Assembly (NCBI GenBank): GCA_965228855.1
Contig: CBDDIJ010000002.1
Span: 2,048,001 to 2,112,000, forward strand
Source of the DNA: Candidatus Obscuribacterales bacterium
Lineage (GTDB): Bacteria; Cyanobacteriota; Vampirovibrionia; Obscuribacterales; Obscuribacteraceae
DNA length: 64,000 bases
Direction: 5' to 3'
Shown here: one piece after another, positions 1 through 64,000 of the stretch
Numbering within the stretch: position 1 is the stretch's first letter
How the letters are laid out: each line of letters starts with the position of its first letter
Made by a program: the position numbers and the translations under genes
The notes under the pieces: generated by a model
What the model saw: the letters and a program-made list of their open reading frames with translations, nothing else
What the model was told of the DNA's origin: nothing
The model's database searches: none

Positions 1-672
1 TTTGAATCTGGGCATTACATGGACGCGAACGGTCCACTGTGTCTGGAGACAGAAACCGACATCACGGCGATGGTTTTCGCTGAAGATCCCGAGATGCCGA
101 GTAAGGACACTCCAAACGGACGCGTCACTTTTCTGCAGGTAGTTGGTATTACGCGCGATGAATTGAAGGCAATTAAACAGTGGCACTCAATGCCGGTGCT
201 GAAGTTGCTTGCCCGTGACAATCCGTTTTTAATCACGGATTTGAAACGCGTTTCAATTATGACGCAACCGGATGTGGTGGCAGCCGTAAATGAAGGCATA
301 ACTCGTGATGGTTCATCCACCGGCATGCTCTTTGTCGATCCGTTGAATTGGAAGATTGCCGGAATGCCGCGCAAGAGTTGCACGATATCTGTGGGCTCAC
401 TGATTGTGCCTGAACTCAAGGCAATCGTACCTGCCCGACTCGGTCATGATAAGCCACTGATGCTGTTCGGCAACGATGCGAGGATTTCGCTGGTACCCGC
501 TTCCGAGACTAAATTTGAACCGGATGATGCTGGTCTCCGGTTAGAACTGACCAAATCTGACATGGAAGCTTTTATGGAAAAGATGCAGGCTGTGGCTGGT
601 GTTTATGATGTTCTGCCTGGAGTTAAGGTGGAAGTGATCAAGCAGGTGATTCAGGATGCGGATGCGGGCTAG
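1..672 (+). CDS. Suppressor-of-fused (SUFU) domain protein, 5'-truncated by the window edge
   Basis: Frame is open from base 1 (FESGHYMDANGPL...). The segment AMVFAEDPEMP..DTPNGRVTFLQVVGITRDEL is typical of bacterial SUFU-like proteins. Confidence 0.8.
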   Translation, partial: FESGHYMDANGPLCLETETDITAMVFAEDPEMPSKDTPNGRVTFLQVVGITRDELKAIKQWHSMPVLKLLARDNPFLITDLKRVSIMTQPDVVAAVNEGITRDGSSTGMLFVDPLNWKIAGMPRKSCTISVGSLIVPELKAIVPARLGHDKPLMLFGNDARISLVPASETKFEPDDAGLRLELTKSDMEAFMEKMQAVAGVYDVLPGVKVEVIKQVIQDADAG

Positions 673-680
673 TTTGTCGG

Positions 681-1505
681 GTGATGCGGATGAATCTTTA
701 TATGTGGAAATCGGTCATCCTCCTCAGTTGTTTTGTGGTTTTCGAATTGATGGCTTCGCCTGCGAATGCTGCCGACGCCTGGTTATTTAAACAGCAGCGT
801 GCCGGTGAACCGCTTGAAGTAATTGTGAGCAAGAACGCCGTCAAAGCCACCTTGCCTTCGCGAGGCTGGGCGATGGTAGCGGCGGCGCCGGACTGGACTG
901 CAAAAACTTTCAATACTCACTCGAAACTGTATTTCGATGTGCCCTACAAAAGCTGGGTGAGGATGAGCTGTATAGATCGGTTCACTGATGCGTTAGAAGT
1001 CTACGAACATGCCGATAAGTTGCAAACCCTGCTATCTAAGATTGAAGGAAGGGGCGATACTGCTCGTCTTCGCGTCATTTACAAGGCTCGAGGCGAGGAG
1101 GTCGGCGGTAAGTCCTGGATTGGGGGTATGAGCTCGCTCGACAAGAAAATCGATAACACCAAGCCTGAGCGCGTCAAAGATTACACCTGCATGTACGCTT
1201 CGAAAATCGGCTGTGAGCAAGCGTTCAAAGTGCTTTGTTCGCTGTCGATTGTGCCGCCGAATGCAGGCGTTCCGCTTCGATATTGTGCGAATCTCGAAAA
1301 TGGTCAAACTCTCGTTCGTCTTGCAACATTTTCGGCTAAGCCGTTTAAATCAGACAAATCGACGTTCGCCGTACCTCGGGGTCTTGCTAAAGCCGAGAAC
1401 CAGCGCCAGGTCGCGATAGGTGTTGATCAGCAGGGTTTGGATGAAATGATGAACGGTTTCGATCTTGGTCGCCCGCTTGGTAAAAGCAAAAAACTCGGCA
1501 ACTGA
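681..1505 (+). CDS. Secreted hypothetical protein (paralog of 32107..32997)
   Basis: 274-aa ORF with a signal peptide ending ASPANA-A. Shares VAxAPDW and G(V/F)PL motifs with the ORF at 32107..32997. Confidence 0.7.
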   Translation: MMRMNLYMWKSVILLSCFVVFELMASPANAADAWLFKQQRAGEPLEVIVSKNAVKATLPSRGWAMVAAAPDWTAKTFNTHSKLYFDVPYKSWVRMSCIDRFTDALEVYEHADKLQTLLSKIEGRGDTARLRVIYKARGEEVGGKSWIGGMSSLDKKIDNTKPERVKDYTCMYASKIGCEQAFKVLCSLSIVPPNAGVPLRYCANLENGQTLVRLATFSAKPFKSDKSTFAVPRGLAKAENQRQVAIGVDQQGLDEMMNGFDLGRPLGKSKKLGN

Positions 1506-1567
1506 CGTTTCAGTCTCAAACGCTTCGATTCAATAGAAGCGGACTCTCAGCTGACTCATGAGCAATT

Positions 1568-2041
1568 CTATTTTGTGTCTTGCCCGAAGGTCATGCCTTG
1601 AAATCCCGCATCGCCGCCGATTGCGGGATTACTTTCGCGTTTCTTCGCTGCTTCGATCGTTTTGAACTCGGGTGAAAACGCCATCACTTCAATCAGAATG
1701 CCCACTAATGAAGCGCTTAACAGGACGGGGATGAGAAATGTGCGTTCGAATTTCGATACTTGCAATTTGTCTTTTACGCAGAGAGCAATCACTAGCATCA
1801 CCAGTGGTGCCAGGCTGACCCAGAGGTGTTGCGTGTGGAATTGCTGGCGCTCCTGCCAGACCCAGCCTAAGACTATGCTCGTGAATACTAACGAAGCTGC
1901 GATGGCTTTGAACGATACGCCTTTCGATGTTGTAAGTCTAACGAGCGCCCAGATTACAATTGCAATATCGAAGGCGCCAAGCCCCTGCGCTCCGAACATC
2001 CAGAAATAGAATGTGTCCATAAACTCGATTATCCCAGGCAA
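1568..2041 (-). CDS. Small multi-pass membrane protein, unknown function
   Basis: 157-aa ORF with about 4 hydrophobic segments, co-oriented downstream of the VanW gene. Confidence 0.6.
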   Translation of the reverse strand: MPGIIEFMDTFYFWMFGAQGLGAFDIAIVIWALVRLTTSKGVSFKAIAASLVFTSIVLGWVWQERQQFHTQHLWVSLAPLVMLVIALCVKDKLQVSKFERTFLIPVLLSASLVGILIEVMAFSPEFKTIEAAKKRESNPAIGGDAGFQGMTFGQDTK

Positions 2042-2124
2042 TCGTCTCTCACGGCATCATCTGAACAACAGATGCGTGAATGACCGAATTGAGTAACAGC
2101 ACTCCGGATTTATTATACCCTTAG

Positions 2125-2790
2125 CTAGTTATTTCTGGTGCGATCGTACAAATCTTGCGAAACTGGCTCCAGTGCATCGCCCTTCTGGAGATACACCGCT
2201 ACTGCGACCTGCCGTGCAGACGCTGGATTTTCCTTGCGAATTATTCTTCGGGATAGCACGTTCTTCGAACCGAGGATTGAAACGTCTACGCTGTAGAAGT
2301 TCGCTTTGCACTGAATTTTGACAGGTTCGTTCGTCTCATTTTTGAACTTCAGATCCTGGCGTCCGTACCATACTGTGGCGTCAAGCCCGGGAAGGACCGT
2401 CGAGATCGTTCGCGAATGAGGAGTTCGTTCCTCAATCTTTAAACCGGATTCAAGTGCCGCTTTGTAGATCAGTGATGAAACCAAACAAACGCCACCGCCC
2501 TCGGTGCTGGCGGTACCATTTCCTAAGTAGGTCGGCGCGGCAACGAAGCCGCGTTCATATGTTCGCGGCCCTACGACGCGATTGAATGAGAAGGTTTCGC
2601 CCGGACGAAGAACATATTCGTCGATTCTCCGACAAGCCTGTCCGATATTTACCTTTGACTTACGGTTTAAAGAGGTGATTCTGCTGTGAGCCTGTCCGAC
2701 TGTAGTTTGGCATGGTCGATCTTGCCAGTAACACAGAAGTATCACGAGAGGCAGAAGTATGATCAGATAGGACTTGTCCATCTTGATCAT
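2125..2790 (-). CDS. VanW family protein with N-terminal membrane anchor
   Basis: Motifs PGETFSFNRVVGPR, GGGVCLVSS, ERTPHS, PGLDATV and DLKFKN. Start overlaps the macroglobulin stop (ATGA). Confidence 0.9.
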   Translation of the reverse strand: MIKMDKSYLIILLPLVILLCYWQDRPCQTTVGQAHSRITSLNRKSKVNIGQACRRIDEYVLRPGETFSFNRVVGPRTYERGFVAAPTYLGNGTASTEGGGVCLVSSLIYKAALESGLKIEERTPHSRTISTVLPGLDATVWYGRQDLKFKNETNEPVKIQCKANFYSVDVSILGSKNVLSRRIIRKENPASARQVAVAVYLQKGDALEPVSQDLYDRTRNN

Positions 2791-5700
2791 TTTATTGTCA
2801 GCTCCTCAGACACGGTGTAGCCGCGGATGAGCTTGGTGTACATTCCAGCTAGCGAGACCGGGTTGACGTTGACCTTGCCCGGCAGCTCCATTCTTAACAG
2901 GCAGCTGAACTCTTTCTTGCCTGCCGGAATAGTCGTGCCGAAAAATACGATTTTATCGTCCAGGATATCCTGGTGTGACCACCAGGTTCCACCCCAGTCA
3001 CCGGATATAGTGGCGCTCGAATCTGAGCCTTCGTCTACCGCTTGTTGGGCGCCGCGGCTCTTAACCACTTCAGCACCGCTAGGCAGCGGGCATTCTACGA
3101 TCACATATGGCATCGAAATCGGGCTGTCGACCAATACCTTCATCAGTATGGTTTCGCCGGCCTTGATAGTGCCGCCGTTAAAGGGTTTCGAAACCACTTT
3201 CAAAACGCCGTCAGTGCCTGCCGGTTGAGATTCTAGCCGGTAGAATGTGCGCGACATCGTCAGACCGGCTGGGCTGTTCTTTACGGGGACCGCTTCCCCA
3301 GGTTTCATCGTTTTCGTGTAGCTGAGAATGGTGTTGTAATACAGCTTACCCATTCCAACTTTCTGCAGTTGAACAGCTCCAGTGGCAGGTTTGAAAGTCG
3401 GTAGCGCGAATGATTTTTCTTTGCTGAAACGCTCGCCGCCGGAGAAAGAAATTTCTGTTTGCAGCACGTTGTCCATCAGGACTCTAGCCGAAACCGTCTC
3501 TCCGCTGTTCGCGGCGCTCATGAGCGCGTCGTCCAGGAGGGCGCGCAGAACCTCGCTGGTTGTCTTGGTATTGCACCAGCCGTCGCGATCGCGATGAAGC
3601 ATCATCCACATCTTTATCTGCTCCAGCAGGTCTGTTTTGTCAGACTTGTTAGCCAGCATTGCGCGGAAAGCCAGCGCCGTTGTTTCCTCTCCTGTGTAGC
3701 GGTAGGACCAGTCAGTGACACCAACTAGTTTCAATCGCTTCAACATCGCATCAGTGTGTTCCCAGTCAACTGTAGCATCCGATTTGTTTGCGATAGCGAT
3801 CAAACGATCACTGGCTTTCTGAGCGGATTCTGTTTCGCCCAGGTTTTTGAACGCAAGTGCTGCGTATGCTAATGGCTCAGGCGTGAAAGCTGGTATCTCT
3901 TTCTTGAGCCATGCAATCACAGATGGTGTCGGTTTAGCCTTGTAGACGCTCATGCAATAAACCAATCTAGCCATATCGCAGCGGCGCGTTTCGGCGTTCC
4001 AGTCCTTAACGAGTTTCGGATCGGAAAGTTGTTTCTCCAGGGCAGTAGTGTTGTCCTGCAGCCACTTCAGACCACGAGTTTGCATTGATTGATCTACGCT
4101 GTAGCCGGCATCTTTCAAGAGATAGAGGCCTTCGAGAACAAGCGAAGTCATATAAGGATCGCTCGCGTCGTCCTTCCACCAACCCCAACCGCCGTCGGAA
4201 TGTTGGTGCTCAGACAATTTAGCCATTCCCATCTGACGAACCTTCTCGAATCGTTTAATCGATTCTGGAAGCAAGGGAACGTTCAACTTCTTGTTTAACT
4301 GCATCGCGACGATTGATGGCATAAAGCGCGACATCGTTTGCTCTGTACAACCGTATGGGTAGTCGATCAGCGAGTCGAAAGTGCCCTGCACCTGACCAAT
4401 CACCGATCCGGCAAGATTTACTTGCATCTTTGGTGAGAAGACCTGCCCCACTTCGGCGTGCGAAATCTGAACAGACGGAGTAGCATCGGTCAGGACGCCG
4501 GAGTCTGCATTGAACAATGGGATGCCCAGTGAGTTTACGGGAAGTTTTCTCTCCAGGTAATCTCCGCCCGTCTGACCTTGAGCTTTCACGCGAATCATGC
4601 CGACACCAGGTTTTGCAATCGATACGGGCCAGGTGAATTTGCCAACCTTCTCAGGCTCAACTGACAGATTCTGTGCTAGTGGCAGGTTGGTTTTGAACTG
4701 ATCGGAAACCGTGAGGGTGAGAGTGATGTTTTGCTTTTGATCCGAGTAGTTATGAACCACGGCGGAAATTTCTCCGCCATCACCTTCGGTGTAGAAGCGT
4801 GGCAATGCCAGACGCGCGATGATGTCTTGCGTCACCAGGATTGATTGCGTCGTGGCTCCGACATCGCAGTTCATGCTGACACCGCGGACAGTGGCGCGCC
4901 AGGTTGTGAGATTGTCGGGAAGTACAACATTGGCGGTGACAACACCGTTTGAATCGGTCACGAGGTGCGGAAGCCATGCTGCCGTGTCCTTGAAATTCTT
5001 ACGAAGCCTGGGCTCGTCCAGCGTTTTGTCCGGACCACCGGAATAGCTCTCCGGGAAGGAGCAGAATGTGCTCACTCGATTGGAGCGCTGGTTGTAGAAC
5101 TTCTTGCGAATATCGCCGGCGTTTTCCGGCCTGATGCTATAGATGCTCTCATCGACGACGCCCAGTGAAACTTCTGTGTTCGGTGCCGGTCGACCATCTT
5201 CGTATGTCGCCTTAATCGTATATTTTGCCGTCTCACCGGCTTTGTATTTCGGTTTGTCAGTTTCGATAGCGAGCTTCAAGAAATGATCTTTTGGTGAAAC
5301 CTTGAGCATCTCTGTGCTTGCGTAGAACTGCTTTTTCTTTGCGACCATGGTTACGCCAACGAAGACATTCGGCGCGTATGCTTTGTCGATCGGAATCTCC
5401 ACCAGATTCGCAGTTGCTTTGAGCGGAACAATGCGGTGGCTATATAGAGTTGTTCCTTCTACGGTGACGAGCGCATCGTAGCCTTCTTTGCCGGTGAATG
5501 GCCCTGAAATCATCACACGGGCGGTGTCACCAACGGTGTAAACGCTCTTGTTGAGGGAGATCTTGAAAGATTGCTTCTCTGAATCGCCGCGATAGAACGG
5601 GTACGAATCGCTTGCTACCCAGATAGAGCCGGTATCAAGTATGGTGTCACCCTTGGCGTCTTTAGCCGTGGCTGTGATATAAAAAGTGTCGGTCGGCCAT

Positions 5701-7793
5701 TGCGTGCCGGCGTTTGCTTTGAACAAGACTTTGCCGTCTGGTCCGGTCGTGACGTCGCCTTCGTTTAGAACGACTTCCTTTTCTTCAGTGTGGGTTACTG
5801 CGTTCCAAGGGAAACGTGAAACTTTGACGTGCACTTTCTGATTGGCAAGCGGCTTACCGTCATAGTCGCGAGCTTCTATGGTGGCCTCGACCCCTTCGCC
5901 AGCCCGCACTACATAGTTGGTCGGGTCTACAAACAGGGCGAAATCTCCAGGCGTTACGGAGACATGCCCGCTGCCGGTTACGGTTAGCTGACTTATGTCA
6001 GTGACCTCGGCTTCTATTTTGTAATCGCGCTCGCGATACTCATAGAAGTAGCTGGACGATGCGTAGTTGGGTTCCACTTTCTTGGTGTCGAAAGTAATTG
6101 TTGCCTGACCGTTTTCGTCGGTTTGCGCGACGCCTTCAGTGAGGAAGCTGCCACCATAGTCATAGTCGCCTTCGCCATCATTGTCATTCCAGTCGTCATA
6201 GAATTCTTCGTAAGCTGGTCGTGGTTGCAGCTTATAGCGGATCGAATAGTCCGGCGAAGCATAGACGGAGTATTTGACGCGCGCATTAGCGACTGGTCCG
6301 CCAAAGAAATAGGTAGCGTTTAGTGTGGCCGAAACCTTGCTGCCGGCAGTCACGCGAGGCGCATTCGGTTTGATTTCAATCTTGTATTCAGGCTTTCTGT
6401 ATTGATCTACTTCAAAATATTCGTAGTCGGTATTGCCGGTCGATGCATATGTGAGTTTGCATGAATAGCCGCCGGTCTTGCCCTCTTCAGGGATGTTGAA
6501 CGTGCCATTGAAGGTTCCGAATTTTGTTGTCTTAATAGTTCCCGAATATAATTGAACGTTGGACGGATCCTCGATGACAACGGTAATTTCCTCTCCTTCG
6601 CCGATGTTCTCGAATCCTTTAGCTGTCAGTTGTCTGGCAACTCCTTTGAAGCAAACCGTTTGTCCAAGCCGGTAAATGGGCCTGTCGGTATAGAAGTAAG
6701 TGGTGATGTCATCGCTACTGCCGCCGTAGTAGTAGCCTCCGGCTGCGTAGGCCGTGTGACCTTGACGCTCTCCGATGATCGTCGACTCGTAATTCTCTCC
6801 ATCGCCGTGCTTGATGAATGCGATGCCGTCCGCGCCGGTAGTGGCTTTAGCGAGGACTTTGCTGGCATCCGAATCCTTGGGAATCATGCTCAGATTGACT
6901 CCACTGATACCGGCAAGCGTGTTTAAATCAATCGCGCGAACAAGAGTCCCCTCAGGCGAATGCTTGGCTACAAGCCCGATATCGCTTACCGTGAACCAGG
7001 AAATTGCCGTGCACTGTTTTTCTCCCGTGAGATCTTTGCACTCTGCCACCACGAAGTAATCTCCGGGCGTTAGATCTTTGTCCAGTTTGAAATCAGCTCT
7101 GCTTGAGTCTTCGAAATTGGGCGAGAGGTGGCGTTTGAGCTCTTTGATCGGTTTTTCCGCCGTCGCAAATGGATTGGTCAATTTCGAATTGTATGAACCG
7201 TACAAACTCAAGTCATTCGACATATGCATGTCGACTTTGGGCAAAACATTTATTGCGGTCGATAAAAACGGTTTCTTGTAAAGCTTGACTGTTGCTTCAG
7301 TGGCACCGGTCGCGCGGATCCAGAACGAAGGATTCTCTTGTGTGGTGAAGACGCGCACGTTGCTGGCTATCGTCACGGACGGTTCCAGTACATGCAGTTT
7401 GATCGTATCAGGAAGCGCCTGGATTTTGCCATCTTTAACCTGCACACCCTGGACATATTCGGTTTCGAAACCGGGTGCGCGAACCTTAATTTCGTACTCA
7501 CCGACCGGAAGCTGGTCGATTGTGAATGTGCCGTCTTCCTTTACCCATGCGCCTCGAGCCAGAGTGATGCCGTCTCTGGGTCCAGTCGCCACTGCATAGA
7601 CTTTGTTTTGCCGAATGTCATAGGAATACAATCCGAATTTCTTTTCTTCCAGCGCTATGGACCCGCTCACAGAGCCGGACGGTCGCTGAAGGAAAATCGC
7701 AAGTGCCGCGGCGACTAACGCGTAAAGCAGCATAACTTCCCATGACAGGAAGAGGTTGCGTTGTGGTGATTGATTGGTTTTATCTGTAGACAT
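2787..7793 (-). CDS. Bacterial alpha-2-macroglobulin (MG2/A2M family) with intact thioester motif
   Basis: About 1670 aa with an N-terminal TM helix. Motifs YTDRPIYRLGQTV, LRKNFKDTAAW, LPDNLTTWR, YPYGCTEQ (thioester CxEQ at 4338..4349) and DGGWGWW. Start could be 7793, 7799 or 7802. Confidence 0.95.
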   Translation of the reverse strand: MSTDKTNQSPQRNLFLSWEVMLLYALVAAALAIFLQRPSGSVSGSIALEEKKFGLYSYDIRQNKVYAVATGPRDGITLARGAWVKEDGTFTIDQLPVGEYEIKVRAPGFETEYVQGVQVKDGKIQALPDTIKLHVLEPSVTIASNVRVFTTQENPSFWIRATGATEATVKLYKKPFLSTAINVLPKVDMHMSNDLSLYGSYNSKLTNPFATAEKPIKELKRHLSPNFEDSSRADFKLDKDLTPGDYFVVAECKDLTGEKQCTAISWFTVSDIGLVAKHSPEGTLVRAIDLNTLAGISGVNLSMIPKDSDASKVLAKATTGADGIAFIKHGDGENYESTIIGERQGHTAYAAGGYYYGGSSDDITTYFYTDRPIYRLGQTVCFKGVARQLTAKGFENIGEGEEITVVIEDPSNVQLYSGTIKTTKFGTFNGTFNIPEEGKTGGYSCKLTYASTGNTDYEYFEVDQYRKPEYKIEIKPNAPRVTAGSKVSATLNATYFFGGPVANARVKYSVYASPDYSIRYKLQPRPAYEEFYDDWNDNDGEGDYDYGGSFLTEGVAQTDENGQATITFDTKKVEPNYASSSYFYEYRERDYKIEAEVTDISQLTVTGSGHVSVTPGDFALFVDPTNYVVRAGEGVEATIEARDYDGKPLANQKVHVKVSRFPWNAVTHTEEKEVVLNEGDVTTGPDGKVLFKANAGTQWPTDTFYITATAKDAKGDTILDTGSIWVASDSYPFYRGDSEKQSFKISLNKSVYTVGDTARVMISGPFTGKEGYDALVTVEGTTLYSHRIVPLKATANLVEIPIDKAYAPNVFVGVTMVAKKKQFYASTEMLKVSPKDHFLKLAIETDKPKYKAGETAKYTIKATYEDGRPAPNTEVSLGVVDESIYSIRPENAGDIRKKFYNQRSNRVSTFCSFPESYSGGPDKTLDEPRLRKNFKDTAAWLPHLVTDSNGVVTANVVLPDNLTTWRATVRGVSMNCDVGATTQSILVTQDIIARLALPRFYTEGDGGEISAVVHNYSDQKQNITLTLTVSDQFKTNLPLAQNLSVEPEKVGKFTWPVSIAKPGVGMIRVKAQGQTGGDYLERKLPVNSLGIPLFNADSGVLTDATPSVQISHAEVGQVFSPKMQVNLAGSVIGQVQGTFDSLIDYPYGCTEQTMSRFMPSIVAMQLNKKLNVPLLPESIKRFEKVRQMGMAKLSEHQHSDGGWGWWKDDASDPYMTSLVLEGLYLLKDAGYSVDQSMQTRGLKWLQDNTTALEKQLSDPKLVKDWNAETRRCDMARLVYCMSVYKAKPTPSVIAWLKKEIPAFTPEPLAYAALAFKNLGETESAQKASDRLIAIANKSDATVDWEHTDAMLKRLKLVGVTDWSYRYTGEETTALAFRAMLANKSDKTDLLEQIKMWMMLHRDRDGWCNTKTTSEVLRALLDDALMSAANSGETVSARVLMDNVLQTEISFSGGERFSKEKSFALPTFKPATGAVQLQKVGMGKLYYNTILSYTKTMKPGEAVPVKNSPAGLTMSRTFYRLESQPAGTDGVLKVVSKPFNGGTIKAGETILMKVLVDSPISMPYVIVECPLPSGAEVVKSRGAQQAVDEGSDSSATISGDWGGTWWSHQDILDDKIVFFGTTIPAGKKEFSCLLRMELPGKVNVNPVSLAGMYTKLIRGYTVSEELTIK

Positions 7794-8583
7794 CGGCATC
7801 AATTCTGTACAGTTGGCATTGTTGGGATGATGGGATTCCGGCTTTTAGTTTGGTTTTCACCAGCTGATAGTGAGGGTCGCTCGCTTCACCCGGTAATAGA
7901 ACCGCTCCTTTGCCTCCGGCTCGCACCATTAGACCTTGTTTCAAAGGCTGCATGGTACTTATGGAGTTTATAGGAACGATCCTCTTTACTACGGTTACTT
8001 GAGGTATAAGTAGATTAATCTCGCTCTTTTTTATTTTTGAATATCGGTAGTCCTTGTTTAACGCATCTTCAGTTGTGTAGATCGTGGATTCGACGAGGTT
8101 TTTGTGAGTGGCAGCCACATTGCCCCAGCAGGCCCGCGTATCGCCGTTTTTGATCAAGGTGATAAACAGTCCCGCGTTTTTCTGATGATGTTTTTTGACG
8201 GAAAATCTTTTTGCAAGCTCGTCAAGTGAAAGCGTCCTCCAGCTTTCGTTTTCATCTGCACCGAAGTGGTGAAGAATCGTGAGCCGTGCAATCTCGGGTA
8301 ACGATGCGTCGATTGTCCCACCGATAGTTTCCTTTGAAAACATTGTCTTTCTGCCGCTAGACTTGCCTTTCGGCACTTCTGTTTGATTTACGTGTTGCTC
8401 GATGTTTTTAGTGAGGAGGGTTTCATTGAAGGCTGGCGCTGCGAATATTGTTTCGAAAGAGCTGATGGGCGGCTTGATCTGCAGCGATTTTTCAATCTCT
8501 CCATTACAATATGGCGACCATTCAAGTGTGACGGCAAGACATAACAAGGTCGTCAGGCATAGTAAGACAGATTGCATTAGCAC
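7780..8583 (-). CDS. AMMECR1-domain protein with N-terminal hydrophobic signal/anchor
   Basis: GLFITL..NGDTRACWG (variant of LRGCIG), DYRYSKI (DPRF-like), GLMVRAGGKGAVLLPGE and KTKLKAGI. Stop overlaps the A2M start. Confidence 0.8.
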   Translation of the reverse strand: MLMQSVLLCLTTLLCLAVTLEWSPYCNGEIEKSLQIKPPISSFETIFAAPAFNETLLTKNIEQHVNQTEVPKGKSSGRKTMFSKETIGGTIDASLPEIARLTILHHFGADENESWRTLSLDELAKRFSVKKHHQKNAGLFITLIKNGDTRACWGNVAATHKNLVESTIYTTEDALNKDYRYSKIKKSEINLLIPQVTVVKRIVPINSISTMQPLKQGLMVRAGGKGAVLLPGEASDPHYQLVKTKLKAGIPSSQQCQLYRIDADVYR

Positions 8584-8718
8584 TCTCTCGTTGCTTGTGA
8601 AAGATCTACGGAGCCCTGGAGACTATTATGGGAGTGCTCCGCTAAACTGTTGGAAACCGCAGGTTGAAACCGTGTGAGATGATTGTAAACTTTGTCGCGG
8701 AGAAAAATTCGATTCTTG

Positions 8719-9705
8719 ATGGCACGCAAAGATGATACGGCAAAACAGGCGGAAAGCCTCAACAGACGACGGTTTCTGAAGTCGATGTTTGGGCTCGGCG
8801 GTGCGCTGGAGGCAACTCAGAGCGAACCTGAAGAGGCTGCCGCAGCTAATCCGAGTTCCAAGAAGGCAGTGAAATCTTCCGCTGCGACAGGGGCTCTATT
8901 TTTCTGGGCTGATTTGCAAAATGGCAACGTCGGTTTTCCATCGGGGCTACAAGTGCCGCATTCGCGTGCCGGTAGTGTTATGAAGTTGATCACTGCAGCA
9001 TGTCTTTTAGAGGAAGGCGTTTTTAATCCGAACGAAACAGAAGAATGCACGGGGTCGGTCTCTATCGGCGGGGAAACTTATGGCTGCGGAAAAGGGCATG
9101 GAATCCTGACAATCGATCAGGCGATCGCGCTATCGTGCAATGTGTTTTTTGCGAAAGTGTCGCGCAAAATAGGTCCGATGGCGATCATCGATTACGCCAG
9201 GAAGTTCGGAATGGATTCACCTGCAGCCGGCTTCAAATGTGGTGCCTTTCCCACTAAACCGAAAGCTTCGACAGCTAGATACGCGCTGGGTCTGTCGGAC
9301 GATATGCAGCCAAGCGCTCTCCAAATGCTTAGGCTGGCTGCTATCTTCGGAACTGAAGGCAAGGTGCCGGCTATGAAAAACGCGGGCATGTTTGATGTGA
9401 ATGATCTGAGTATCAAACCGTTTTCACTGGATTTAAGAGAGACGACGTTTCGCCGAATTCGTAAGGGAATGGTCCTAGCCTGTGAGCAAGGTACAGCAAT
9501 GAAGCTTGATCCCGAGCACAAATTGAAAGTCGCAGCTAAGACGGGAACCGTTCCTCATGGGAAGAACTTTGAATCTTGGGTAATTGGTTATTTCCCATAC
9601 GATAAGCCTGTACATGCCTTTTGCTTGTTTGCACCATCAGGAACCAGTCGCGATAGCGCCGTGCCGCAAGCTCGCGATAAGCTGATGTCGGTTTACTGGC
9701 CGTGA
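8719..9705 (+). CDS. Penicillin-binding transpeptidase-domain-only protein with twin-arginine motif
   Basis: SxxK (GSVMK), SxN (LSCN) and KTG (AKTGT) all present. N-terminal NRRRFLK; no dimerisation or transglycosylase domain. Alternative TTG start at 8692. Confidence 0.85.
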   Translation: MARKDDTAKQAESLNRRRFLKSMFGLGGALEATQSEPEEAAAANPSSKKAVKSSAATGALFFWADLQNGNVGFPSGLQVPHSRAGSVMKLITAACLLEEGVFNPNETEECTGSVSIGGETYGCGKGHGILTIDQAIALSCNVFFAKVSRKIGPMAIIDYARKFGMDSPAAGFKCGAFPTKPKASTARYALGLSDDMQPSALQMLRLAAIFGTEGKVPAMKNAGMFDVNDLSIKPFSLDLRETTFRRIRKGMVLACEQGTAMKLDPEHKLKVAAKTGTVPHGKNFESWVIGYFPYDKPVHAFCLFAPSGTSRDSAVPQARDKLMSVYWP

Positions 9706-10907
9706 GCCCAGTTAGTATGCTGATGTGGTTTTGCATATCAAAGTTTAGACTGATACTACTGCTGGTGGTCCTCGCTGGCTTGAATGGGGCTCCTGCACTT
9801 GCGCTGCCGTCTAACTTGCGAGTGAAACTGTTCGAAGCGCACGGTAGACTCGAGTCCGTGCATATTCGCGGTCCGCTCGATATCGTAGTACCAGGACAAA
9901 AGAGGATCTCTAAAGCTGAGTGGATAAGGGTCTCCTCAAGAAATGGGCAGATAGAGTTGTTTTCGTCTGGCAACTCGCATCATTCGTTTTTGTCCTGTCA
10001 AAAGTTGGTTGTACAACCGCTAGATCGTCGCGGAGTGCGAATTAAAGTCAATCGAGACAACATAGAAAGAGCCTATCTTGGCCGATTGAACTTCTCTGTC
10101 GGCGAAACGGCCAAACTTCCGTCACTGAAGATAGTCAACGAGCTGCCTACATTTGAATACGTGGCTTCTGTTGTTGGTTCCGAGTCGCCTGTTCGGAGTC
10201 CGCCAGAGGCAATGAAGGCGCTGGCTGTTTTAGTCATCGCTATTGTCGAACAGAAAGGCGAACGCAGCTTGGTTGGTGACTCGACCAAAGAGCAAGCTTA
10301 TAAAGGATGCGAGCACGCAACGCCATCAGTCTTCGCCGCTGTCAAAGCCGTGTACGGCAAGCGGCTTTTTTATAAGAATTCGCCTGTACAAGCATTTTTT
10401 CACTCTACCTGCGCCGGTGGCACTAGTCGAGGCGTCGACATCTTTGGTAAGAATGCCGGACCGCTTGTTTATCTGGAGTCGGTGCCGTGCGAGTACTGCA
10501 AGAACTCACCGTTCTGGGATTTGAAGGTTTCCTCGTTGCCGTTATCGACAATGAAGCAGGCGTTCGGGGGAAGACTGAGTGCCACTAAATACGATGCTCA
10601 AGATCGTCCAACACAAGTAGAGGTTCTGGACGGTAAGTCGGCCGGCAACGTGATGTCCGGTTACGAGGCGTGGCTCAGAATTGGTCGAACTTACGGCTGG
10701 GGAAAGGTGCCAGGGACTCGCTACCAATTTCGTGATAACAACGAGAAATTGGTGGATATCGAATCGTCAGGTGCTGGCCATGGCGTAGGTTATTGCCAAT
10801 GGGGAGGCGTGGGTATGGCAAAGCAAGGGAAGAAGTACGACGAGATTCTGAGGTTTTATTTTCCGAAGTGTAATCTTCGGACGATTGCGGTGAGGGCGCC
10901 TCGTTAA
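9702..10907 (+). CDS. SpoIID/LytB domain lytic transglycosylase-like protein
   Basis: Signal peptide, VNELPTFEYVASVVGSE (catalytic Glu position), EAMKALAV, EQAYKG, FHSTCAGGT, GHGVGYCQWG and YDEILRFYFP. GTGA overlap with the PBP stop. Confidence 0.9.
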   Translation: MSPVSMLMWFCISKFRLILLLVVLAGLNGAPALALPSNLRVKLFEAHGRLESVHIRGPLDIVVPGQKRISKAEWIRVSSRNGQIELFSSGNSHHSFLSCQKLVVQPLDRRGVRIKVNRDNIERAYLGRLNFSVGETAKLPSLKIVNELPTFEYVASVVGSESPVRSPPEAMKALAVLVIAIVEQKGERSLVGDSTKEQAYKGCEHATPSVFAAVKAVYGKRLFYKNSPVQAFFHSTCAGGTSRGVDIFGKNAGPLVYLESVPCEYCKNSPFWDLKVSSLPLSTMKQAFGGRLSATKYDAQDRPTQVEVLDGKSAGNVMSGYEAWLRIGRTYGWGKVPGTRYQFRDNNEKLVDIESSGAGHGVGYCQWGGVGMAKQGKKYDEILRFYFPKCNLRTIAVRAPR

Positions 10908-11275
10908 AGAAAAATCTCTGAAAATCTTTTGATGGTCTTTGGGTGCCGCCGTTTGGACGCCAAGAGAAGCTCTTTTGGTGATGTCGCTGTTAATAAGGGG
11001 TTCTCTTGCTTCTAAGAAAAACCTCTGAAAATCTTTAGCAACGCCAGGCGATGAAATATGACGATATCAGGCGAGCAATTGATGACTCTTACAAGTTATG
11101 CGTAGTGAGAATATCTTTCGACGAAAAACTATTCGTAGTAAGCATTTTATTCGTCCTAAGAATAATAATCGCGCGAAAATTATTCCAATTGCGACTGTTG
11201 CGCTGGGAAGATTCACATCGGCTCGATGTGACGCCACGACTATTTCGTCACTAAGAAAAAACTCTGAAAGTCTTT
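10907..11275 (+). repeat. Three dispersed 23-bp direct repeats AAGAAAAA-N-CTCTGAAA-R-TCTTT
   Basis: Copies at 10907..10929, 11014..11036 and 11253..11275 differ at only two positions. A partial inverted copy (AAAGATTTTTCG) lies at about 11296..11307. Confidence 0.85.
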
Positions 11276-11373
11276 TTCTAACTCTAGGAACCCCAAAAGA
11301 TTTTTCGAAAAAATTGAACTTTTAGCCTCCGTTTTCCGTATTTATAAGTAGAAGCAGTTTCACCACGAGGAGG

Positions 11374-12108
11374 GTGAGTTATATGAGCACAACCTCGAAA
11401 CTTACAACGGCGGAACAGATCGAAGATTTCATCTCGAAACATCCCGGCGAAGAACTGATCACGCGAAGGCAACTGATACCGTTTGGTTCGGCTGCGGTAG
11501 TCGACAGCATTATTTTCAAGCTCGTTCACAAAACAGGCTCATTAATCCGCATAGCCTGGGGCTGTTATCGAAAACGCGAACGCGTCACGGAAGTTACAGG
11601 AGCGGAGGTGGCGCGAGTCAAGGCTGCAGCTTTCGGACGCAGCGTTGTTTCGTCCCCGCGCACAGTGGCTTTTAACTTGGGTATTTCCCTTAGGCCGGCA
11701 GCACCATTTGAATTTCTGACCAGTGGTCGAAGCAGTTCTTTTAAATTTCAAAATCAAAGGATTGTTTTGACAGGAGCCAGTTCCCGCAAAATGTCGTTGG
11801 GTGAGAGTAAAATCGGGCAGACCATTCGAGCACTTTGGCAGCTAGGCAAGTCTATTGTCGATGAACACGTTATCGGAAAGGCAACCGAATCCTTTTCGAC
11901 CGATGAGAGAATCGAAATGAGCAAGCTATGTGCGTCTATGCCGGAGTGGCTCGGGCAATTCTTCTATCCCTGGAGACTCCTGGAGAAAGTTTCTAGACCG
12001 CAATTCCAATATCCTGACGATTTGGAGCAGCTATGGCTAAACGAAGCATCCGCTCTCTATTGTGTTAGTTCCGACCCTGGCGGAAGCCGTTTGTCTCTCA
12101 CTGGTTAG
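11374..12108 (+). CDS. DUF6088 / AbiEi-antitoxin-like winged-helix protein
   Basis: N-terminal LITRRQLIPFGSAAVVDSIIFKLV..GSLIRIAWGCY, then FLTSGRSSSF and IRALWQLGK...MPEWL. GAGGAGG RBS upstream. Confidence 0.75.
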   Translation: MSYMSTTSKLTTAEQIEDFISKHPGEELITRRQLIPFGSAAVVDSIIFKLVHKTGSLIRIAWGCYRKRERVTEVTGAEVARVKAAAFGRSVVSSPRTVAFNLGISLRPAAPFEFLTSGRSSSFKFQNQRIVLTGASSRKMSLGESKIGQTIRALWQLGKSIVDEHVIGKATESFSTDERIEMSKLCASMPEWLGQFFYPWRLLEKVSRPQFQYPDDLEQLWLNEASALYCVSSDPGGSRLSLTG

Positions 12109-12274
12109 GTCTGGAGATAGAGCAAACTTTGACTGTTCAGAAGAGCAAGATAGCGCTTCTCCCTGTCTCAAGCTTCGCTCCAGCATTAGGCGGCGTACTT
12201 CAGATTTACCCTCGTAGAGCGTACGCATTCGAATACTTCTAATGCTGGAGCATTCGCTATTTTTTTTCAAACAA

Positions 12275-13069
12275 TCATGAAGCCGCTTTTATGCCACCGG
12301 ACGCGATGGCGCTTGCCGACTGGCTAAAGAGTTGAAAACGTGAACGAATTGCTCGTGGATCTCGCTCGACGACGTCGATGCAATTTGCTGGAATTCCCAT
12401 TTCCGTTCCGATCTTTTTGAAATCTTCGTTGTCGAGTTGCAAGCCCATGAAGAAAATCTTGTGTTTTTCCATTGCGAGCATGTCCTTCACCACCTTTGCC
12501 ACATCTGCAGCAGTTGATCGTCCTTCATTATTGATGCCGTCGGTCATTAATAGGGTGACTGAACGCGTCTGGATTCCATATGTCTCCTCCCACCACTTTG
12601 TCCTTGCGATAACGCTTCCAAGCGTTTCCAGACAGCGGTCGTATAACGGTGTTCCCGAGCCTGCGATGAAACCCTTTCTCTCTAGTCGCGGCGCCGCCTT
12701 CAAATTGGACCAGCGGAATTGTTCTTCGCTTCCAGTGATGTGACGCGTATACAGCTTGCTGTGGTTCAACAGTATTGTCAGTGATTCGATCGAATTCACT
12801 GCTCGGGCACCGATTAGTGAATTCACGACGAGGTTGTGTCCCTCGATAACGGCATTATCGTTGTCGTTGAATTCCATCGATGGACTATTGTCTATCAGCA
12901 TGCATAGCTGAGTTTGTTCTGTCACAGTCGGTTTCACGACCGGAGCCGCCATTGTGCGGTTGATGCGTGTGGATAAACCGTTTAATAGGGCTGCTGAACC
13001 AGGCGAGATCTCGCCGGCATCGAGGGATTCTTGGAAAAGGTCGGATGCATCTGGTGTGTCTGAACTCAT
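12275..13069 (-). CDS. vWA (TerY-like) domain protein
   Basis: MIDAS motifs IDNSPSM (DxSxS), GTPLYD and LMTDG. RBS AAGGAG. Confidence 0.85.
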   Translation of the reverse strand: MSSDTPDASDLFQESLDAGEISPGSAALLNGLSTRINRTMAAPVVKPTVTEQTQLCMLIDNSPSMEFNDNDNAVIEGHNLVVNSLIGARAVNSIESLTILLNHSKLYTRHITGSEEQFRWSNLKAAPRLERKGFIAGSGTPLYDRCLETLGSVIARTKWWEETYGIQTRSVTLLMTDGINNEGRSTAADVAKVVKDMLAMEKHKIFFMGLQLDNEDFKKIGTEMGIPANCIDVVERDPRAIRSRFQLFSQSASAIASGGIKAAS

Positions 13070-13127
13070 AATATTCTCCTTCTGAATGAAATTTTGCCGA
13101 AAATCTTTTTGACCGAACTAATTCGAT

Positions 13128-14174
13128 TCACTCAAAGAGGTCGGGATTGATTCCCGGCCAATCCTGCATAGGCGTTTTCGAATTGACGACGTTCATTCCA
13201 GCCTTTTTGAAATCTGCAATTGCTTCCTGTCCTTGTTGTTCAAAACCGGGAACGGAAGAAGTGCAGTCTTCCAGGATGTACACGCGTTTGGCGAGCGCCG
13301 GATCCTGCGCTTTGATTTTCTTGAGGATGTCGTAGATGGCAGCTCGAACACAGTGCGACTCGGCTTCACCCGCAATTATTAGCGCTTCGTATTTAAGCAA
13401 ATCCTCGACTGCTTTATCCGATTCTTCACCAACGGTGACACCATCGTGCGCCTTCGTTATCTCCGTGCCGAACGGCGAATAGTATTCGCTCAGTGGCAAA
13501 TCGCCCTTCAAACGATACTGCGTTCTGCTCCAGCGAGCGATGTCGTGGAAGTCCACCGCCACTTGAAGCGAAGGGACAATTGCATGACCCGGACTGGCTA
13601 ATCTGCCGTGAACAGGCCACACCACCAGTGGTGGCTTGCCTAAACGAGCTAATTCCTCCGTGTAATGAATCACGTAGTTTTGCAACCAGGGCAGAAATTT
13701 CATGTCTCCAAAGAGAACGTATGCCATTTCCGGGTTGACGAAAATTGTTTTACCGACGTCTCCTGGAAGAACTACGGTGAAACCGTTTGGATGTTTTCCA
13801 TCGCCATCGGTCCAGAATAGCGGATGGAAAATCTGAAAGAGGTAGTGTGTATCCAGTGTCAGAATGATGTCGCTTATTACTCTCATGTTGCGGTAAATGA
13901 ATTCGCATATGTTCGAGGTATCAGACACCGATGCCGGAGCGATCGACAGCTCCCCATCGGCAAGGCAGAAAGTCTTCTGCTGGTCGATGATTGTGAGCGC
14001 AATCGAGTGCTTATCTTTTCTGCGCGGTTCAATTTTGTGAAGGGTTCTCCACTCTGCAGCATTCGCCATGATTTCCTGGTAGTTTGGTGTGAAGAAATCC
14101 GCCACTTTGTTTTTGTCGTACAGAGGTGGGAAAGGCAGTTCATAAGCAGGTTTGCTCTTCAGTACGTTACTCAT
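13128..14174 (-). CDS. Nicotinamidase-like cysteine hydrolase (isochorismatase family)
   Basis: IIDQQKTFC (catalytic Asp), LDTH and WPVH (metal ligands), LKG (Lys), AGEAESHCV (nucleophilic Cys) and LEDCTS. Confidence 0.85.
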   Translation of the reverse strand: MSNVLKSKPAYELPFPPLYDKNKVADFFTPNYQEIMANAAEWRTLHKIEPRRKDKHSIALTIIDQQKTFCLADGELSIAPASVSDTSNICEFIYRNMRVISDIILTLDTHYLFQIFHPLFWTDGDGKHPNGFTVVLPGDVGKTIFVNPEMAYVLFGDMKFLPWLQNYVIHYTEELARLGKPPLVVWPVHGRLASPGHAIVPSLQVAVDFHDIARWSRTQYRLKGDLPLSEYYSPFGTEITKAHDGVTVGEESDKAVEDLLKYEALIIAGEAESHCVRAAIYDILKKIKAQDPALAKRVYILEDCTSSVPGFEQQGQEAIADFKKAGMNVVNSKTPMQDWPGINPDLFE

Positions 14175-14248
14175 ATCGATCTCCTTTGGTCGTTCAAAAC
14201 CGAGCGCGTTGTGGTGCGCGCCGAAACTGCAATTTTCTGTTTAACTAA

Positions 14249-16105
14249 CTAACTAATACTCAGTAATCTGATTGATTTTGAGTTCCACGCGTACAACCCT
14301 CCATTCGTGAAAATCAAGTTGTCTCCTGCTTCCAATATTTGTTCTGGTCCCGTAAACTCTTGCGCGATCCGCAATGACATTACATCTGCTTCCACTTTCG
14401 CTATTCCGCTGTTAGTGGGCACCAACAGCGTTTCTATCATTCCTCCTCTTTGATCCGGTATTGCTGCCGCGCAACTTTGATGAAGTCCATCCATCCAACT
14501 GCCGTTGCCGTCCGGTATTTCGCAGGTTCCCAGGCAACTGCCGCAATCGTTAAAAGCGGTGACGCGATTGAAAACTTGTCCCTTTTCTTCGAAGGTTACG
14601 AGCAACCAGAGTTGTCTTTCCGTAAATCGGCAACTCACTTTCAATAACGTTCCGCGCATCGCGTCTACGTCGAGCAGCTTCCGGCCTATCGTTTCATCGT
14701 CGAACAAGAAAGCTCTTCTAAATTCACCGGCAAGGTAAAACCCAAATCCAAAACTGGGACCAGCCCAAATTCTCGTTTGTTCTTTTAGCACCTCGTCTAT
14801 GAAACTTTTTCTGCCATCTTTGATGCTAAAAAGTTGTCCATCCTCAATGATGTAGCAGGTCCGGTGACTGCAATCGAAAACCGGCTCCCTGTCTCTGAAC
14901 TGGTCTATTACAATTTGGTGGTGAGTGCTATCGTGTGCGAAATGCACTAAGCGTTTTCCTTTTCCGGCAAAGGTTGACGAGTTCTGAAGTGCGAACCGCA
15001 AGTCGCTATCGATTTTTCCTTTGAGAACGACTTGACCATTTTCTCGGATGAATTGCTCTTCGAGGTTGTAGAGATATCTTAGATTGGAGCCATCATGAGT
15101 GACGTTCAGTATTACGCCGTCCGTTGAGAAAACAACTTGAGACTTTCCGTTTGATGCTACTTTAGCCTTAGTGGTCCCTGATGCTGACTTTTTCGAAGGG
15201 CTCAAATTTAGAAGAAGAGGAAGTGGAAACGGTGTCCGCACGTCTTCTTGCAGCATAGCCTCGAAAAAAACAATCAGGTCCCGCGAGAGAATATCTTGAA
15301 TTCTTTTGCCTGCCAGTGGGTAGGATACGTCTTTGTTGAATACTGAAATTCGTTTGAGGGCGCGCTGATCAGGCGAGACTCTTTGCACAGGAAGTTTTGG
15401 TTTGTACACACCGCCGTAGGGATGTACGTTAAGCAGCGCCTCAAATAGCATCGTCGAGAATGAGTACCAGTCTGTCTCCTCTGAAAATCTTTCGCACAAT
15501 CCGATTTGACCATTTGTCAGCTGCAGTACGAGCGGATCCGCATACCTGTTCGTGAAAGTCTTACATGTATACGTTGAGAACTGCATGCTGTCGGTATCGA
15601 CGATGTATGCGTCTTTGCCGGATACTAAAACATTAAGGCTATTGAAGTCACCGATTATGACACCACTTGCGTGCAGAGCTGAAACGGAAGCATGCAAATC
15701 TGAGAACACATCTACAATTGTCGGTATGGAGATGTCTTTTGATTCCTGAAAATCGCGCTGCGAAAATTCGTGCATGCTATTTGCCCGAGTGATGTTCGCC
15801 ATGGTGTAGCCCACAACTCTTCGATCGGCTTGCTGATTCTTGTCGTAAACAAGCCTTAAAGGTGATACTACATGAGGTATCAGCAGCTTCGGGAACTGCT
15901 CCAGTTTGATTTGATGCTCTTGCAGTCTAATCCCGGCAGTCTGAGCGGATCGCAAATCTGACTTGAATTGCGGATGGCTGGGTTGTTTGAACAACTTCAA
16001 TACTTCCTGGTCATCGAGTTTGTAGACTTCAGCTTCGCCCCCTTCTCCGATCAAAGCTGACGGTTGAAGGCGGATTTTTTGATCTTCTATGTAAACAGCA
16101 AACAT
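14249..16105 (-). CDS. YegI/TerY-P-type Ser/Thr protein kinase with C-terminal beta-rich domain
   Basis: IGEGGEAEVY, VLKLF, IIGDFNSLNVLV, IVDTDS, ETDWYSF and VHPYGG. ATG at 16105 with a GAGGT RBS overlapping the PP2C stop. Confidence 0.88.
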   Translation of the reverse strand: MFAVYIEDQKIRLQPSALIGEGGEAEVYKLDDQEVLKLFKQPSHPQFKSDLRSAQTAGIRLQEHQIKLEQFPKLLIPHVVSPLRLVYDKNQQADRRVVGYTMANITRANSMHEFSQRDFQESKDISIPTIVDVFSDLHASVSALHASGVIIGDFNSLNVLVSGKDAYIVDTDSMQFSTYTCKTFTNRYADPLVLQLTNGQIGLCERFSEETDWYSFSTMLFEALLNVHPYGGVYKPKLPVQRVSPDQRALKRISVFNKDVSYPLAGKRIQDILSRDLIVFFEAMLQEDVRTPFPLPLLLNLSPSKKSASGTTKAKVASNGKSQVVFSTDGVILNVTHDGSNLRYLYNLEEQFIRENGQVVLKGKIDSDLRFALQNSSTFAGKGKRLVHFAHDSTHHQIVIDQFRDREPVFDCSHRTCYIIEDGQLFSIKDGRKSFIDEVLKEQTRIWAGPSFGFGFYLAGEFRRAFLFDDETIGRKLLDVDAMRGTLLKVSCRFTERQLWLLVTFEEKGQVFNRVTAFNDCGSCLGTCEIPDGNGSWMDGLHQSCAAAIPDQRGGMIETLLVPTNSGIAKVEADVMSLRIAQEFTGPEQILEAGDNLIFTNGGLYAWNSKSIRLLSIS

Positions 16106-16115
16106 CTTCGTTACC

Positions 16116-17009
16116 TCATCGCCGGCGTAACGCAATTACGGTTGTGTCGTCCGGAAGTAAACCTTGATGGCGTTCCATCCGCATTTCCAGAGAGTTGAAT
16201 GTAGTAACTTCGCTGTTTAGCTGGCGGAGCCACGGCGTTAACGAATGAGGGTTTTCTTCCGTAAAAAAATTGTCGTTAGTCCAGATTTGACTGATGTGTC
16301 CGACTAGCCGGTTTTTACCTGGAATTCTTCGCAGTTCTTTGTCCAGTAAATCTCTCAAACCATCAGTAGCGATCATCACGGTCTCGAGGTCTTCAGTTGG
16401 GATTACTTTGTGTACTTTGATCTTCAGGAAGTCACCTTCGCATCTAGAGTTTGTGAAGAGTGAATATGCAAGATAGGGCGGCGCATTTCCCGGATATGGA
16501 CCAATTTCCCGGAGCTCTCCATTGACTGCGTAGAGCCCGTCTCCCAGCGAAAAGACGACTGTTTTATGCACAGTCACGATGACGCCAACAGTCGTAAAAA
16601 GTAGATAGTCCTGGATGAAGTTTTTGAAGTCGCAGTTGCAATATTCATTGAAATCATGTCTGCAGGTGCCAACTTCCAGACTGCTGATTATTTTTCTAAG
16701 CTGCTTCAAGCAGCGCTTCTTCGTTTGCTCAAGCTGTTCCGAAATCGATTCTTCGGTTGCCACCATGGACAGTGCACCACGACTTGCCAACTCGAGCATC
16801 GCTCGACTTAGAAGTGCTCCACCGATTTTTGCGCCGATTTCCGAATGCCGTCCGCTACCGCAGCCATCGTGAACAAGTGCGATTATGCAATCTTCGAACC
16901 TCTGCACTTCGAAACTGTCTTGATTGTTGGTGCCTTTCAGCAGATTGCCATATCCAATATGAGATCTGCCAGGAATCGTACCAGCAGAGATTTGAAACCC
17001 GAGAGCCAT
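16116..17009 (-). CDS. PP2C-like protein phosphatase (YegK/TerY-P type)
   Basis: GRSH, NNQDS, HDGCGSG, SLGDG, IATDGL and PDDTT motifs. GGAGG RBS. Confidence 0.88.
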   Translation of the reverse strand: MALGFQISAGTIPGRSHIGYGNLLKGTNNQDSFEVQRFEDCIIALVHDGCGSGRHSEIGAKIGGALLSRAMLELASRGALSMVATEESISEQLEQTKKRCLKQLRKIISSLEVGTCRHDFNEYCNCDFKNFIQDYLLFTTVGVIVTVHKTVVFSLGDGLYAVNGELREIGPYPGNAPPYLAYSLFTNSRCEGDFLKIKVHKVIPTEDLETVMIATDGLRDLLDKELRRIPGKNRLVGHISQIWTNDNFFTEENPHSLTPWLRQLNSEVTTFNSLEMRMERHQGLLPDDTTVIALRRR

Positions 17010-17104
17010 TAGAACCTCCCGCGCCTGACTATAAAAAATCGCGCGCTCACGCAGGAAGAACTGTTGTTCGTCCGTGCAAATTATTTTGTTTTGATCTCGC
17101 CCAG

Positions 17105-17125
17105 TAAGCGTTATTTATACGATAA
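17105..17125. promoter_or_regulatory. Putative NrtR operator (21-bp imperfect palindrome with GT-N7-AC core)
   Basis: Minus strand reads TTATC-GT-ATAAATA-AC-GCTTA. It overlaps the predicted -10 box of an operon encoding a nicotinamidase. Confidence 0.7.
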
Positions 17126-17147
17126 CTCTCCGCCGGTTCTTTGTCAA
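17119..17147 (-). promoter_or_regulatory. Sigma70-type promoter of the PP2C-kinase-nicotinamidase-vWA operon
   Basis: Perfect -35 TTGACA (17147..17142), 17-bp spacer, -10 TATCGT (17124..17119). Confidence 0.7.
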
Positions 17148-17406
17148 GGATGGTAAGCCGAATCTGGACTGTCAAGCATTGTGCGGATTAGCGAACGCAA
17201 AATGTACGTTTAGTAGCGTTGCATCACTCGCGCGTTTCTGAAAAGGCGAGAGACTTCTTTGCCCTGCCCGCGCTCGTCCAAAGCGAGCAGTTTGTCTGGG
17301 TTCCAGCGTTAAATCCATACAAGCAGAAACGCCGAGTTCTGTAGTATCGTATGTTTATACACAGTCAGAAAACGGCGCTCTGAACCGCGCCGACGGAGAA
17401 TGCGAC

Positions 17407-18405
17407 ATGATAAAAGCACCGCCGCGAACCGTACCCTCTCACCTGGAACCGAGAGACTATTGTCGGCTTGCTGTCCAATACTACCTCATGGGCTGGACGC
17501 GGCAGGCTGTGAAATCCGGACGTCTTGCACTTCAGAGTAACCCGTCCGCTCACGGAAACTCGCCGCTGGGCGACTTAAGCGAAGAGGATTATGGTCGGTT
17601 CCGCCAGATGGTTCAGGGACTTGATACGAGTGTGTCAATTGGCGAGCAATTTTTCGGCGTTAGTAGAACAGTAAGCGATTTCATGCATGAGGGCGCCGAG
17701 GCAACTTCTGCTTTCGCGGATGAGCTCATCCGTGACAATAAGACTCTCAAGCTTTTGAAGTTTGGGTTGGAGGAGGCTGCTCGTCAGATTTCGACGGGGG
17801 CGCAGGATTTGTTTGAGCAGGCACTCGAGCAGGCTGTCAAAGTAGCGCAGCCCCCCAAGCCGGTTCCGGATGGTTTGACTTCGCAGGGTTACCTGGATCT
17901 TGCGAAACAGTATTTGCAATTCGGCTGGACAGAACAGGCTCGAGATAGTTTGCTCAAGGTTCGCGAAATGGAAGGTGAGCGCTTGAAAGGTGCTCTGGCT
18001 TGGACGTTGCTACGCACTCAGCTGCCGAAGGAACCGTTGCCGTTTCTGGCTGAAGAAGGTTTGGCTGAAGCTCGTCGTAAGTCTATGCGTGGCGCTGAAG
18101 AGGCTGCTATCGAAGTCTTGGAAGAGCTCATTCAGCGTTACCCGGATCTGGAGCTGCCTTATGTGGTGCTCTCGAATTACGAGTTGCGAAACGGTCGACT
18201 TGAAAAGGCGCGGTCGTTGCTGAATGCAGCCGCAAAACTCAACCCGAATTATTTGAATACTTGGCTTCAACTCGCCAAAGTTCATGCAATCGGTGGCGAC
18301 ATTCTCGAGTCGCAGCGTTGTTTGGATAGAGCAACGGATCTCGATCCCGACGATTTCGCGATTCCGCCTCTGCGTCAGCTAATATCGATCCTGTCCCGAC
18401 TCTAG
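17407..18405 (+). CDS. Tetratricopeptide repeat protein
   Basis: C-terminal TPRs (AAKLNPNY, RATDLDPDD). A VP-x-x-L-x4-Y...Y...GWTxQA motif occurs twice. Confidence 0.8.
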   Translation: MIKAPPRTVPSHLEPRDYCRLAVQYYLMGWTRQAVKSGRLALQSNPSAHGNSPLGDLSEEDYGRFRQMVQGLDTSVSIGEQFFGVSRTVSDFMHEGAEATSAFADELIRDNKTLKLLKFGLEEAARQISTGAQDLFEQALEQAVKVAQPPKPVPDGLTSQGYLDLAKQYLQFGWTEQARDSLLKVREMEGERLKGALAWTLLRTQLPKEPLPFLAEEGLAEARRKSMRGAEEAAIEVLEELIQRYPDLELPYVVLSNYELRNGRLEKARSLLNAAAKLNPNYLNTWLQLAKVHAIGGDILESQRCLDRATDLDPDDFAIPPLRQLISILSRL

Positions 18406-18659
18406 CCTGACGCGGTTGGGCTTACGCAAGCTTCTGATGCAGATGCAATTCAGCCTTCATGGTCTTGTGAAAATGATCTGATAATGTGCCTGAACCCACT
18501 AAATTTGCGTATTTCCACCATTACGGTAGTATGAGACTAAAGTTATATTGGTTAATGGAAATCGATCACTGGGCAAGTCATAGCAAAGCGCCCTACGGGC
18601 TGTTGTCAATGCAAGGCTGCTGAAGTTTAAAACCCTGTTCCAAGAAGAGTTTCAAAGTT

Positions 18660-18980
18660 ATGGATACTTTCACCCAGGCATCGATGTATGGAACTACGCC
18701 TCTTGAAGAGAAGGCGGAACAGTTTGCATCGCTTTTGCGCGCCGGTCTTGAGGATGAGTTCGCAAAGCAGTTTCAGCGCTCGACAGCCGGTATGGATGAA
18801 TGCCAGGCGGATGCGCTCATAGCGCTGGTCAATATGCGCCTTTCCAATGGCATTCGGCGTCGCGATCTGAAGGTTGTCATCGCACGCAAGGCTGATAGTC
18901 CAAACACTGTCACGGTGCTAGACCGTTCGCGCTTCTTCGGCAGCGGATGGTCGGTTGCGCGCCAGACTTTTGCGATTTAA
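18660..18980 (+). CDS. Hypothetical protein
   Basis: 106-aa ATG ORF filling an intergenic gap, with normal composition. Confidence 0.55.
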   Translation: MDTFTQASMYGTTPLEEKAEQFASLLRAGLEDEFAKQFQRSTAGMDECQADALIALVNMRLSNGIRRRDLKVVIARKADSPNTVTVLDRSRFFGSGWSVARQTFAI

Positions 18981-19096
18981 AACTGAAAGCGTTTCCCAAG
19001 CTTTAACCTTGTAAAACAGAATCGCGGGTTCGCGAGGTTGTATATTATGAGGATTATTTTTCGCGCGTCACAGAACGCCGCCAGCAGGAGAACGCC

Positions 19097-20284
19097 ATGC
19101 AGTCTCAGACGAGAAAGACCGGTTCGGCTAAAGCCAATCAGTTCAAAGAGTCGGTTATCCGAGAAATGTCGCGGCTTGCGGCGCAGCATAAAGCTGTCAA
19201 TTTAGCCCAGGGTCTTCCTGATTTCGCGGCACCACTCGAACTTAAGGAAGCGGCTATAAAAGCCATTCTTGACGACGTCAATCAGTACGCAATCACGTGG
19301 GGCGATAGACCTTTTCGCGAGGCGATCGCCGCAAAAACAAAAAACTATCTAGGACTGACTATCGATCCGGAGAAAAACATCACGGTCACCTGCGGGGCTA
19401 CCGAGGCGATGGTCGCAGGTATGCTGGCACTCGTGGATCCTGATGAAGAGGTCATAGTCTTCGAACCCTTTTATGAAAACTATGGACCCGATGCCATCTT
19501 ATCCGGTGCAAAACCGCGCTACGTAAAACTAAATGCACCAAACTGGGACTTTGACGAAGATGAGCTCAGGCAGGCGTTTAACAGTAAGACGCGAGCGATT
19601 ATCGTCAACACTCCTCACAATCCAACCGGCAAAGTTTTCAAAAAAGAAGAGCTGGAGTTTATCGCAAGCCTATGCCAAAAGCACGGTGTGCTGTGCTTTA
19701 CCGATGAGATTTATGAGCACATTTTGTACGATGATGCAAAGCATATTGCGATGGCTTCGATTCCGGGAATGGAAGATTTGACTGTCACGATCAACAGTTT
19801 ATCCAAAACATACAGTGTCACAGGTTGGCGTGTGGGCTGGGCAATCGCTCATGAAGACTTGACCTTGCCGATACGAAAAGTTCACGATTTCCTGACGGTT
19901 GGATCACCTGCACCACTTCAGCGTGCGGGAGCAGCCGCCGTTAATTTGCCACAGAAATTTTATTCTGACATGCATGAAGAATACGCAATTCGTCGTAAGG
20001 TAATGCTAGAAATCCTTGATGAGTCAGGCATTCCGTACTACAAGCCGGAAGGCGCCTATTACGTTTTCTGTGACGTAAGAAAGTTTGGTTACAAAGACGA
20101 TTTAGCAATCACCAAGCATCTAGTGCGAGAAGTTGGTGTGGCTGTTGTGCCTGGAAGCAGTTTCTTCCGCAAATCCGAAACAGAGGAAGCTAGGCACTTC
20201 ATCAGATTCTGCTTCAGCAGAAAGATGGAGACGCTTGAAACTGCTCGCGAACGGTTGAAGAAGTTGGCGCCATTCAAAGCTTAG
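19097..20284 (+). CDS. PLP-dependent aminotransferase class I/II (YbdL/methionine aminotransferase-like)
   Basis: VNLAQGLPDF, VTCGATEA, NTPHNPTGKV, DEIYEH, SLSKTYSVTGWRVG and IRFCF. Confidence 0.92.
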   Translation: MQSQTRKTGSAKANQFKESVIREMSRLAAQHKAVNLAQGLPDFAAPLELKEAAIKAILDDVNQYAITWGDRPFREAIAAKTKNYLGLTIDPEKNITVTCGATEAMVAGMLALVDPDEEVIVFEPFYENYGPDAILSGAKPRYVKLNAPNWDFDEDELRQAFNSKTRAIIVNTPHNPTGKVFKKEELEFIASLCQKHGVLCFTDEIYEHILYDDAKHIAMASIPGMEDLTVTINSLSKTYSVTGWRVGWAIAHEDLTLPIRKVHDFLTVGSPAPLQRAGAAAVNLPQKFYSDMHEEYAIRRKVMLEILDESGIPYYKPEGAYYVFCDVRKFGYKDDLAITKHLVREVGVAVVPGSSFFRKSETEEARHFIRFCFSRKMETLETARERLKKLAPFKA

Positions 20285-20355
20285 AGTATGCAGCGTTCCG
20301 CTAGAAACTTAGAGTAAATGCACTTGAAACTGGAACGTCTTTTCGGAGCCGTGAT

Positions 20356-20724
20356 TTATTGAATCACGCCGACTGCCTGTAACAATCCGACGATTACTAT
20401 AACTTCAGCGATGCTGCAGATCACGAGCATCATGCCCGATGGCATGAATTTTTTCGTCTTCGCCAAACGCGACGCAAACATACCGTCGAGAAGGAAGAGA
20501 AGTACCGTAGCTGCAACCAAGCCGGCTCTCAAATCTGCCTGGGTTACGAAAAAGCTTACTGCCAGGAGGATACCGCTGATTACACCGGCAATGAGAGAGG
20601 CTTTACTCTTTGCTTTTACAAAGCCCATGATGCCGCCGAGCGCGACTAAAATTGCAGTACCGAGAATTGTGTACTGTGCGATGGGAATGAATTGACCTAC
20701 GGCGGCGCCTGTTTCTGGATTCAT
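20356..20724 (-). CDS. TMEM14 family membrane protein
   Basis: LGGIMGFVKAKSKASLIAG and RLAKTKKFMPSG signature. Confidence 0.85.
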   Translation of the reverse strand: MNPETGAAVGQFIPIAQYTILGTAILVALGGIMGFVKAKSKASLIAGVISGILLAVSFFVTQADLRAGLVAATVLLFLLDGMFASRLAKTKKFMPSGMMLVICSIAEVIVIVGLLQAVGVIQ

Positions 20725-20807
20725 TGAGATTTATCCTTTGCTATTTGCTTCAGATTCTAGCGCGTTAAGCAGCGTCTCAAAGTGAAGGCGGTTTCAAGTT
20801 CTTGCAT

Positions 20808-22424
20808 TCAATGCCCCGAATTCGGTTGTAGAGTTCCGTTAGCCGCCTTTTCAAGCTTCATGTCGCGGCCAATCGTTAACGGCGCAGAGCCGGGTTTCGT
20901 CAAGCTGAATTGATCTACCACTTTGCCGTCTCCGGTGATCTGCGACATTTTGAGCGTTCTGTCGTTGATGTCAACCAGCGAAAAGGAATGCGCATAAACG
21001 AATTTATGAATGAACGGCGCCATTAAAGCGTTGTCTTTTTCCTGATACAAATTTGCGCCACCACCTCCGGTGACAATGTAGATGATGCCGTTGGGCATTG
21101 TATTTGTTTTGCCGTCAAATTTTTTGTCGAATGTAAATGAACCCGCTACTGCATCCTGATATGGTCCAGGGGCAAGCTTCTTCAAGTCAGGTTTGAATCG
21201 TAACGGTATTGTTCTCTGGTAGCAATGAGCGTGTCCTGCGAAAACAATGTCAACGTTGTGTTTTTCAAAGATGTCCGAGAGAAGACGCATGCGTTGTTCG
21301 TCTGCGTGTGACTCGTCGACGCTGAATCCGGGCTGGTGAAAGGTGGCAAATTTCCAGGTTGCATTCTTCGCTTTGGCAAGGTCGTCGTCGACCCACTGGC
21401 GCGTCTTCTCGTCGGTCCAGTCCATGTAGCCGTTGCCGTCAAGAACAATCCAATGAGAATTTCCATAGTCGAAAGAATAGTTTGCCATCACCGGAAAGCG
21501 CTTGCCGGCTGCCTTAACGAAGCTCAGTTGATTTGCTGCACTACCACCCAATCGGGTTGTGTTCTTCGCGTTAATCAGTTTGGTCGGTCCGTTTAGTGGT
21601 GAAGACCATAACAAATAATATCCGAGCGCATCTGGAAATCTTGAGAGATTGACTCCCTGTCCTGGATTCGTGAGTGCTACATCATGGTTTCCAATGACGG
21701 GCATCGTGAGTACGGAGCGCATAAGCGGTGCGCCGCTCGCTGGAGAATTCGCGTCGGAGTTCATGATTGGAAAAAATCTGTAGAGGTATTCGGAAACCAG
21801 ACCTCTGTCATAGACGATGTCCCCAGGGATTACGAACAGGTCCGGTTTCTTCAAGGCAATTTGATGCGCTACTTTTTTCTGTCCGCTTGATCCGGAACCG
21901 ATATCGCCGACGATGGCAAATCGAAATGGCTGTTTCTCCGATTTTCGAGCGATGGCCTGAGACTGAAAAGCACTTTTCCCATCTCGCGAGAGCCTGTAAG
22001 AGAAAGGTTTTCCTGGAATCAGGTTGGTAACTTTAGCGGTAAATCGAAAAATTGGTTGACCTGCGATGAAGCCCATTTGCAAGGCTTCCTCGATCTTCCC
22101 TTCTTCCCAGCTCGCATTGTTTTTCGGATCGCATTCCACTTTCCATAGTTTCGCTGCATCTGCGTCTTTTTCGATTGACAGCCAGATTACCACCACTGAT
22201 TCCGACTTTTGTAGTTTCGATTCGTTGCCGAGTTGAATATATGGCTTTACGATGAACGCACTACTTTCAGCTTGTGCGCCGGCCTGCTGCGCTGTAAATT
22301 TATTGGTCAACCAGGGGCTGACAAGCAGCGCTGCCGCTAGTATCAACAGTGAAGTTCTAAAGCGCTTCGCGGCGCGTTCCTTTCTTCCGCTAATCTTTAA
22401 AAAGTCGGAATTGATAAATGTCAC
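20808..22424 (-). CDS. Secreted calcineurin-like metallophosphoesterase (purple acid phosphatase-like)
   Basis: VGDIG, PGDIVY, IGNHD, FHQP and AGHAHCYQR motifs, plus a signal peptide. Start uncertain (GTG 22424; ORF open to 22484). Confidence 0.88.
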   Translation of the reverse strand: MTFINSDFLKISGRKERAAKRFRTSLLILAAALLVSPWLTNKFTAQQAGAQAESSAFIVKPYIQLGNESKLQKSESVVVIWLSIEKDADAAKLWKVECDPKNNASWEEGKIEEALQMGFIAGQPIFRFTAKVTNLIPGKPFSYRLSRDGKSAFQSQAIARKSEKQPFRFAIVGDIGSGSSGQKKVAHQIALKKPDLFVIPGDIVYDRGLVSEYLYRFFPIMNSDANSPASGAPLMRSVLTMPVIGNHDVALTNPGQGVNLSRFPDALGYYLLWSSPLNGPTKLINAKNTTRLGGSAANQLSFVKAAGKRFPVMANYSFDYGNSHWIVLDGNGYMDWTDEKTRQWVDDDLAKAKNATWKFATFHQPGFSVDESHADEQRMRLLSDIFEKHNVDIVFAGHAHCYQRTIPLRFKPDLKKLAPGPYQDAVAGSFTFDKKFDGKTNTMPNGIIYIVTGGGGANLYQEKDNALMAPFIHKFVYAHSFSLVDINDRTLKMSQITGDGKVVDQFSLTKPGSAPLTIGRDMKLEKAANGTLQPNSGH

Positions 22425-22543
22425 TTCGAGTCTCCGGGAGCCTGTGAGATGCATTAAGATAGCGCTTTGAACTTGGAGTTTCATTATTCAATACAATTTG
22501 AATAAGAATAATTTGCCTGTTGAATCAGGATTGATTTACTCGA

Positions 22544-22942
22544 ATGAGCGACGACGAAATATTCATATGTCCAGTGTGCGAGGCTGAGAATCGCCAGAGT
22601 GCTCGCTTTTGCCGGCGCTGTGGTCGCAGCCGCTTAATATTGGAACGCGAAGAACGCGGGGAGACTGCGCCGGCAAAGCCGACCTTGCTTACCTGTGCGC
22701 GCTGTACCGCTCCTGTTCGAGTGACCGACAGCTACTGCTCGTATTGCGGAGACGCCCAGCCGTACCGCATTCTTGCCGACATGAAGGTATGTCGTGACTG
22801 CGGTGTTCAAATGCCGGAGGTCGCCAATTTCTGTTATTCGTGCGGAGTGGATGTCGCTAACCACTCTCCGAAGCAAGTGCCTGTTCCAGTTGCGCTTTTC
22901 GAAGAAGAGGATCCCGATAACTTTCCTCAATTCGAAGCTTAG
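22544..22942 (+). CDS. Triple zinc-ribbon (DZR-type) protein
   Basis: Three CxxC-x10-CxxCG modules and an acidic C-terminal tail. Confidence 0.8.
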   Translation: MSDDEIFICPVCEAENRQSARFCRRCGRSRLILEREERGETAPAKPTLLTCARCTAPVRVTDSYCSYCGDAQPYRILADMKVCRDCGVQMPEVANFCYSCGVDVANHSPKQVPVPVALFEEEDPDNFPQFEA

Positions 22943-22989
22943 CACCACCTGTAGTGTCAGTGCCGAGGCGGTTATCGGTTTAAACTTTA

Positions 22990-23062
<73 letters not shown>

Positions 23063-23199
23063 GCGGTTCTTCGATGGTGCAGGTCTTCAGCCCTTGAGGA
23101 CCAAGCGATTAACACCAACGAGGATTTATACTACCACACCCTGACTCAACAGTTTTGAGTCGAAGGGTTCAGGTTCAATCTCGGAAACAAATTATCAAT

Positions 23200-23910
23200 T
23201 CAATAGGTTGGCGAGTAGTTCGTGGGTGCCATCGAATAGGTCGGCGTCGCCTGGGCTTGCACGTAGGTACGGTTGCTGATTGCGGCAATTCTAAGATTTT
23301 CGTTTTCGTTCTTTACAAGAAAATCCGTGACAACCTGGCTGGTATTGGCAGGCTGGCCATTCATTTGAAGAACCAGTGAGCCTTTCATGGAGACCACTAC
23401 TGTTCCATCCGGATTTATCGCCTGGGGTTCGATCGAAACTGGCTGGAAAGCAGCAACCAATCTGCCGGAACTGATTCCCTCGGCCATGGCGTCATTCCAA
23501 AACGCCTGTTTGAAACTTTCTTTTGCGTCCGGCAACATCCAGAGAAACGCTTGTTCATGATTCTTTGTTGCTGTTGTTGCCTGGAAATCCATTGCGCCAC
23601 CCAGCCACCATTTCACGAAATCAGCGGCCTTGGTAGGTTCGAGTGCGACTTGCGGTGCTGGAGCTGCCTGCTGCGGCTGGGATTGCGCTTGAGCATGAGG
23701 TCCTCTGGATTGAGCCTGAGCGGCGTCACCGCCCTGTCCAGGAGGCATCATTGCGCTTTCAGGAAGCTTCTCTTCAGTGTTCTTAGAATGCCCCGATTCG
23801 TCGTTGCTGCCCGCCAGGAAGACGCCCAGTATTCCAACGATAACGAGACCCATTAAGATTTTGTCTCGCAGGACCCGCTGAATAATTGCTCTAATAACTT
23901 CTTGAATCAT
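23200..23910 (-). CDS. Single-TM protein with Gln/Pro linker and possible NTF2-like (VirB8/DotI-like) outer domain
   Basis: ATG 23910 (MIQEVIR...), TM helix, low-complexity linker, then a helix-helix-helix-beta pattern. Fold is a guess. Confidence 0.6.
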   Translation of the reverse strand: MIQEVIRAIIQRVLRDKILMGLVIVGILGVFLAGSNDESGHSKNTEEKLPESAMMPPGQGGDAAQAQSRGPHAQAQSQPQQAAPAPQVALEPTKAADFVKWWLGGAMDFQATTATKNHEQAFLWMLPDAKESFKQAFWNDAMAEGISSGRLVAAFQPVSIEPQAINPDGTVVVSMKGSLVLQMNGQPANTSQVVTDFLVKNENENLRIAAISNRTYVQAQATPTYSMAPTNYSPTY

Positions 23911-24133
23911 TTTATTTGCCGAGCCTCTGTGCGGCTTGCCTCTCTGCCGCGATGTATACAACTGATTGTGAAATCGATTGTGAGCGAAAAGGCTCAAAAA
24001 AGAAAGCCGAATATGGGAATCCTCCCATGGGTTGAGCAAATTAGTTTGAAAAGTATGAGTTTCCTGAAACGAATCGAAACCTTTTTGAAGCCCAGGTTCG
24101 CTGTACAATTGGGATGGAAAAAAGAAGCAGGCA

Positions 24134-24577
24134 ATGCGAGAGAACGAAAAACGCGAACCGCATGAACACTCTCGGGCGCCAGGATTTGAGTCCTGGGTCG
24201 CTGCTCGTTCGCCTGTGCAGGGAGGCGGAGACCGGCGCTACGAGCGCACCCTGGAGGAGATCGACGACGAAGACGATGCTCCCGAAACTTCTGCAAAAGG
24301 GCACGACAACAACAAAGTTGTAGCCGACCGAGTCAAGAATTACGTCGCTTATACGATTAAACTGCCGTCCGATCAGCTATCGGCCCTGCAATCGATCTGG
24401 TTGGAGTTGAAAAAGCTTTACGGCACGCACTCGCCTGATAAGAGCGGCATGATTCAGGCCGCAATCGACGCCTGGCTCAAACGGTGGGATGGACCCGACC
24501 GTGAGAAGCTCTTGGAGGAGTTGCTCGACATTCGCCAGAGCACCCGTCGCCGGCAGTATCGAAAAGGCAAAAATTAG
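24134..24577 (+). CDS. Hypothetical protein with possible ribbon-helix-helix C-terminal domain
   Basis: Disordered acidic N-terminus, then VAYTIKLP..QL..L...DKSGMIQAAIDAWL (strand-helix-helix pattern). Confidence 0.6.
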   Translation: MRENEKREPHEHSRAPGFESWVAARSPVQGGGDRRYERTLEEIDDEDDAPETSAKGHDNNKVVADRVKNYVAYTIKLPSDQLSALQSIWLELKKLYGTHSPDKSGMIQAAIDAWLKRWDGPDREKLLEELLDIRQSTRRRQYRKGKN

Positions 24578-24596
24578 CTCCGCCTTTGCGTTCGAT

Positions 24597-25277
24597 TTAC
24601 TCGGACTTGGCGGTAGTCGGTTCTTGAGGAGCTTGAGTCAGCTCAGGCTGTTTAGCTGCGCGCGACGATTCAGGCTTCAGGTGGTGCCACAGGTAGTAGC
24701 CGAAGCCGGCGACACAGAAGAGAACGATGGCAATGTCGAATTTGTGCCAGTACTCTTTGAACATCTCCATGTTCTTGCCGAATTCGATGCCCACCCAGGT
24801 CAGGAAATAGCACCAGACCAATGAGCCGATAAAGGTGAAGACCGTAAACATCAAGAAGTGGGCTTTCAACACGCCTGCCGGAAATGAGATGAAGGTGCGA
24901 ACCACGGGCAGCATGCGGCAGATGAAGAATACGACATCTCCGTACTTGTTGACCCACTTGTCAGCAAGCTCCAGATCGCGGGATTTGAGCAGGAAATAGC
25001 GACCGTATTTTTCAAGAAATGGTCTGCCGCCCCACATTCCCAGGAAATATGAGGGGATGGAACCGATTACGCAACCTACCGCACCGGCGAGTGCCGCCAG
25101 GTGGATGTCCATTTTGCCCTGCTGCACCAGAATGCCTGCGGTAGGCATGATTGCTTCGGAAGGCAGCGGTATGTTGGCGGATTCAATCGCCATCATGATC
25201 ATGACCGCCATGTACCCGCCATGCTCGACGCCGCTTTTGATCCACTCCAGAATCGGGTCTATATATTGATGGAGCAC
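24597..25277 (-). CDS. dedA: DedA family membrane protein
   Basis: ESANIPLPSE, GGRPFLEKYG and CRMLPVVRTFISFPAG. Confidence 0.92.
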   Translation of the reverse strand: MLHQYIDPILEWIKSGVEHGGYMAVMIMMAIESANIPLPSEAIMPTAGILVQQGKMDIHLAALAGAVGCVIGSIPSYFLGMWGGRPFLEKYGRYFLLKSRDLELADKWVNKYGDVVFFICRMLPVVRTFISFPAGVLKAHFLMFTVFTFIGSLVWCYFLTWVGIEFGKNMEMFKEYWHKFDIAIVLFCVAGFGYYLWHHLKPESSRAAKQPELTQAPQEPTTAKSE

Positions 25278-25474
25278 TTCGGATACCTCGTATTCCGTGT
25301 CGCATGAATGATCTGCGCGTAGATTCTACTCTTTCGCGCGTTGGATGCCGTTAGGAATCTCTCACGCTAGGCGCCTGGCGTCTTTCGATGCCCACCGGTC
25401 TAGCTTGCGCGGACAACTAATTTCTGATCACCTCATTGCAAAACGGTTATATTTAAACGACATACGGTCAAATT

Positions 25475-27547
25475 ATGTCTACTGAAACCACCACAACCCA
25501 CCGCGCAACACTACACTTCACCCTGGCGACAGCCGGTCACGTCGATCATGGCAAAACCAGCGTCCTGAGAGCTCTGACGGGAACAGACCCCGATCGTCTG
25601 AAAGAGGAAAAGGAACGTGAGATGACAATCGACCTCGGTTTTGCGCATATGCGCGCAACCCGGGGAGATATTGAAACTGCAGATAAAGCGCTGGGTGTTC
25701 GTTTTGAAGCGAGCTTTACCGACGGCGAAGATATCGACGAGGCGGAGCTTATCATCGGTTTCGTTGATGTACCTGGCCACGGGAAGTTCTTGAAGAATAT
25801 GCTTGCCGGTGTTGGTGGCATGGATCTGGCACTGCTGGTAGTGGCAGCCGATGAAGGTGTTATGCCTCAAACAATCCAACACGTCAAGATTCTTACGCTG
25901 CTCGGTGTTCGTGAGTGCATTCTGGTCATGAATAAAACCGACCTCGCCGATTCAGACCAGCGCGAGTTAGCTACCGAAGAAGCTCATCAGCTCTTGCAGC
26001 GTCTGGGCATTCATGTTTTAGAAACCGTTCCATTCTCCTGCTCGAACAATGATTCCACTCAGTCGTTGAAAAACGCCATCATTCGTCATGTCCTCTCTTT
26101 ACCTTCTCGTGACAGGCGACTTGACGCGACTGGAAAAATGTTGCCGTCGTTTTTATCCATCGACCGAGTTTTCTCGAAAGCTGGTTACGGTGCGGTTGTT
26201 ACAGGCACATTAACCAGGGGGATAATCAAAGTCGGCGATGAAGTTCAGATCGAACCGGGAAGTATAAGCGCACGTGTGCGCGGCTTGCAAACCTTTTCGC
26301 ATAAGCTGGACAGGGCGTTTCCAGGCCAGCGCCTGGCTATCAATCTGTCACTGAAGGAAAATAAATCGATAGAGCGTGGGCAGGCAGTAGTAGGCGACAA
26401 AACGGCTCCGGTCAACACGCTTATCGTACAACTCACCGATTTGGGTGGTCTGGAGTCATCTAAAGATCTGCCGGGCGTGCAATTGAAACCTCAAAATGTT
26501 CGCTTCTATCATGGCACTGCAGAACGTTACGCTGTGCTTCGCTGGCTGCAGAAGCTTGACGTTGATAATGAAAATGAACTGCGCCAGGCATTGATAGGGC
26601 AGCTGGTTCTTTCAGAGCCGGTCATCGCTGGACCTGGTGAAAAATTTGTCCTTAGATACGGCGATTATGGTATCGCAGGTGGTGAGATCCTCATCACCGC
26701 TCGTCCTAGATGGCTGTCACGTGCCATGTTGAAGTCGCTTGCAGAGAAAATCTGGATTGGAGACCTGGAGTCTTCGGCTCTCGATTTCATAAACATGGCG
26801 CCGCAACGTAGCCTCGCTCAGGACATCATGAACTCACTTCTTCCCGACTTTGATCGCCGCCGGGTTTTAAAGCAACTGACAGAAAAGGGGCTCATTGAAA
26901 AGCTCGGAGAGCAACTCATCACCAGGGATGAAAAGCAAGAGCTGATAGGAAAGGTTTTAGAGTTTCTGAAAAGCGCTGCTGACAATAATCCAAGAGACCC
27001 GGCTGTGTCGCAGGAAAAGCTCAAGGTTGAAATTGCTCCGCTTGTCGATCGTCTGGTGTTTCAAAACATCGTGAAAGAACTGCTTGCCTCCAACCAAGTG
27101 GTTAAGGTGGAAGAAAAGCTTGGATTGCCTAATGGCAAAGATGCCGATGCGAAGGTCGATGACGAACTGTCGCCGGTTTCCGCACGTATACAGGAGTTAT
27201 TAAACGATAACTTCTGTCTTGAAATCTCCGAACTGGCCGCGCAGTCCGGCTTCAAGCAACAAGACGTTATGGATTCGCTTTCTCGGCTTCAGAAAGAAGG
27301 GAAGGCTGCTGTTGTCGCGCACGAATTCGCTTCCAACAGTGCCTCGATTCTGGAAGCGCACAGGGCACTGGCGCTTATCTGGGGCAAGCAGCGTAATATC
27401 AGTCCCGGAGACTTCCGTGAGCAGTTAGGTGTTTCACGGAAGTATGCGATGGCGCTTCTCGCTTATTTTGATGACAGTAAGGTGACACGGCGACTACCAA
27501 CTGGACGCGTCTTGATGAAGGCGCCGCCGGTCTCCCCGCCGCAATAG
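25475..27547 (+). CDS. selB: Selenocysteine-specific translation elongation factor SelB
   Basis: [53 protein letters not shown] and a C-terminal winged helix [20 protein letters not shown]. Confidence 0.93.
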
Positions 27548-27688
27548 ACAGGACAATTAAGCGATTATGAAGGAACACGACATTGTCAAGCGGTTGCAAT
27601 ATACTAGGTTCATCAAGGTTATTTCGTGAGTTGGCAAATAAGACTGATACTACTGGCGGTGCCGGTGGTGTTCACCTGGTTTAAGGCG

Positions 27689-27725
27689 AAAACGAGAAGG
27701 CTCCCGCAAGGGAGCCTTCCGTTTT
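27689..27725. terminator. Bidirectional intrinsic terminator between convergent selB and kinase genes
   Basis: GAAGGCTCCC-GCAA-GGGAGCCTTC 10-bp stem flanked by AAAAC and CGTTTT. Confidence 0.8.
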
Positions 27726-27781
27726 AAACCTTTTGAACCTTTTGAACCTTGTGCATGAAACGTCGGCGCTTGTTCGCGGGC

Positions 27782-30700
27782 TTATTCCTGGTCAGTCTTT
27801 TCTGCATTGATTTTCTTGGGCGGTAAAAACCGTTCCCACTCGGCGGCGAGATCCAACTGATTAAACACGTGCAAATTCTCCACTCTTTCTCGAATTATGC
27901 CTGTCAGACCGCTGGAAACAAGCCATGTTGCAATTGCCTCGACTTCCGTTTGGTCTTGAGTATCGCAAAGTCTTCTAAGGAACGGCAGAAAATCCTGATC
28001 GATGGCCAGCAGTTGCGTCAATACCAGATGCAGTGCGGTTGTTTTATTGTAGTTGGCAAATCGCAGTGCCATAGGTTTCAAAATATCAGCTCGTCCGATG
28101 AGTGTGAGGTGGCGAACCATCAGGTCGGCAAGCACAGTGTTCAGGTCAGCGCAGCGCTCGATAACGATGTACAGGGCGGTTTCGTCAGGCGCTTCTCGAA
28201 CGACCAGTGTCAAAACACCTTTAGCTTCATAGATGTGATTTTGCGCAAGGGAAAGGGCGATATCTAAAGCACGTTCCAATTGACCGCCTAGAATTAGATT
28301 CGTCGTCACGCTGTACAGCGCTTCTCTCTTCTCCTCTGCCGCCAGGCGCTCTGCAATAGCCAGCAATGTTTTCGTTTTCCCGAGCAAGGCTTGTTCGATC
28401 GTATACGTGTTCAGAAGCATCAGATTCTGTTGACGAGCTAGATCCACGGCCCAGGCGGTCGAAAGCCCGTCGTATTTTTCATGGATGCTTTCAGAAAAAA
28501 TGTTATGGGGACCCTGCGCGATCAATCTTTCGAAATTTTCTCTGCCGATGAAACTGCGAATCTTATGCAGCGCTTCCATGCTGGAATTCAGCTCACGATA
28601 GGCGACTTGAAGGTCTGGATCGATAATTCTCTGTTCTTCAAACAGCGCGGGTACGAAAAGTAGAGCATCGAGCTTGGTGCAGCACTGCTCAAAAGCTAAT
28701 TGAGTAACTTTGAATCCTTCTTCTGATGAGGCGCCGGTTTGGAGCACGTTGTAAAACTTTCTCAAACCGTTTAAATTCATCGTCGTGGCAATGCAGCAGG
28801 TAAGTTCGGCGAGCGTTCCGAATTCGTTTTGACGAATCAATTTGTCAAATATTGATTCCTGATAAGGAGCCGCCAGTATCTCGTTGAAGTCAAAAGAAAG
28901 CCGGGAAAGCTTGCCATTCTCGTGAAGATGGACGAGCAATCGGGATGCTTTCTGTGTTTGCTTTTGCTGAATCAAATGTGCGACGATGCTGGCCGCGTAT
29001 ACGGTGCCGTCGTTGCGACATGCTATTGCTGCATCAGTCAGCTCAATCAACTGGTTATGATCGGATGATCGCGCCAGCTCTCGAGTTATGTTTGCAAAAA
29101 CCACGAGCTTGCCATGCTCGACAAGAAGTTTCGCCAGATCGAAGAGCTCGCTGATGTTTCCTTCAGCGACTAGTTGTTTTAAAATTCCATCCAATACCGT
29201 CATGTGACCGTTCGAGACGATCATTGAACATATCCGCTCAAGCCAATCCAGTTGGCCTTCTCTGGTCAAATCAAGAATGAAACCGACATATCTATCGAAG
29301 CTACTGGTAGCAACGAGATTGAAGAACCAGTTGCTAACCACTTCTCGATATTCGTCTGAAATTAGAACGCTGAAGATGTTCTTTGCGCTATCTGAATCTT
29401 CGAGTTGGATGAAGTGATTTCGAAAATTCTCAAGAACTGAAATCTGCGCGTAATAGTGGTTCCAGGAAAAGTTGTTAAAACGTTCCTTGTCGATCGGCGA
29501 CATGGCCGATTTCAAGTTTTCTATCGCAGTTTTTACTGCAATGTCACATGCCTCATTGATTATTTGCGCATGAACCTCTGAATCTTTTTCTTCCGATGCC
29601 TGCGCTCCTGTAATCATTACATGGTGGAAAAGCGCATGGTCACAGTGTTCAGCGAGTTTGTGAAATATTACCGCCAGCTTGGGCAATGGATCAGCGGCAA
29701 CAAGCAATCGAATTACAATCGATAGAATGTTCTGGCGCGAAAAATCCGCAAGACGGAGAATAAAGTCATCTCTTACTCGTTGCGGACAAGATGCCGCGAA
29801 GTAACTCTCACTTAAACAGGTCAAGATCGTTGCATCGTCGAGTGATTCGAGTGCCTCGACAACAAGCCTGGATTCGCCGCCGTCACACAGGGGGGCAATT
29901 CGACTAGCCACGCGAAGAGCGTCCAGAGATTCTGAATGGCTATCCATTTGTTTGAAGAAGTGGCTGACGTTTACCAGCAGCTTAAGTATGCTCGACGCGT
30001 TCAAATACTTTCCTGCAACCAGTGCTAGTCTGGCGAAGTCTTCAACATTTGTGTGTCCGAGGTTTGCAAGCGTAAGCATCGCTTCATTTTGAGACCCTTC
30101 TATGGAATTTTGCAAAACGGCGCCACAAAAACTGGCAGTCTTTCCCTGCTCGTAAAAGCCTTTGGCGTAACAAGCTTCTGCGAACGCAAAATACAATTTC
30201 TTGGTTCGCTCCGTCAGAACCGTCATTGACTCTAACTTCGGCATGATCCCAATCAGCTCCATGTAAGAGTCGAGCAGGTCTTCCGAACAATCGTTCGAGT
30301 CCGACAGCAGCAGCTGCATAAATATGAGCGAGGCGCTCTTCACAAGGTCGTACACGAGCGTCGCATCTCGATTAGACCTGGCGATCTTCAGAGCGGCTGC
30401 TTGCAAAAATCTGTATGTGTTCCATCGGTAGATGTAGACGTTTCGCCGCTCCTCACCGACCATCTGTGCCAAATCGATGAAGTGAACCTGGTAGTCCAGG
30501 ATAACCTTGATTGCCGCCGTTTCGTTACTGTCATCAAATTTACAGATGGCCAGGAGAAACGCCGCATCGCGAATCTCATCACTTGCAACCTCATTTTGTC
30601 GACGATCAATGTCGAATCTTCGTTTGCCTTCGTTGAGGAACAGCAAAAAATAATTCGTGGCAACGGAGTATTGACCGGTCATGCCAAAGCAGTATCCGAG

Positions 30701-32095
30701 AGAGATTGCCACCTCCGAAAGTATAAGCTGGTGTCTATCCTGGTCTAGTTGTTTGAAAACCTCCAGGTAAACCTTTCCGGCCTCTGCGTATTCCGCATCG
30801 AAATAAAGCTCCGAGGCCTCTTTGAGTTTTCGCGCAATCCAGTTGGACGGAATTGTGGAGAGCTCGAGTTTGTCCGCGACCTTTTGAATGCGATCTTTGG
30901 CTTGACGACCAGCTTTGAACGTGTTCTGTGTTAGTTTGGCAAATTGTATTCCGGGATTTTTCTTCTGTCTCTGTCTATCGAGCACCGATGAGTCGATCGC
31001 GTCATAGGCATCGGCAAAGTCAAACTGCAATATTTTCGTTTGGTCATCTACGCCCATCGCGGATGCAGACGTGTCTATTTCAGAGGTTTCTTTATAGATT
31101 GGTTGCGAGCCTGTGTCTCTTGTGGCAACCGGCAGATGAGCACGCCCGTGGGTCCCAGCTTCATCCGCCGATTTGGGAAGCTGTTCCAAATCTTCCGGAG
31201 GGGCGCCGAGGTGCGGTATCGTATTCGGTGCAGCCCAGAGCATGCGTCTGATGACGGTAACTGTTTGTCTAATATGTTCAGACTCGTGTTCCAGAAGTTT
31301 TGCAAATACTGTTGAGCTATCAGGGTCAAGCAAATCTTTTCGTTTGAAAAGAATGCATTCGTCGCCGCCGCTTAGACTCCTATATAACGAAGGATCCACT
31401 GCAAGACAGAATATCGAAGCATGGATGAGCCATCGCGAGAAATTGTCAACGTTAGGATCGAAGTGGTTCTCATTGCGGTTTGGATGTTGATAGTTTGGAT
31501 GACCGAATTCCAAACTCTTCAATCCGGATAGGGCCGGAACAAAAAGCGTGTCATAGTCAACGAGTCTCAGACCCTTGTCTGTTACGATGATGTTTCCGTG
31601 CTGGAGGTCTCCATGGCCGATGCCGGCACCCTCCAACTCTCCAACCATTTGATGAAAACCTTTGAGTAGGTTTGTCATCTTGTTGGTATCACTGTAAGAC
31701 TGTTCGATGTATCTGTCGAGTGTCATCCCCTCAACCCACGTCATTTTCAGGCAGGGGTACCATTTCCCTCTGACTTTGATGCCCTTGTCCAGGTAGTAAA
31801 AATCAACCGTTGATTCGAGGTTGTCGAAAAGGACAAAGTCGGAGATGTGCTGGTAGCGGGCTTTCTGTTCGATTCTATTGTTGAGAAAACAGCGCACCGC
31901 CCATGAGGCCTCTCCATCGGTAGCTTTATATACACTTGCAAACGACCCGCTTGCCGCATGTGGTAAGCCTATCTTGTTGGTTGCAATCTTGGCGTTGCGC
32001 AACTGTTCATCAGCAAAACACGAGCGCGGATTTTGAACCGCTTCGTTGTAATCTTGAGGCGTTGGCCAGTCTATTGAAATCTCTTTCTCGAGCAT
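27782..32095 (-). CDS. Large Ser/Thr kinase (TerY-P-related N-terminal kinase) with about 1100-aa helical-repeat C-terminus
   Basis: WPTPQDYNEAVQNP, SGSFASVYK, WAVRCF, HGDLQHGNII, LVDYD and GHPNYQHP, followed by TPR-like Leu/Ala-rich helical sequence. Confidence 0.85.
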   Translation of the reverse strand: MLEKEISIDWPTPQDYNEAVQNPRSCFADEQLRNAKIATNKIGLPHAASGSFASVYKATDGEASWAVRCFLNNRIEQKARYQHISDFVLFDNLESTVDFYYLDKGIKVRGKWYPCLKMTWVEGMTLDRYIEQSYSDTNKMTNLLKGFHQMVGELEGAGIGHGDLQHGNIIVTDKGLRLVDYDTLFVPALSGLKSLEFGHPNYQHPNRNENHFDPNVDNFSRWLIHASIFCLAVDPSLYRSLSGGDECILFKRKDLLDPDSSTVFAKLLEHESEHIRQTVTVIRRMLWAAPNTIPHLGAPPEDLEQLPKSADEAGTHGRAHLPVATRDTGSQPIYKETSEIDTSASAMGVDDQTKILQFDFADAYDAIDSSVLDRQRQKKNPGIQFAKLTQNTFKAGRQAKDRIQKVADKLELSTIPSNWIARKLKEASELYFDAEYAEAGKVYLEVFKQLDQDRHQLILSEVAISLGYCFGMTGQYSVATNYFLLFLNEGKRRFDIDRRQNEVASDEIRDAAFLLAICKFDDSNETAAIKVILDYQVHFIDLAQMVGEERRNVYIYRWNTYRFLQAAALKIARSNRDATLVYDLVKSASLIFMQLLLSDSNDCSEDLLDSYMELIGIMPKLESMTVLTERTKKLYFAFAEACYAKGFYEQGKTASFCGAVLQNSIEGSQNEAMLTLANLGHTNVEDFARLALVAGKYLNASSILKLLVNVSHFFKQMDSHSESLDALRVASRIAPLCDGGESRLVVEALESLDDATILTCLSESYFAASCPQRVRDDFILRLADFSRQNILSIVIRLLVAADPLPKLAVIFHKLAEHCDHALFHHVMITGAQASEEKDSEVHAQIINEACDIAVKTAIENLKSAMSPIDKERFNNFSWNHYYAQISVLENFRNHFIQLEDSDSAKNIFSVLISDEYREVVSNWFFNLVATSSFDRYVGFILDLTREGQLDWLERICSMIVSNGHMTVLDGILKQLVAEGNISELFDLAKLLVEHGKLVVFANITRELARSSDHNQLIELTDAAIACRNDGTVYAASIVAHLIQQKQTQKASRLLVHLHENGKLSRLSFDFNEILAAPYQESIFDKLIRQNEFGTLAELTCCIATTMNLNGLRKFYNVLQTGASSEEGFKVTQLAFEQCCTKLDALLFVPALFEEQRIIDPDLQVAYRELNSSMEALHKIRSFIGRENFERLIAQGPHNIFSESIHEKYDGLSTAWAVDLARQQNLMLLNTYTIEQALLGKTKTLLAIAERLAAEEKREALYSVTTNLILGGQLERALDIALSLAQNHIYEAKGVLTLVVREAPDETALYIVIERCADLNTVLADLMVRHLTLIGRADILKPMALRFANYNKTTALHLVLTQLLAIDQDFLPFLRRLCDTQDQTEVEAIATWLVSSGLTGIIRERVENLHVFNQLDLAAEWERFLPPKKINAEKTDQE

Positions 32096-32106
32096 AAAAT
32101 TGACTG

Positions 32107-32997
32107 TTACGGGGTTAACGAAAAAGCGCTTTCCAGCATGCCGGAAAGCATCACGGTCTCGGCGGTCTTCTCCAGCTTGTAACCTTTCAGCGAATAATTA
32201 AAAATGGAATTGGACATATTCGCTTCTTTGATACCATATGTTTTCAAAGTCACCCCACTCGAATTATCATTGTGCAAAAAGTAGACACCGAGTGGGAAAC
32301 CGCCGAATCGCGGAATACGATAAATCGACTTTAGTATCTGCAGTTCTTTCTCTGGTACCGGTTTCATTTCAGTAGAAATAATAGAAATTGATTTGGCCTT
32401 TGACTTTGAAGCATCGTTGCCGACGCCCGAATAGCTTGGCATCATCATGCCGACTGTGCTGCCTTCAGGCGTTGGAGCGGTTATCTTCAACGCGCGAATG
32501 CCATTGTAATTGACCGGCTGTGGATTGAGTTTGCGACCTTCGAAGTAATCGCTGATTGCAATCATCGAGGGCAGCTCCTGGCGCTGGAATTTGTCGAATG
32601 ACGTCTCGTAGTAAACCATGTCCTGATTGTTGTAAAAGACGATCTTCCAGTCCGGCGCTTTGGCCACGAGATTCCCGCCGGTTGCGCCGATCTTAACGCG
32701 CAGGGCGCTTGCGCCTGCGTACACAGTCATTTTGCCAAGCTGAGCTGTTTCTTGCTGGATGACGAAAACCTTTTGCTTTGCGTCCTTGTCTTTCGCATCT
32801 TGAGCGGCTTTAAGCGTAGCCTTTGGCGGTTGTAGCTTTCCGGAAGTAACCGTGGACGAGTGTTCAGGCACTGAAATTTTACGACTGCCCGTCGGTCCCT
32901 TAGCGGGCTCAGTTTGAGTTTCTCTTGCAAACGCCAATCCCACCGTCACGCTTGTGAGCAGTGCTAACGTCGAAACTATTGATATTGACCGGGGCAT
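32107..32997 (-). CDS. Secreted hypothetical protein (paralog of 681..1505)
   Basis: Signal peptide, LVAKAPDWKIVFYN, YYETSFDKF and IYRIPRFGGFPL. Confidence 0.7.
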   Translation of the reverse strand: MPRSISIVSTLALLTSVTVGLAFARETQTEPAKGPTGSRKISVPEHSSTVTSGKLQPPKATLKAAQDAKDKDAKQKVFVIQQETAQLGKMTVYAGASALRVKIGATGGNLVAKAPDWKIVFYNNQDMVYYETSFDKFQRQELPSMIAISDYFEGRKLNPQPVNYNGIRALKITAPTPEGSTVGMMMPSYSGVGNDASKSKAKSISIISTEMKPVPEKELQILKSIYRIPRFGGFPLGVYFLHNDNSSGVTLKTYGIKEANMSNSIFNYSLKGYKLEKTAETVMLSGMLESAFSLTP

Positions 32998-33063
32998 CGG
33001 GGCGGCTGTTCTTGCCAGTATTTCAGGGGGTCTTATCCCTATGATTATTCCCGTTTGCAGCGC

Positions 33064-33099
33064 CTAAACCTCGCCTGTGCGGAACCTTGCGAGGTTTAG
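33064..33099. terminator. Inverted repeat / probable terminator downstream of the GT-C gene
   Basis: CTAAACCTCGC-N14-GCGAGGTTTAG, a perfect 11-bp stem; U-tract weak. Confidence 0.45.
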
Positions 33100-33188
33100 C
33101 TCCTCACGGACTGGTTTAAACAAGATGTCTCGAAGGAAGCTCTAGATGTCCGTTTTAGACGCTCTTCCGCCGTGATCGTTAAAACTGC

Positions 33189-35992
33189 TCAGTTGTCTAC
33201 CGATACACAAATGTGATCGCCGGAAACACCGATGCGTTTCCCGTCTTTGTCGACGGCCCAGGCTCGTAGTTCATACATTCCAGTTGCGGGAAACATATCT
33301 CGCTTCAATTCGATGTCACCGGATATGGTGCCCTTCAGTTCGTCCTTCATTGTCACTTTGCTGGGAGTCGAGGAGTTTTGTGTTTCAAACAGAAGATTTG
33401 TTCTGGTGATTTCGACAACTACGCCAGCAGCTGAGGGCACCTTTGTCGCATCGACATTGATGGTTGCGCGGTTATCTTTGTTGGACAGGTGAAGATAGCC
33501 CTTGGTTCCTAAGAAGCCGGAATTTTCAAAGGAAAGCATAGGCATTACTTTCTCGGGCGAAATTATTTCGACCGAGTCTATCGCGAGTTTCGAATTGTGC
33601 GGAATTTCAGCAGAAGCTCATGACACTTGCCTCCGAGCGACCATTCCGGCAGGCTCCGCAGCGGAAAAATAAGAGTCTGTGACTTTTCTCCCGGCACAAA
33701 GTCAGCATGCGTTCTGTTGGGCAAATCAAATTCCGGGCTGACATCGTTTGTGTAGAGTAGATCCGCCCCTTCGGTAGCGAGACTTCCAGCAGATTCGCCG
33801 CTAGTGTCGAGATCTCGAACCTTGACGGCAACGAATTCAATGTCGAAGGCGTTGCGCTTCTCAAAGTTAAGTAGAATTTCCGGTCTACCTTTGTTTGTGT
33901 TATTGCCGAAGACTTCGAGTGATCCGTCTCTGGTCCAGTTGTATTCGCCCTGCTTCATCGTTGCGATCGATTTCATTTCCGCAGCAATCCAGCTGCGCAA
34001 GTCATCGGGATCGCGTTCAATTTTCAGGGGCAAAAACGTTTTTTGTTTGCTGTTCCACGAATAAATTTGGACCTGGTCGCGCGCCTTCCAGAGCGAGTCT
34101 TTGATATATCCGAACGGCAAAATTTGTTCGTACTTATTGACGCTTAAACAGTTCCAAATGTCGCGTTGGAGCTGCGGGGCCTTTGTCATTCCATAGACGG
34201 CGTTTCTCGAAATGTAAGCTCCGTTGATTTGATCCGGCAAGCTCAGAAGCAATACTTGAGGGTCGTCTTTTATCTGGTCGTATAGTTTATGAAGTCCGGC
34301 GCGAATAGCGTTTGCTTCATTGCCTGCTGTTGCCCAGGCCTGGTTGTTTATCCATAGAGCGGCACCGCAGGTCGCTGAGAAGGCTATGCAAACCGCAGCT
34401 CGGAGTGCAAAACCAAATATTGGGGCTTCTTTAGGTTTAGTCGAACCCTTTTTGAAAGGATTGCGAGTTGGAACTATAAATGCCATTGCCAGAAAGAGAG
34501 CGAGAGCAACAGTGGCTACATGAGCTAATCTTGCGCCCTGCAAATCGTCGGCAATCGTGAATATCTTGTAGACCGGTGCAAAGCAGAACGCCATGAAAAT
34601 GGCATTGAACATCCAGAGTCGGAATAACCTTTTCTCCATTATGATGTTCGCGAACATCACTAAGAACGTTGCCACAAGCGAGACTTCCCAGCAGCGTCTG
34701 ACAACATGATGTGCGTTCATCAATCCCTTGTTTAGCGGGATGATAAACATCCGCAGACCGAGCAGCCAGCTCTCAAAGAAGTGTTTTATATCAGCAATAA
34801 AAAACAGCGAGTCGTCGTAGCCGCCTACAAATGTGCCAAGGGCGTATCTGCGCACACCGAAGTAAACGACTACAATGGCCCAGAAAAACAGGACAGGTTT
34901 CACAATGTCGACGGCCCACTTCAGAAGCGCTTGTGGTGCAAACGACTTTCGATTGTCTCGCAAAATTGCGTTGGGACCGAGAAGCGCCTCGTACAGCATG
35001 AACGACGGTGGCAGTGTCAGAGCCATCTCTTTTGATAATAATCCAAGCGCGAATGCAATCGCGCTGGCGGTCAGCCAGGCACTACCGCCGTCCTTGCGCC
35101 AGCGAATGTAAAAGTAGAACGTGGCAGTATAAAACGCAGTCACAACAGCATCTACGCGTCCTGTTATCCAGGAAACCGCTTCCGTGTGAAGCGGATACAA
35201 TCCAAAAATTAGAGCCGCGCCGAGCGGATATAAAAGATATGCCAGATTCCAGGGAACGCCAAGTGGCTCCAACTCTGGCTTAGCGCGTTTCGCTCGCTCC
35301 AGGGCCTCAGCCTCCGCTGCTGCCTTTGCCTTTTCTTTGGCCTCGCGGCGCAGTTGTTTCTTAGTCTTTCTTCTACCGGCAGAACCGGCTTCTACCTGCT
35401 GGACGTTCGAGTCGGCGTCTTCCTCATCGTCGTCATCGTCGTCGTCGTCCGAAAATGCTGCACCTGCGGATGCGGAATTGGGGCCGGCATTTGCACTTGA
35501 GTCTAGACTTTCACTTGCGCCGTTTTCCGAACCGCTCGCATCTGCACTCACTCCAAGTTTGGCGGTCCAACCGAATGTATCTTGCAGAAAGTGGCGAGCG
35601 CAGAAGAAGATGAAAACCGTCGCTATCAGATGAAAAACAACGTTTGTGATGTGAAACCCAAGACCGTTGATTCCCCATCCTAGATAGTCGGTCACCATGA
35701 AGACGGAGATCAGCGGGCGGTAGAATCTCGTTGTCGTTCCATCCAACCAGGAACTGTGAAAGTTTCTCCAGATAAGCTCTGGATTTTTGACGGCGTCTTT
35801 TAACCATGTCAGGTGAACGAAATCGTCGCCCAGGAAGAAGTCGAAAAGAACCGGCCAGTATCCGATCACTGTGACTATCACCACTAGTGATACCAGAGCA
35901 AACGTGATCAGAGTAGCGGAATTATTCCGTTTCGCTCCACTCGATGCAGTCGAAACATCCCGACTCGTTAGCGCGTTTACTTCAGTCTCCAT
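33189..35992 (-). pseudogene. GT-C fold membrane glycosyltransferase (PMT/TMTC-like), split by a 1-bp frameshift near 33601
   Basis: FLGDDFVHL, RFYRPL, YPLHTEAVSWITGR and LLSKE motifs with many TM helices (33578..35992). Adding one base at 33601..33602 joins it in frame to ORF 33189..33545. Could be a sequencing error rather than a true pseudogene. Confidence 0.7.
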
Positions 35993-36191
35993 TTCTTCAA
36001 CTCTTCAATGACTCAATTGCCACTTTCCATGCGGATCTATCTTCAACGTGGCAGCGGACTTCGTCTTTGCGGGTCTTCTTCATGTTATGCGAATCGAGTT
36101 AGCGTCAGTTTTCTGGTGATCAGAAATATTATCGCAGTATCAAGGAACAGATGCCTGCGTTGGCTGACGGTGAAGACTGACGCCTGTCGTT

Positions 36192-37412
36192 TTACGCTCC
36201 CAGGAAGGTCGGCGCCATAACCGGCGCTGGCACAACACCAGAAAGCTTCGTCATGACTTCGGTAATCTGATTGGCGACGTAGATCACGTCTTCCGTTGTG
36301 AGTTCCGGATACATCGGAAGCGAAAGCACTTCGTTCGCGACCTGTTCGGTTATTGGGAATGCACCTTTCTTATAACCCAATTTCTTGAACGCGACCTGAA
36401 GGTGAAGCGGAACCGGGTAATAGCACATTGAGCCAACACCGCGCTCTGCGAGTTCTTCGATCAGTTTTTTCCTCTCTTCGTTTTCTTTCGCCTTCAAGTT
36501 ATTGCTGTGAACGCGAATGGTGTACTGGTGCCAAACGTGAGTCAATTCCTGGGCGGTGGCTGCTCGTCCATTAACTGAAACTGTCGGCAGTGAGATGCCG
36601 GGGCAGCCTTGAAGAGCGGATGAATAGAGCCTTGCGATACCATCGCGACGCTTGTTCCACTCTTTGAGATATGGAACCTTTGTTCTCAGTGCCACTGCCT
36701 GCAGTTCGTCAAGTCTGCTGTTCACACCGAGTTCATCGTGGAAATATCTACGGTGCGATCCGTGTGCACGCAGGCAGCGCAAACGCTCCGCCAGTTTTTC
36801 ATCATTGGTGACAAGCATTCCTGCATCGCCGCAGGCTCCAAGGTTTTTGGTCGGGTAGAAACTGGTGCAGGCCACATCGCCGAAGCTTCCGGTTGCTTGT
36901 CCTCTATATGTGGCGCCGATACCTTGAGCATTGTCTTCGATGACGCGCAGATTGTGTTTCTTTGCGATCTTGAGAATAGGCTCCATGTCCGCGGGCAGTC
37001 CGTAAAGGTGAACCGGCATGATCGCTTTAGTTTTCTTGGTGATCGCCTTCTCGATGAGGTCGGGGTTCATGTTGTATGAAACCGGATCGATGTCGACGAA
37101 TACTGGTTTAGCTCCGCGCAGAGCGATTGCTTCGACTGTGGCGGCGAAAGTGAAAGGCGTGGTGATTACTTCGTCGCCTTTACCGATGTCCATGCACCAC
37201 AAGCTGAGTATGAGAGCGTCAGTTCCATTAGCTACACCGATTCCGTACTTAGCGCCGCAGATTGCAGCAACTTCTTTTTCAAGTTCGGTGACGTGTTGAC
37301 CCAATATGTAGTTGCCGCTCCGGAGCACTTCGAGAACTGCTTGTTCGATTGCCGGACCAACTTGGTTGTATTGCGCACGAAGGTTGAGAATCGGGACGCG
37401 ATGTGATGACAT
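36192..37412 (-). CDS. DegT/DnrJ/EryC1/StrS family sugar aminotransferase
   Basis: VANGTDAL, TTPFTFAAT, PVHLYG, IEDNAQ, SFYPTKNLGACGDAG, NSRLDELQA and LSLPMYPEL. Confidence 0.95.
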   Translation of the reverse strand: MSSHRVPILNLRAQYNQVGPAIEQAVLEVLRSGNYILGQHVTELEKEVAAICGAKYGIGVANGTDALILSLWCMDIGKGDEVITTPFTFAATVEAIALRGAKPVFVDIDPVSYNMNPDLIEKAITKKTKAIMPVHLYGLPADMEPILKIAKKHNLRVIEDNAQGIGATYRGQATGSFGDVACTSFYPTKNLGACGDAGMLVTNDEKLAERLRCLRAHGSHRRYFHDELGVNSRLDELQAVALRTKVPYLKEWNKRRDGIARLYSSALQGCPGISLPTVSVNGRAATAQELTHVWHQYTIRVHSNNLKAKENEERKKLIEELAERGVGSMCYYPVPLHLQVAFKKLGYKKGAFPITEQVANEVLSLPMYPELTTEDVIYVANQITEVMTKLSGVVPAPVMAPTFLGA

Positions 37413-37723
37413 TTAGGGTTTTCCTTACAGCTGCCGGCTGAATTTGTGGGACTCCAACCGGCCGTGGGTTGGTAACTGAACGCAGAGCATAACGCGTGCC
37501 ATTGACTACTTCAAAGGGGGCAAATGTAAGGTTCCAGCCCTTGCGGATGATAGATTTTTCATGCGCCCGTGAGCGGTTAATTGGTGCCGCGCCGGATGGA
37601 TGTCATGGTGATTGTTGGCTCGATTAAAATTCCCTCATTGTCGAAAGAAATTTTTGCACTTTGTAAATCGTTTCCTCTGTTTGAAGTTCTCCGTAAGACG
37701 CTTACGTGCGTTTAAAGTTCTCC

Positions 37724-37756
37724 ACAAACAAAAAGAGAGGGCGCTCGCCCTCTCTT
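37724..37756 (-). terminator. Intrinsic terminator of the histone-like RHH gene
   Basis: AAGAGAGGGC-GCTC-GCCCTCTCTT stem (37733..37756) with an A-rich run on its left, which is the U-tract on the minus strand. Confidence 0.8.
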
Positions 37757-37777
37757 CTTAGCACTGTGTTTGGTGCC

Positions 37778-38089
37778 TTACTTTTTCTTACCAGGGGTAG
37801 CAACTGTACGGGACAGAGCATTGGTGACGAACAGATTCAAGCTGACGCCTTCTCTTTCTGCACGATCAACCAACGCCTGGTGAAGGGATTTCGGCAAACG
37901 AACTGTGAACTTGCCGCTGAAGTTGGTGAAGTCTTCACCACTGGTTTTCGCGCGAGCTACAGTACGCACTGCTCTGGCTTTAGGAGCTTTGGCTTTAGGA
38001 GCCTTTTTCGCTGCCTTCGCTGGTGCTGGTTTAGCTGCTTTCTTCTTGGCTGCGGGTTTTTTAGCTCCTGCCTTTTTCTTAAGTGCCAT
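37778..38089 (-). CDS. Histone-H1-like Lys/Ala-rich tail fused to a HicB-type ribbon-helix-helix domain
   Basis: MALKKKAGAKKPAAKKKAAKPAPAKAAKKAPKAK... followed by FSGKFTVRLPKSLHQALVDRAEREGVSLNLFV. GAGGAG RBS. Confidence 0.85.
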   Translation of the reverse strand: MALKKKAGAKKPAAKKKAAKPAPAKAAKKAPKAKAPKARAVRTVARAKTSGEDFTNFSGKFTVRLPKSLHQALVDRAEREGVSLNLFVTNALSRTVATPGKKK

Positions 38090-38419
38090 GTTTCTCTCCT
38101 CGTTTTGTGGGATCTTTGGTACCGGTGACGCAGAACTGACTGAGTCGTGGTACCTTGGAAGCTTGTGTACGCAAGCATCCCTTTGGACGCCCGGCTAACC
38201 ATGCGTCCCCTGTGACTTTTTGTGCGACCTTACCACCACCATAGGTGGCACTGTAATTGTACCCGTGAATCTATCTTTTACTACCCTAATTGGATATATA
38301 TTTTTAGAGGGGCTCAACAGCGCCACCAGTTCAATGTTCGCGAAGTGGCTCTACCAGTGGTGCGGCACCACTTTTGATGGCTGGTATCACTAGGAAAAAA
38401 GTTAAGGATCGTAACCAAC

Positions 38420-39910
38420 TTGAACTCAAAAACCGCCGATATTCGCGTTCTCCTTATCAGACTTAGCGCTCTGGGCGATGTGGTGCACACGCTTCCAGCT
38501 GCAGACTTGTTGCGCAGAAATCTACCGGCAGCAAAAATCACCTGGGTGGTCGAGGCTCCATTTGCGGAGCTTTTGCGAAACAACCCGGCCGTGGATGACG
38601 TAATCATTTTTCCCAAGAAGAAGATATCTTCGGAGCTAAAAAATCCGATTAGTTGGCTTGACCCGAGCAGCGAGTTCAATAAATTCATTGGCGAGCTGCG
38701 AAGCCGAAACTTCAGCGCAGCACTGGATTTCCAGGGATTATTCAAAAGTGGTGCAATCGCCTATTTGAGTGGTGCACCGACTCGGGTCGGCTTCGCTCAA
38801 GCACGAGAGCTCTCGCAGATCTTTCTGACAGACCGCTGTGATACCGGAGACTATTTCGCGAACGATAAGCATGTGGTGCACCACAATTGGGAGCTTGCTG
38901 AGTTCTACTTAAGAATTGCCGGTGGTGCCACTCAGAAATCTCCGCCAATCCGTTTTCCACTTCCGATTTTGAACTCTGAGCTTATCGGAAGTGTGATCAA
39001 AATGATTGGCGCCTCGGCAGTCGAACCGCCTCAAAAGGTAAACAGAGCTAGAATCACGAACACTAATATCTTGAGCGCTCTGATTCGCAAAGAGGACCGA
39101 GTGCAACCACAGATGGAGCCTGGTGATATGGTGGCGCCCGTGGAGTCTAGTGCCGCAATTGGTGCGGAGCTTCCGGCATCGACAGGTGAGCTGGATGCTC
39201 TTTCAGAGGATTCGGTCGGTGCCGCATCAATCTTGGTACCAACACCGCCCGCGGAGCCTGCACCATCGGCGGAGCCACTACCACAGATAGCAAAGAACGG
39301 CGAGAAACTGATCGTCCTTATCCCTGGTACCACCTGGATTACGAAGATCTGGCCCAAAGAGAAGTGGGCCCAACTGGTATCGCAATTGGTTCAGATTCCG
39401 AACACAAGGATTGTTCTGGTTGGTGGTCCGGCAGAAACCGAAATGAATTCCTATATATATGATCAGGTTTCGCGCTCTGTGGCCGATAGGTTACGTCTGA
39501 ATGCCAGCCATGTGCAAAATTCTGGCGAGCCTGATCTTACGAGCGCCCCGATATCCGAGCGATTGATTGATATCACCGGTAAGACCACCATCAGCGGTCT
39601 TTTAGCGCTCCTGAAATTTGCTGATATCGTAGTTGGTGCCGACACCGGTCCGCTTCATATGGCCGTTGCCGCCGAGCATCCATTCGTGATCGGTATTCAT
39701 GGAAGCACTCCCTGGCTGCGCAATGGACCTATCGGTGAGAAATCATCGGTGGTGGCGCTCAACCTTGGCTGTCAGCCCTGTTTCGAGAAAAAATGCCCCC
39801 TCGGTACGCTTGCCTGCCTTCGAGAACTGAATACCGAATCCGTGCTGGCCGAAATCTACCGTGTTCTTAACCTGGTTGAGAGGAGAGCTACCGGCGCGGA
39901 AAAGCCCTAA
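38420..39910 (+). CDS. GT9 lipopolysaccharide heptosyltransferase (WaaC/WaaF-like) with a low-complexity insertion
   Basis: LIRLSALGDVVHTLP, LDFQGLFKS, IPGTTWITKIWP, VVGADTGPLHMA and CQPCFEKKCP. Confidence 0.9.
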   Translation: MNSKTADIRVLLIRLSALGDVVHTLPAADLLRRNLPAAKITWVVEAPFAELLRNNPAVDDVIIFPKKKISSELKNPISWLDPSSEFNKFIGELRSRNFSAALDFQGLFKSGAIAYLSGAPTRVGFAQARELSQIFLTDRCDTGDYFANDKHVVHHNWELAEFYLRIAGGATQKSPPIRFPLPILNSELIGSVIKMIGASAVEPPQKVNRARITNTNILSALIRKEDRVQPQMEPGDMVAPVESSAAIGAELPASTGELDALSEDSVGAASILVPTPPAEPAPSAEPLPQIAKNGEKLIVLIPGTTWITKIWPKEKWAQLVSQLVQIPNTRIVLVGGPAETEMNSYIYDQVSRSVADRLRLNASHVQNSGEPDLTSAPISERLIDITGKTTISGLLALLKFADIVVGADTGPLHMAVAAEHPFVIGIHGSTPWLRNGPIGEKSSVVALNLGCQPCFEKKCPLGTLACLRELNTESVLAEIYRVLNLVERRATGAEKP

Positions 39911-39932
39911 CTTGCGCCTGCGCCGCAAGAAG

Positions 39933-39960
39933 AAAGCTCTAGAGATGGCTCTAGAGCTTT
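39933..39960. terminator. Hairpin between convergent GT9 and ndk genes
   Basis: AAAGCTCTAGAG-ATGG-CTCTAGAGCTTT, a perfect 12-bp inverted repeat. Confidence 0.7.
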
Positions 39961-40015
39961 ATAGCGTTCATTAGTTTATGGCTTCCGTTTCCGTTGCTAC
40001 GAAAAGCAGATATTT

Positions 40016-40474
40016 CTATTCGGAAACCCATTTGTCGACCGCTCTTGGCCACTCGGCGCAGACTTCGGATTCGCTGAAGAAAATTCCGATTTCGCGCTTG
40101 GCGCTTTCAGGACCGTCGGAGCCATGGACGACGTTTCTGCCGATTTCGACGGCGAGGTCGCCACGGATGGTTCCGGGAGCTGCTTGAGCCGGGTTGGTTG
40201 CGCCAATGGTGCTGCGGCAGAGGGCGATTGCGCCTTTGCCTTCCCAAACCATTGCTACAATCGGTCCTGCGGTAATGAAGCTGACGAGACCATCGAAGAA
40301 CGGTTTGCCTTTATGCTCGCCATAGTGCTCTTGAGCCTTCTCGTTCGAGAGCTTCATGAGTTTCATACCGACCAATTTAAGACCGCGGCTTTCAAAGCGC
40401 TTGATTACTTCGCCAATGATTCCACGCTCGACGCCGTCAGGCTTAATAGCCACAAAGGTACGTTCTACTGACAC
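40016..40474 (-). CDS. ndk: Nucleoside-diphosphate kinase
   Basis: [22 protein letters not shown] and [11 protein letters not shown] start at 40474 with a GGAGGA RBS. Confidence 0.97.
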
Positions 40475-40533
40475 CTTGATGTCCTCCGAGTAGTAAATGC
40501 ATGAGCCATTAGTCTCATACATTCGGGCGGTGA

Positions 40534-43500
40534 TCAGGAGAGCTTTATAAGTTTTGCAAAGCGTGGGTCCATCGTTTTTTCGGTGGGCTGTGATTCGAAC
40601 TTGATTTCGTAGAGTTCTTTATCGCCGTCGCCAATTACTTTGATGACGTTGCCTACACCGAATTTTGTATGCTGGACAACATCACCGACTTTCAAGCGCT
40701 CGAATGAGGCGGATTGCATATCCGAACCTTTCGCGAAACCTGACGATGATGATATTTGCCCCGGACGTGCCTGGTTGGGTCGCTGCGCTTGTGGTTTGGG
40801 TTGCGGTTGCCTGTACATCGAGCCGCCTGTGTTACCGGCTGGTCTGGCTCCGCCACCGCCGCCGGTTCCGCTGCGTGAGGTGCCGCCATATCCACCACCA
40901 CCGCCGCCGGTTCCGCTGCGTGAGGTGCCGCCATATCCACCACCACCGCCGGTTCCGCTGCGTGAAGTGCCGCCGTACCCACCGCCACCGCCGCCACCGC
41001 CGCGTTGGTTGCCAGAGTTTCCGCCGCCATAGTTAGTTGGTCTGGCACCGCCTGTGGAGCCGCCCCGGTTTAAGCCCGTGTTGTTATAGCCTCCCGAGCG
41101 CTGCCCTCCACCACCATACGAGCCACCACCGTAACGGTCGGAGCCGCCACCGTAGCCACCGGAGTTGCCGTATCGGTCCGAGCCACCGCCGTTGTAACGG
41201 TCATTGCTGTAACGGTCGTTGCCGTAGTCGTCATTGCCGTAGCGATTCGAGTTTCTACCGCCGCCACGACTGAAACCGTTGTCGTTGTACTCCTCATCCA
41301 TATGATTGGCCGAGTCTTGTGCTCCTTCGGACGGATAGAAGCCGGTCAAAAGCCCAGGCGTAATTTCCTTCAAGAAGCGACTCGCCGGCAGCATTTGTGC
41401 CGAGAATCCAGAGGAGCCGTCGGCCTGGCGACTGATGAAGGAACGTTTGCGAGCGCGCGTTATATACAATGAATCTTCGGCGCGAGTCACGCCGACGTAC
41501 ATGAGCCGGCGTTCTTCTTCCATCATGGAGTCGGATTCCATTGAACGCATATGGGGCAGGATTCCTTCTTCCAGTCCCATCAAGAACACAACAGGGAATT
41601 CCAAACCTTTGGCCGAGTGAAGCGTCATCAGTTTCAAATTCTCTTCGTCGAGCTTCTCATTATCCAGATCGCTGACCAGGGAAATTCTGGTCAGGAATGA
41701 TTCGAGGTCCGGTTCGTCGGCGACGCTTTCAAAATCTGCTGCCACTGCCAGTAGTTCTCGAATGTTTTCCATGCGGCCGACAGCGGTTTCGTCCTTTTGA
41801 TTCATGGCTTCTTCGGCGAGCACATCCATATAACGTGTATCGTCGATGATCAAATTCATCAAGCCTGAAATCGGATCTGCGTAGCCGAGTTTTCTTCCGT
41901 CTTCTGTCGTGTACTCTGGAACGCTGCGCGGCTGCCAGCGAGTAATCACACAGCTTGCGAATTGCGACAGGGCCGCTTGGGTTTTCGGTGAAAGCCCCTC
42001 GATGCGATGAGCTTCTGAAGCCGCTTCCAGATATGAGATTCGCTGTTGATCGGCGTAACTGTAAAGCCGATCGAGGGAAGTTTTGCCGATACCGCGTTTG
42101 GGTGTGTTGACGACGCGGTTGAAAGACTGACCGTCTTGAGGATTAAAGGTCAGCTTCAAATACGCCACCATGTCTTTAATTTCCTGGCGGTCGTAGAATT
42201 TCGTGCCACCAACCACGGTGTACGGAATGCCGCTGCGAATCAAAACTTCTTCTATCGCTCGCGACTGCGCGTTCGTTCTATATAGTATTGTCGCGTCGGA
42301 ATACTTTCGGCCTCGCACTTTAAGGCGCTTCAGTTCTTCGACAACGAAAAACGCTTCGTCGATCTGATCCGAACCTTCATAGTATTGTGCTTTGCCACCC
42401 TTATCCCGGTTGCAGCGCAGGACTTTGTCGATACGCTCGGTGTTGTTTGCGATGATGCTGTTTGCGATTTCCAGAATGGTCGAGGTCGAGCGGTAGTTTT
42501 CTTCTAGCTTGATGATGCGCGAATTGGGAAAATCGTTCTGGAAGCCCAGGAAGATCCGGAAATCTGCTTTACGCCATGAGTAAATCGACTGGTCTACGTC
42601 GCCGACAACCATGAGAGAGCGCTGATTCCATTTGTCAGCGATCTCTTGTTCGCTCATACCTTGCAGACTTTGCGAGCGCCCTGCTTGAATTTGAGCCGCG
42701 TTCGAAAAGATATCGGCGAGCAATCTGCAAAATTCGTACTGCGCTTTGTTGGTGTCTTGAAACTCATCGATAAGCAGATGGCGGAATCGTTTCATCAGCC
42801 GTTCTCTTATATGAGTTTGTGTGCGCACCAGATCGGTGAAGATCAAAATCAGATCATCGAAGTCGAAGGCGTTGTTGCGAGCGAGCGCCTCTTGATATTT
42901 TTCGAATATCTCGGCGATTTTGCGCTCGCGATATGCGCGCGCCTCGCTTGCATACAGCGTGTACGTGTATCCGTCATTCTTCAGCGCTGAAATCGTATGG
43001 CGCATTTCTTTCGGTGGGAATACTTTCTCGTCGAAATCGAGCTTCTTCAATTCCGCTTTCATGATGCTCAAGCTGTCCGCTTCGTCGTAAATGACGAAGT
43101 TTTTCGACCACTGCCAACCTTCCGGAGTTTTATAGTCCTCTATATATTGTCTGAGCATGCGCGCGCACATGCTGTGAAAGGTTCCGATCCAGGAAAAGCG
43201 AGTGCCGCCGCCTATGGCTTTCTCAATCCTGGTCTTCATCTCTTTGGCGGCTTTGTTCGTGAAGGTCACAGCCATGATTGAGTCCGGATCCTGGTCTAGT
43301 TCTTTAATGAGCCAAGCGATCCGGCGCGTTAGCACAGTGGTTTTGCCGGAGCCAGCGCCGGCGACGATAAGAGACGGTCCCCAGCCCTGGCATACAGCCT
43401 GGGCCTGCTCGTTGTTCAATCGAGCAAGAAGTTCATGCGATTCGCGGCCTTGCGTCGCCATCGTTACGTTGAGAACCTCCAAACCACTTACTTCGTTCAT
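40534..43500 (-). CDS. pcrA: PcrA/UvrD superfamily 1 DNA helicase
   Basis: [50 protein letters not shown] and [13 protein letters not shown], with a C-terminal Tudor-like [12 protein letters not shown]. Confidence 0.95.
40859..40990 (-). repeat. In-frame tandem repeat (3 x 42-45 bp) encoding [14 protein letters not shown] in the PcrA linker
   Basis: GGTTCCGCTGCGTGA recurs at 40864, 40909 and 40951. Confidence 0.9.
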
Positions 43501-43979
43501 TATGACCCCTCGTTAAACCACGTAGATTCGGTTTTAGAGCCGATTGCCATGGTGGCGCGCCGAAAGCGGCGCCCGCGCAATCATACTGAAACCTTGATAG
43601 CGAGCCGTCATCCTTCTAATTTGTAACACACGTCCATCTTCGCAAGCCACGAACGCGCGCCAAACCGCCAAGAGATCGAAGCGGGTCCTCGCCCGGTCCA
43701 GTCCTCTTGCTCGTCAGAGATGCAGGCTGTATCAGCCTCTCATAGAGTACTGTATATATCGCCCTCCGAGCTTGAACACAAAATTATGGTCGAGCGAAGT
43801 TTTGGCGTTTTTTAGGGTTGGTTAACTATTTCTTTTTGCGGTTTGGGGTCGGTTGATTAAAACTTGTAAACAGCTTGCGGCTGGTGAATTGACCCGCCCC
43901 TAAAGATCGGTAAGCTAGGTATCGGCCTAAAGAATCCCTTTATAAAAACTCTTTGGCGCCTTTCCAAGGGAAAACACAA

Positions 43980-44486
43980 ATGACAGAATCACTAACCATT
44001 CCTACAGTCGATGAGCTCGCTCAGGAGCTTCTCATTATTCAGCAATCCGGTCCAAGAAAGGTTGCTATCATCGGCTCCCGGAACCTGCCGCTCACCCATC
44101 AGCAAATTGTCGAGATGCTCAGCTACGCTCTCGTTCTTTCCGGCAACCAGGTAATTACTAGTGGTGGCGCAAATGGTACCAATATGGCTGTCATTCGCGG
44201 CGCTCAGAGAGCTAACCCTGACAGACTGAACGTCATTTTGCCTCAAACAATCGGTCAACAACCCGGTGAAGTTCAAGATCTATTGATCGGTATCAAGAAC
44301 ATCGTCGAATATCCGGAAAGACGAACGATGACGCTCGCCGACGCCAGCCGTCAGTGCAACCACGAAATCATCGACAAGAGCCAGCAGATTATATGCTTCC
44401 TGTATCACACCAGCCATACGCTGCTCGAGTCAGTCACCTACGCTAAAGAGCGCCGCAAGATCGTCACCAGTTTCTATCTTGACTAA
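43980..44486 (+). CDS. Short DprA-like (DNA recombination-mediator A / SLOG fold) protein of cyanobacterial type
   Basis: LAQELLIIQQSGPRKVAIIGSRN, ITSGGANGTNMAVIRGA, VILPQT and KIVTSFYLD. Confidence 0.82.
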   Translation: MTESLTIPTVDELAQELLIIQQSGPRKVAIIGSRNLPLTHQQIVEMLSYALVLSGNQVITSGGANGTNMAVIRGAQRANPDRLNVILPQTIGQQPGEVQDLLIGIKNIVEYPERRTMTLADASRQCNHEIIDKSQQIICFLYHTSHTLLESVTYAKERRKIVTSFYLD

Positions 44487-44645
44487 CTGAAAGCTTTTGC
44501 ACGGCATGTCGCGTTTAAACCTTGCGGCTGGCTCATCCGTTTCCGCTCGATTAACTAACAGATAACAGCAAAAGCGCTCCGGTAGATTGTAACCAACGTC
44601 TATCTCGATTAAGCTTGTAGAGTTACTACCAGCGCTAGATAGAAG

Positions 44646-45803
44646 TTGCCTGTGACCCAACAACCGCTCCAGCTGCCAGATCACACACAGATGTTGGTGG
44701 CGTGTCTTTTGTCGTTCGTTGCGAGTGCTGTTCTCTATCCAGGTTATATAAAGTGGCTTAAACAGCGGCAAGTCGAACAGTTTTTGCGCGAGGACGGACC
44801 CCAGAGTCATGCGCATAAAGCCAAAACGCCGACGATGGGCGGTTTGGTGTTCGGCATCGTCACTTCCGTTGTGTCGCTTGCTGTGCTTTTGTTTATGAAC
44901 GCCGGCGCGAAACCGCTTGATAGCTCTGTTGTTATCGTCGGCCTCATATGTGGTGGCATCGGTTTTATTGACGACTTTGCCAAATTTAGGCAGAAGAACA
45001 ATAAGGGGATCTCAGGCTACATCCGCCTGGGGAGCGAACTTGTGCTCGGAGTGATGCTTGGCGCGCTGATTATTTTTTCCAGCAGCGAAACCATCTTCGT
45101 GCCATTCGCTGAGCAAATCGCAGCTCTCGCCGGAGGGCACGCTGCCAGTTTTGCTGGAACGCATCTTGGAATCTGGGGACCGCCTGCGTTGTTGTTCATC
45201 CCGCTTGCCGGATTTCTGATCGCTGCCACCGCAAACTCTCTCAACCTTCACGACGGAATGGACGGGCTTGCCGCCGGCACTTCTTGTCAGGTTTTCGCTG
45301 CCCTCGCTCTCATGCTGTTTGCAACCGGGCAGCATTCACTCGCTTTGATTTCCGCATGCGCAGCCGGGGCGCTTTGCGGTTTCATACTTTTCAATAAAAA
45401 TCCGGCCAAGATTTTCATGGGAGACACGGGAAGCCTCTTCATAGGCGGCTTGATGGGCGCGCTTGTGGTTTGCGGCGGTTTAGTCGTCTGGTTTATTCCC
45501 TTATCGCTCGTATATATCTTCGAGGCACTGTCGGTGATGATTCAAGTTACCGTCTTCAAACTCACCAAGAAGCTCGAAGGCGAAGAGAAAATGAATCCGT
45601 TGAAGGTTGTTATCACCAAACTGACGAAACGCGTTCCGGGCGAGGGCAAGCGCGTTTTCAGAATGGCTCCCCTGCATCACCATTACGAAGCGGTTTGGGC
45701 GGACAAGGGCGTGCCGGAATGGCAAGTGGTCGCAGGCTTCTGGGTCGCGCAAACGATTCTTTGCCTGGGCACCTGCGTATTGTTTTTCACTTACTTGAAA
45801 TAG
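44646..45803 (+). CDS. mraY: Phospho-N-acetylmuramoyl-pentapeptide transferase
   Basis: REDGPQSH.HKAKTPTMGG, GFIDDF, NLHDGMDGL, IFMGDTGS and FRMAPLHHHYE. Confidence 0.96.
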   Translation: MPVTQQPLQLPDHTQMLVACLLSFVASAVLYPGYIKWLKQRQVEQFLREDGPQSHAHKAKTPTMGGLVFGIVTSVVSLAVLLFMNAGAKPLDSSVVIVGLICGGIGFIDDFAKFRQKNNKGISGYIRLGSELVLGVMLGALIIFSSSETIFVPFAEQIAALAGGHAASFAGTHLGIWGPPALLFIPLAGFLIAATANSLNLHDGMDGLAAGTSCQVFAALALMLFATGQHSLALISACAAGALCGFILFNKNPAKIFMGDTGSLFIGGLMGALVVCGGLVVWFIPLSLVYIFEALSVMIQVTVFKLTKKLEGEEKMNPLKVVITKLTKRVPGEGKRVFRMAPLHHHYEAVWADKGVPEWQVVAGFWVAQTILCLGTCVLFFTYLK

Positions 45804-45891
45804 TTGGCCCAACATTTAATATACTTTGTGTGGGACGATTCCAAATGGTGCAAAATTGTCTCTAAATTTGATTTCTGGACGCCGGTACTAA

Positions 45892-47739
45892 GTGAATAAG
45901 GTTCTGCAACTGGTTAAAGACCTGGTAAGCCAGGATCGCTGGGATGAAGCGCATTCCGTGCTGACCAGACACGCGCGCCAGTCGATGAACGACCCGGATG
46001 TCGAGTATTACCTCGGTGTTTTGTGTTTCAACATGGGGCGGTTTGATGAGGCTGAACGCCACCTCAAGACCTGCCTTCAGATAGTATCGAACAACGCAGA
46101 CGCGCATTATCAGCTGGGTTTGTGTTTGTTAAAACAAGATCGCCCCGCAGAGGCGATGCCTGAATTCCGCGAGGCCTGCGAAGGACGAGAAGGTTTCGCT
46201 GTCGGCCATTTGCATTGGGGGTTGGCTCTTGCCGCTATGGGCAAGCTTCCCGGCGCGCTCGGGCAATTTAAGCAGGCCATCAAAAGTAATCCGAAGATGG
46301 CTTCCGCCTACTATCAAGCCGGTATCTGCTCGTTTCAACTGGAGCAATACCAGGATGCTGCGCAGTTTTTCGAGCAGGCTTGTCTTGCGGATCCAAAGAT
46401 GGCCGAGGCCTTCAATTGCTTAGGAATCGCTATGTGTGCGATGGGAAACGTCACGGCCGGCGCCAACTGTTTTCAAAAAGCGGTAGAAGTCGACAGCCAA
46501 TACGCTCTGGCTCATAGAAATTGGGCGCAGGCTCTTGCGCAACTCGGTCAGTCGGCTGAAGCAGTCAAGCATTATCAGGATGCTATAAATCTCGCGCCGA
46601 CCAGCATGACCGCTTCGGAACGGGCCCTGATTTATAACGACTGGGGTGTGAATCTGTTCCAGCAGAATTTACTCGACGATGCTTGCGAAAAATTCTTGCA
46701 TGCGGTCGATGTCGATCCGAATCTCGAGCATGCAAGACTCAATCTAGGTCTCGTTTACATGGCGCTCAAGGAATACGACCGAGCTGCCGAAGTGTTCGAG
46801 AAAGGGTTGGAGATAAATTACTCCAACGTTCATATGGCGATGTACTGTGCGGTTAATTACCTGCTCACAGGTAGATTTGATGACGCTCTTGCGCGTTTGA
46901 CCAAGGTGGTTGCCGCCGGCATGACCCATCCCGATGTCGATCTCTGGATGGGATTTGCGCACGTTGGAAGCGGTCGGACCGAACCGGCCGAGAAGAGTTT
47001 CGAAAAGGCGCTGGCACAAAATCCGCGCAACTTCCTCGCGCTGGACGGCTGGGGCTGCGCCCTGGCGTTGGCTGGAAATCACGAAGCTGCCGTCGACAAG
47101 TTTCGTCAATGTGTTGCTATCAATGATGGCTATGGGCTTGGGCACTTGCACCTGGCTCGCAGTCTGGATGAGCTCGGTCAAGCTGACGTGTCGAAGCACG
47201 AATTTCGCGAAGCCATTCTGCGAGATCCGCTTTGCATAATCCCGCAAAAGGAAGCGCTCGACAAGCTGCTTGATGCGCATCAGTTTGATTACGTCATGCA
47301 ACAATCCATGAAAATGCTGGACGTTCTGCCTCACGATACCGAAGCGAAATTGGCTCTGGCTAAGGCTCTTCGTGCACAGAATCGATTGAGCGAAGCCCTC
47401 CACCTTGTGCAGGAGTTGATAGAGGAACGGCCAAACAATGGTCCGGCGCGGACTATTGCAGGACAGATTTTCCTGGCTAAAGCGAGATACGTTGAGGCTG
47501 ATCAGATGTTTCGCGAAGCGTCGGAACTCTACGAAGGCGATGCGCCGCTGTTTTACGCATGGGGTAAATCACTGGCGCTGCTCGGCCTGTATGATTTCGC
47601 TCTCGAAAAATATCAACGCGCCTGCGAAATTGACCCGTACGACGGTGATGTCTATGAAGCCTGGGGTTCCACGCTGAAGCAGCTTGGACGGTTTGCGGAA
47701 GCGGCAGAAGTCTACAAGCGCGCCTCGCAATACATTTAG
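45892..47739 (+). CDS. All-TPR repeat protein
   Basis: 615 aa of consecutive 34-aa TPR units. Confidence 0.9.
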   Translation: MNKVLQLVKDLVSQDRWDEAHSVLTRHARQSMNDPDVEYYLGVLCFNMGRFDEAERHLKTCLQIVSNNADAHYQLGLCLLKQDRPAEAMPEFREACEGREGFAVGHLHWGLALAAMGKLPGALGQFKQAIKSNPKMASAYYQAGICSFQLEQYQDAAQFFEQACLADPKMAEAFNCLGIAMCAMGNVTAGANCFQKAVEVDSQYALAHRNWAQALAQLGQSAEAVKHYQDAINLAPTSMTASERALIYNDWGVNLFQQNLLDDACEKFLHAVDVDPNLEHARLNLGLVYMALKEYDRAAEVFEKGLEINYSNVHMAMYCAVNYLLTGRFDDALARLTKVVAAGMTHPDVDLWMGFAHVGSGRTEPAEKSFEKALAQNPRNFLALDGWGCALALAGNHEAAVDKFRQCVAINDGYGLGHLHLARSLDELGQADVSKHEFREAILRDPLCIIPQKEALDKLLDAHQFDYVMQQSMKMLDVLPHDTEAKLALAKALRAQNRLSEALHLVQELIEERPNNGPARTIAGQIFLAKARYVEADQMFREASELYEGDAPLFYAWGKSLALLGLYDFALEKYQRACEIDPYDGDVYEAWGSTLKQLGRFAEAAEVYKRASQYI

Positions 47740-47746
47740 TGCCGCT

Positions 47747-49873
47747 ATGAATACACTGGCAGACACCGGTAGTTTCAACACGCAATCTTCGACTGAGTTA
47801 GCGAATAAAACTGAGCAGCTCCTGTATTTCCGGCTTGCATTTGCGGCAGTCGGTGCTGTGTTGTGTCTAACACTCTGGTGGTTCGGTCACGGCATGTTCG
47901 ACCTGTACGCGCTGGGGAGCTCATGCGCTCTGGTTCTCGGCTATACATCAGTGGCGCTGACACTCGTCTTGACGAAAACAATCGCCAAGAAAAGTCAGCT
48001 GACTATCGCAAACGGAATTTTAATTGGTCTTGATGTTCTTACGCTCACACTGATTGTGCACCTTACTTTTGGCGTCGAATCCGATTTGTATGTGTTGTAT
48101 CTTTTGCCGATTTTGCTTTCAAGTTACACATTCGGAAAGAAGGGAACCTATTTAACGGCGCTGCTGGTCTCGGTTTCATACGTCGGTTTGTTGGTGACCG
48201 AAAATGCTAAGTCATTGCCTTATCTCATTCCGAATGCAGATGTGACGATGGCGACAGCCTATGCGAGCAAGTTTTGGGCGCGGATCTTCGGACGTTCAGT
48301 ATTGCTTGTTAGTGTTTCATTCATATGGGCGCGTTTTGTAAGCTATATGTCCGGAGTTGCGAGGCTCGGCGAAAACCGCCTCAGGATTCAGCTTGAGGAC
48401 AACAATCGCATGGTGACCGAGATTCGTGCGCAGGCTCAAAGAGAAGCGTTGATCAACTCGATCAACTCGGCGTTGCGTAGTACGCTGGAACTGGATCGAA
48501 TTCTGGTCACCGCTGCCGATGAGCTTGCCGGCGCATTGAATGTTTTTCGCTGTGCGATTGTTTGCAAACTTGCCGAAGTCGATGACGAGATTTTCGTTTG
48601 CGAGGCCGATCCGGGTGGGGAAGCCGGACGAGCCGGTCATAATAGTTTGAAGTACTTTGATGCAGAGATATGTGAGTTCATTCTGAACACTCGTAGTCGC
48701 TACGAGAGTATCGAAGAAGGCCTGGTGATGAAGACTTTCGTCTACTCAGAGCCTCATAAAGAGCCGATCTTCGGGCCCGTAAGGGAAAAACTTGCAGAGC
48801 TGAATTGGGGCTCGCTTATTGTTCAACCAATGATGTATCGAGACCTGTCCAAAGGCGTTATCATCATCGCCGAGATAGACCCGCGTCGATACTGGTCTGC
48901 CAACGATATCGAACTGGTTAAGTCGGTAGGCGGACAGGTCGCAGTTGCAATCGAACAAGCTTCTCTGATCGAGGAACTCTCAAAGACAAACCAGAATTTG
49001 ATTGAAAAGAACACAAATCTGGACGCGAAAAACTCGGAACTGCGCTCGATGCAATCGACGCTTATCCATCAGGAGAAGATGGCGTCGCTCGGTCGTCTGG
49101 TTGCTGGAATCGCCCATGAACTCAACAATCCCATTAACTTCGTGCACGGCAACCTGCCATATCTAAAAGAATACGTCGACGACCTGAAGAAGCTCGTGGA
49201 CTCGCTCGACGATGTTTCCGGTGAAGCCAAGGCAAAGCTGGAAGAACTTAAGGAAGGCGTGAAATATGACTTCCTGACCACCGATCTGGACAATATCATC
49301 GCTGATTTAAACGAAGGGACCGACCGAATTCGCCATATCATCCGCGACCTGAAGAGTTTCAGCCGGCTTGATGAAGCGGAACTTAAGGATGCTTCCGTGC
49401 ACGAGGGTATCGAATCAACCGCCAAGATTCTTTCTCAGTATTTCGGTCGAGACAAGACCCCGCTCGACAAGGACTTTGGCGACGTCCCGCACATTCTTTG
49501 TTACGCTGGGCAACTTAATCAGGTCTGGATGAATCTATTGTCAAATGCTGCGCAGGCGGTTGCTGACAAGGAGGACGGCAAAGTAGCGGTGAAGACCAGG
49601 GTCGTCGACGGGCAGGTTCTTGTGTCAATCAGTGACAACGGGCCTGGTATAAAACCAGAGATTCAGAGTAAAATCTTCGATCCGTTCTTTACGACTAAAC
49701 CGGTCGGTCAGGGGACGGGTCTGGGTCTCTCGATCTGTCATTCGATTGTCGGACGGCATGGCGGGCGGATAGAATTGAGTACGAAGCTCAATGAGGGGAC
49801 CACGTTCACTGTAGTGCTCCCGCTCAAAGCGGAGCAGTTGGAACGAGAAGCTGAGGAGGCGGAGCGCTTATAG
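47747..49873 (+). CDS. Membrane sensor histidine kinase (TM + GAF + HisKA + HATPase)
   Basis: N-terminal TM helices, GAF (ELVKSVGGQVAVAIEQA), AGIAHELNNP, NLLSNAAQA, DNGPG and FDPFFTTKPVGQGTGLGL. Confidence 0.93.
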   Translation: MNTLADTGSFNTQSSTELANKTEQLLYFRLAFAAVGAVLCLTLWWFGHGMFDLYALGSSCALVLGYTSVALTLVLTKTIAKKSQLTIANGILIGLDVLTLTLIVHLTFGVESDLYVLYLLPILLSSYTFGKKGTYLTALLVSVSYVGLLVTENAKSLPYLIPNADVTMATAYASKFWARIFGRSVLLVSVSFIWARFVSYMSGVARLGENRLRIQLEDNNRMVTEIRAQAQREALINSINSALRSTLELDRILVTAADELAGALNVFRCAIVCKLAEVDDEIFVCEADPGGEAGRAGHNSLKYFDAEICEFILNTRSRYESIEEGLVMKTFVYSEPHKEPIFGPVREKLAELNWGSLIVQPMMYRDLSKGVIIIAEIDPRRYWSANDIELVKSVGGQVAVAIEQASLIEELSKTNQNLIEKNTNLDAKNSELRSMQSTLIHQEKMASLGRLVAGIAHELNNPINFVHGNLPYLKEYVDDLKKLVDSLDDVSGEAKAKLEELKEGVKYDFLTTDLDNIIADLNEGTDRIRHIIRDLKSFSRLDEAELKDASVHEGIESTAKILSQYFGRDKTPLDKDFGDVPHILCYAGQLNQVWMNLLSNAAQAVADKEDGKVAVKTRVVDGQVLVSISDNGPGIKPEIQSKIFDPFFTTKPVGQGTGLGLSICHSIVGRHGGRIELSTKLNEGTTFTVVLPLKAEQLEREAEEAERL

Positions 49874-51004
49874 ATGTCGAGACGACATAACATTCTGATC
49901 GTTGATGACGAAGTAGCCAATCTGCGCCTTCTGCGTCGAGTACTCGGTAGAGACTACGATGTACTCGAGGCTACGAGCGGTCAGGAAGGGCTTGAACTGC
50001 TCAAAAATAACTCGGTGAGTTTGATTATCACCGACCAACGCATGCCTGCTATGACTGGCGTTCAGATGCTTGAACAGTCGCTTCCGGTCAATCCTGATGC
50101 AATTAAAATTTTGTTGACCGGTTATACGGATGTGCAGGCTCTGATTGATGCGATCAATGCCGGACACGTTTATAAGTACATTCCTAAACCGTGGGATGCT
50201 GACGAACTCAAGCTTACTGTTCGACGCGCCCTTGAAACCTTTGAACTGAAAGAACACAACATCACTTTAATCAAAGAGCTCAAATCTGCGATGGGTGAGT
50301 TGGAAGAGCTTTCGATGGGAACTATTCGTGCGCTTGCTGATGCACTCGACGCAAAATGCGATTACACAGCTGGTCACAGCCTTCGCGTCAGCCGAATATC
50401 GATGCTGATCGGCAAAACCATGGGGCTGCCATTCGAAGATCTGCGTGATATCGAACTTGGTGGCATACTTCACGACATCGGTAAAATTGGCGTGCCCGAG
50501 TCGATTTTGTGGAAACCTGCGCAGCTCACGCCGGACGAGCGAGAAGTGATGCGGAAGCATCCATCAATCAGCGCGCAAATCATTGGTGAGCTTCGTGGGC
50601 TTCGTCGCGCTCGTGAATATGTAAAACACCATCACGAGTACTTCGATGGCAACGGCTATCCTGATGGATTGGCGGGTGATGCCATTCCTGTCGGTGCCAG
50701 AATCATTCTAGTATCGGACGCATATGATGCGATGACGACCGACCGACCATACCGTAAAGCCATTGGTCATGAGCGTGCGGTTAAGGAACTCGAGGCAGGA
50801 CGCGGTACTCAATTTGACCCGGTTGTCGTCGATGCGCTGATGAAGCTGCTCGAAGAAGGCCCGGAAGTTTTGAACAAACGTGTCACCGAAGAGTTCGATG
50901 ATAATTTCCTCGGTCTGGGTGTGACAAATGTGGATGCTCGCGCTTCCGGCAAGAACTTTCAGGCCGAAGTCGAGCGGCAAGCCAGAGCGCTGGCTGCCGA
51001 GTAG
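49874..51004 (+). CDS. Response regulator with HD-GYP phosphodiesterase domain (RpfG-like)
   Basis: ILIVDD, ITDQRMP (phospho-Asp), LHDIGKIG, HHEYFDGNGYP and DAYDAMTTDRPY. ATG immediately follows the kinase stop. Confidence 0.93.
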   Translation: MSRRHNILIVDDEVANLRLLRRVLGRDYDVLEATSGQEGLELLKNNSVSLIITDQRMPAMTGVQMLEQSLPVNPDAIKILLTGYTDVQALIDAINAGHVYKYIPKPWDADELKLTVRRALETFELKEHNITLIKELKSAMGELEELSMGTIRALADALDAKCDYTAGHSLRVSRISMLIGKTMGLPFEDLRDIELGGILHDIGKIGVPESILWKPAQLTPDEREVMRKHPSISAQIIGELRGLRRAREYVKHHHEYFDGNGYPDGLAGDAIPVGARIILVSDAYDAMTTDRPYRKAIGHERAVKELEAGRGTQFDPVVVDALMKLLEEGPEVLNKRVTEEFDDNFLGLGVTNVDARASGKNFQAEVERQARALAAE

Positions 51005-51063
51005 GTTTTCGGCTACCGTTAAAAGCGTCTAGTGGTTGAAACTCGCATACCGTGAAGAAGCGC

Positions 51064-53361
51064 CTAGTAGGTCGCCTCTTTGATTCGTTTGATGGCTTCA
51101 TCGATTCGCTGAATGCGATATTTTTTTCCAGATTCCTCGCTGTAGCGTGGAACAGTCCTTGCTTTCATTGCTTCGAGGGCTGGTAGAGCCGGCTTCGCTT
51201 GCGAACCAAGTTGCCCAAGAATGCCCAGTGCCACAGATTCCAGGTCATCGTCAGCGGTAGCTTCAACCAGGTCGGCAAACATGAGATCTTTGAGTTCCTT
51301 GTGGTTACAGTAGGAGAGAATGGACCGCTTCAGCTCTCTGGGAGCATTTGCATACGCACCCTTAACGTATGGCGCAAACTTCGGACCAATTTTTCCGACC
51401 GTGACCAGCGGCACCATTTGAGTCCTCATCGTCACGTTTGGATCATGTTGGATAAGCCAACCACCAATTTCTAAAGTTCGTTGTCGATCTACGTTCGTGT
51501 ACTCCGTGACTCTAAACAATGTCGATATGGCTGCGCGCCGGACCATGAATGCCTCATCATTTAGAGCACTATATTCGAGTGCCTGCACGCGCTCAGGGGT
51601 GGCTCTCGTCTTAGCAAGTACAGTCGCAGCTTCGGACCTTACCTGTGACTCAAAATCTTCGAGCATGAGCCATACGAGAGTGTCGGTTACAGATGTCGGA
51701 AGGGTTGACTCTGAACCGTAGTAGATCGATTGAATAGCTCGCACACGAGTTTTGGGCTCGTCATCGAAAAATAGCGGACTCAGCGCTTCTAATCCCTTAC
51801 TGTTGAAACGCATGATCAAATCAGTAGTGGCAGGTTGAGCTTCCTGCTTGAATGACGCAACCAGGATTGGAAGAACCGAAGGACCGAAGGCCATAATCGC
51901 AGCTTTTGCCGATGAAGAGATTTTTCTGTCCTGGCTGGAGGCTTCCTCGATCAGTGTTGGCACAATTTTCAGACCCATTTTTCTTAGAGGTTCGACACTC
52001 GCCGAACTCCCGTCTTCGCTCTTCAATAATTCACGAACCTGAAGTCTCTCAGCTTCCGGAATGTCATTCTTGGCTAAGTCTACATCTATAGATGTAAACT
52101 GCTGAGACGGGGCTTTTATGATTGGTTTTGAAACTGTCGGTTTTGTATTTACTTCTAGACCGCTTCCACTTGTGACTCGCGCAGGAATTGTTGTGATACT
52201 ACCAATAGTGCTCTGAATTTTTCCGGTGTACAGCCCCATGAATATCAGAAACGCTATCAGACCTGTCAAAAGGAGAGTCGCGCGAATATTGTTTTGAAAC
52301 GGTTTCAAATTTTTTATGGCACTTTCAACTACATCGATAACCTCAGCCTTGCCGTCAGCGGTTGCTTTCGAGATCGCTTTTACATCAGGCAAATCCAGAC
52401 CGGCTGCTTTGGGCTTGCCACCTTTCTGTATTGCTGCGAGGTCCGTCATCAAGTCGTCTGCGGATTGGTATCGTTTATCCGGCCTCTTCTCGAGGCACTT
52501 CGCCACCACCGCCGCTAACTCCCTGCTGACACCAATCGTCGTTAATGCAGGAGCCTTCTCCTTGACGTGTTTGGTCATCAATTTAAACGGATTCGCTTCT
52601 GAAAACGGTGGTCTGCCGCTGAGCATCTCAAACATAACGCAGCCAAAAGAGTATATGTCAGAGCGGGCATCGAGCTCTTCGCCTTCACATTGCTCCGGGC
52701 TCATGTAAGTTGGGGTTCCAAACACATCACCGACTTGAGTTAGTCCTGTGACAGTCTCCGAAGCTGCTTTATTTACGACCTTTGCTATTCCGAAATCAAC
52801 AACCTTAGCTGTTTCCAGACCGTGCTCTCGCTTCATCAAAATAATGTTGCTGGGTTTCAAATCTCGGTGAATTATTCCCTTCGCATGTGCGTATTTGAGC
52901 GCGTCGCAAATTTCTAGAATCAGCGAAAGGGCTCGATTAGCATCGAGGCTGCCGATTGACTTTATCTCTTCTGACAGGTTCTGCCCCGGAATGTAGTCCA
53001 TCACCACATACGGTGCACCCTTATCGGTTTTTCCGTCGGAAATTACTGCGACTATATTCGGATGGTTCAAGTCCGCCAGCGCCAGTGATTCTTGTTGAAA
53101 GCGCTTCAACGCAGCTCTGTCTGTGGCAAGTTCAGGACGAATGACTTTGATTGCGAGCTTCTGATCAGAGCTTCGTTCCTCTGCCAGATAAACCGTTCCC
53201 ATCCCTCCCTGACCTACGATACCTGTGAGATTGTAATTCGGAGCCACCTCTGGAAAAGAGATTGCCTGCTTTTCCTGAACACCCGAATCATCCGCCACAA
53301 CGATATCGGGAGGAGCGTCTCGGAGAAGATTTTTTTTGTTGTCTGCTGATTCTTGGTGCAT
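51064..53361 (-). CDS. Hanks-type Ser/Thr kinase - TM - HEAT-repeat protein
   Basis: GQGGMGTVY, AIKVI, HRDLKPSN, DFGIAK and GTPTYMSPEQ, then a TM helix and PBS-lyase/HEAT-like repeats. Confidence 0.92.
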   Translation of the reverse strand: MHQESADNKKNLLRDAPPDIVVADDSGVQEKQAISFPEVAPNYNLTGIVGQGGMGTVYLAEERSSDQKLAIKVIRPELATDRAALKRFQQESLALADLNHPNIVAVISDGKTDKGAPYVVMDYIPGQNLSEEIKSIGSLDANRALSLILEICDALKYAHAKGIIHRDLKPSNIILMKREHGLETAKVVDFGIAKVVNKAASETVTGLTQVGDVFGTPTYMSPEQCEGEELDARSDIYSFGCVMFEMLSGRPPFSEANPFKLMTKHVKEKAPALTTIGVSRELAAVVAKCLEKRPDKRYQSADDLMTDLAAIQKGGKPKAAGLDLPDVKAISKATADGKAEVIDVVESAIKNLKPFQNNIRATLLLTGLIAFLIFMGLYTGKIQSTIGSITTIPARVTSGSGLEVNTKPTVSKPIIKAPSQQFTSIDVDLAKNDIPEAERLQVRELLKSEDGSSASVEPLRKMGLKIVPTLIEEASSQDRKISSSAKAAIMAFGPSVLPILVASFKQEAQPATTDLIMRFNSKGLEALSPLFFDDEPKTRVRAIQSIYYGSESTLPTSVTDTLVWLMLEDFESQVRSEAATVLAKTRATPERVQALEYSALNDEAFMVRRAAISTLFRVTEYTNVDRQRTLEIGGWLIQHDPNVTMRTQMVPLVTVGKIGPKFAPYVKGAYANAPRELKRSILSYCNHKELKDLMFADLVEATADDDLESVALGILGQLGSQAKPALPALEAMKARTVPRYSEESGKKYRIQRIDEAIKRIKEATY

Positions 53362-53367
53362 GTTTGC

Positions 53368-55674
53368 TTATCGCTCAATGACCTCGATTGCCTTTTCGAG
53401 CTGCTTAGCTTCGTATTCGCGGTACTTGTCGAGAGACCGTTCTAAGCGCAACTGGTGCATTCTAGGTAGCGCTGCTTTGGCTTTCGGACCGAGGTTCCTG
53501 AGGCTGTATAACGCAGTGTTGAATGTTTTTTTGTCACCCAGAGCATCGATTAGTTCCGGAAGCAAAGCTTCACCAGACTCTCTGTCCCAACTCTGGGAGA
53601 TAACTGCAGACTTTGCCCCATCTGAGCCTATCCGATACGCACCTCGAAAATACGGAAGCAGCTCTTTTTTCAAATTTCGCGTCCACCTGATCGCGACTTG
53701 TGCTGTCTGATCATCCTGGTCGTGCTGCATTGTCCAACCCAATACATCCAAAGTTTCTTTGCTGGTATCGCCCTCAGCCTCCGCGATACTTATAAGTGAT
53801 GTTGCTGCAGAGCGGCGGACAACTGGCGACGGATCGTTTAGCATCGCATACTTCAGAGCTTGTTTTGCCCTGGGCGATTCGGAATATCGCACGGCCCGAG
53901 CTGCGTTTGACCTTGTCTCAGCATCAACGTCCTCGAGTAAGGTGTCTACGACTATGGCACTGACATTCTGCGGAAGCGGTTTTCCAGTATCCGCAATTCC
54001 ACTTAGCGCCCTGGTTCTAACTCCGGCATCGGAGTCCGTTAACAACGAGGAAAGTGCCCTTAAACCGGCACCTCCTGACTGTTCCATCGTGTCAGAGATG
54101 AATCTGCTGTCGCTCGTCTTAAACAATTCGACCAGCCGAGGTAAAGCCTCCTTCGGATATCTTGTCAGTACTGTTGACGCCGCTCTTGCTAGTCCGACGT
54201 CGTCGCCACTGACATACTCTAGGAGAGCTGGAATCGCACGCTTTCCCATTTGTAAAACTGGTTGGAGTGTACTTTGATTTGTCAGAGTCAAGTTATAGAG
54301 GGCCGCCTTCAGTTGAGCAGTCTCTTCGTCAGAGAGTGGCGGTCCGCTCAATGGTACCTCTGGCGGTGGCTCCACGTTGGTCAGCTTCACGGGCTCCGGC
54401 TTTGAAATCGACGGCTTCGTATTAACTTCAATGGACGGAACGGTTTCGTTCCAGAAAAGTCGTGCTACCGGATTCGGGGTCGTGCTCGACGAATTCGGAG
54501 CCGAAGTGAGAAATGATATCGATCCGAGTGCGACACATACGAGCACCATGAGCAGGGCGGACAGCTGCATTTTGGAAAGCTTATTTCTAAGATGTTGGGG
54601 ACGTTTTCCATCGCGAATTAAGACAAGATCTCGCATCAGCTGATCGACATCCTGATATCGATCTTCCGGCCTCTTCTCCAGACATTTTGCTACTACAAGA
54701 GCGAGATCGGGATTGATACCTTCTCGCGCAAGCAAGGCGGGACGCTCTTCAACATGCTTGGTCATTAGCTTGAAGGGATTTTTCTCCGTGAAAGGTGGTG
54801 CTCCGCTCAACGTTTCATACATTACGCATCCGAAGGAGTAGATGTCAGAGCGCGCATCAAGCTGGGTTCCTTCACACTGCTCCGGACTCATGTAAGCCGG
54901 TGTTCCGAAGAAGTCTCCGACCTGAGTTAGACCAGTTACAGTCTCACCAGTAACCTTTTTGAGAACTTTAGCGATGCCGAAATCGACTACACGAGCGGAT
55001 TCAATTGCATGTTCTCCACTAGTCAAAATAATATTGCCTGGTTTTAAATCTCTGTGAATTATGTGCTTGTCGTGAGCGTAATGCAGAGCGTCACAGATTT
55101 CGATAAACAGAGGCACTGCTCTCTTCTGACTCAATGCCCCTTCTCGTTGAATTGCGCTTGATAGACTTTGACCTGCTATGTAGTCCATCACCATATATGG
55201 TGCGCCGGCTTCGGTCTTACCGCTCGCAAACACGGCCACGATGTTTGGATGATTGAGATTAGACAGAGCAAGCGATTCTTGCTCAAAACGTTTCAGTGCC
55301 GCTTGATCAGTAGACAATTCCGGTTTAATTACCTTTACGGCAAGCGTTTTGCGCAACTCCACGTCGAGCACTTTGTAAACGCCGCCCATGCCACCGTGAC
55401 CAACCGTCCCCAGTAGCTGAAATTGCTTCGGGAGTATTGGGAGTGGCAGGTTTTGCTCGGCGACCTCGTTGTCGTTCTCGGTCGCGCGCTTTCCGTCGCT
55501 CTCGCTAGCAGTCTGCTCGTTTAGTGCGATCATTTTCTTGCCGGCGAGGTGGCGTTCCTGATCAGATAGAGACCCACCAGGTCTCGCCCATCGACTCTGC
55601 GAAGGGTCAGCGACGGCAGGCTCTTTCAGAACCAGCTCCACTTCTTGGTCTTTCAAATCTTCGTCGGCGGGCAT
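53368..55674 (-). CDS. Hanks-type Ser/Thr kinase - TM - HEAT-repeat protein (tandem paralog)
   Basis: GHGGMGGVY, HRDLKPGN, DFGIAK and GTPAYMSPEQ; same architecture as its neighbour. Start uncertain (55674 or 55707). Confidence 0.92.
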   Translation of the reverse strand: MPADEDLKDQEVELVLKEPAVADPSQSRWARPGGSLSDQERHLAGKKMIALNEQTASESDGKRATENDNEVAEQNLPLPILPKQFQLLGTVGHGGMGGVYKVLDVELRKTLAVKVIKPELSTDQAALKRFEQESLALSNLNHPNIVAVFASGKTEAGAPYMVMDYIAGQSLSSAIQREGALSQKRAVPLFIEICDALHYAHDKHIIHRDLKPGNIILTSGEHAIESARVVDFGIAKVLKKVTGETVTGLTQVGDFFGTPAYMSPEQCEGTQLDARSDIYSFGCVMYETLSGAPPFTEKNPFKLMTKHVEERPALLAREGINPDLALVVAKCLEKRPEDRYQDVDQLMRDLVLIRDGKRPQHLRNKLSKMQLSALLMVLVCVALGSISFLTSAPNSSSTTPNPVARLFWNETVPSIEVNTKPSISKPEPVKLTNVEPPPEVPLSGPPLSDEETAQLKAALYNLTLTNQSTLQPVLQMGKRAIPALLEYVSGDDVGLARAASTVLTRYPKEALPRLVELFKTSDSRFISDTMEQSGGAGLRALSSLLTDSDAGVRTRALSGIADTGKPLPQNVSAIVVDTLLEDVDAETRSNAARAVRYSESPRAKQALKYAMLNDPSPVVRRSAATSLISIAEAEGDTSKETLDVLGWTMQHDQDDQTAQVAIRWTRNLKKELLPYFRGAYRIGSDGAKSAVISQSWDRESGEALLPELIDALGDKKTFNTALYSLRNLGPKAKAALPRMHQLRLERSLDKYREYEAKQLEKAIEVIER

Positions 55675-55750
55675 CTCGGGTTCAGCCTGAGCTCGGGACA
55701 ACAACAATTTGCCCCTAAATAGATAGAACTGAAACAGTTTCTCTAAAAAA

Positions 55751-56887
55751 TCACCCTGCTGAAACCGCTACGTTTGCTTCTATCAGAGCCTGGAAAACAT
55801 CTTGCGGCGGTATATTTACTCCCAATCTGTCCAGCATGCTGCGTGTGCCGCCGCGGGAATCCCAGATTGTTTTAAACCGCGCATCGTTTGGAACCAGAAG
55901 CGCGGGGTTGAAGGGACCGAAGAGCGCGACGAGCGGTTTTCTCAGTCCGATCGCGACGTGCATCGGCGCCGAGTCCACGCATAACATGATATCGCAGAGC
56001 TTCATAAGCGCTGCCAGGTCGGCGAGACTTTTCGTTTGACCGTAGGCTGACACCATATGTGGTAGCTGGTCGCCGGCCTTCTTCAAAATATCCTCGATGA
56101 TCTCTTTATCGTCTGGACCTCCGGCGAGGATTACGACATCTTTATCGCCCTCTGACTTATTTTCATTCTCGCGGCCGATGAGAAAAAGCAAATCGATCCA
56201 GGAATCGGTCGGCCATGTTTTAAAAATTCCCTTCTCCGTTGCAAGTTTACTAGTACCGGGATGCACGAGAATAAGCCGTGACTGAGCGGAGCGTTTCTCG
56301 CGGTTGAGACCACTTTGCGTGATGAATGTCTGCATGCGCTCCAGTGAATCCTGTTTTACAGAAACGCTTGGAATCAATGATTCAGTATGCTTTGCGTCCG
56401 ATACCACAGGTGGTGCCAGGCGTTGCTGTTTCAAAAATCCGAGAGCCAGGTCGTGATACATGGCTGCCGCGTACTGCTTCTTGTCTAAAGGTACCGGCTG
56501 GGTCAGCAGTATTGGCGCCAGTCTATTTGAGTGATATCCAATGCGCTCCGGAATCCCGGATAAAAACAAAAGCGCGGAAACCATCGGTGAACCGCCCGAT
56601 GAAACAACACAATCGTATCCGCCCTCTTTGATTAGTGCGAGTAAATCAACCAGGTCGCCCACGGATAACGGGCGTTTTTTGATATCGAAAGTGATGACAT
56701 TGTCGATGAGACTCGTGAGTTCGGCGACCGACCGGGAGCGCGGCTCTAAAAGCAGCGTTATTGAGGACTTCGGGGCATGATTGCGAATGGTTTGGAGCGT
56801 GGGAAGGAAAAGAATTTCATCGCCAATGCCACCAAAATTGATAGCGAGTATCTTCTTCCGTTCGGATTCTTTACCGTTTTTTATCAT
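55751..56887 (-). CDS. GT9 glycosyltransferase (heptosyltransferase family)
   Basis: NFGGIGDEILFLP, LVHPGTS, KTWP and CVDSAPMHVA. Confidence 0.9.
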   Translation of the reverse strand: MIKNGKESERKKILAINFGGIGDEILFLPTLQTIRNHAPKSSITLLLEPRSRSVAELTSLIDNVITFDIKKRPLSVGDLVDLLALIKEGGYDCVVSSGGSPMVSALLFLSGIPERIGYHSNRLAPILLTQPVPLDKKQYAAAMYHDLALGFLKQQRLAPPVVSDAKHTESLIPSVSVKQDSLERMQTFITQSGLNREKRSAQSRLILVHPGTSKLATEKGIFKTWPTDSWIDLLFLIGRENENKSEGDKDVVILAGGPDDKEIIEDILKKAGDQLPHMVSAYGQTKSLADLAALMKLCDIMLCVDSAPMHVAIGLRKPLVALFGPFNPALLVPNDARFKTIWDSRGGTRSMLDRLGVNIPPQDVFQALIEANVAVSAG

Positions 56888-57018
56888 TGCTCCCCGTGCA
56901 AGACCAGCTCTGGAGGCTGGAGTTTTCTCAGTGTTATAGCCGGATAATCAGGTCAGTTTTGCATGTTGTGAAAACGAACAAAAAGTATAATAGCCGACAG
57001 CCTCTAAGGATTACAGCC

Positions 57019-58239
57019 TTGCAGCCGCGAAACTGGTATCTCACATTCTTAATCTGTGCCCTCATCGGAATTCTTGCTGGGTACATTTTCACGCTGTTCT
57101 ATCAACCGGCACTATTGCCGCCGATGTTGAGATTTGGTTCATTACAACAGCCGACGAATATTTTGTTGCTTGGAACAGATGTTGTTTACTCCGGCAAAGG
57201 TCGTCGGCTCAAGGCCGACCAGCAAGCATTTACGGGACGCTCCGACACCATTATGGTGGCGCGCCTCGATCCATATCGCAACTCATTTGCTGTTCTCTCC
57301 ATCCCGCGCGATACGTATGTGAGAATTCCGCACCACGGAATGAACAAGATAAACGCTGCAAATGCGCTTGGCGGACCGCAGCTCACGATGGAAACCGTTA
57401 CGAATCTGCTCAACATGCCGATCGATCATTATGTAGTTTTGAACGTTCGCGGACTGGTGGCACTGGTCGATGAGATTGGGGGAATCACCATTGATGTCCC
57501 GAAGAAGATGAAATACAGCGACGATACGGCGAAGTTGTATATCAATTTAGAACAAGGTGTTCGCAAATTGAACGGCGTCGAGGCGATGGGTTTCGTTCGA
57601 TTTCGTCACGATGGTCTGGGCGACATCGGTCGAGTTCAGCGCCAGGAGCTGTTTATCAGAGCTGTTTTAGATCGGGCTATGCAACCTGATTCCTGGACGC
57701 ATGTGCCTAAACTTCTCGAAATCGCTCAAGATTATATTGATTCAGATATGTCTTATACGGACTTAACCGGCGTTGCCGCTTTCGTGCGCGCTGTGCCTAA
57801 GGCTAATCAAACACTGGTGATGCTGCCCGGCGGCTTCTCGGGAACTGGCAACTGGGACGTGGATCGAGCCGATATAAGAAGAATGGTTTCGAAACTTACG
57901 GGGACGACCTTCCTCGAATCGAGTCGTGACTCATTGCGTATCACGATTCAGAACGCCAGTTCCGATCGAACTTTCGGCAGAAAGCTCGTGGCGTATTTGA
58001 AGAAGAAAGGTTATAAGCGACTCACAGTTAAACCGCTTGAAGGGAAGCTCAAAGAAGGTAAAGACATCTCCCGAATTATCGCTCAGCGAGGCAATCCCGA
58101 GGATGCGGAGCTGGTTCGCGACGATCTGGATGACTGCGGCGATCTGGTCAACGCATCTGTCGGTGACATCGAAAGTTCAGTCACCGTGGTCGCCGGCGAT
58201 GATCTCGTTGACCTCGTGAGCGGAAATAAGGATAAATAA
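57019..58239 (+). CDS. LCP (LytR-CpsA-Psr) family protein with LytR_C domain
   Basis: TM helix, NILLLGTD, GRSDTIMV, LSIPRDT, KINAA and FVRFRHDGLGDIGRVQRQ. Start uncertain; TTG 57019 has an AAGGA RBS. Confidence 0.92.
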   Translation: MQPRNWYLTFLICALIGILAGYIFTLFYQPALLPPMLRFGSLQQPTNILLLGTDVVYSGKGRRLKADQQAFTGRSDTIMVARLDPYRNSFAVLSIPRDTYVRIPHHGMNKINAANALGGPQLTMETVTNLLNMPIDHYVVLNVRGLVALVDEIGGITIDVPKKMKYSDDTAKLYINLEQGVRKLNGVEAMGFVRFRHDGLGDIGRVQRQELFIRAVLDRAMQPDSWTHVPKLLEIAQDYIDSDMSYTDLTGVAAFVRAVPKANQTLVMLPGGFSGTGNWDVDRADIRRMVSKLTGTTFLESSRDSLRITIQNASSDRTFGRKLVAYLKKKGYKRLTVKPLEGKLKEGKDISRIIAQRGNPEDAELVRDDLDDCGDLVNASVGDIESSVTVVAGDDLVDLVSGNKDK

Positions 58240-58655
58240 GGCTCTCTTGTCAGCCTCTGGAAAGCCACATTCGATGCGAATTTTCGCATTCTGTGTCTTG
58301 TAATAACTTCACAATTGTCATGAGAAGTTTATTTCCGTATATGCGTTGGTATGTTGTTTGTGTCCCTATCCAAGAGATTTTTCAACGGGGTGGCGGCAAG
58401 GTTTGTGAGCGTGCTCTTCCAAGAAGCGCATGACAAGCCGACTTTTGCTCCATTGTTGAACTATTGCTAACAGGAATTGTTCAGACAATATTATGTTTCA
58501 CTTGGAAACAAGGCTATTCCCATACCATTACGGTTGTCGTACAGTATTGGAGTCGTCGGTGGTGACAAACCGATCTCGTTTGAGCTCTCACAGTTCGAGT
58601 CGGGTCACAAGGGCACTAGTTGGCGCAGGAAAGTAAAGAAAGGCAGGCAGGCATC

Positions 58656-58883
58656 ATGATTCATTATGTATATTCAACCCGCGGTGGATACCTCTACATG
58701 GTTGGTCGTTACAACCAAGCTCCTAAACTCCAAAACCAAGACGAATTCGTTTTGACCGTTCCAGATAAGACTTCGCAAACCCAAATCGATTCGCTCGCGC
58801 ATCGTCAATTTATGGATCACCTTCGCAAACCGCGCAAAGTAGTCCATGCGCGTCACGCGAAAAAAGAGCTCGCAACCGTATAG
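58656..58883 (+). CDS. Small hypothetical protein (75 aa)
   Basis: ATG 58656 after a purine-rich RBS-like stretch; followed by a terminator. Confidence 0.55.
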   Translation: MIHYVYSTRGGYLYMVGRYNQAPKLQNQDEFVLTVPDKTSQTQIDSLAHRQFMDHLRKPRKVVHARHAKKELATV

Positions 58884-58929
58884 TCGAGTCGCCGATTCGC
58901 CTTTCATCGGCGAGATATTAAGATCTGTT

Positions 58930-58968
58930 AAGCCGTCGTCCAGAAAATTGGTCGGCGGCTTTTAGTTT
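58930..58968 (+). terminator. Intrinsic terminator
   Basis: AAGCCGTCG...CGGCGGCTT stem followed by TTAGTTT. Confidence 0.65.
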
Positions 58969-59211
58969 CCATTGATTCTTTGGGTGATTTGATACTTAAA
59001 AACGCCAGCCGAATTTGTTGCCAATTAAGCACACGTTACCGCGTTCACTTATATGGGCAGTTTATCTATACTGCGGTGTACTTAGTAACATGGGCAAAAT
59101 TGAGGCGTTATCAGCCATCTAGGTAATCGTAATCTGGCGGCGGCTTCGATTATGATTGGTAACAGAGGCGTTAGAGTCCCGAGCGTTTTTATTTGTTGAG
59201 GAAAAAGCCAT

Positions 59212-59736
59212 ATGCGACGTAGAAGAATTCGTTCTCAAGCGGGTTTCACGCTTATTGAACTCCTGGTTGTAGTCATTATCATTGGTATTCTCGCCGCGAT
59301 TGCGCTCCCGAACTTCATCGGCGCGCAGGACAAAGCGCGCGAAGCTTCCGTGAAAGCGAACATGCGTACTTGTCAGATTGCTGCAGAGTCGTATGCTACT
59401 GACCACGCTGGAAACTATCCAACTATTGACCAAATCAAGCCGTATTATCCGGGAGGCGAAAGTACAGATAATGGAAAGGCTGGCAATCCGTCAGTTAACC
59501 CGTTTAACAGTGCTGCCGAATGGCCTGTTCCGGGAGCGGTATCTGACGTTCAAGCGACCAGGAACGTAGCACCAGATACTCTTGGTGATCCAGGATCAAT
59601 CGAATACAGCACGATTGCAAGTACGACTGGGGGCTCTGGAGCTCCAACCTCCTACGCTATTCGCGGCGCAGGCAAAAGTAAGAAGGCATTGGCAGGTTTG
59701 TCGAATGGGACCACTCTGGTGCTTTCAAACCAGTAA
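59212..59736 (+). CDS. Type IV pilin / pseudopilin
   Basis: Basic leader MRRRRIRSQAG, then FTLIELLVVVIIIGILAAIALPNF (prepilin cleavage site with Glu5). Confidence 0.93.
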   Translation: MRRRRIRSQAGFTLIELLVVVIIIGILAAIALPNFIGAQDKAREASVKANMRTCQIAAESYATDHAGNYPTIDQIKPYYPGGESTDNGKAGNPSVNPFNSAAEWPVPGAVSDVQATRNVAPDTLGDPGSIEYSTIASTTGGSGAPTSYAIRGAGKSKKALAGLSNGTTLVLSNQ

Positions 59737-59789
59737 TTTCGCGGAATTTAGGAGAGGCATTGTAGGATGCCTCTTAGCCATTGGGATTG

Positions 59790-60518
59790 ATGAAAGGCAC
59801 TTTGATCGTAACGCTAATGGCGCTTGCAGCGGCCAGCTTTTGCCACCGAAAGCTTACCGACCACGTTCCTCTCGAAATAGGATCACGCACGGAACAGCTC
59901 ATACCAAGTGCGTCCGCACTAAAGTTGATTTCGGGTGGCTTCGAGCAAGTTCTTTGCGATTTCTATTGGTTAAAATTTGTTGGTTATATCGGCGATACAA
60001 CAAACTTGAATGTCCAAAGTGATTTGCCCTGTAACTACCTAGAGCTGATAACCAGTCTCGATCCTCACTTTACGCAAGCATATTGGTTTGCTTTGTTCAC
60101 ATTAAGTGCTGACCAAGGAAATCCTAGTCGGGCTTCGGACATTTTAGACTTTGGGACCAAGAACAATCCTGACAATTGGATTTTTCCTTTTCTCGCTGGA
60201 ATCAATCAACATCTCTATAACAACGATGAGCTGAGCGCAGCTAAGTTTTTCAGAATAGCTTCCTCGTATCCTGGAGCGCCAGAGTGGCTAGGTCCACATG
60301 CTGATATTCTGGAAGCAAGACTTCCTCGTCTACTCAAGGAAGCATACAGTTGGTTGAACATCTACAGCACGGCATCGGATGAGCGGTTGAAGGTTCGGGC
60401 CAAGGAGAAATCAATTTTGCTCTGGTGGCGGGTACTAAAGAATTCTTCGGCAGACGTTTACCGTAATCGAGCGAGGCAAGTCTTGAAGGACCTTGGTGTT
60501 GATGCAAACGTACTTTAG
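59790..60518 (+). CDS. Pilin-associated membrane-anchored TPR-like protein
   Basis: DFYWL..VGYIG, ITSLDPHF..AYWF, GTKNNPDNW and AAKFFRIASSYPGAP; directly downstream of the pilin. Confidence 0.7.
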   Translation: MKGTLIVTLMALAAASFCHRKLTDHVPLEIGSRTEQLIPSASALKLISGGFEQVLCDFYWLKFVGYIGDTTNLNVQSDLPCNYLELITSLDPHFTQAYWFALFTLSADQGNPSRASDILDFGTKNNPDNWIFPFLAGINQHLYNNDELSAAKFFRIASSYPGAPEWLGPHADILEARLPRLLKEAYSWLNIYSTASDERLKVRAKEKSILLWWRVLKNSSADVYRNRARQVLKDLGVDANVL

Positions 60519-60562
60519 AGCTGGATTAACACGTTTAGCCATTGCGGTATCACACACCGTGC

Positions 60563-61435
60563 CTATGGCTGGACTGACGGTGCGCTAGAACCGTAGGGTT
60601 GGCGCCACGTCCGCTTCACCTCGCTGTCCGAGGTTCCGAATTCCGGAGCGCTTGTTCCGAATGGATTGCGCCAGGTTCTTTCCGCAGGATTCGCATCGCG
60701 TCCAGTCTCTTGGCGTGAATTGAATCCGTAGTCACGCTCGTATCGAGAGTAATCACGATTGTAGTAATCCCCGCGGCCGCCATTGTTTCCGTAACCGTAG
60801 TCTCGATAGACGTTACGCGGGAATTGCGGCGACGGAGTGTAATATTGACCTGGAATGAGTTTTGCGTACATGCTCATGTTATCTAGAAAGTTGTCTGCGT
60901 CGCCGTTCGGTTCATCGCCGATCGCCAGATGACCGTCGCGATTGACCATTCGCAAATCGCGAACATTCGCCTCGCCGTTCTCATCAATTACCATTGCGGT
61001 ATTGCCTGTGGTGCGGAAGATCACCAGACCGCCTTCTTCAGTTAGTCCGAGACGAACTTCTCGTCCGTAGGAGACCATTACATCATCGACTTCTTTGACT
61101 GCAGCTTGCAAGGTTTCTCTGTCTGACGAAAACGCCTTAACGACCTGCTGCAATGACTCCAGGTCATCGTTCAAAATTCCTTCTTGAATGGCGGTGGCTG
61201 CGAGCTTCTGCATCGTCGGCATATCTTGCTTTTCAAGCCCGAAGCGAATGTTTTCGTCGTCAAAGATCATCATGTCCGGCAACACTTTGCCGGCGTTTTC
61301 ATCATAGGGGTATCGTCTTTGCGCCATCGAACTCGTATCTTGAGCGCTGAGGTCTACCTGGAAGTCCGGAGTAATCCACTCACCGTGCCCGGTTTTGTTG
61401 TCGCCGCCATTGGAGTATTCAAATGTCTCGACCAT
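60563..61435 (-). CDS. Hypothetical acidic protein with Tyr/Arg/Gly-rich tail
   Basis: ATG 61435 with a GAGG RBS. C-terminal duplicated motif RTWR(N/Q)P(F/Y)G(T/S)SAP. Confidence 0.6.
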   Translation of the reverse strand: MVETFEYSNGGDNKTGHGEWITPDFQVDLSAQDTSSMAQRRYPYDENAGKVLPDMMIFDDENIRFGLEKQDMPTMQKLAATAIQEGILNDDLESLQQVVKAFSSDRETLQAAVKEVDDVMVSYGREVRLGLTEEGGLVIFRTTGNTAMVIDENGEANVRDLRMVNRDGHLAIGDEPNGDADNFLDNMSMYAKLIPGQYYTPSPQFPRNVYRDYGYGNNGGRGDYYNRDYSRYERDYGFNSRQETGRDANPAERTWRNPFGTSAPEFGTSDSEVKRTWRQPYGSSAPSVQP

Positions 61436-61556
61436 GGTAATCGTGCCTCTTATAGAAACTGCAACCATGCAATCGCTTTCGGTTGCTATTAACTTGGGAC
61501 TCACCCCTCAAGCATCCTAAATAGAATTTATGACAATTTTGAACCAGCGCGAAGTC

Positions 61557-62600
61557 TCATTCGCCGATATCGATGCCGGCGGCGCTGGTGAATTTTGTTT
61601 CGATTACCGCGTTGGGGAGCGCCTTTCGCAAGGTTGCGACTCCCGCCGGTGTGATGTTCTTACAATTATGGATGCGTAGATTTCGAAGATTTTTCAGAGC
61701 CTTCAGGTGTTCTAAACCGCTGTCAGTGAAAATATTCGAGTCAATTTCTAATTCGTGTATCGATGTCATCTGACTCACTTCTCTCAAACATTCATCTGTC
61801 AAATCACATCGCCGCATGTTCAATTTGTATAGGCGTTTGAGATTTTGCAGATTTCGTAGTTGTTTCGGCGTGACGTGCGCGATTTGTCCGACATCGAGAA
61901 TAGTAAGTGCTGAAACTTTTCCGATGTCCTCGAAAGAATCTCCGGTGGTCGGACATCCCATCACGGAAAGAGTAACTAGATTTTGATTTTTGCAGATTGT
62001 CTTGATACCAATGGCGGTGAGATCGGTTTCACTGATGTTCAGCCCGGTAAGCTTCGTAAGCTTCAATAACTCTTCCATATTCTCGTCTTTTATCGGATCG
62101 CGAGCCAACCCCAGGGTGTTTAGAGTCCCAATCTTGGCGATATACGGCAGACTGTCGCTTGTGAGATCTGTGCCTTCGATTGCGAGAAACGTCAGCGGAA
62201 GTTTTGTGATATGCCGAAGCCACTTATCTTTGGCATCACAATCAACAAGCTGTAGTTTAGTCAAAGTTTTTGATCGACCAAACTGTTTAAAAGCCTCTTC
62301 GGAGAAGGAAAAATTATTGTATTTGGCTTCCGTGCGATTCGGGTCGTGTTCGAAATCTGCTTTCGCTTGCTCGTCGCATTCGTTCTCTTTTGGGTAGAAA
62401 GTGTTTACGGGACTTGTCTCTACCCTTGTATCTCTGACTTCTTTGACATGCTGTTCGGATTGATCCAGCAACTGAAGGGTCGTGTATATCAGTGCGGCAA
62501 GAATCGCCAGCGCAATTCCGACGAGCACAACGAGATCCATTCGCCCTTTAAGCTTCATTCGATTGAAACCAACACCACAGTCACAAGAGGAATGTACCAC
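61557..62600 (-). CDS. Membrane-anchored leucine-rich repeat protein
   Basis: TM helix, then LxxLxLxx(T/C)x(L/I)TD repeats of about 24 aa. Start may be 62540. Confidence 0.85.
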   Translation of the reverse strand: MVHSSCDCGVGFNRMKLKGRMDLVVLVGIALAILAALIYTTLQLLDQSEQHVKEVRDTRVETSPVNTFYPKENECDEQAKADFEHDPNRTEAKYNNFSFSEEAFKQFGRSKTLTKLQLVDCDAKDKWLRHITKLPLTFLAIEGTDLTSDSLPYIAKIGTLNTLGLARDPIKDENMEELLKLTKLTGLNISETDLTAIGIKTICKNQNLVTLSVMGCPTTGDSFEDIGKVSALTILDVGQIAHVTPKQLRNLQNLKRLYKLNMRRCDLTDECLREVSQMTSIHELEIDSNIFTDSGLEHLKALKNLRNLRIHNCKNITPAGVATLRKALPNAVIETKFTSAAGIDIGE

Positions 62601-62639
62601 GATTAATCGAGGACTCTCTTGGGTGTTGCGTTATGCGAA

Positions 62640-63680
62640 TTATCGTCTATTGAATAGACGCGGAAATAGTCGCTGTCTGTGCTGTGTATGATGATGTTGT
62701 TCTTGTTGCTGCGCAGCAGGTTTGGTTTGCTGCGGCGCTATTTCTGATAGTTTAGCCGCCAACTCGACCGCGCTGGACGCAGCGGTCATGTCTCCCGTCA
62801 GGGCGCTGCCATTCGTTAGGTCGCTCGGAATCTGAATCTTGGACGCTTGATCTGATTGGTCAAGCCCGGAAGCTGCGTTAATCTTTTTCATCATCTCTAG
62901 TACCGTGCCCGCCTCAGGGTTCGGCGGACGCGCTTCGGATTTAGCCAATGGTGAAGCGGTCAGATGCTTATCCGCTGGAGCTTCCGGTGCTACGCTCTGT
63001 TTAGGCATGTCAGCAAGGATTTTATGTGCATCTCCTTGGGCGGCGGCGTTGCCTACAAACCCGATCTTTTCGAGCGAACTTGAAGGTGGTGGACCGCTCA
63101 TAGGTTCGGGACGGGAGCCTTCCGACGGGGGCACAGGCGGTTTCAAAGGACTATGGAGGCCTATCTGCTGATGGTCAAGTTGACTTAAAGAGCTCTGTGG
63201 ACTGATCCGAGGGGCTGCGGCGTCGATAGACGGTGGCGATGGTGCGGGAGCCGGTGACGGAGGCAATCCTGGTCTTGCTGGTGCCGATTGCGAATGAATA
63301 TCGTGACCTATATGCTGATGATCAAGTTGACCGACAACGCTCTGCGGGTCGAACCGAGGAGCCGCTGCGTCGAGCGATGGTGGCGATGGTGCAGGAGCCG
63401 GCGGTAGTCCTGGTCTTGCGGGTGCCGGCGGCGCTGTGGCTTCTGTTCCACTTGTGACAGCGGATGAATCTGATTGTGTTCCTGCTCCAGAACCATTCAT
63501 GTCTATTTGTAGATTCGGCAGATCCGCTGTGACGCTGTTGCTGTCGCGATTCATCGCCAGAGAACTGTCTTGACGACTAGTCATGTCGACGGCGGTACCG
63601 AAAGTGGTGCCACTATCCGACGAGGCGCGCGCGACGTCCGCATCGCCCGCAGCCGCCGCAGGTGAAACTTCTTTTGTCAT
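62640..63680 (-). CDS. Pro/Ser/Ala-rich low-complexity hypothetical protein
   Basis: 346-aa ORF with a GGGGAG RBS and an internal duplication. Confidence 0.65.
   Translation of the reverse strand: MTKEVSPAAAAGDADVARASSDSGTTFGTAVDMTSRQDSSLAMNRDSNSVTADLPNLQIDMNGSGAGTQSDSSAVTSGTEATAPPAPARPGLPPAPAPSPPSLDAAAPRFDPQSVVGQLDHQHIGHDIHSQSAPARPGLPPSPAPAPSPPSIDAAAPRISPQSSLSQLDHQQIGLHSPLKPPVPPSEGSRPEPMSGPPPSSSLEKIGFVGNAAAQGDAHKILADMPKQSVAPEAPADKHLTASPLAKSEARPPNPEAGTVLEMMKKINAASGLDQSDQASKIQIPSDLTNGSALTGDMTAASSAVELAAKLSEIAPQQTKPAAQQQEQHHHTQHRQRLFPRLFNRR
63160..63426 (-). repeat. Two imperfect in-frame copies (about 120 bp) encoding APARPGLPP...SPPSxDAAAPR..PQS...QLDHQxIG
   Basis: Copies at about 63160..63286 and 63307..63426. 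Confidence 0.8.
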
Positions 63681-64000
63681 ATTAACTAACTCCCCAGCAA
63701 GTTATTCAGACTACGAAATATGAAATTGTTGGTAGTAAATTCTGTGATACTCAGTGATCACAATTTAGCTGGAAGTTGTGAACTTTTGGTTGCTAATATC
63801 AGAACCCGCGAACTGAAACCCTCAACCGTGCCAATCCGTTTGTTCAAACTCCCTAAACTCAATCCGGCAAGTCCTATGCGGATTTAAAATGCATCTCTGA
63901 TGGGTAGACATATTAATAAGGTAAAAACGCATCCATCCGATAATTATCTCCTCTTATGTCATTAGAGCACTATTCTGACCTTTTCAAGGCGTTCGCGTCC

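Follow-up and report, generated by a model that had tools for sequence, protein, structure and literature searches.

A conserved phosphatase-kinase-amidase-vWA gene module of bacteria and phages with a predicted link to NAD metabolism

Genes for a PP2C-type phosphatase, a YegI-like kinase, a nicotinamidase-fold amidase and a vWA protein form a fixed module that recurs across numerous bacteria, in one archaeon and in dozens of phages. Operator sequences and neighbouring genes support a link of this module to NAD metabolism. We lean towards the view that the module, induced by ADP-ribose and gated by phosphorylation, is an entry point to nicotinamide salvage, and that phages would use the same four genes to counter NAD-destroying immunity.

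Results

The four open reading frames all lie on the minus strand of the window (the whole 64-kb stretch of DNA analysed here), in the order PP2C, kinase, amidase, vWA and with intergenic gaps of 7, 74 and 58 nt. The features of the locus are:

17142-17147, minus strand: TTGACA, -35 hexamer of the predicted operon promoter (promoter scan; spacing to the operator the same in L090-L095)
17105-17125, no strand assigned: 21-bp GT-N7-AC palindrome, predicted NrtR operator, covering the -10 hexamer at 17124-17119
17009-16116, minus strand: PP2C-type Ser/Thr phosphatase, 297 aa; PF13672 E 5.5e-18; metal-binding Asp kept
16108-14249, minus strand: YegI-like Ser/Thr kinase, 619 aa; kinase domain in residues 1-305, then a predicted 28-strand all-beta C-terminal domain
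14174-13128, minus strand: nicotinamidase-fold cysteine amidase, 348 aa; putative Asp64-Lys223-Cys275 triad and Asp108-His110-His189 metal site
13069-12275, minus strand: divergent TerY-like vWA protein, 264 aa; MIDAS intact; serine-rich C-terminal helix

The kinase start was set at the ATG that follows GAGG (16108); the open reading frame tool had placed it at TTG 16135. NCBIfam and PHROGs supplied no name for any of the four window proteins. At least 70 of 72 phosphatase homologues retain D31, D48-G49, D216-G217 and D287-D288; a direct BLASTP comparison of the phosphatase with E. coli PphC was not significant (E 0.056). The kinase keeps K38, D154, N159, D171, D173 and S174 in at least 74 of 76 homologues and matches E. 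coli YegI (hhalign P 98.9, E 1.5e-17; BLASTP E 3e-10). Its AlphaFold2 model (pLDDT 93) contains a kinase fold (Z 19), followed by 300 C-terminal residues modelled as 28 beta strands. The top Foldseek matches of the whole-protein model are LRRK2, which together with the strand count makes a beta-propeller the likely fold of this domain; an ESM Atlas search with the C-terminal part gave no usable match. A zinc ribbon follows the kinase domain in 37/46 cellular and 8/27 viral homologues and is absent from the window kinase and seven close relatives, having been lost in this genus. The vWA protein, for which Pfam returned no match, resembles E. coli YegL weakly (P 38.6, E 3e-4) and has weak PDB matches to integrin I domains. 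Across 79 homologues its MIDAS residues D60, S64, T140 and D177 do not vary and S62 hardly does, and its serine-rich C-terminal helix is conserved (S249, S251).

The amidase is divergent: PF00857 is reached only at E 0.02, below the Pfam cut-off, and phmmer found no match in the PDB. Nevertheless, all 79 homologues have D64, D108, H110, H189, K223 and C275. We take these residues, by analogy with PncA enzymes, to form the Asp-Lys-Cys triad and Asp-His-His metal site of an isochorismatase fold. The ten best Foldseek matches of the model (pLDDT 95.4) are all nicotinamidases (best E 1e-11), and most of the solved nicotinamidases matched are approximately 130-170 residues shorter and 14-18% identical. 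The amidase also has sizeable insertions, which are conserved, and an arm at its N terminus. Fold, motifs and neighbouring genes point to a nicotinamidase. The earlier note on this DNA had described four co-oriented, closely spaced genes with intact catalytic motifs, comprising a TerY-P-like triad and a nicotinamidase-type enzyme; the reading frames, the conserved residues, the vWA MIDAS, the PP2C family match (PF13672), the YegI-type kinase and the nicotinamidase fold all bear this description out.

Linkage among the four genes is close to obligate on the kinase side. Of 36 dereplicated, informative kinase loci (at least 2.5 kb of downstream sequence), 35 contain both amidase and vWA, the exception being L186, which has neither; the amidase has also stayed with the module through changes in gene order. 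The same 36 loci include 16 with NrtR, 16 with a nicotinate-type phosphoribosyltransferase, 6 with NadE, 3 with NadD and 2 with ADP-ribosylglycohydrolase (ARG). The archaeal copy is flanked by nadA-nadC-nadB and a phosphoribosyltransferase. The four-gene set is thus conserved, a point on which the earlier note had made its reading depend, and the proposed neighbourhood survey for nrtR, pncB and nadE returned nrtR, pncB, nadD/E and ADP-ribose-processing genes. Seen from the amidase, 60 of 80 genome loci have no triad gene nearby. Among these stand-alone amidases, 16/60 lie near a phosphoribosyltransferase, and 49 of the 50 genomes tested lack the module's vWA gene altogether. Triad-linked and stand-alone amidases differ in no discriminating column except three conservative swaps, so that nothing marks a triad-binding surface. 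In a weakly rooted FastTree phylogeny the stand-alone amidases nest within triad-linked diversity, and the link to the triad may therefore be the older state.

The palindrome over the predicted promoter and the presence of nrtR in the genome are features of NrtR regulons, the consensus operator being that given in the portion of Rodionov et al. (2008; PMC2330246) covered here. Scored with a matrix built from six sites in other genomes, all orthologous to the window's site, the palindrome is the best site of the 8.2-Mb genome (26.5 bits, against maxima of 20.0-21.3 in shuffled genomes). Strong palindromes (at least 6/7 arm pairs) precede PP2C at 37 of 72 cellular or metagenome loci versus 1.8 expected, and the same class occurs at 3/67 positions before the vWA gene and 2/57 before stand-alone amidases. 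These comparisons support an NrtR-type operator. The earlier note had proposed one promoter together with such an operator; the latter stands far above chance across homologous operons, while the promoter scan on its own was uninformative (one site versus 5.9 expected in shuffles). The spacing from TTGAC to the operator is identical in 6/6 genus relatives.

Elsewhere in the genome, the second-ranked operator match precedes an operon encoding SPFH and NAD-kinase-like proteins. An operator-like site adjoining nrtR precedes nadA and is kept in 5/5 relatives, its score by itself (16.9 bits) lying within the shuffled range. In the two relatives that possess the SPFH operon, the matrix search gave sites of 7.4 and 16.2 bits. 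A strict pattern search of five relatives recovered the site of the four-gene operon each time and neither nadA nor SPFH sites, those at nadA being found later by matrix. In this genome there is no box at pncB (best 3.0 bits) or at the prs-nadE::pncA locus (best 2.5 bits).

The complete set of four genes is present at 35 of the 38 distinct viral loci, as well as in three huge-phage records, and 22 viral loci are flanked by a gene of NAD or ADP-ribose metabolism. Among 41 whole viral records, PF04095, a family that does not separate PncB from Nampt, occurs in 24, NadE in 22 and ribosomal L5 in none; of 12 near-complete records, 4 are without PF04095 and 7 without NadE. NrtR boxes are not enriched upstream of the viral copies (2/41 versus 1.0 expected). 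Since the PF03237 terminase is found in only 10/41 records, viral status also rests on IMG/VR classes, terminal repeats (six records), a portal gene at L207 and the lack of L5; a few records classed as provirus may include host DNA. A search of 50,697 phage records matched four uncultured records and no cultured phage.

Discussion

ADP-ribose has been reported to release NrtR from DNA. In the scheme that we favour, breakdown of NAD would yield ADP-ribose, which would lift NrtR repression and switch on the four-gene operon, and released nicotinamide would then be deamidated by the amidase to nicotinate, which would enter the PncB-NadD-NadE route. The phosphorylation steps are the most speculative: the kinase may autophosphorylate at Ser174 (the position of YegI Ser162) and phosphorylate the vWA protein on its serine-rich tail, PP2C might undo these modifications, and the state of the vWA protein could gate salvage. 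Because the genome carries a second, canonical PncA-type domain fused to NadE at a box-free locus, the four-gene unit would be an inducible extra here. Phages, mostly without the operator, might use the four genes to keep NAD levels up against host NADases. We entertain more tentatively a broader version, in which hosts and phages share an NAD rescue device: the kinase propeller, a domain that the earlier note had suggested as the sensor, would sense NAD damage or infection, and the vWA relay would activate the amidase. Together with PncB-NadD-NadE in large phages, this device would make up a fourth route of NAD reconstitution, one that proceeds by deamidation and overcomes NADase immunity only on demand.

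The earlier note had suggested an NAD-damage-responsive phosphorylation and defence system. Its NAD component is supported by the operator and by neighbouring NAD genes; its defence component is not. Anti-phage defence in the manner of TerY-P, with ADP-ribose as inducer, a toxic or growth-arresting kinase restrained by PP2C, and phage copies serving superinfection exclusion, strikes us as unlikely. It can draw on the same three domain types, reported in part of PMC7699616 to protect against T7-like phages, on a patchy distribution (6/301 genomes of the phylum, and absence from all 17 further genera sampled in the family), and on a lone AbiEi-like gene that adjoins the window operon. However, that gene is found in just 1/7 related loci checked, the module occupies one fixed chromosomal position among ordinary genes in 7/7 genus relatives, and carriage by phages is wide. 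The nearest neighbours give little sign of defence islands: 8 of the 146 match PADLOC, at 6/30 loci, as single genes each and in a count that has no control set. The PADLOC models miss E. coli YegI, PphC and YegL, so that their lack of a TerY-P match for the window genes is uninformative. NAD synthesis genes are neighbours in cells and phages alike, and the kinase of the defence form is described as fused to a C-terminal OB fold (part of PMC11090510), whereas the window kinase is predicted to end in beta strands and not in the OB fold of the Gao et al. (2020) kinase.

An equally improbable alternative concerns the substrate. The amidase might act on nicotinamide riboside, NMN, a damaged pyridine adduct or a partner protein, making the unit a repair pathway instead of PncA-type salvage. 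Its insertions and N-terminal arm, the canonical PncA-type domain already present in the genome, and the possibly older triad link would fit this idea, but the complete, invariant PncA-type triad and metal site, the nicotinamidase fold matches and the frequent proximity of pncB, nadD and nadE argue for nicotinamide. We give slightly less credence still to mere co-regulation, in which vWA, kinase and phosphatase would join ARG in dealing with proteins that are ADP-ribosylated or damaged, as has been proposed for ARG-centred systems, and the amidase would separately clear nicotinamide. In its favour, ARG lies between PP2C and kinase at 5/20 triad-linked genome loci and one viral locus, viral copies have Macro-like, NADAR, PARP and KptA genes in their flanks, NrtR-ARG-vWA systems have been described (PMC9503650, section 3.8), and the amidase often occurs alone. 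Yet at informative kinase loci ARG is far rarer than the amidase, which is retained through rearrangement.

Our literature search, which did not extend to Anantharaman et al. 2012 (10.1039/c2mb25239b), found no description of the four-gene module. One of the closest known systems is TerY-P (E. coli YegL/PphC (YegK)/YegI; Gao et al., 2020), with which it shares the vWA MIDAS, the PP2C and a YegI-type kinase with VGD and DxDS motifs, as well as, in most members of the window's family, a zinc ribbon that follows the kinase domain. In contrast to TerY-P, the module adds a near-obligate amidase and the NrtR operator, has the order PP2C-kinase-amidase-vWA and is widespread in phages; the window-type kinase has a predicted all-beta end and no membrane segment, while in YegI there are two membrane segments (10.1101/819920), and YegI also gave an HhH match. 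NrtR regulons (PMC2330246), such as nrtR-pncA-pncB, have in common with it the 21-bp operator overlapping the promoter, an nrtR gene adjacent to nadA, and a nicotinamidase with pncB, nadD and nadE; the portion of text and Table 1 covered lists no kinase, PP2C or vWA, and the window amidase is long and divergent. ARG-centred counter-ADP-ribosylation systems (Iyer et al., 2022; PMC9503650) likewise combine a Nudix (NrtR-like) repressor, ARG, vWA, macro and NADAR genes, but their core is ARG with a rhodanese-type or other phosphatase, and the main text mentions no nicotinamidase, isochorismatase or PP2C.

Phage NAD-rebuilding genes are similarly clustered in NARP1, NARP2 and NARP3 and in jumbo-phage pncB-nadD-nadE clusters, one jumbo-phage map in this literature bearing a pncA-pncB label. 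According to the parts of PMC13728456, PMC13464706 and PMC11662467 covered, NARP1 consists of Adps and Namat, NARP2 of Nampt and Nmnat, and NARP3 of PnuC and NadR; these core pairs are not among the four window genes, and those parts describe neither nicotinamide deamidation nor a kinase/phosphatase/vWA unit. If phages rebuild NAD with the module, it would offer a route beyond the three known NARPs with a built-in switch; such a switch could spare phages the constitutive cost that NARP2 is reported to carry (part of PMC13728456). The portions of the TerY-P literature covered name no kinase target or signal. For TerY-P-type triads, an NAD rescue device would supply the first output to be defined, and it would show that bacterial NAD salvage is under post-translational control. 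Given that the triad is tied near-invariably to one enzyme and one regulator, both its proposed input (ADP-ribose, NAD loss) and its proposed output (nicotinamide salvage) are directly testable.

Operon layout and its four proteins

The earlier note described four co-oriented, closely spaced genes with intact motifs, and this description holds: in this 8.2-Mb genome the genes are separated by 7, 74, and 58 nt, in operon order, and the catalytic motifs of all four proteins are kept in cellular and viral homologues alike.

Genes of the operon, with window coordinates
17009-16116, minus strand, PP2C, catalytic motifs intact
16108-14249, minus strand, YegI-like kinase, catalytic motifs intact
14174-13128, minus strand, amidase of nicotinamidase fold, catalytic motifs intact
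13069-12275, minus strand, vWA protein, MIDAS intact

No clear membrane segment was found in any of the four (best 19-residue hydropathy 1.0-1.7). A block conserved in the genus lies beside the operon (2125-10907; VanW-like, alpha-2-macroglobulin, AMMECR1-like, transpeptidase, and SpoIID-like genes).

The amidase matches PF00857 marginally (Pfam, E 0.02), and all ten top structural matches to its model (pLDDT 95.4) are nicotinamidases (best E 1e-11; identity 14-18%). D64, K223, and C275, which we take to be the PncA triad, and D108, H110, and H189, presumably the PncA metal site, do not vary in 79 sequences. Some amidase ORFs reach 578-597 aa, about 240 residues above the usual length (loci L197:7266-9044, L148:9908-11650, L164:2664-4400, and L152:9876-11669); the L197 protein has no Pfam match.

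The kinase family aligns with E. coli YegI (profile alignment, P 98.9) and has the unusual VGD and DxDS motifs in common with it. Kinase S174 aligns to YegI Ser162, which is reported to be required for activity (10.1101/819920). A zinc ribbon follows the kinase domain in 37 of 46 cellular and 8 of 27 viral homologues, and has been lost in the window's genus. The C-terminal domain is likely a beta-propeller, because residues 321-618 are modelled as 28 beta strands and the best Foldseek matches for the kinase are to LRRK2, in which a WD40 propeller follows the kinase domain. The C-terminal helix of the vWA protein carries S249 in 79/79 and S251 in 77/79 homologues, and a serine-rich part of YegL lines up with it.

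An NrtR-type operator upstream of PP2C

Of the promoter and NrtR-type operator predicted earlier, the operator stands, while the promoter scan taken alone gave no evidence for an operon promoter; the spacing from TTGAC to the GT-N7-AC palindrome over the -10 box is nevertheless identical in 6/6 genus relatives. A matrix trained on six sites from other genomes, orthologous to the window's site, ranked the latter first genome-wide (26.5 bits; maxima in the shuffled genome, 20.0-21.3). Given that the training sites are orthologous, the independent evidence comes from the next-ranked sites. One (25.0 bits) precedes an SPFH gene and a NAD-kinase-like gene, which we take to be Rodionov's nrtX-nrtY. 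The other precedes nadA, directly downstream of nrtR; at 16.9 bits it falls within the shuffled range, and it is the best site of its locus in 5/5 relatives (13.2-20.6 bits). The SPFH/band-7 and NAD-kinase-like genes (L097:3134-5308; contig C2 of the window's genome, 1877133-1879307) are present in 2/5 relatives.

Upstream of PP2C, a palindrome with at least six of seven arm pairs occurs at 37 of 72 loci from cellular genomes or metagenomes, a set cleared of identical copies but not of kin, versus 1.8 expected; control counts were 3/67 before vWA, 2/57 before stand-alone amidases, and 2/41 before viral copies. Shape and position of the operator are consistent with NrtR sites, and ADP-ribose is reported to suppress NrtR-DNA binding (PMC2330246). 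The matrix scan of the window's genome found no box before pncB or before a locus with a Prs-like gene and a 969-aa glutamine-dependent NadE fused to a C-terminal PncA-type domain (L300:1822-5865; C2:244821-248864); a second, canonical nicotinamidase-type domain thus lies outside the regulon.

Distribution in cells and phages

The amidase is present in 7/7 other genus genomes, at an identical position where contigs permit comparison, and in 0/17 other genera sampled within the family; among 301 genomes from the phylum, six encode vWA, the window's included. Of the 80 best GTDB amidase loci, drawn from at least 581 confirmed ones, 20 lie close to a triad gene, 14 have the full quartet, and 60 have no triad gene nearby; the 20 span oxygenic cyanobacteria, a Woesearchaeota archaeon, Oligoflexia, and a CPR genome. 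The neighborhood survey that the earlier note had called for bore out both the gene set and its NAD links. The best 80 of 363 metagenome kinase loci were reduced to 74, 36 of them with at least 2.5 kb of downstream sequence (a few kinase loci share contigs with viral ones); amidase and vWA occur together in 35 of the 36 and the full quartet in 34, and the neighbors, counted over all 36, are NrtR (16), nicotinate-type phosphoribosyltransferase (16), NadE (6), NadD (3), and ADP-ribosylglycohydrolase (ARG; 2). The order PP2C-kinase-amidase-vWA is kept in 66/67 complete non-viral loci (not dereplicated). One clear exception to the quartet is L186 (17.9 kb), where PP2C and kinase are followed by 8 kb without amidase or vWA.

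Given these 35/36 kinase loci and the 60/80 amidase loci lacking the triad, dependence is one-sided: the triad almost never occurs without the amidase, whereas the amidase often occurs without the triad. A vWA homologue is absent genome-wide in 49 of 50 stand-alone-amidase genomes tested (of 60). In a FastTree tree of 156 rows, weakly rooted and biased to close matches, most stand-alone amidases nest among triad-linked ones.

Clustered at 90% identity, 80 viral amidase loci (the best of 154) and six vWA loci form 38 groups; 35 have all four genes, and 22 a flanking NAD or ADP-ribose gene: NadE (11), phosphoribosyltransferase (10), macro-like (5), NadD (4), NADAR (3), KptA (3), PARP (2), NrtR (2), and ARG (1). 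Labels were verified by Pfam on seeds; 'macro-like' is our own label for genes whose sole match is PHROG 'phosphatase'. The usual viral order is amidase-vWA-PP2C-kinase (24/41), and three huge-phage records (LR756500, LR756511, and LR745208; 462-595 kb) also have the complete quartet. Across 41 whole viral records the counts were 24 for PF04095, 22 for NadE, and 10 for the terminase family PF03237, and no record had ribosomal L5; of 12 near-complete ones, eight had PF04095 and five NadE; the PF04095 and NadE counts are raw, without matched control phages. Some complete NAD route is reported in 174/668 gut jumbo phages, and a map label in the supplement reads 'pncA-pncB' (PMC11662467). One viral run (L266:4883-15018) holds pncB, glutamine-dependent nadE, the quartet, a second amidase copy, nadD, and nrtR, and would encode a complete deamidating salvage route. 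On a 436-kb viral record, a gene resembling that of the major vault protein (MVP shoulder, vault repeat; L197:858-3464) lies 1 kb upstream of the quartet.

Proposed mechanism and alternatives

The operator and the gene linkage are direct observations. The reading we favor, at somewhat better than even chances, is that NAD loss induces a salvage step gated by the triad. NAD cleavage or turnover of ADP-ribosylation would release ADP-ribose and nicotinamide; ADP-ribose would lift NrtR repression, and the amidase, presumed to act on nicotinamide, would supply nicotinate to PncB-NadD-NadE. Kinase and PP2C might determine whether the vWA tail, the putative kinase target, is phosphorylated, and this state may gate salvage flux. 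Stand-alone amidases have no distinguishing residues, which counts against direct gating of the amidase. That triad and amidase are merely co-regulated, the triad serving protein repair with ARG, we consider unlikely: ARG flanks two of the 36 kinase loci, and a triad without the amidase is hardly ever seen. An amidase acting on another substrate is improbable; its structural matches and invariant residues point to nicotinamidases.

An anti-phage system with the kinase as effector is unlikely too, and the earlier proposal of a candidate defense system was not supported. The gene content of the window is that of ordinary chromosome (alpha-2-macroglobulin, SpoIID-like, aminotransferase, SelB, UvrD), and the sole defense-like neighbor of the operon is an AbiEi-type antitoxin gene (11374-12108, plus strand; PADLOC E 5e-22; DUF6088) that has no evident toxin partner and was found in one of seven related loci checked, the closest. 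Eight of the 146 nearest neighbors at 30 loci match PADLOC at E 1e-15 or better, in each case as an isolated gene, a raw count without a control set. Contig C5 of the same genome carries two further, partnerless-looking AbiEi-type paralogues, and a tandem pair of Ser/Thr kinase genes with HEAT repeats lies at 51064-55707 (minus strand) of the window.

The four-gene variant is apparently undescribed; our literature search found no account of the set, and Anantharaman 2012 and the tables of PMC11662467, outside that search, may bear on its novelty. PADLOC gave no TerY-P match for the quartet proteins, nor for E. coli YegI, PphC, and YegL, and those features of the TerY-P defense system that are open to computation were not found in the quartet. 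The quartet would nevertheless work like the TerY-P triad, of which it is a real and widespread variant, tied to NAD salvage in cells as well as in phages.
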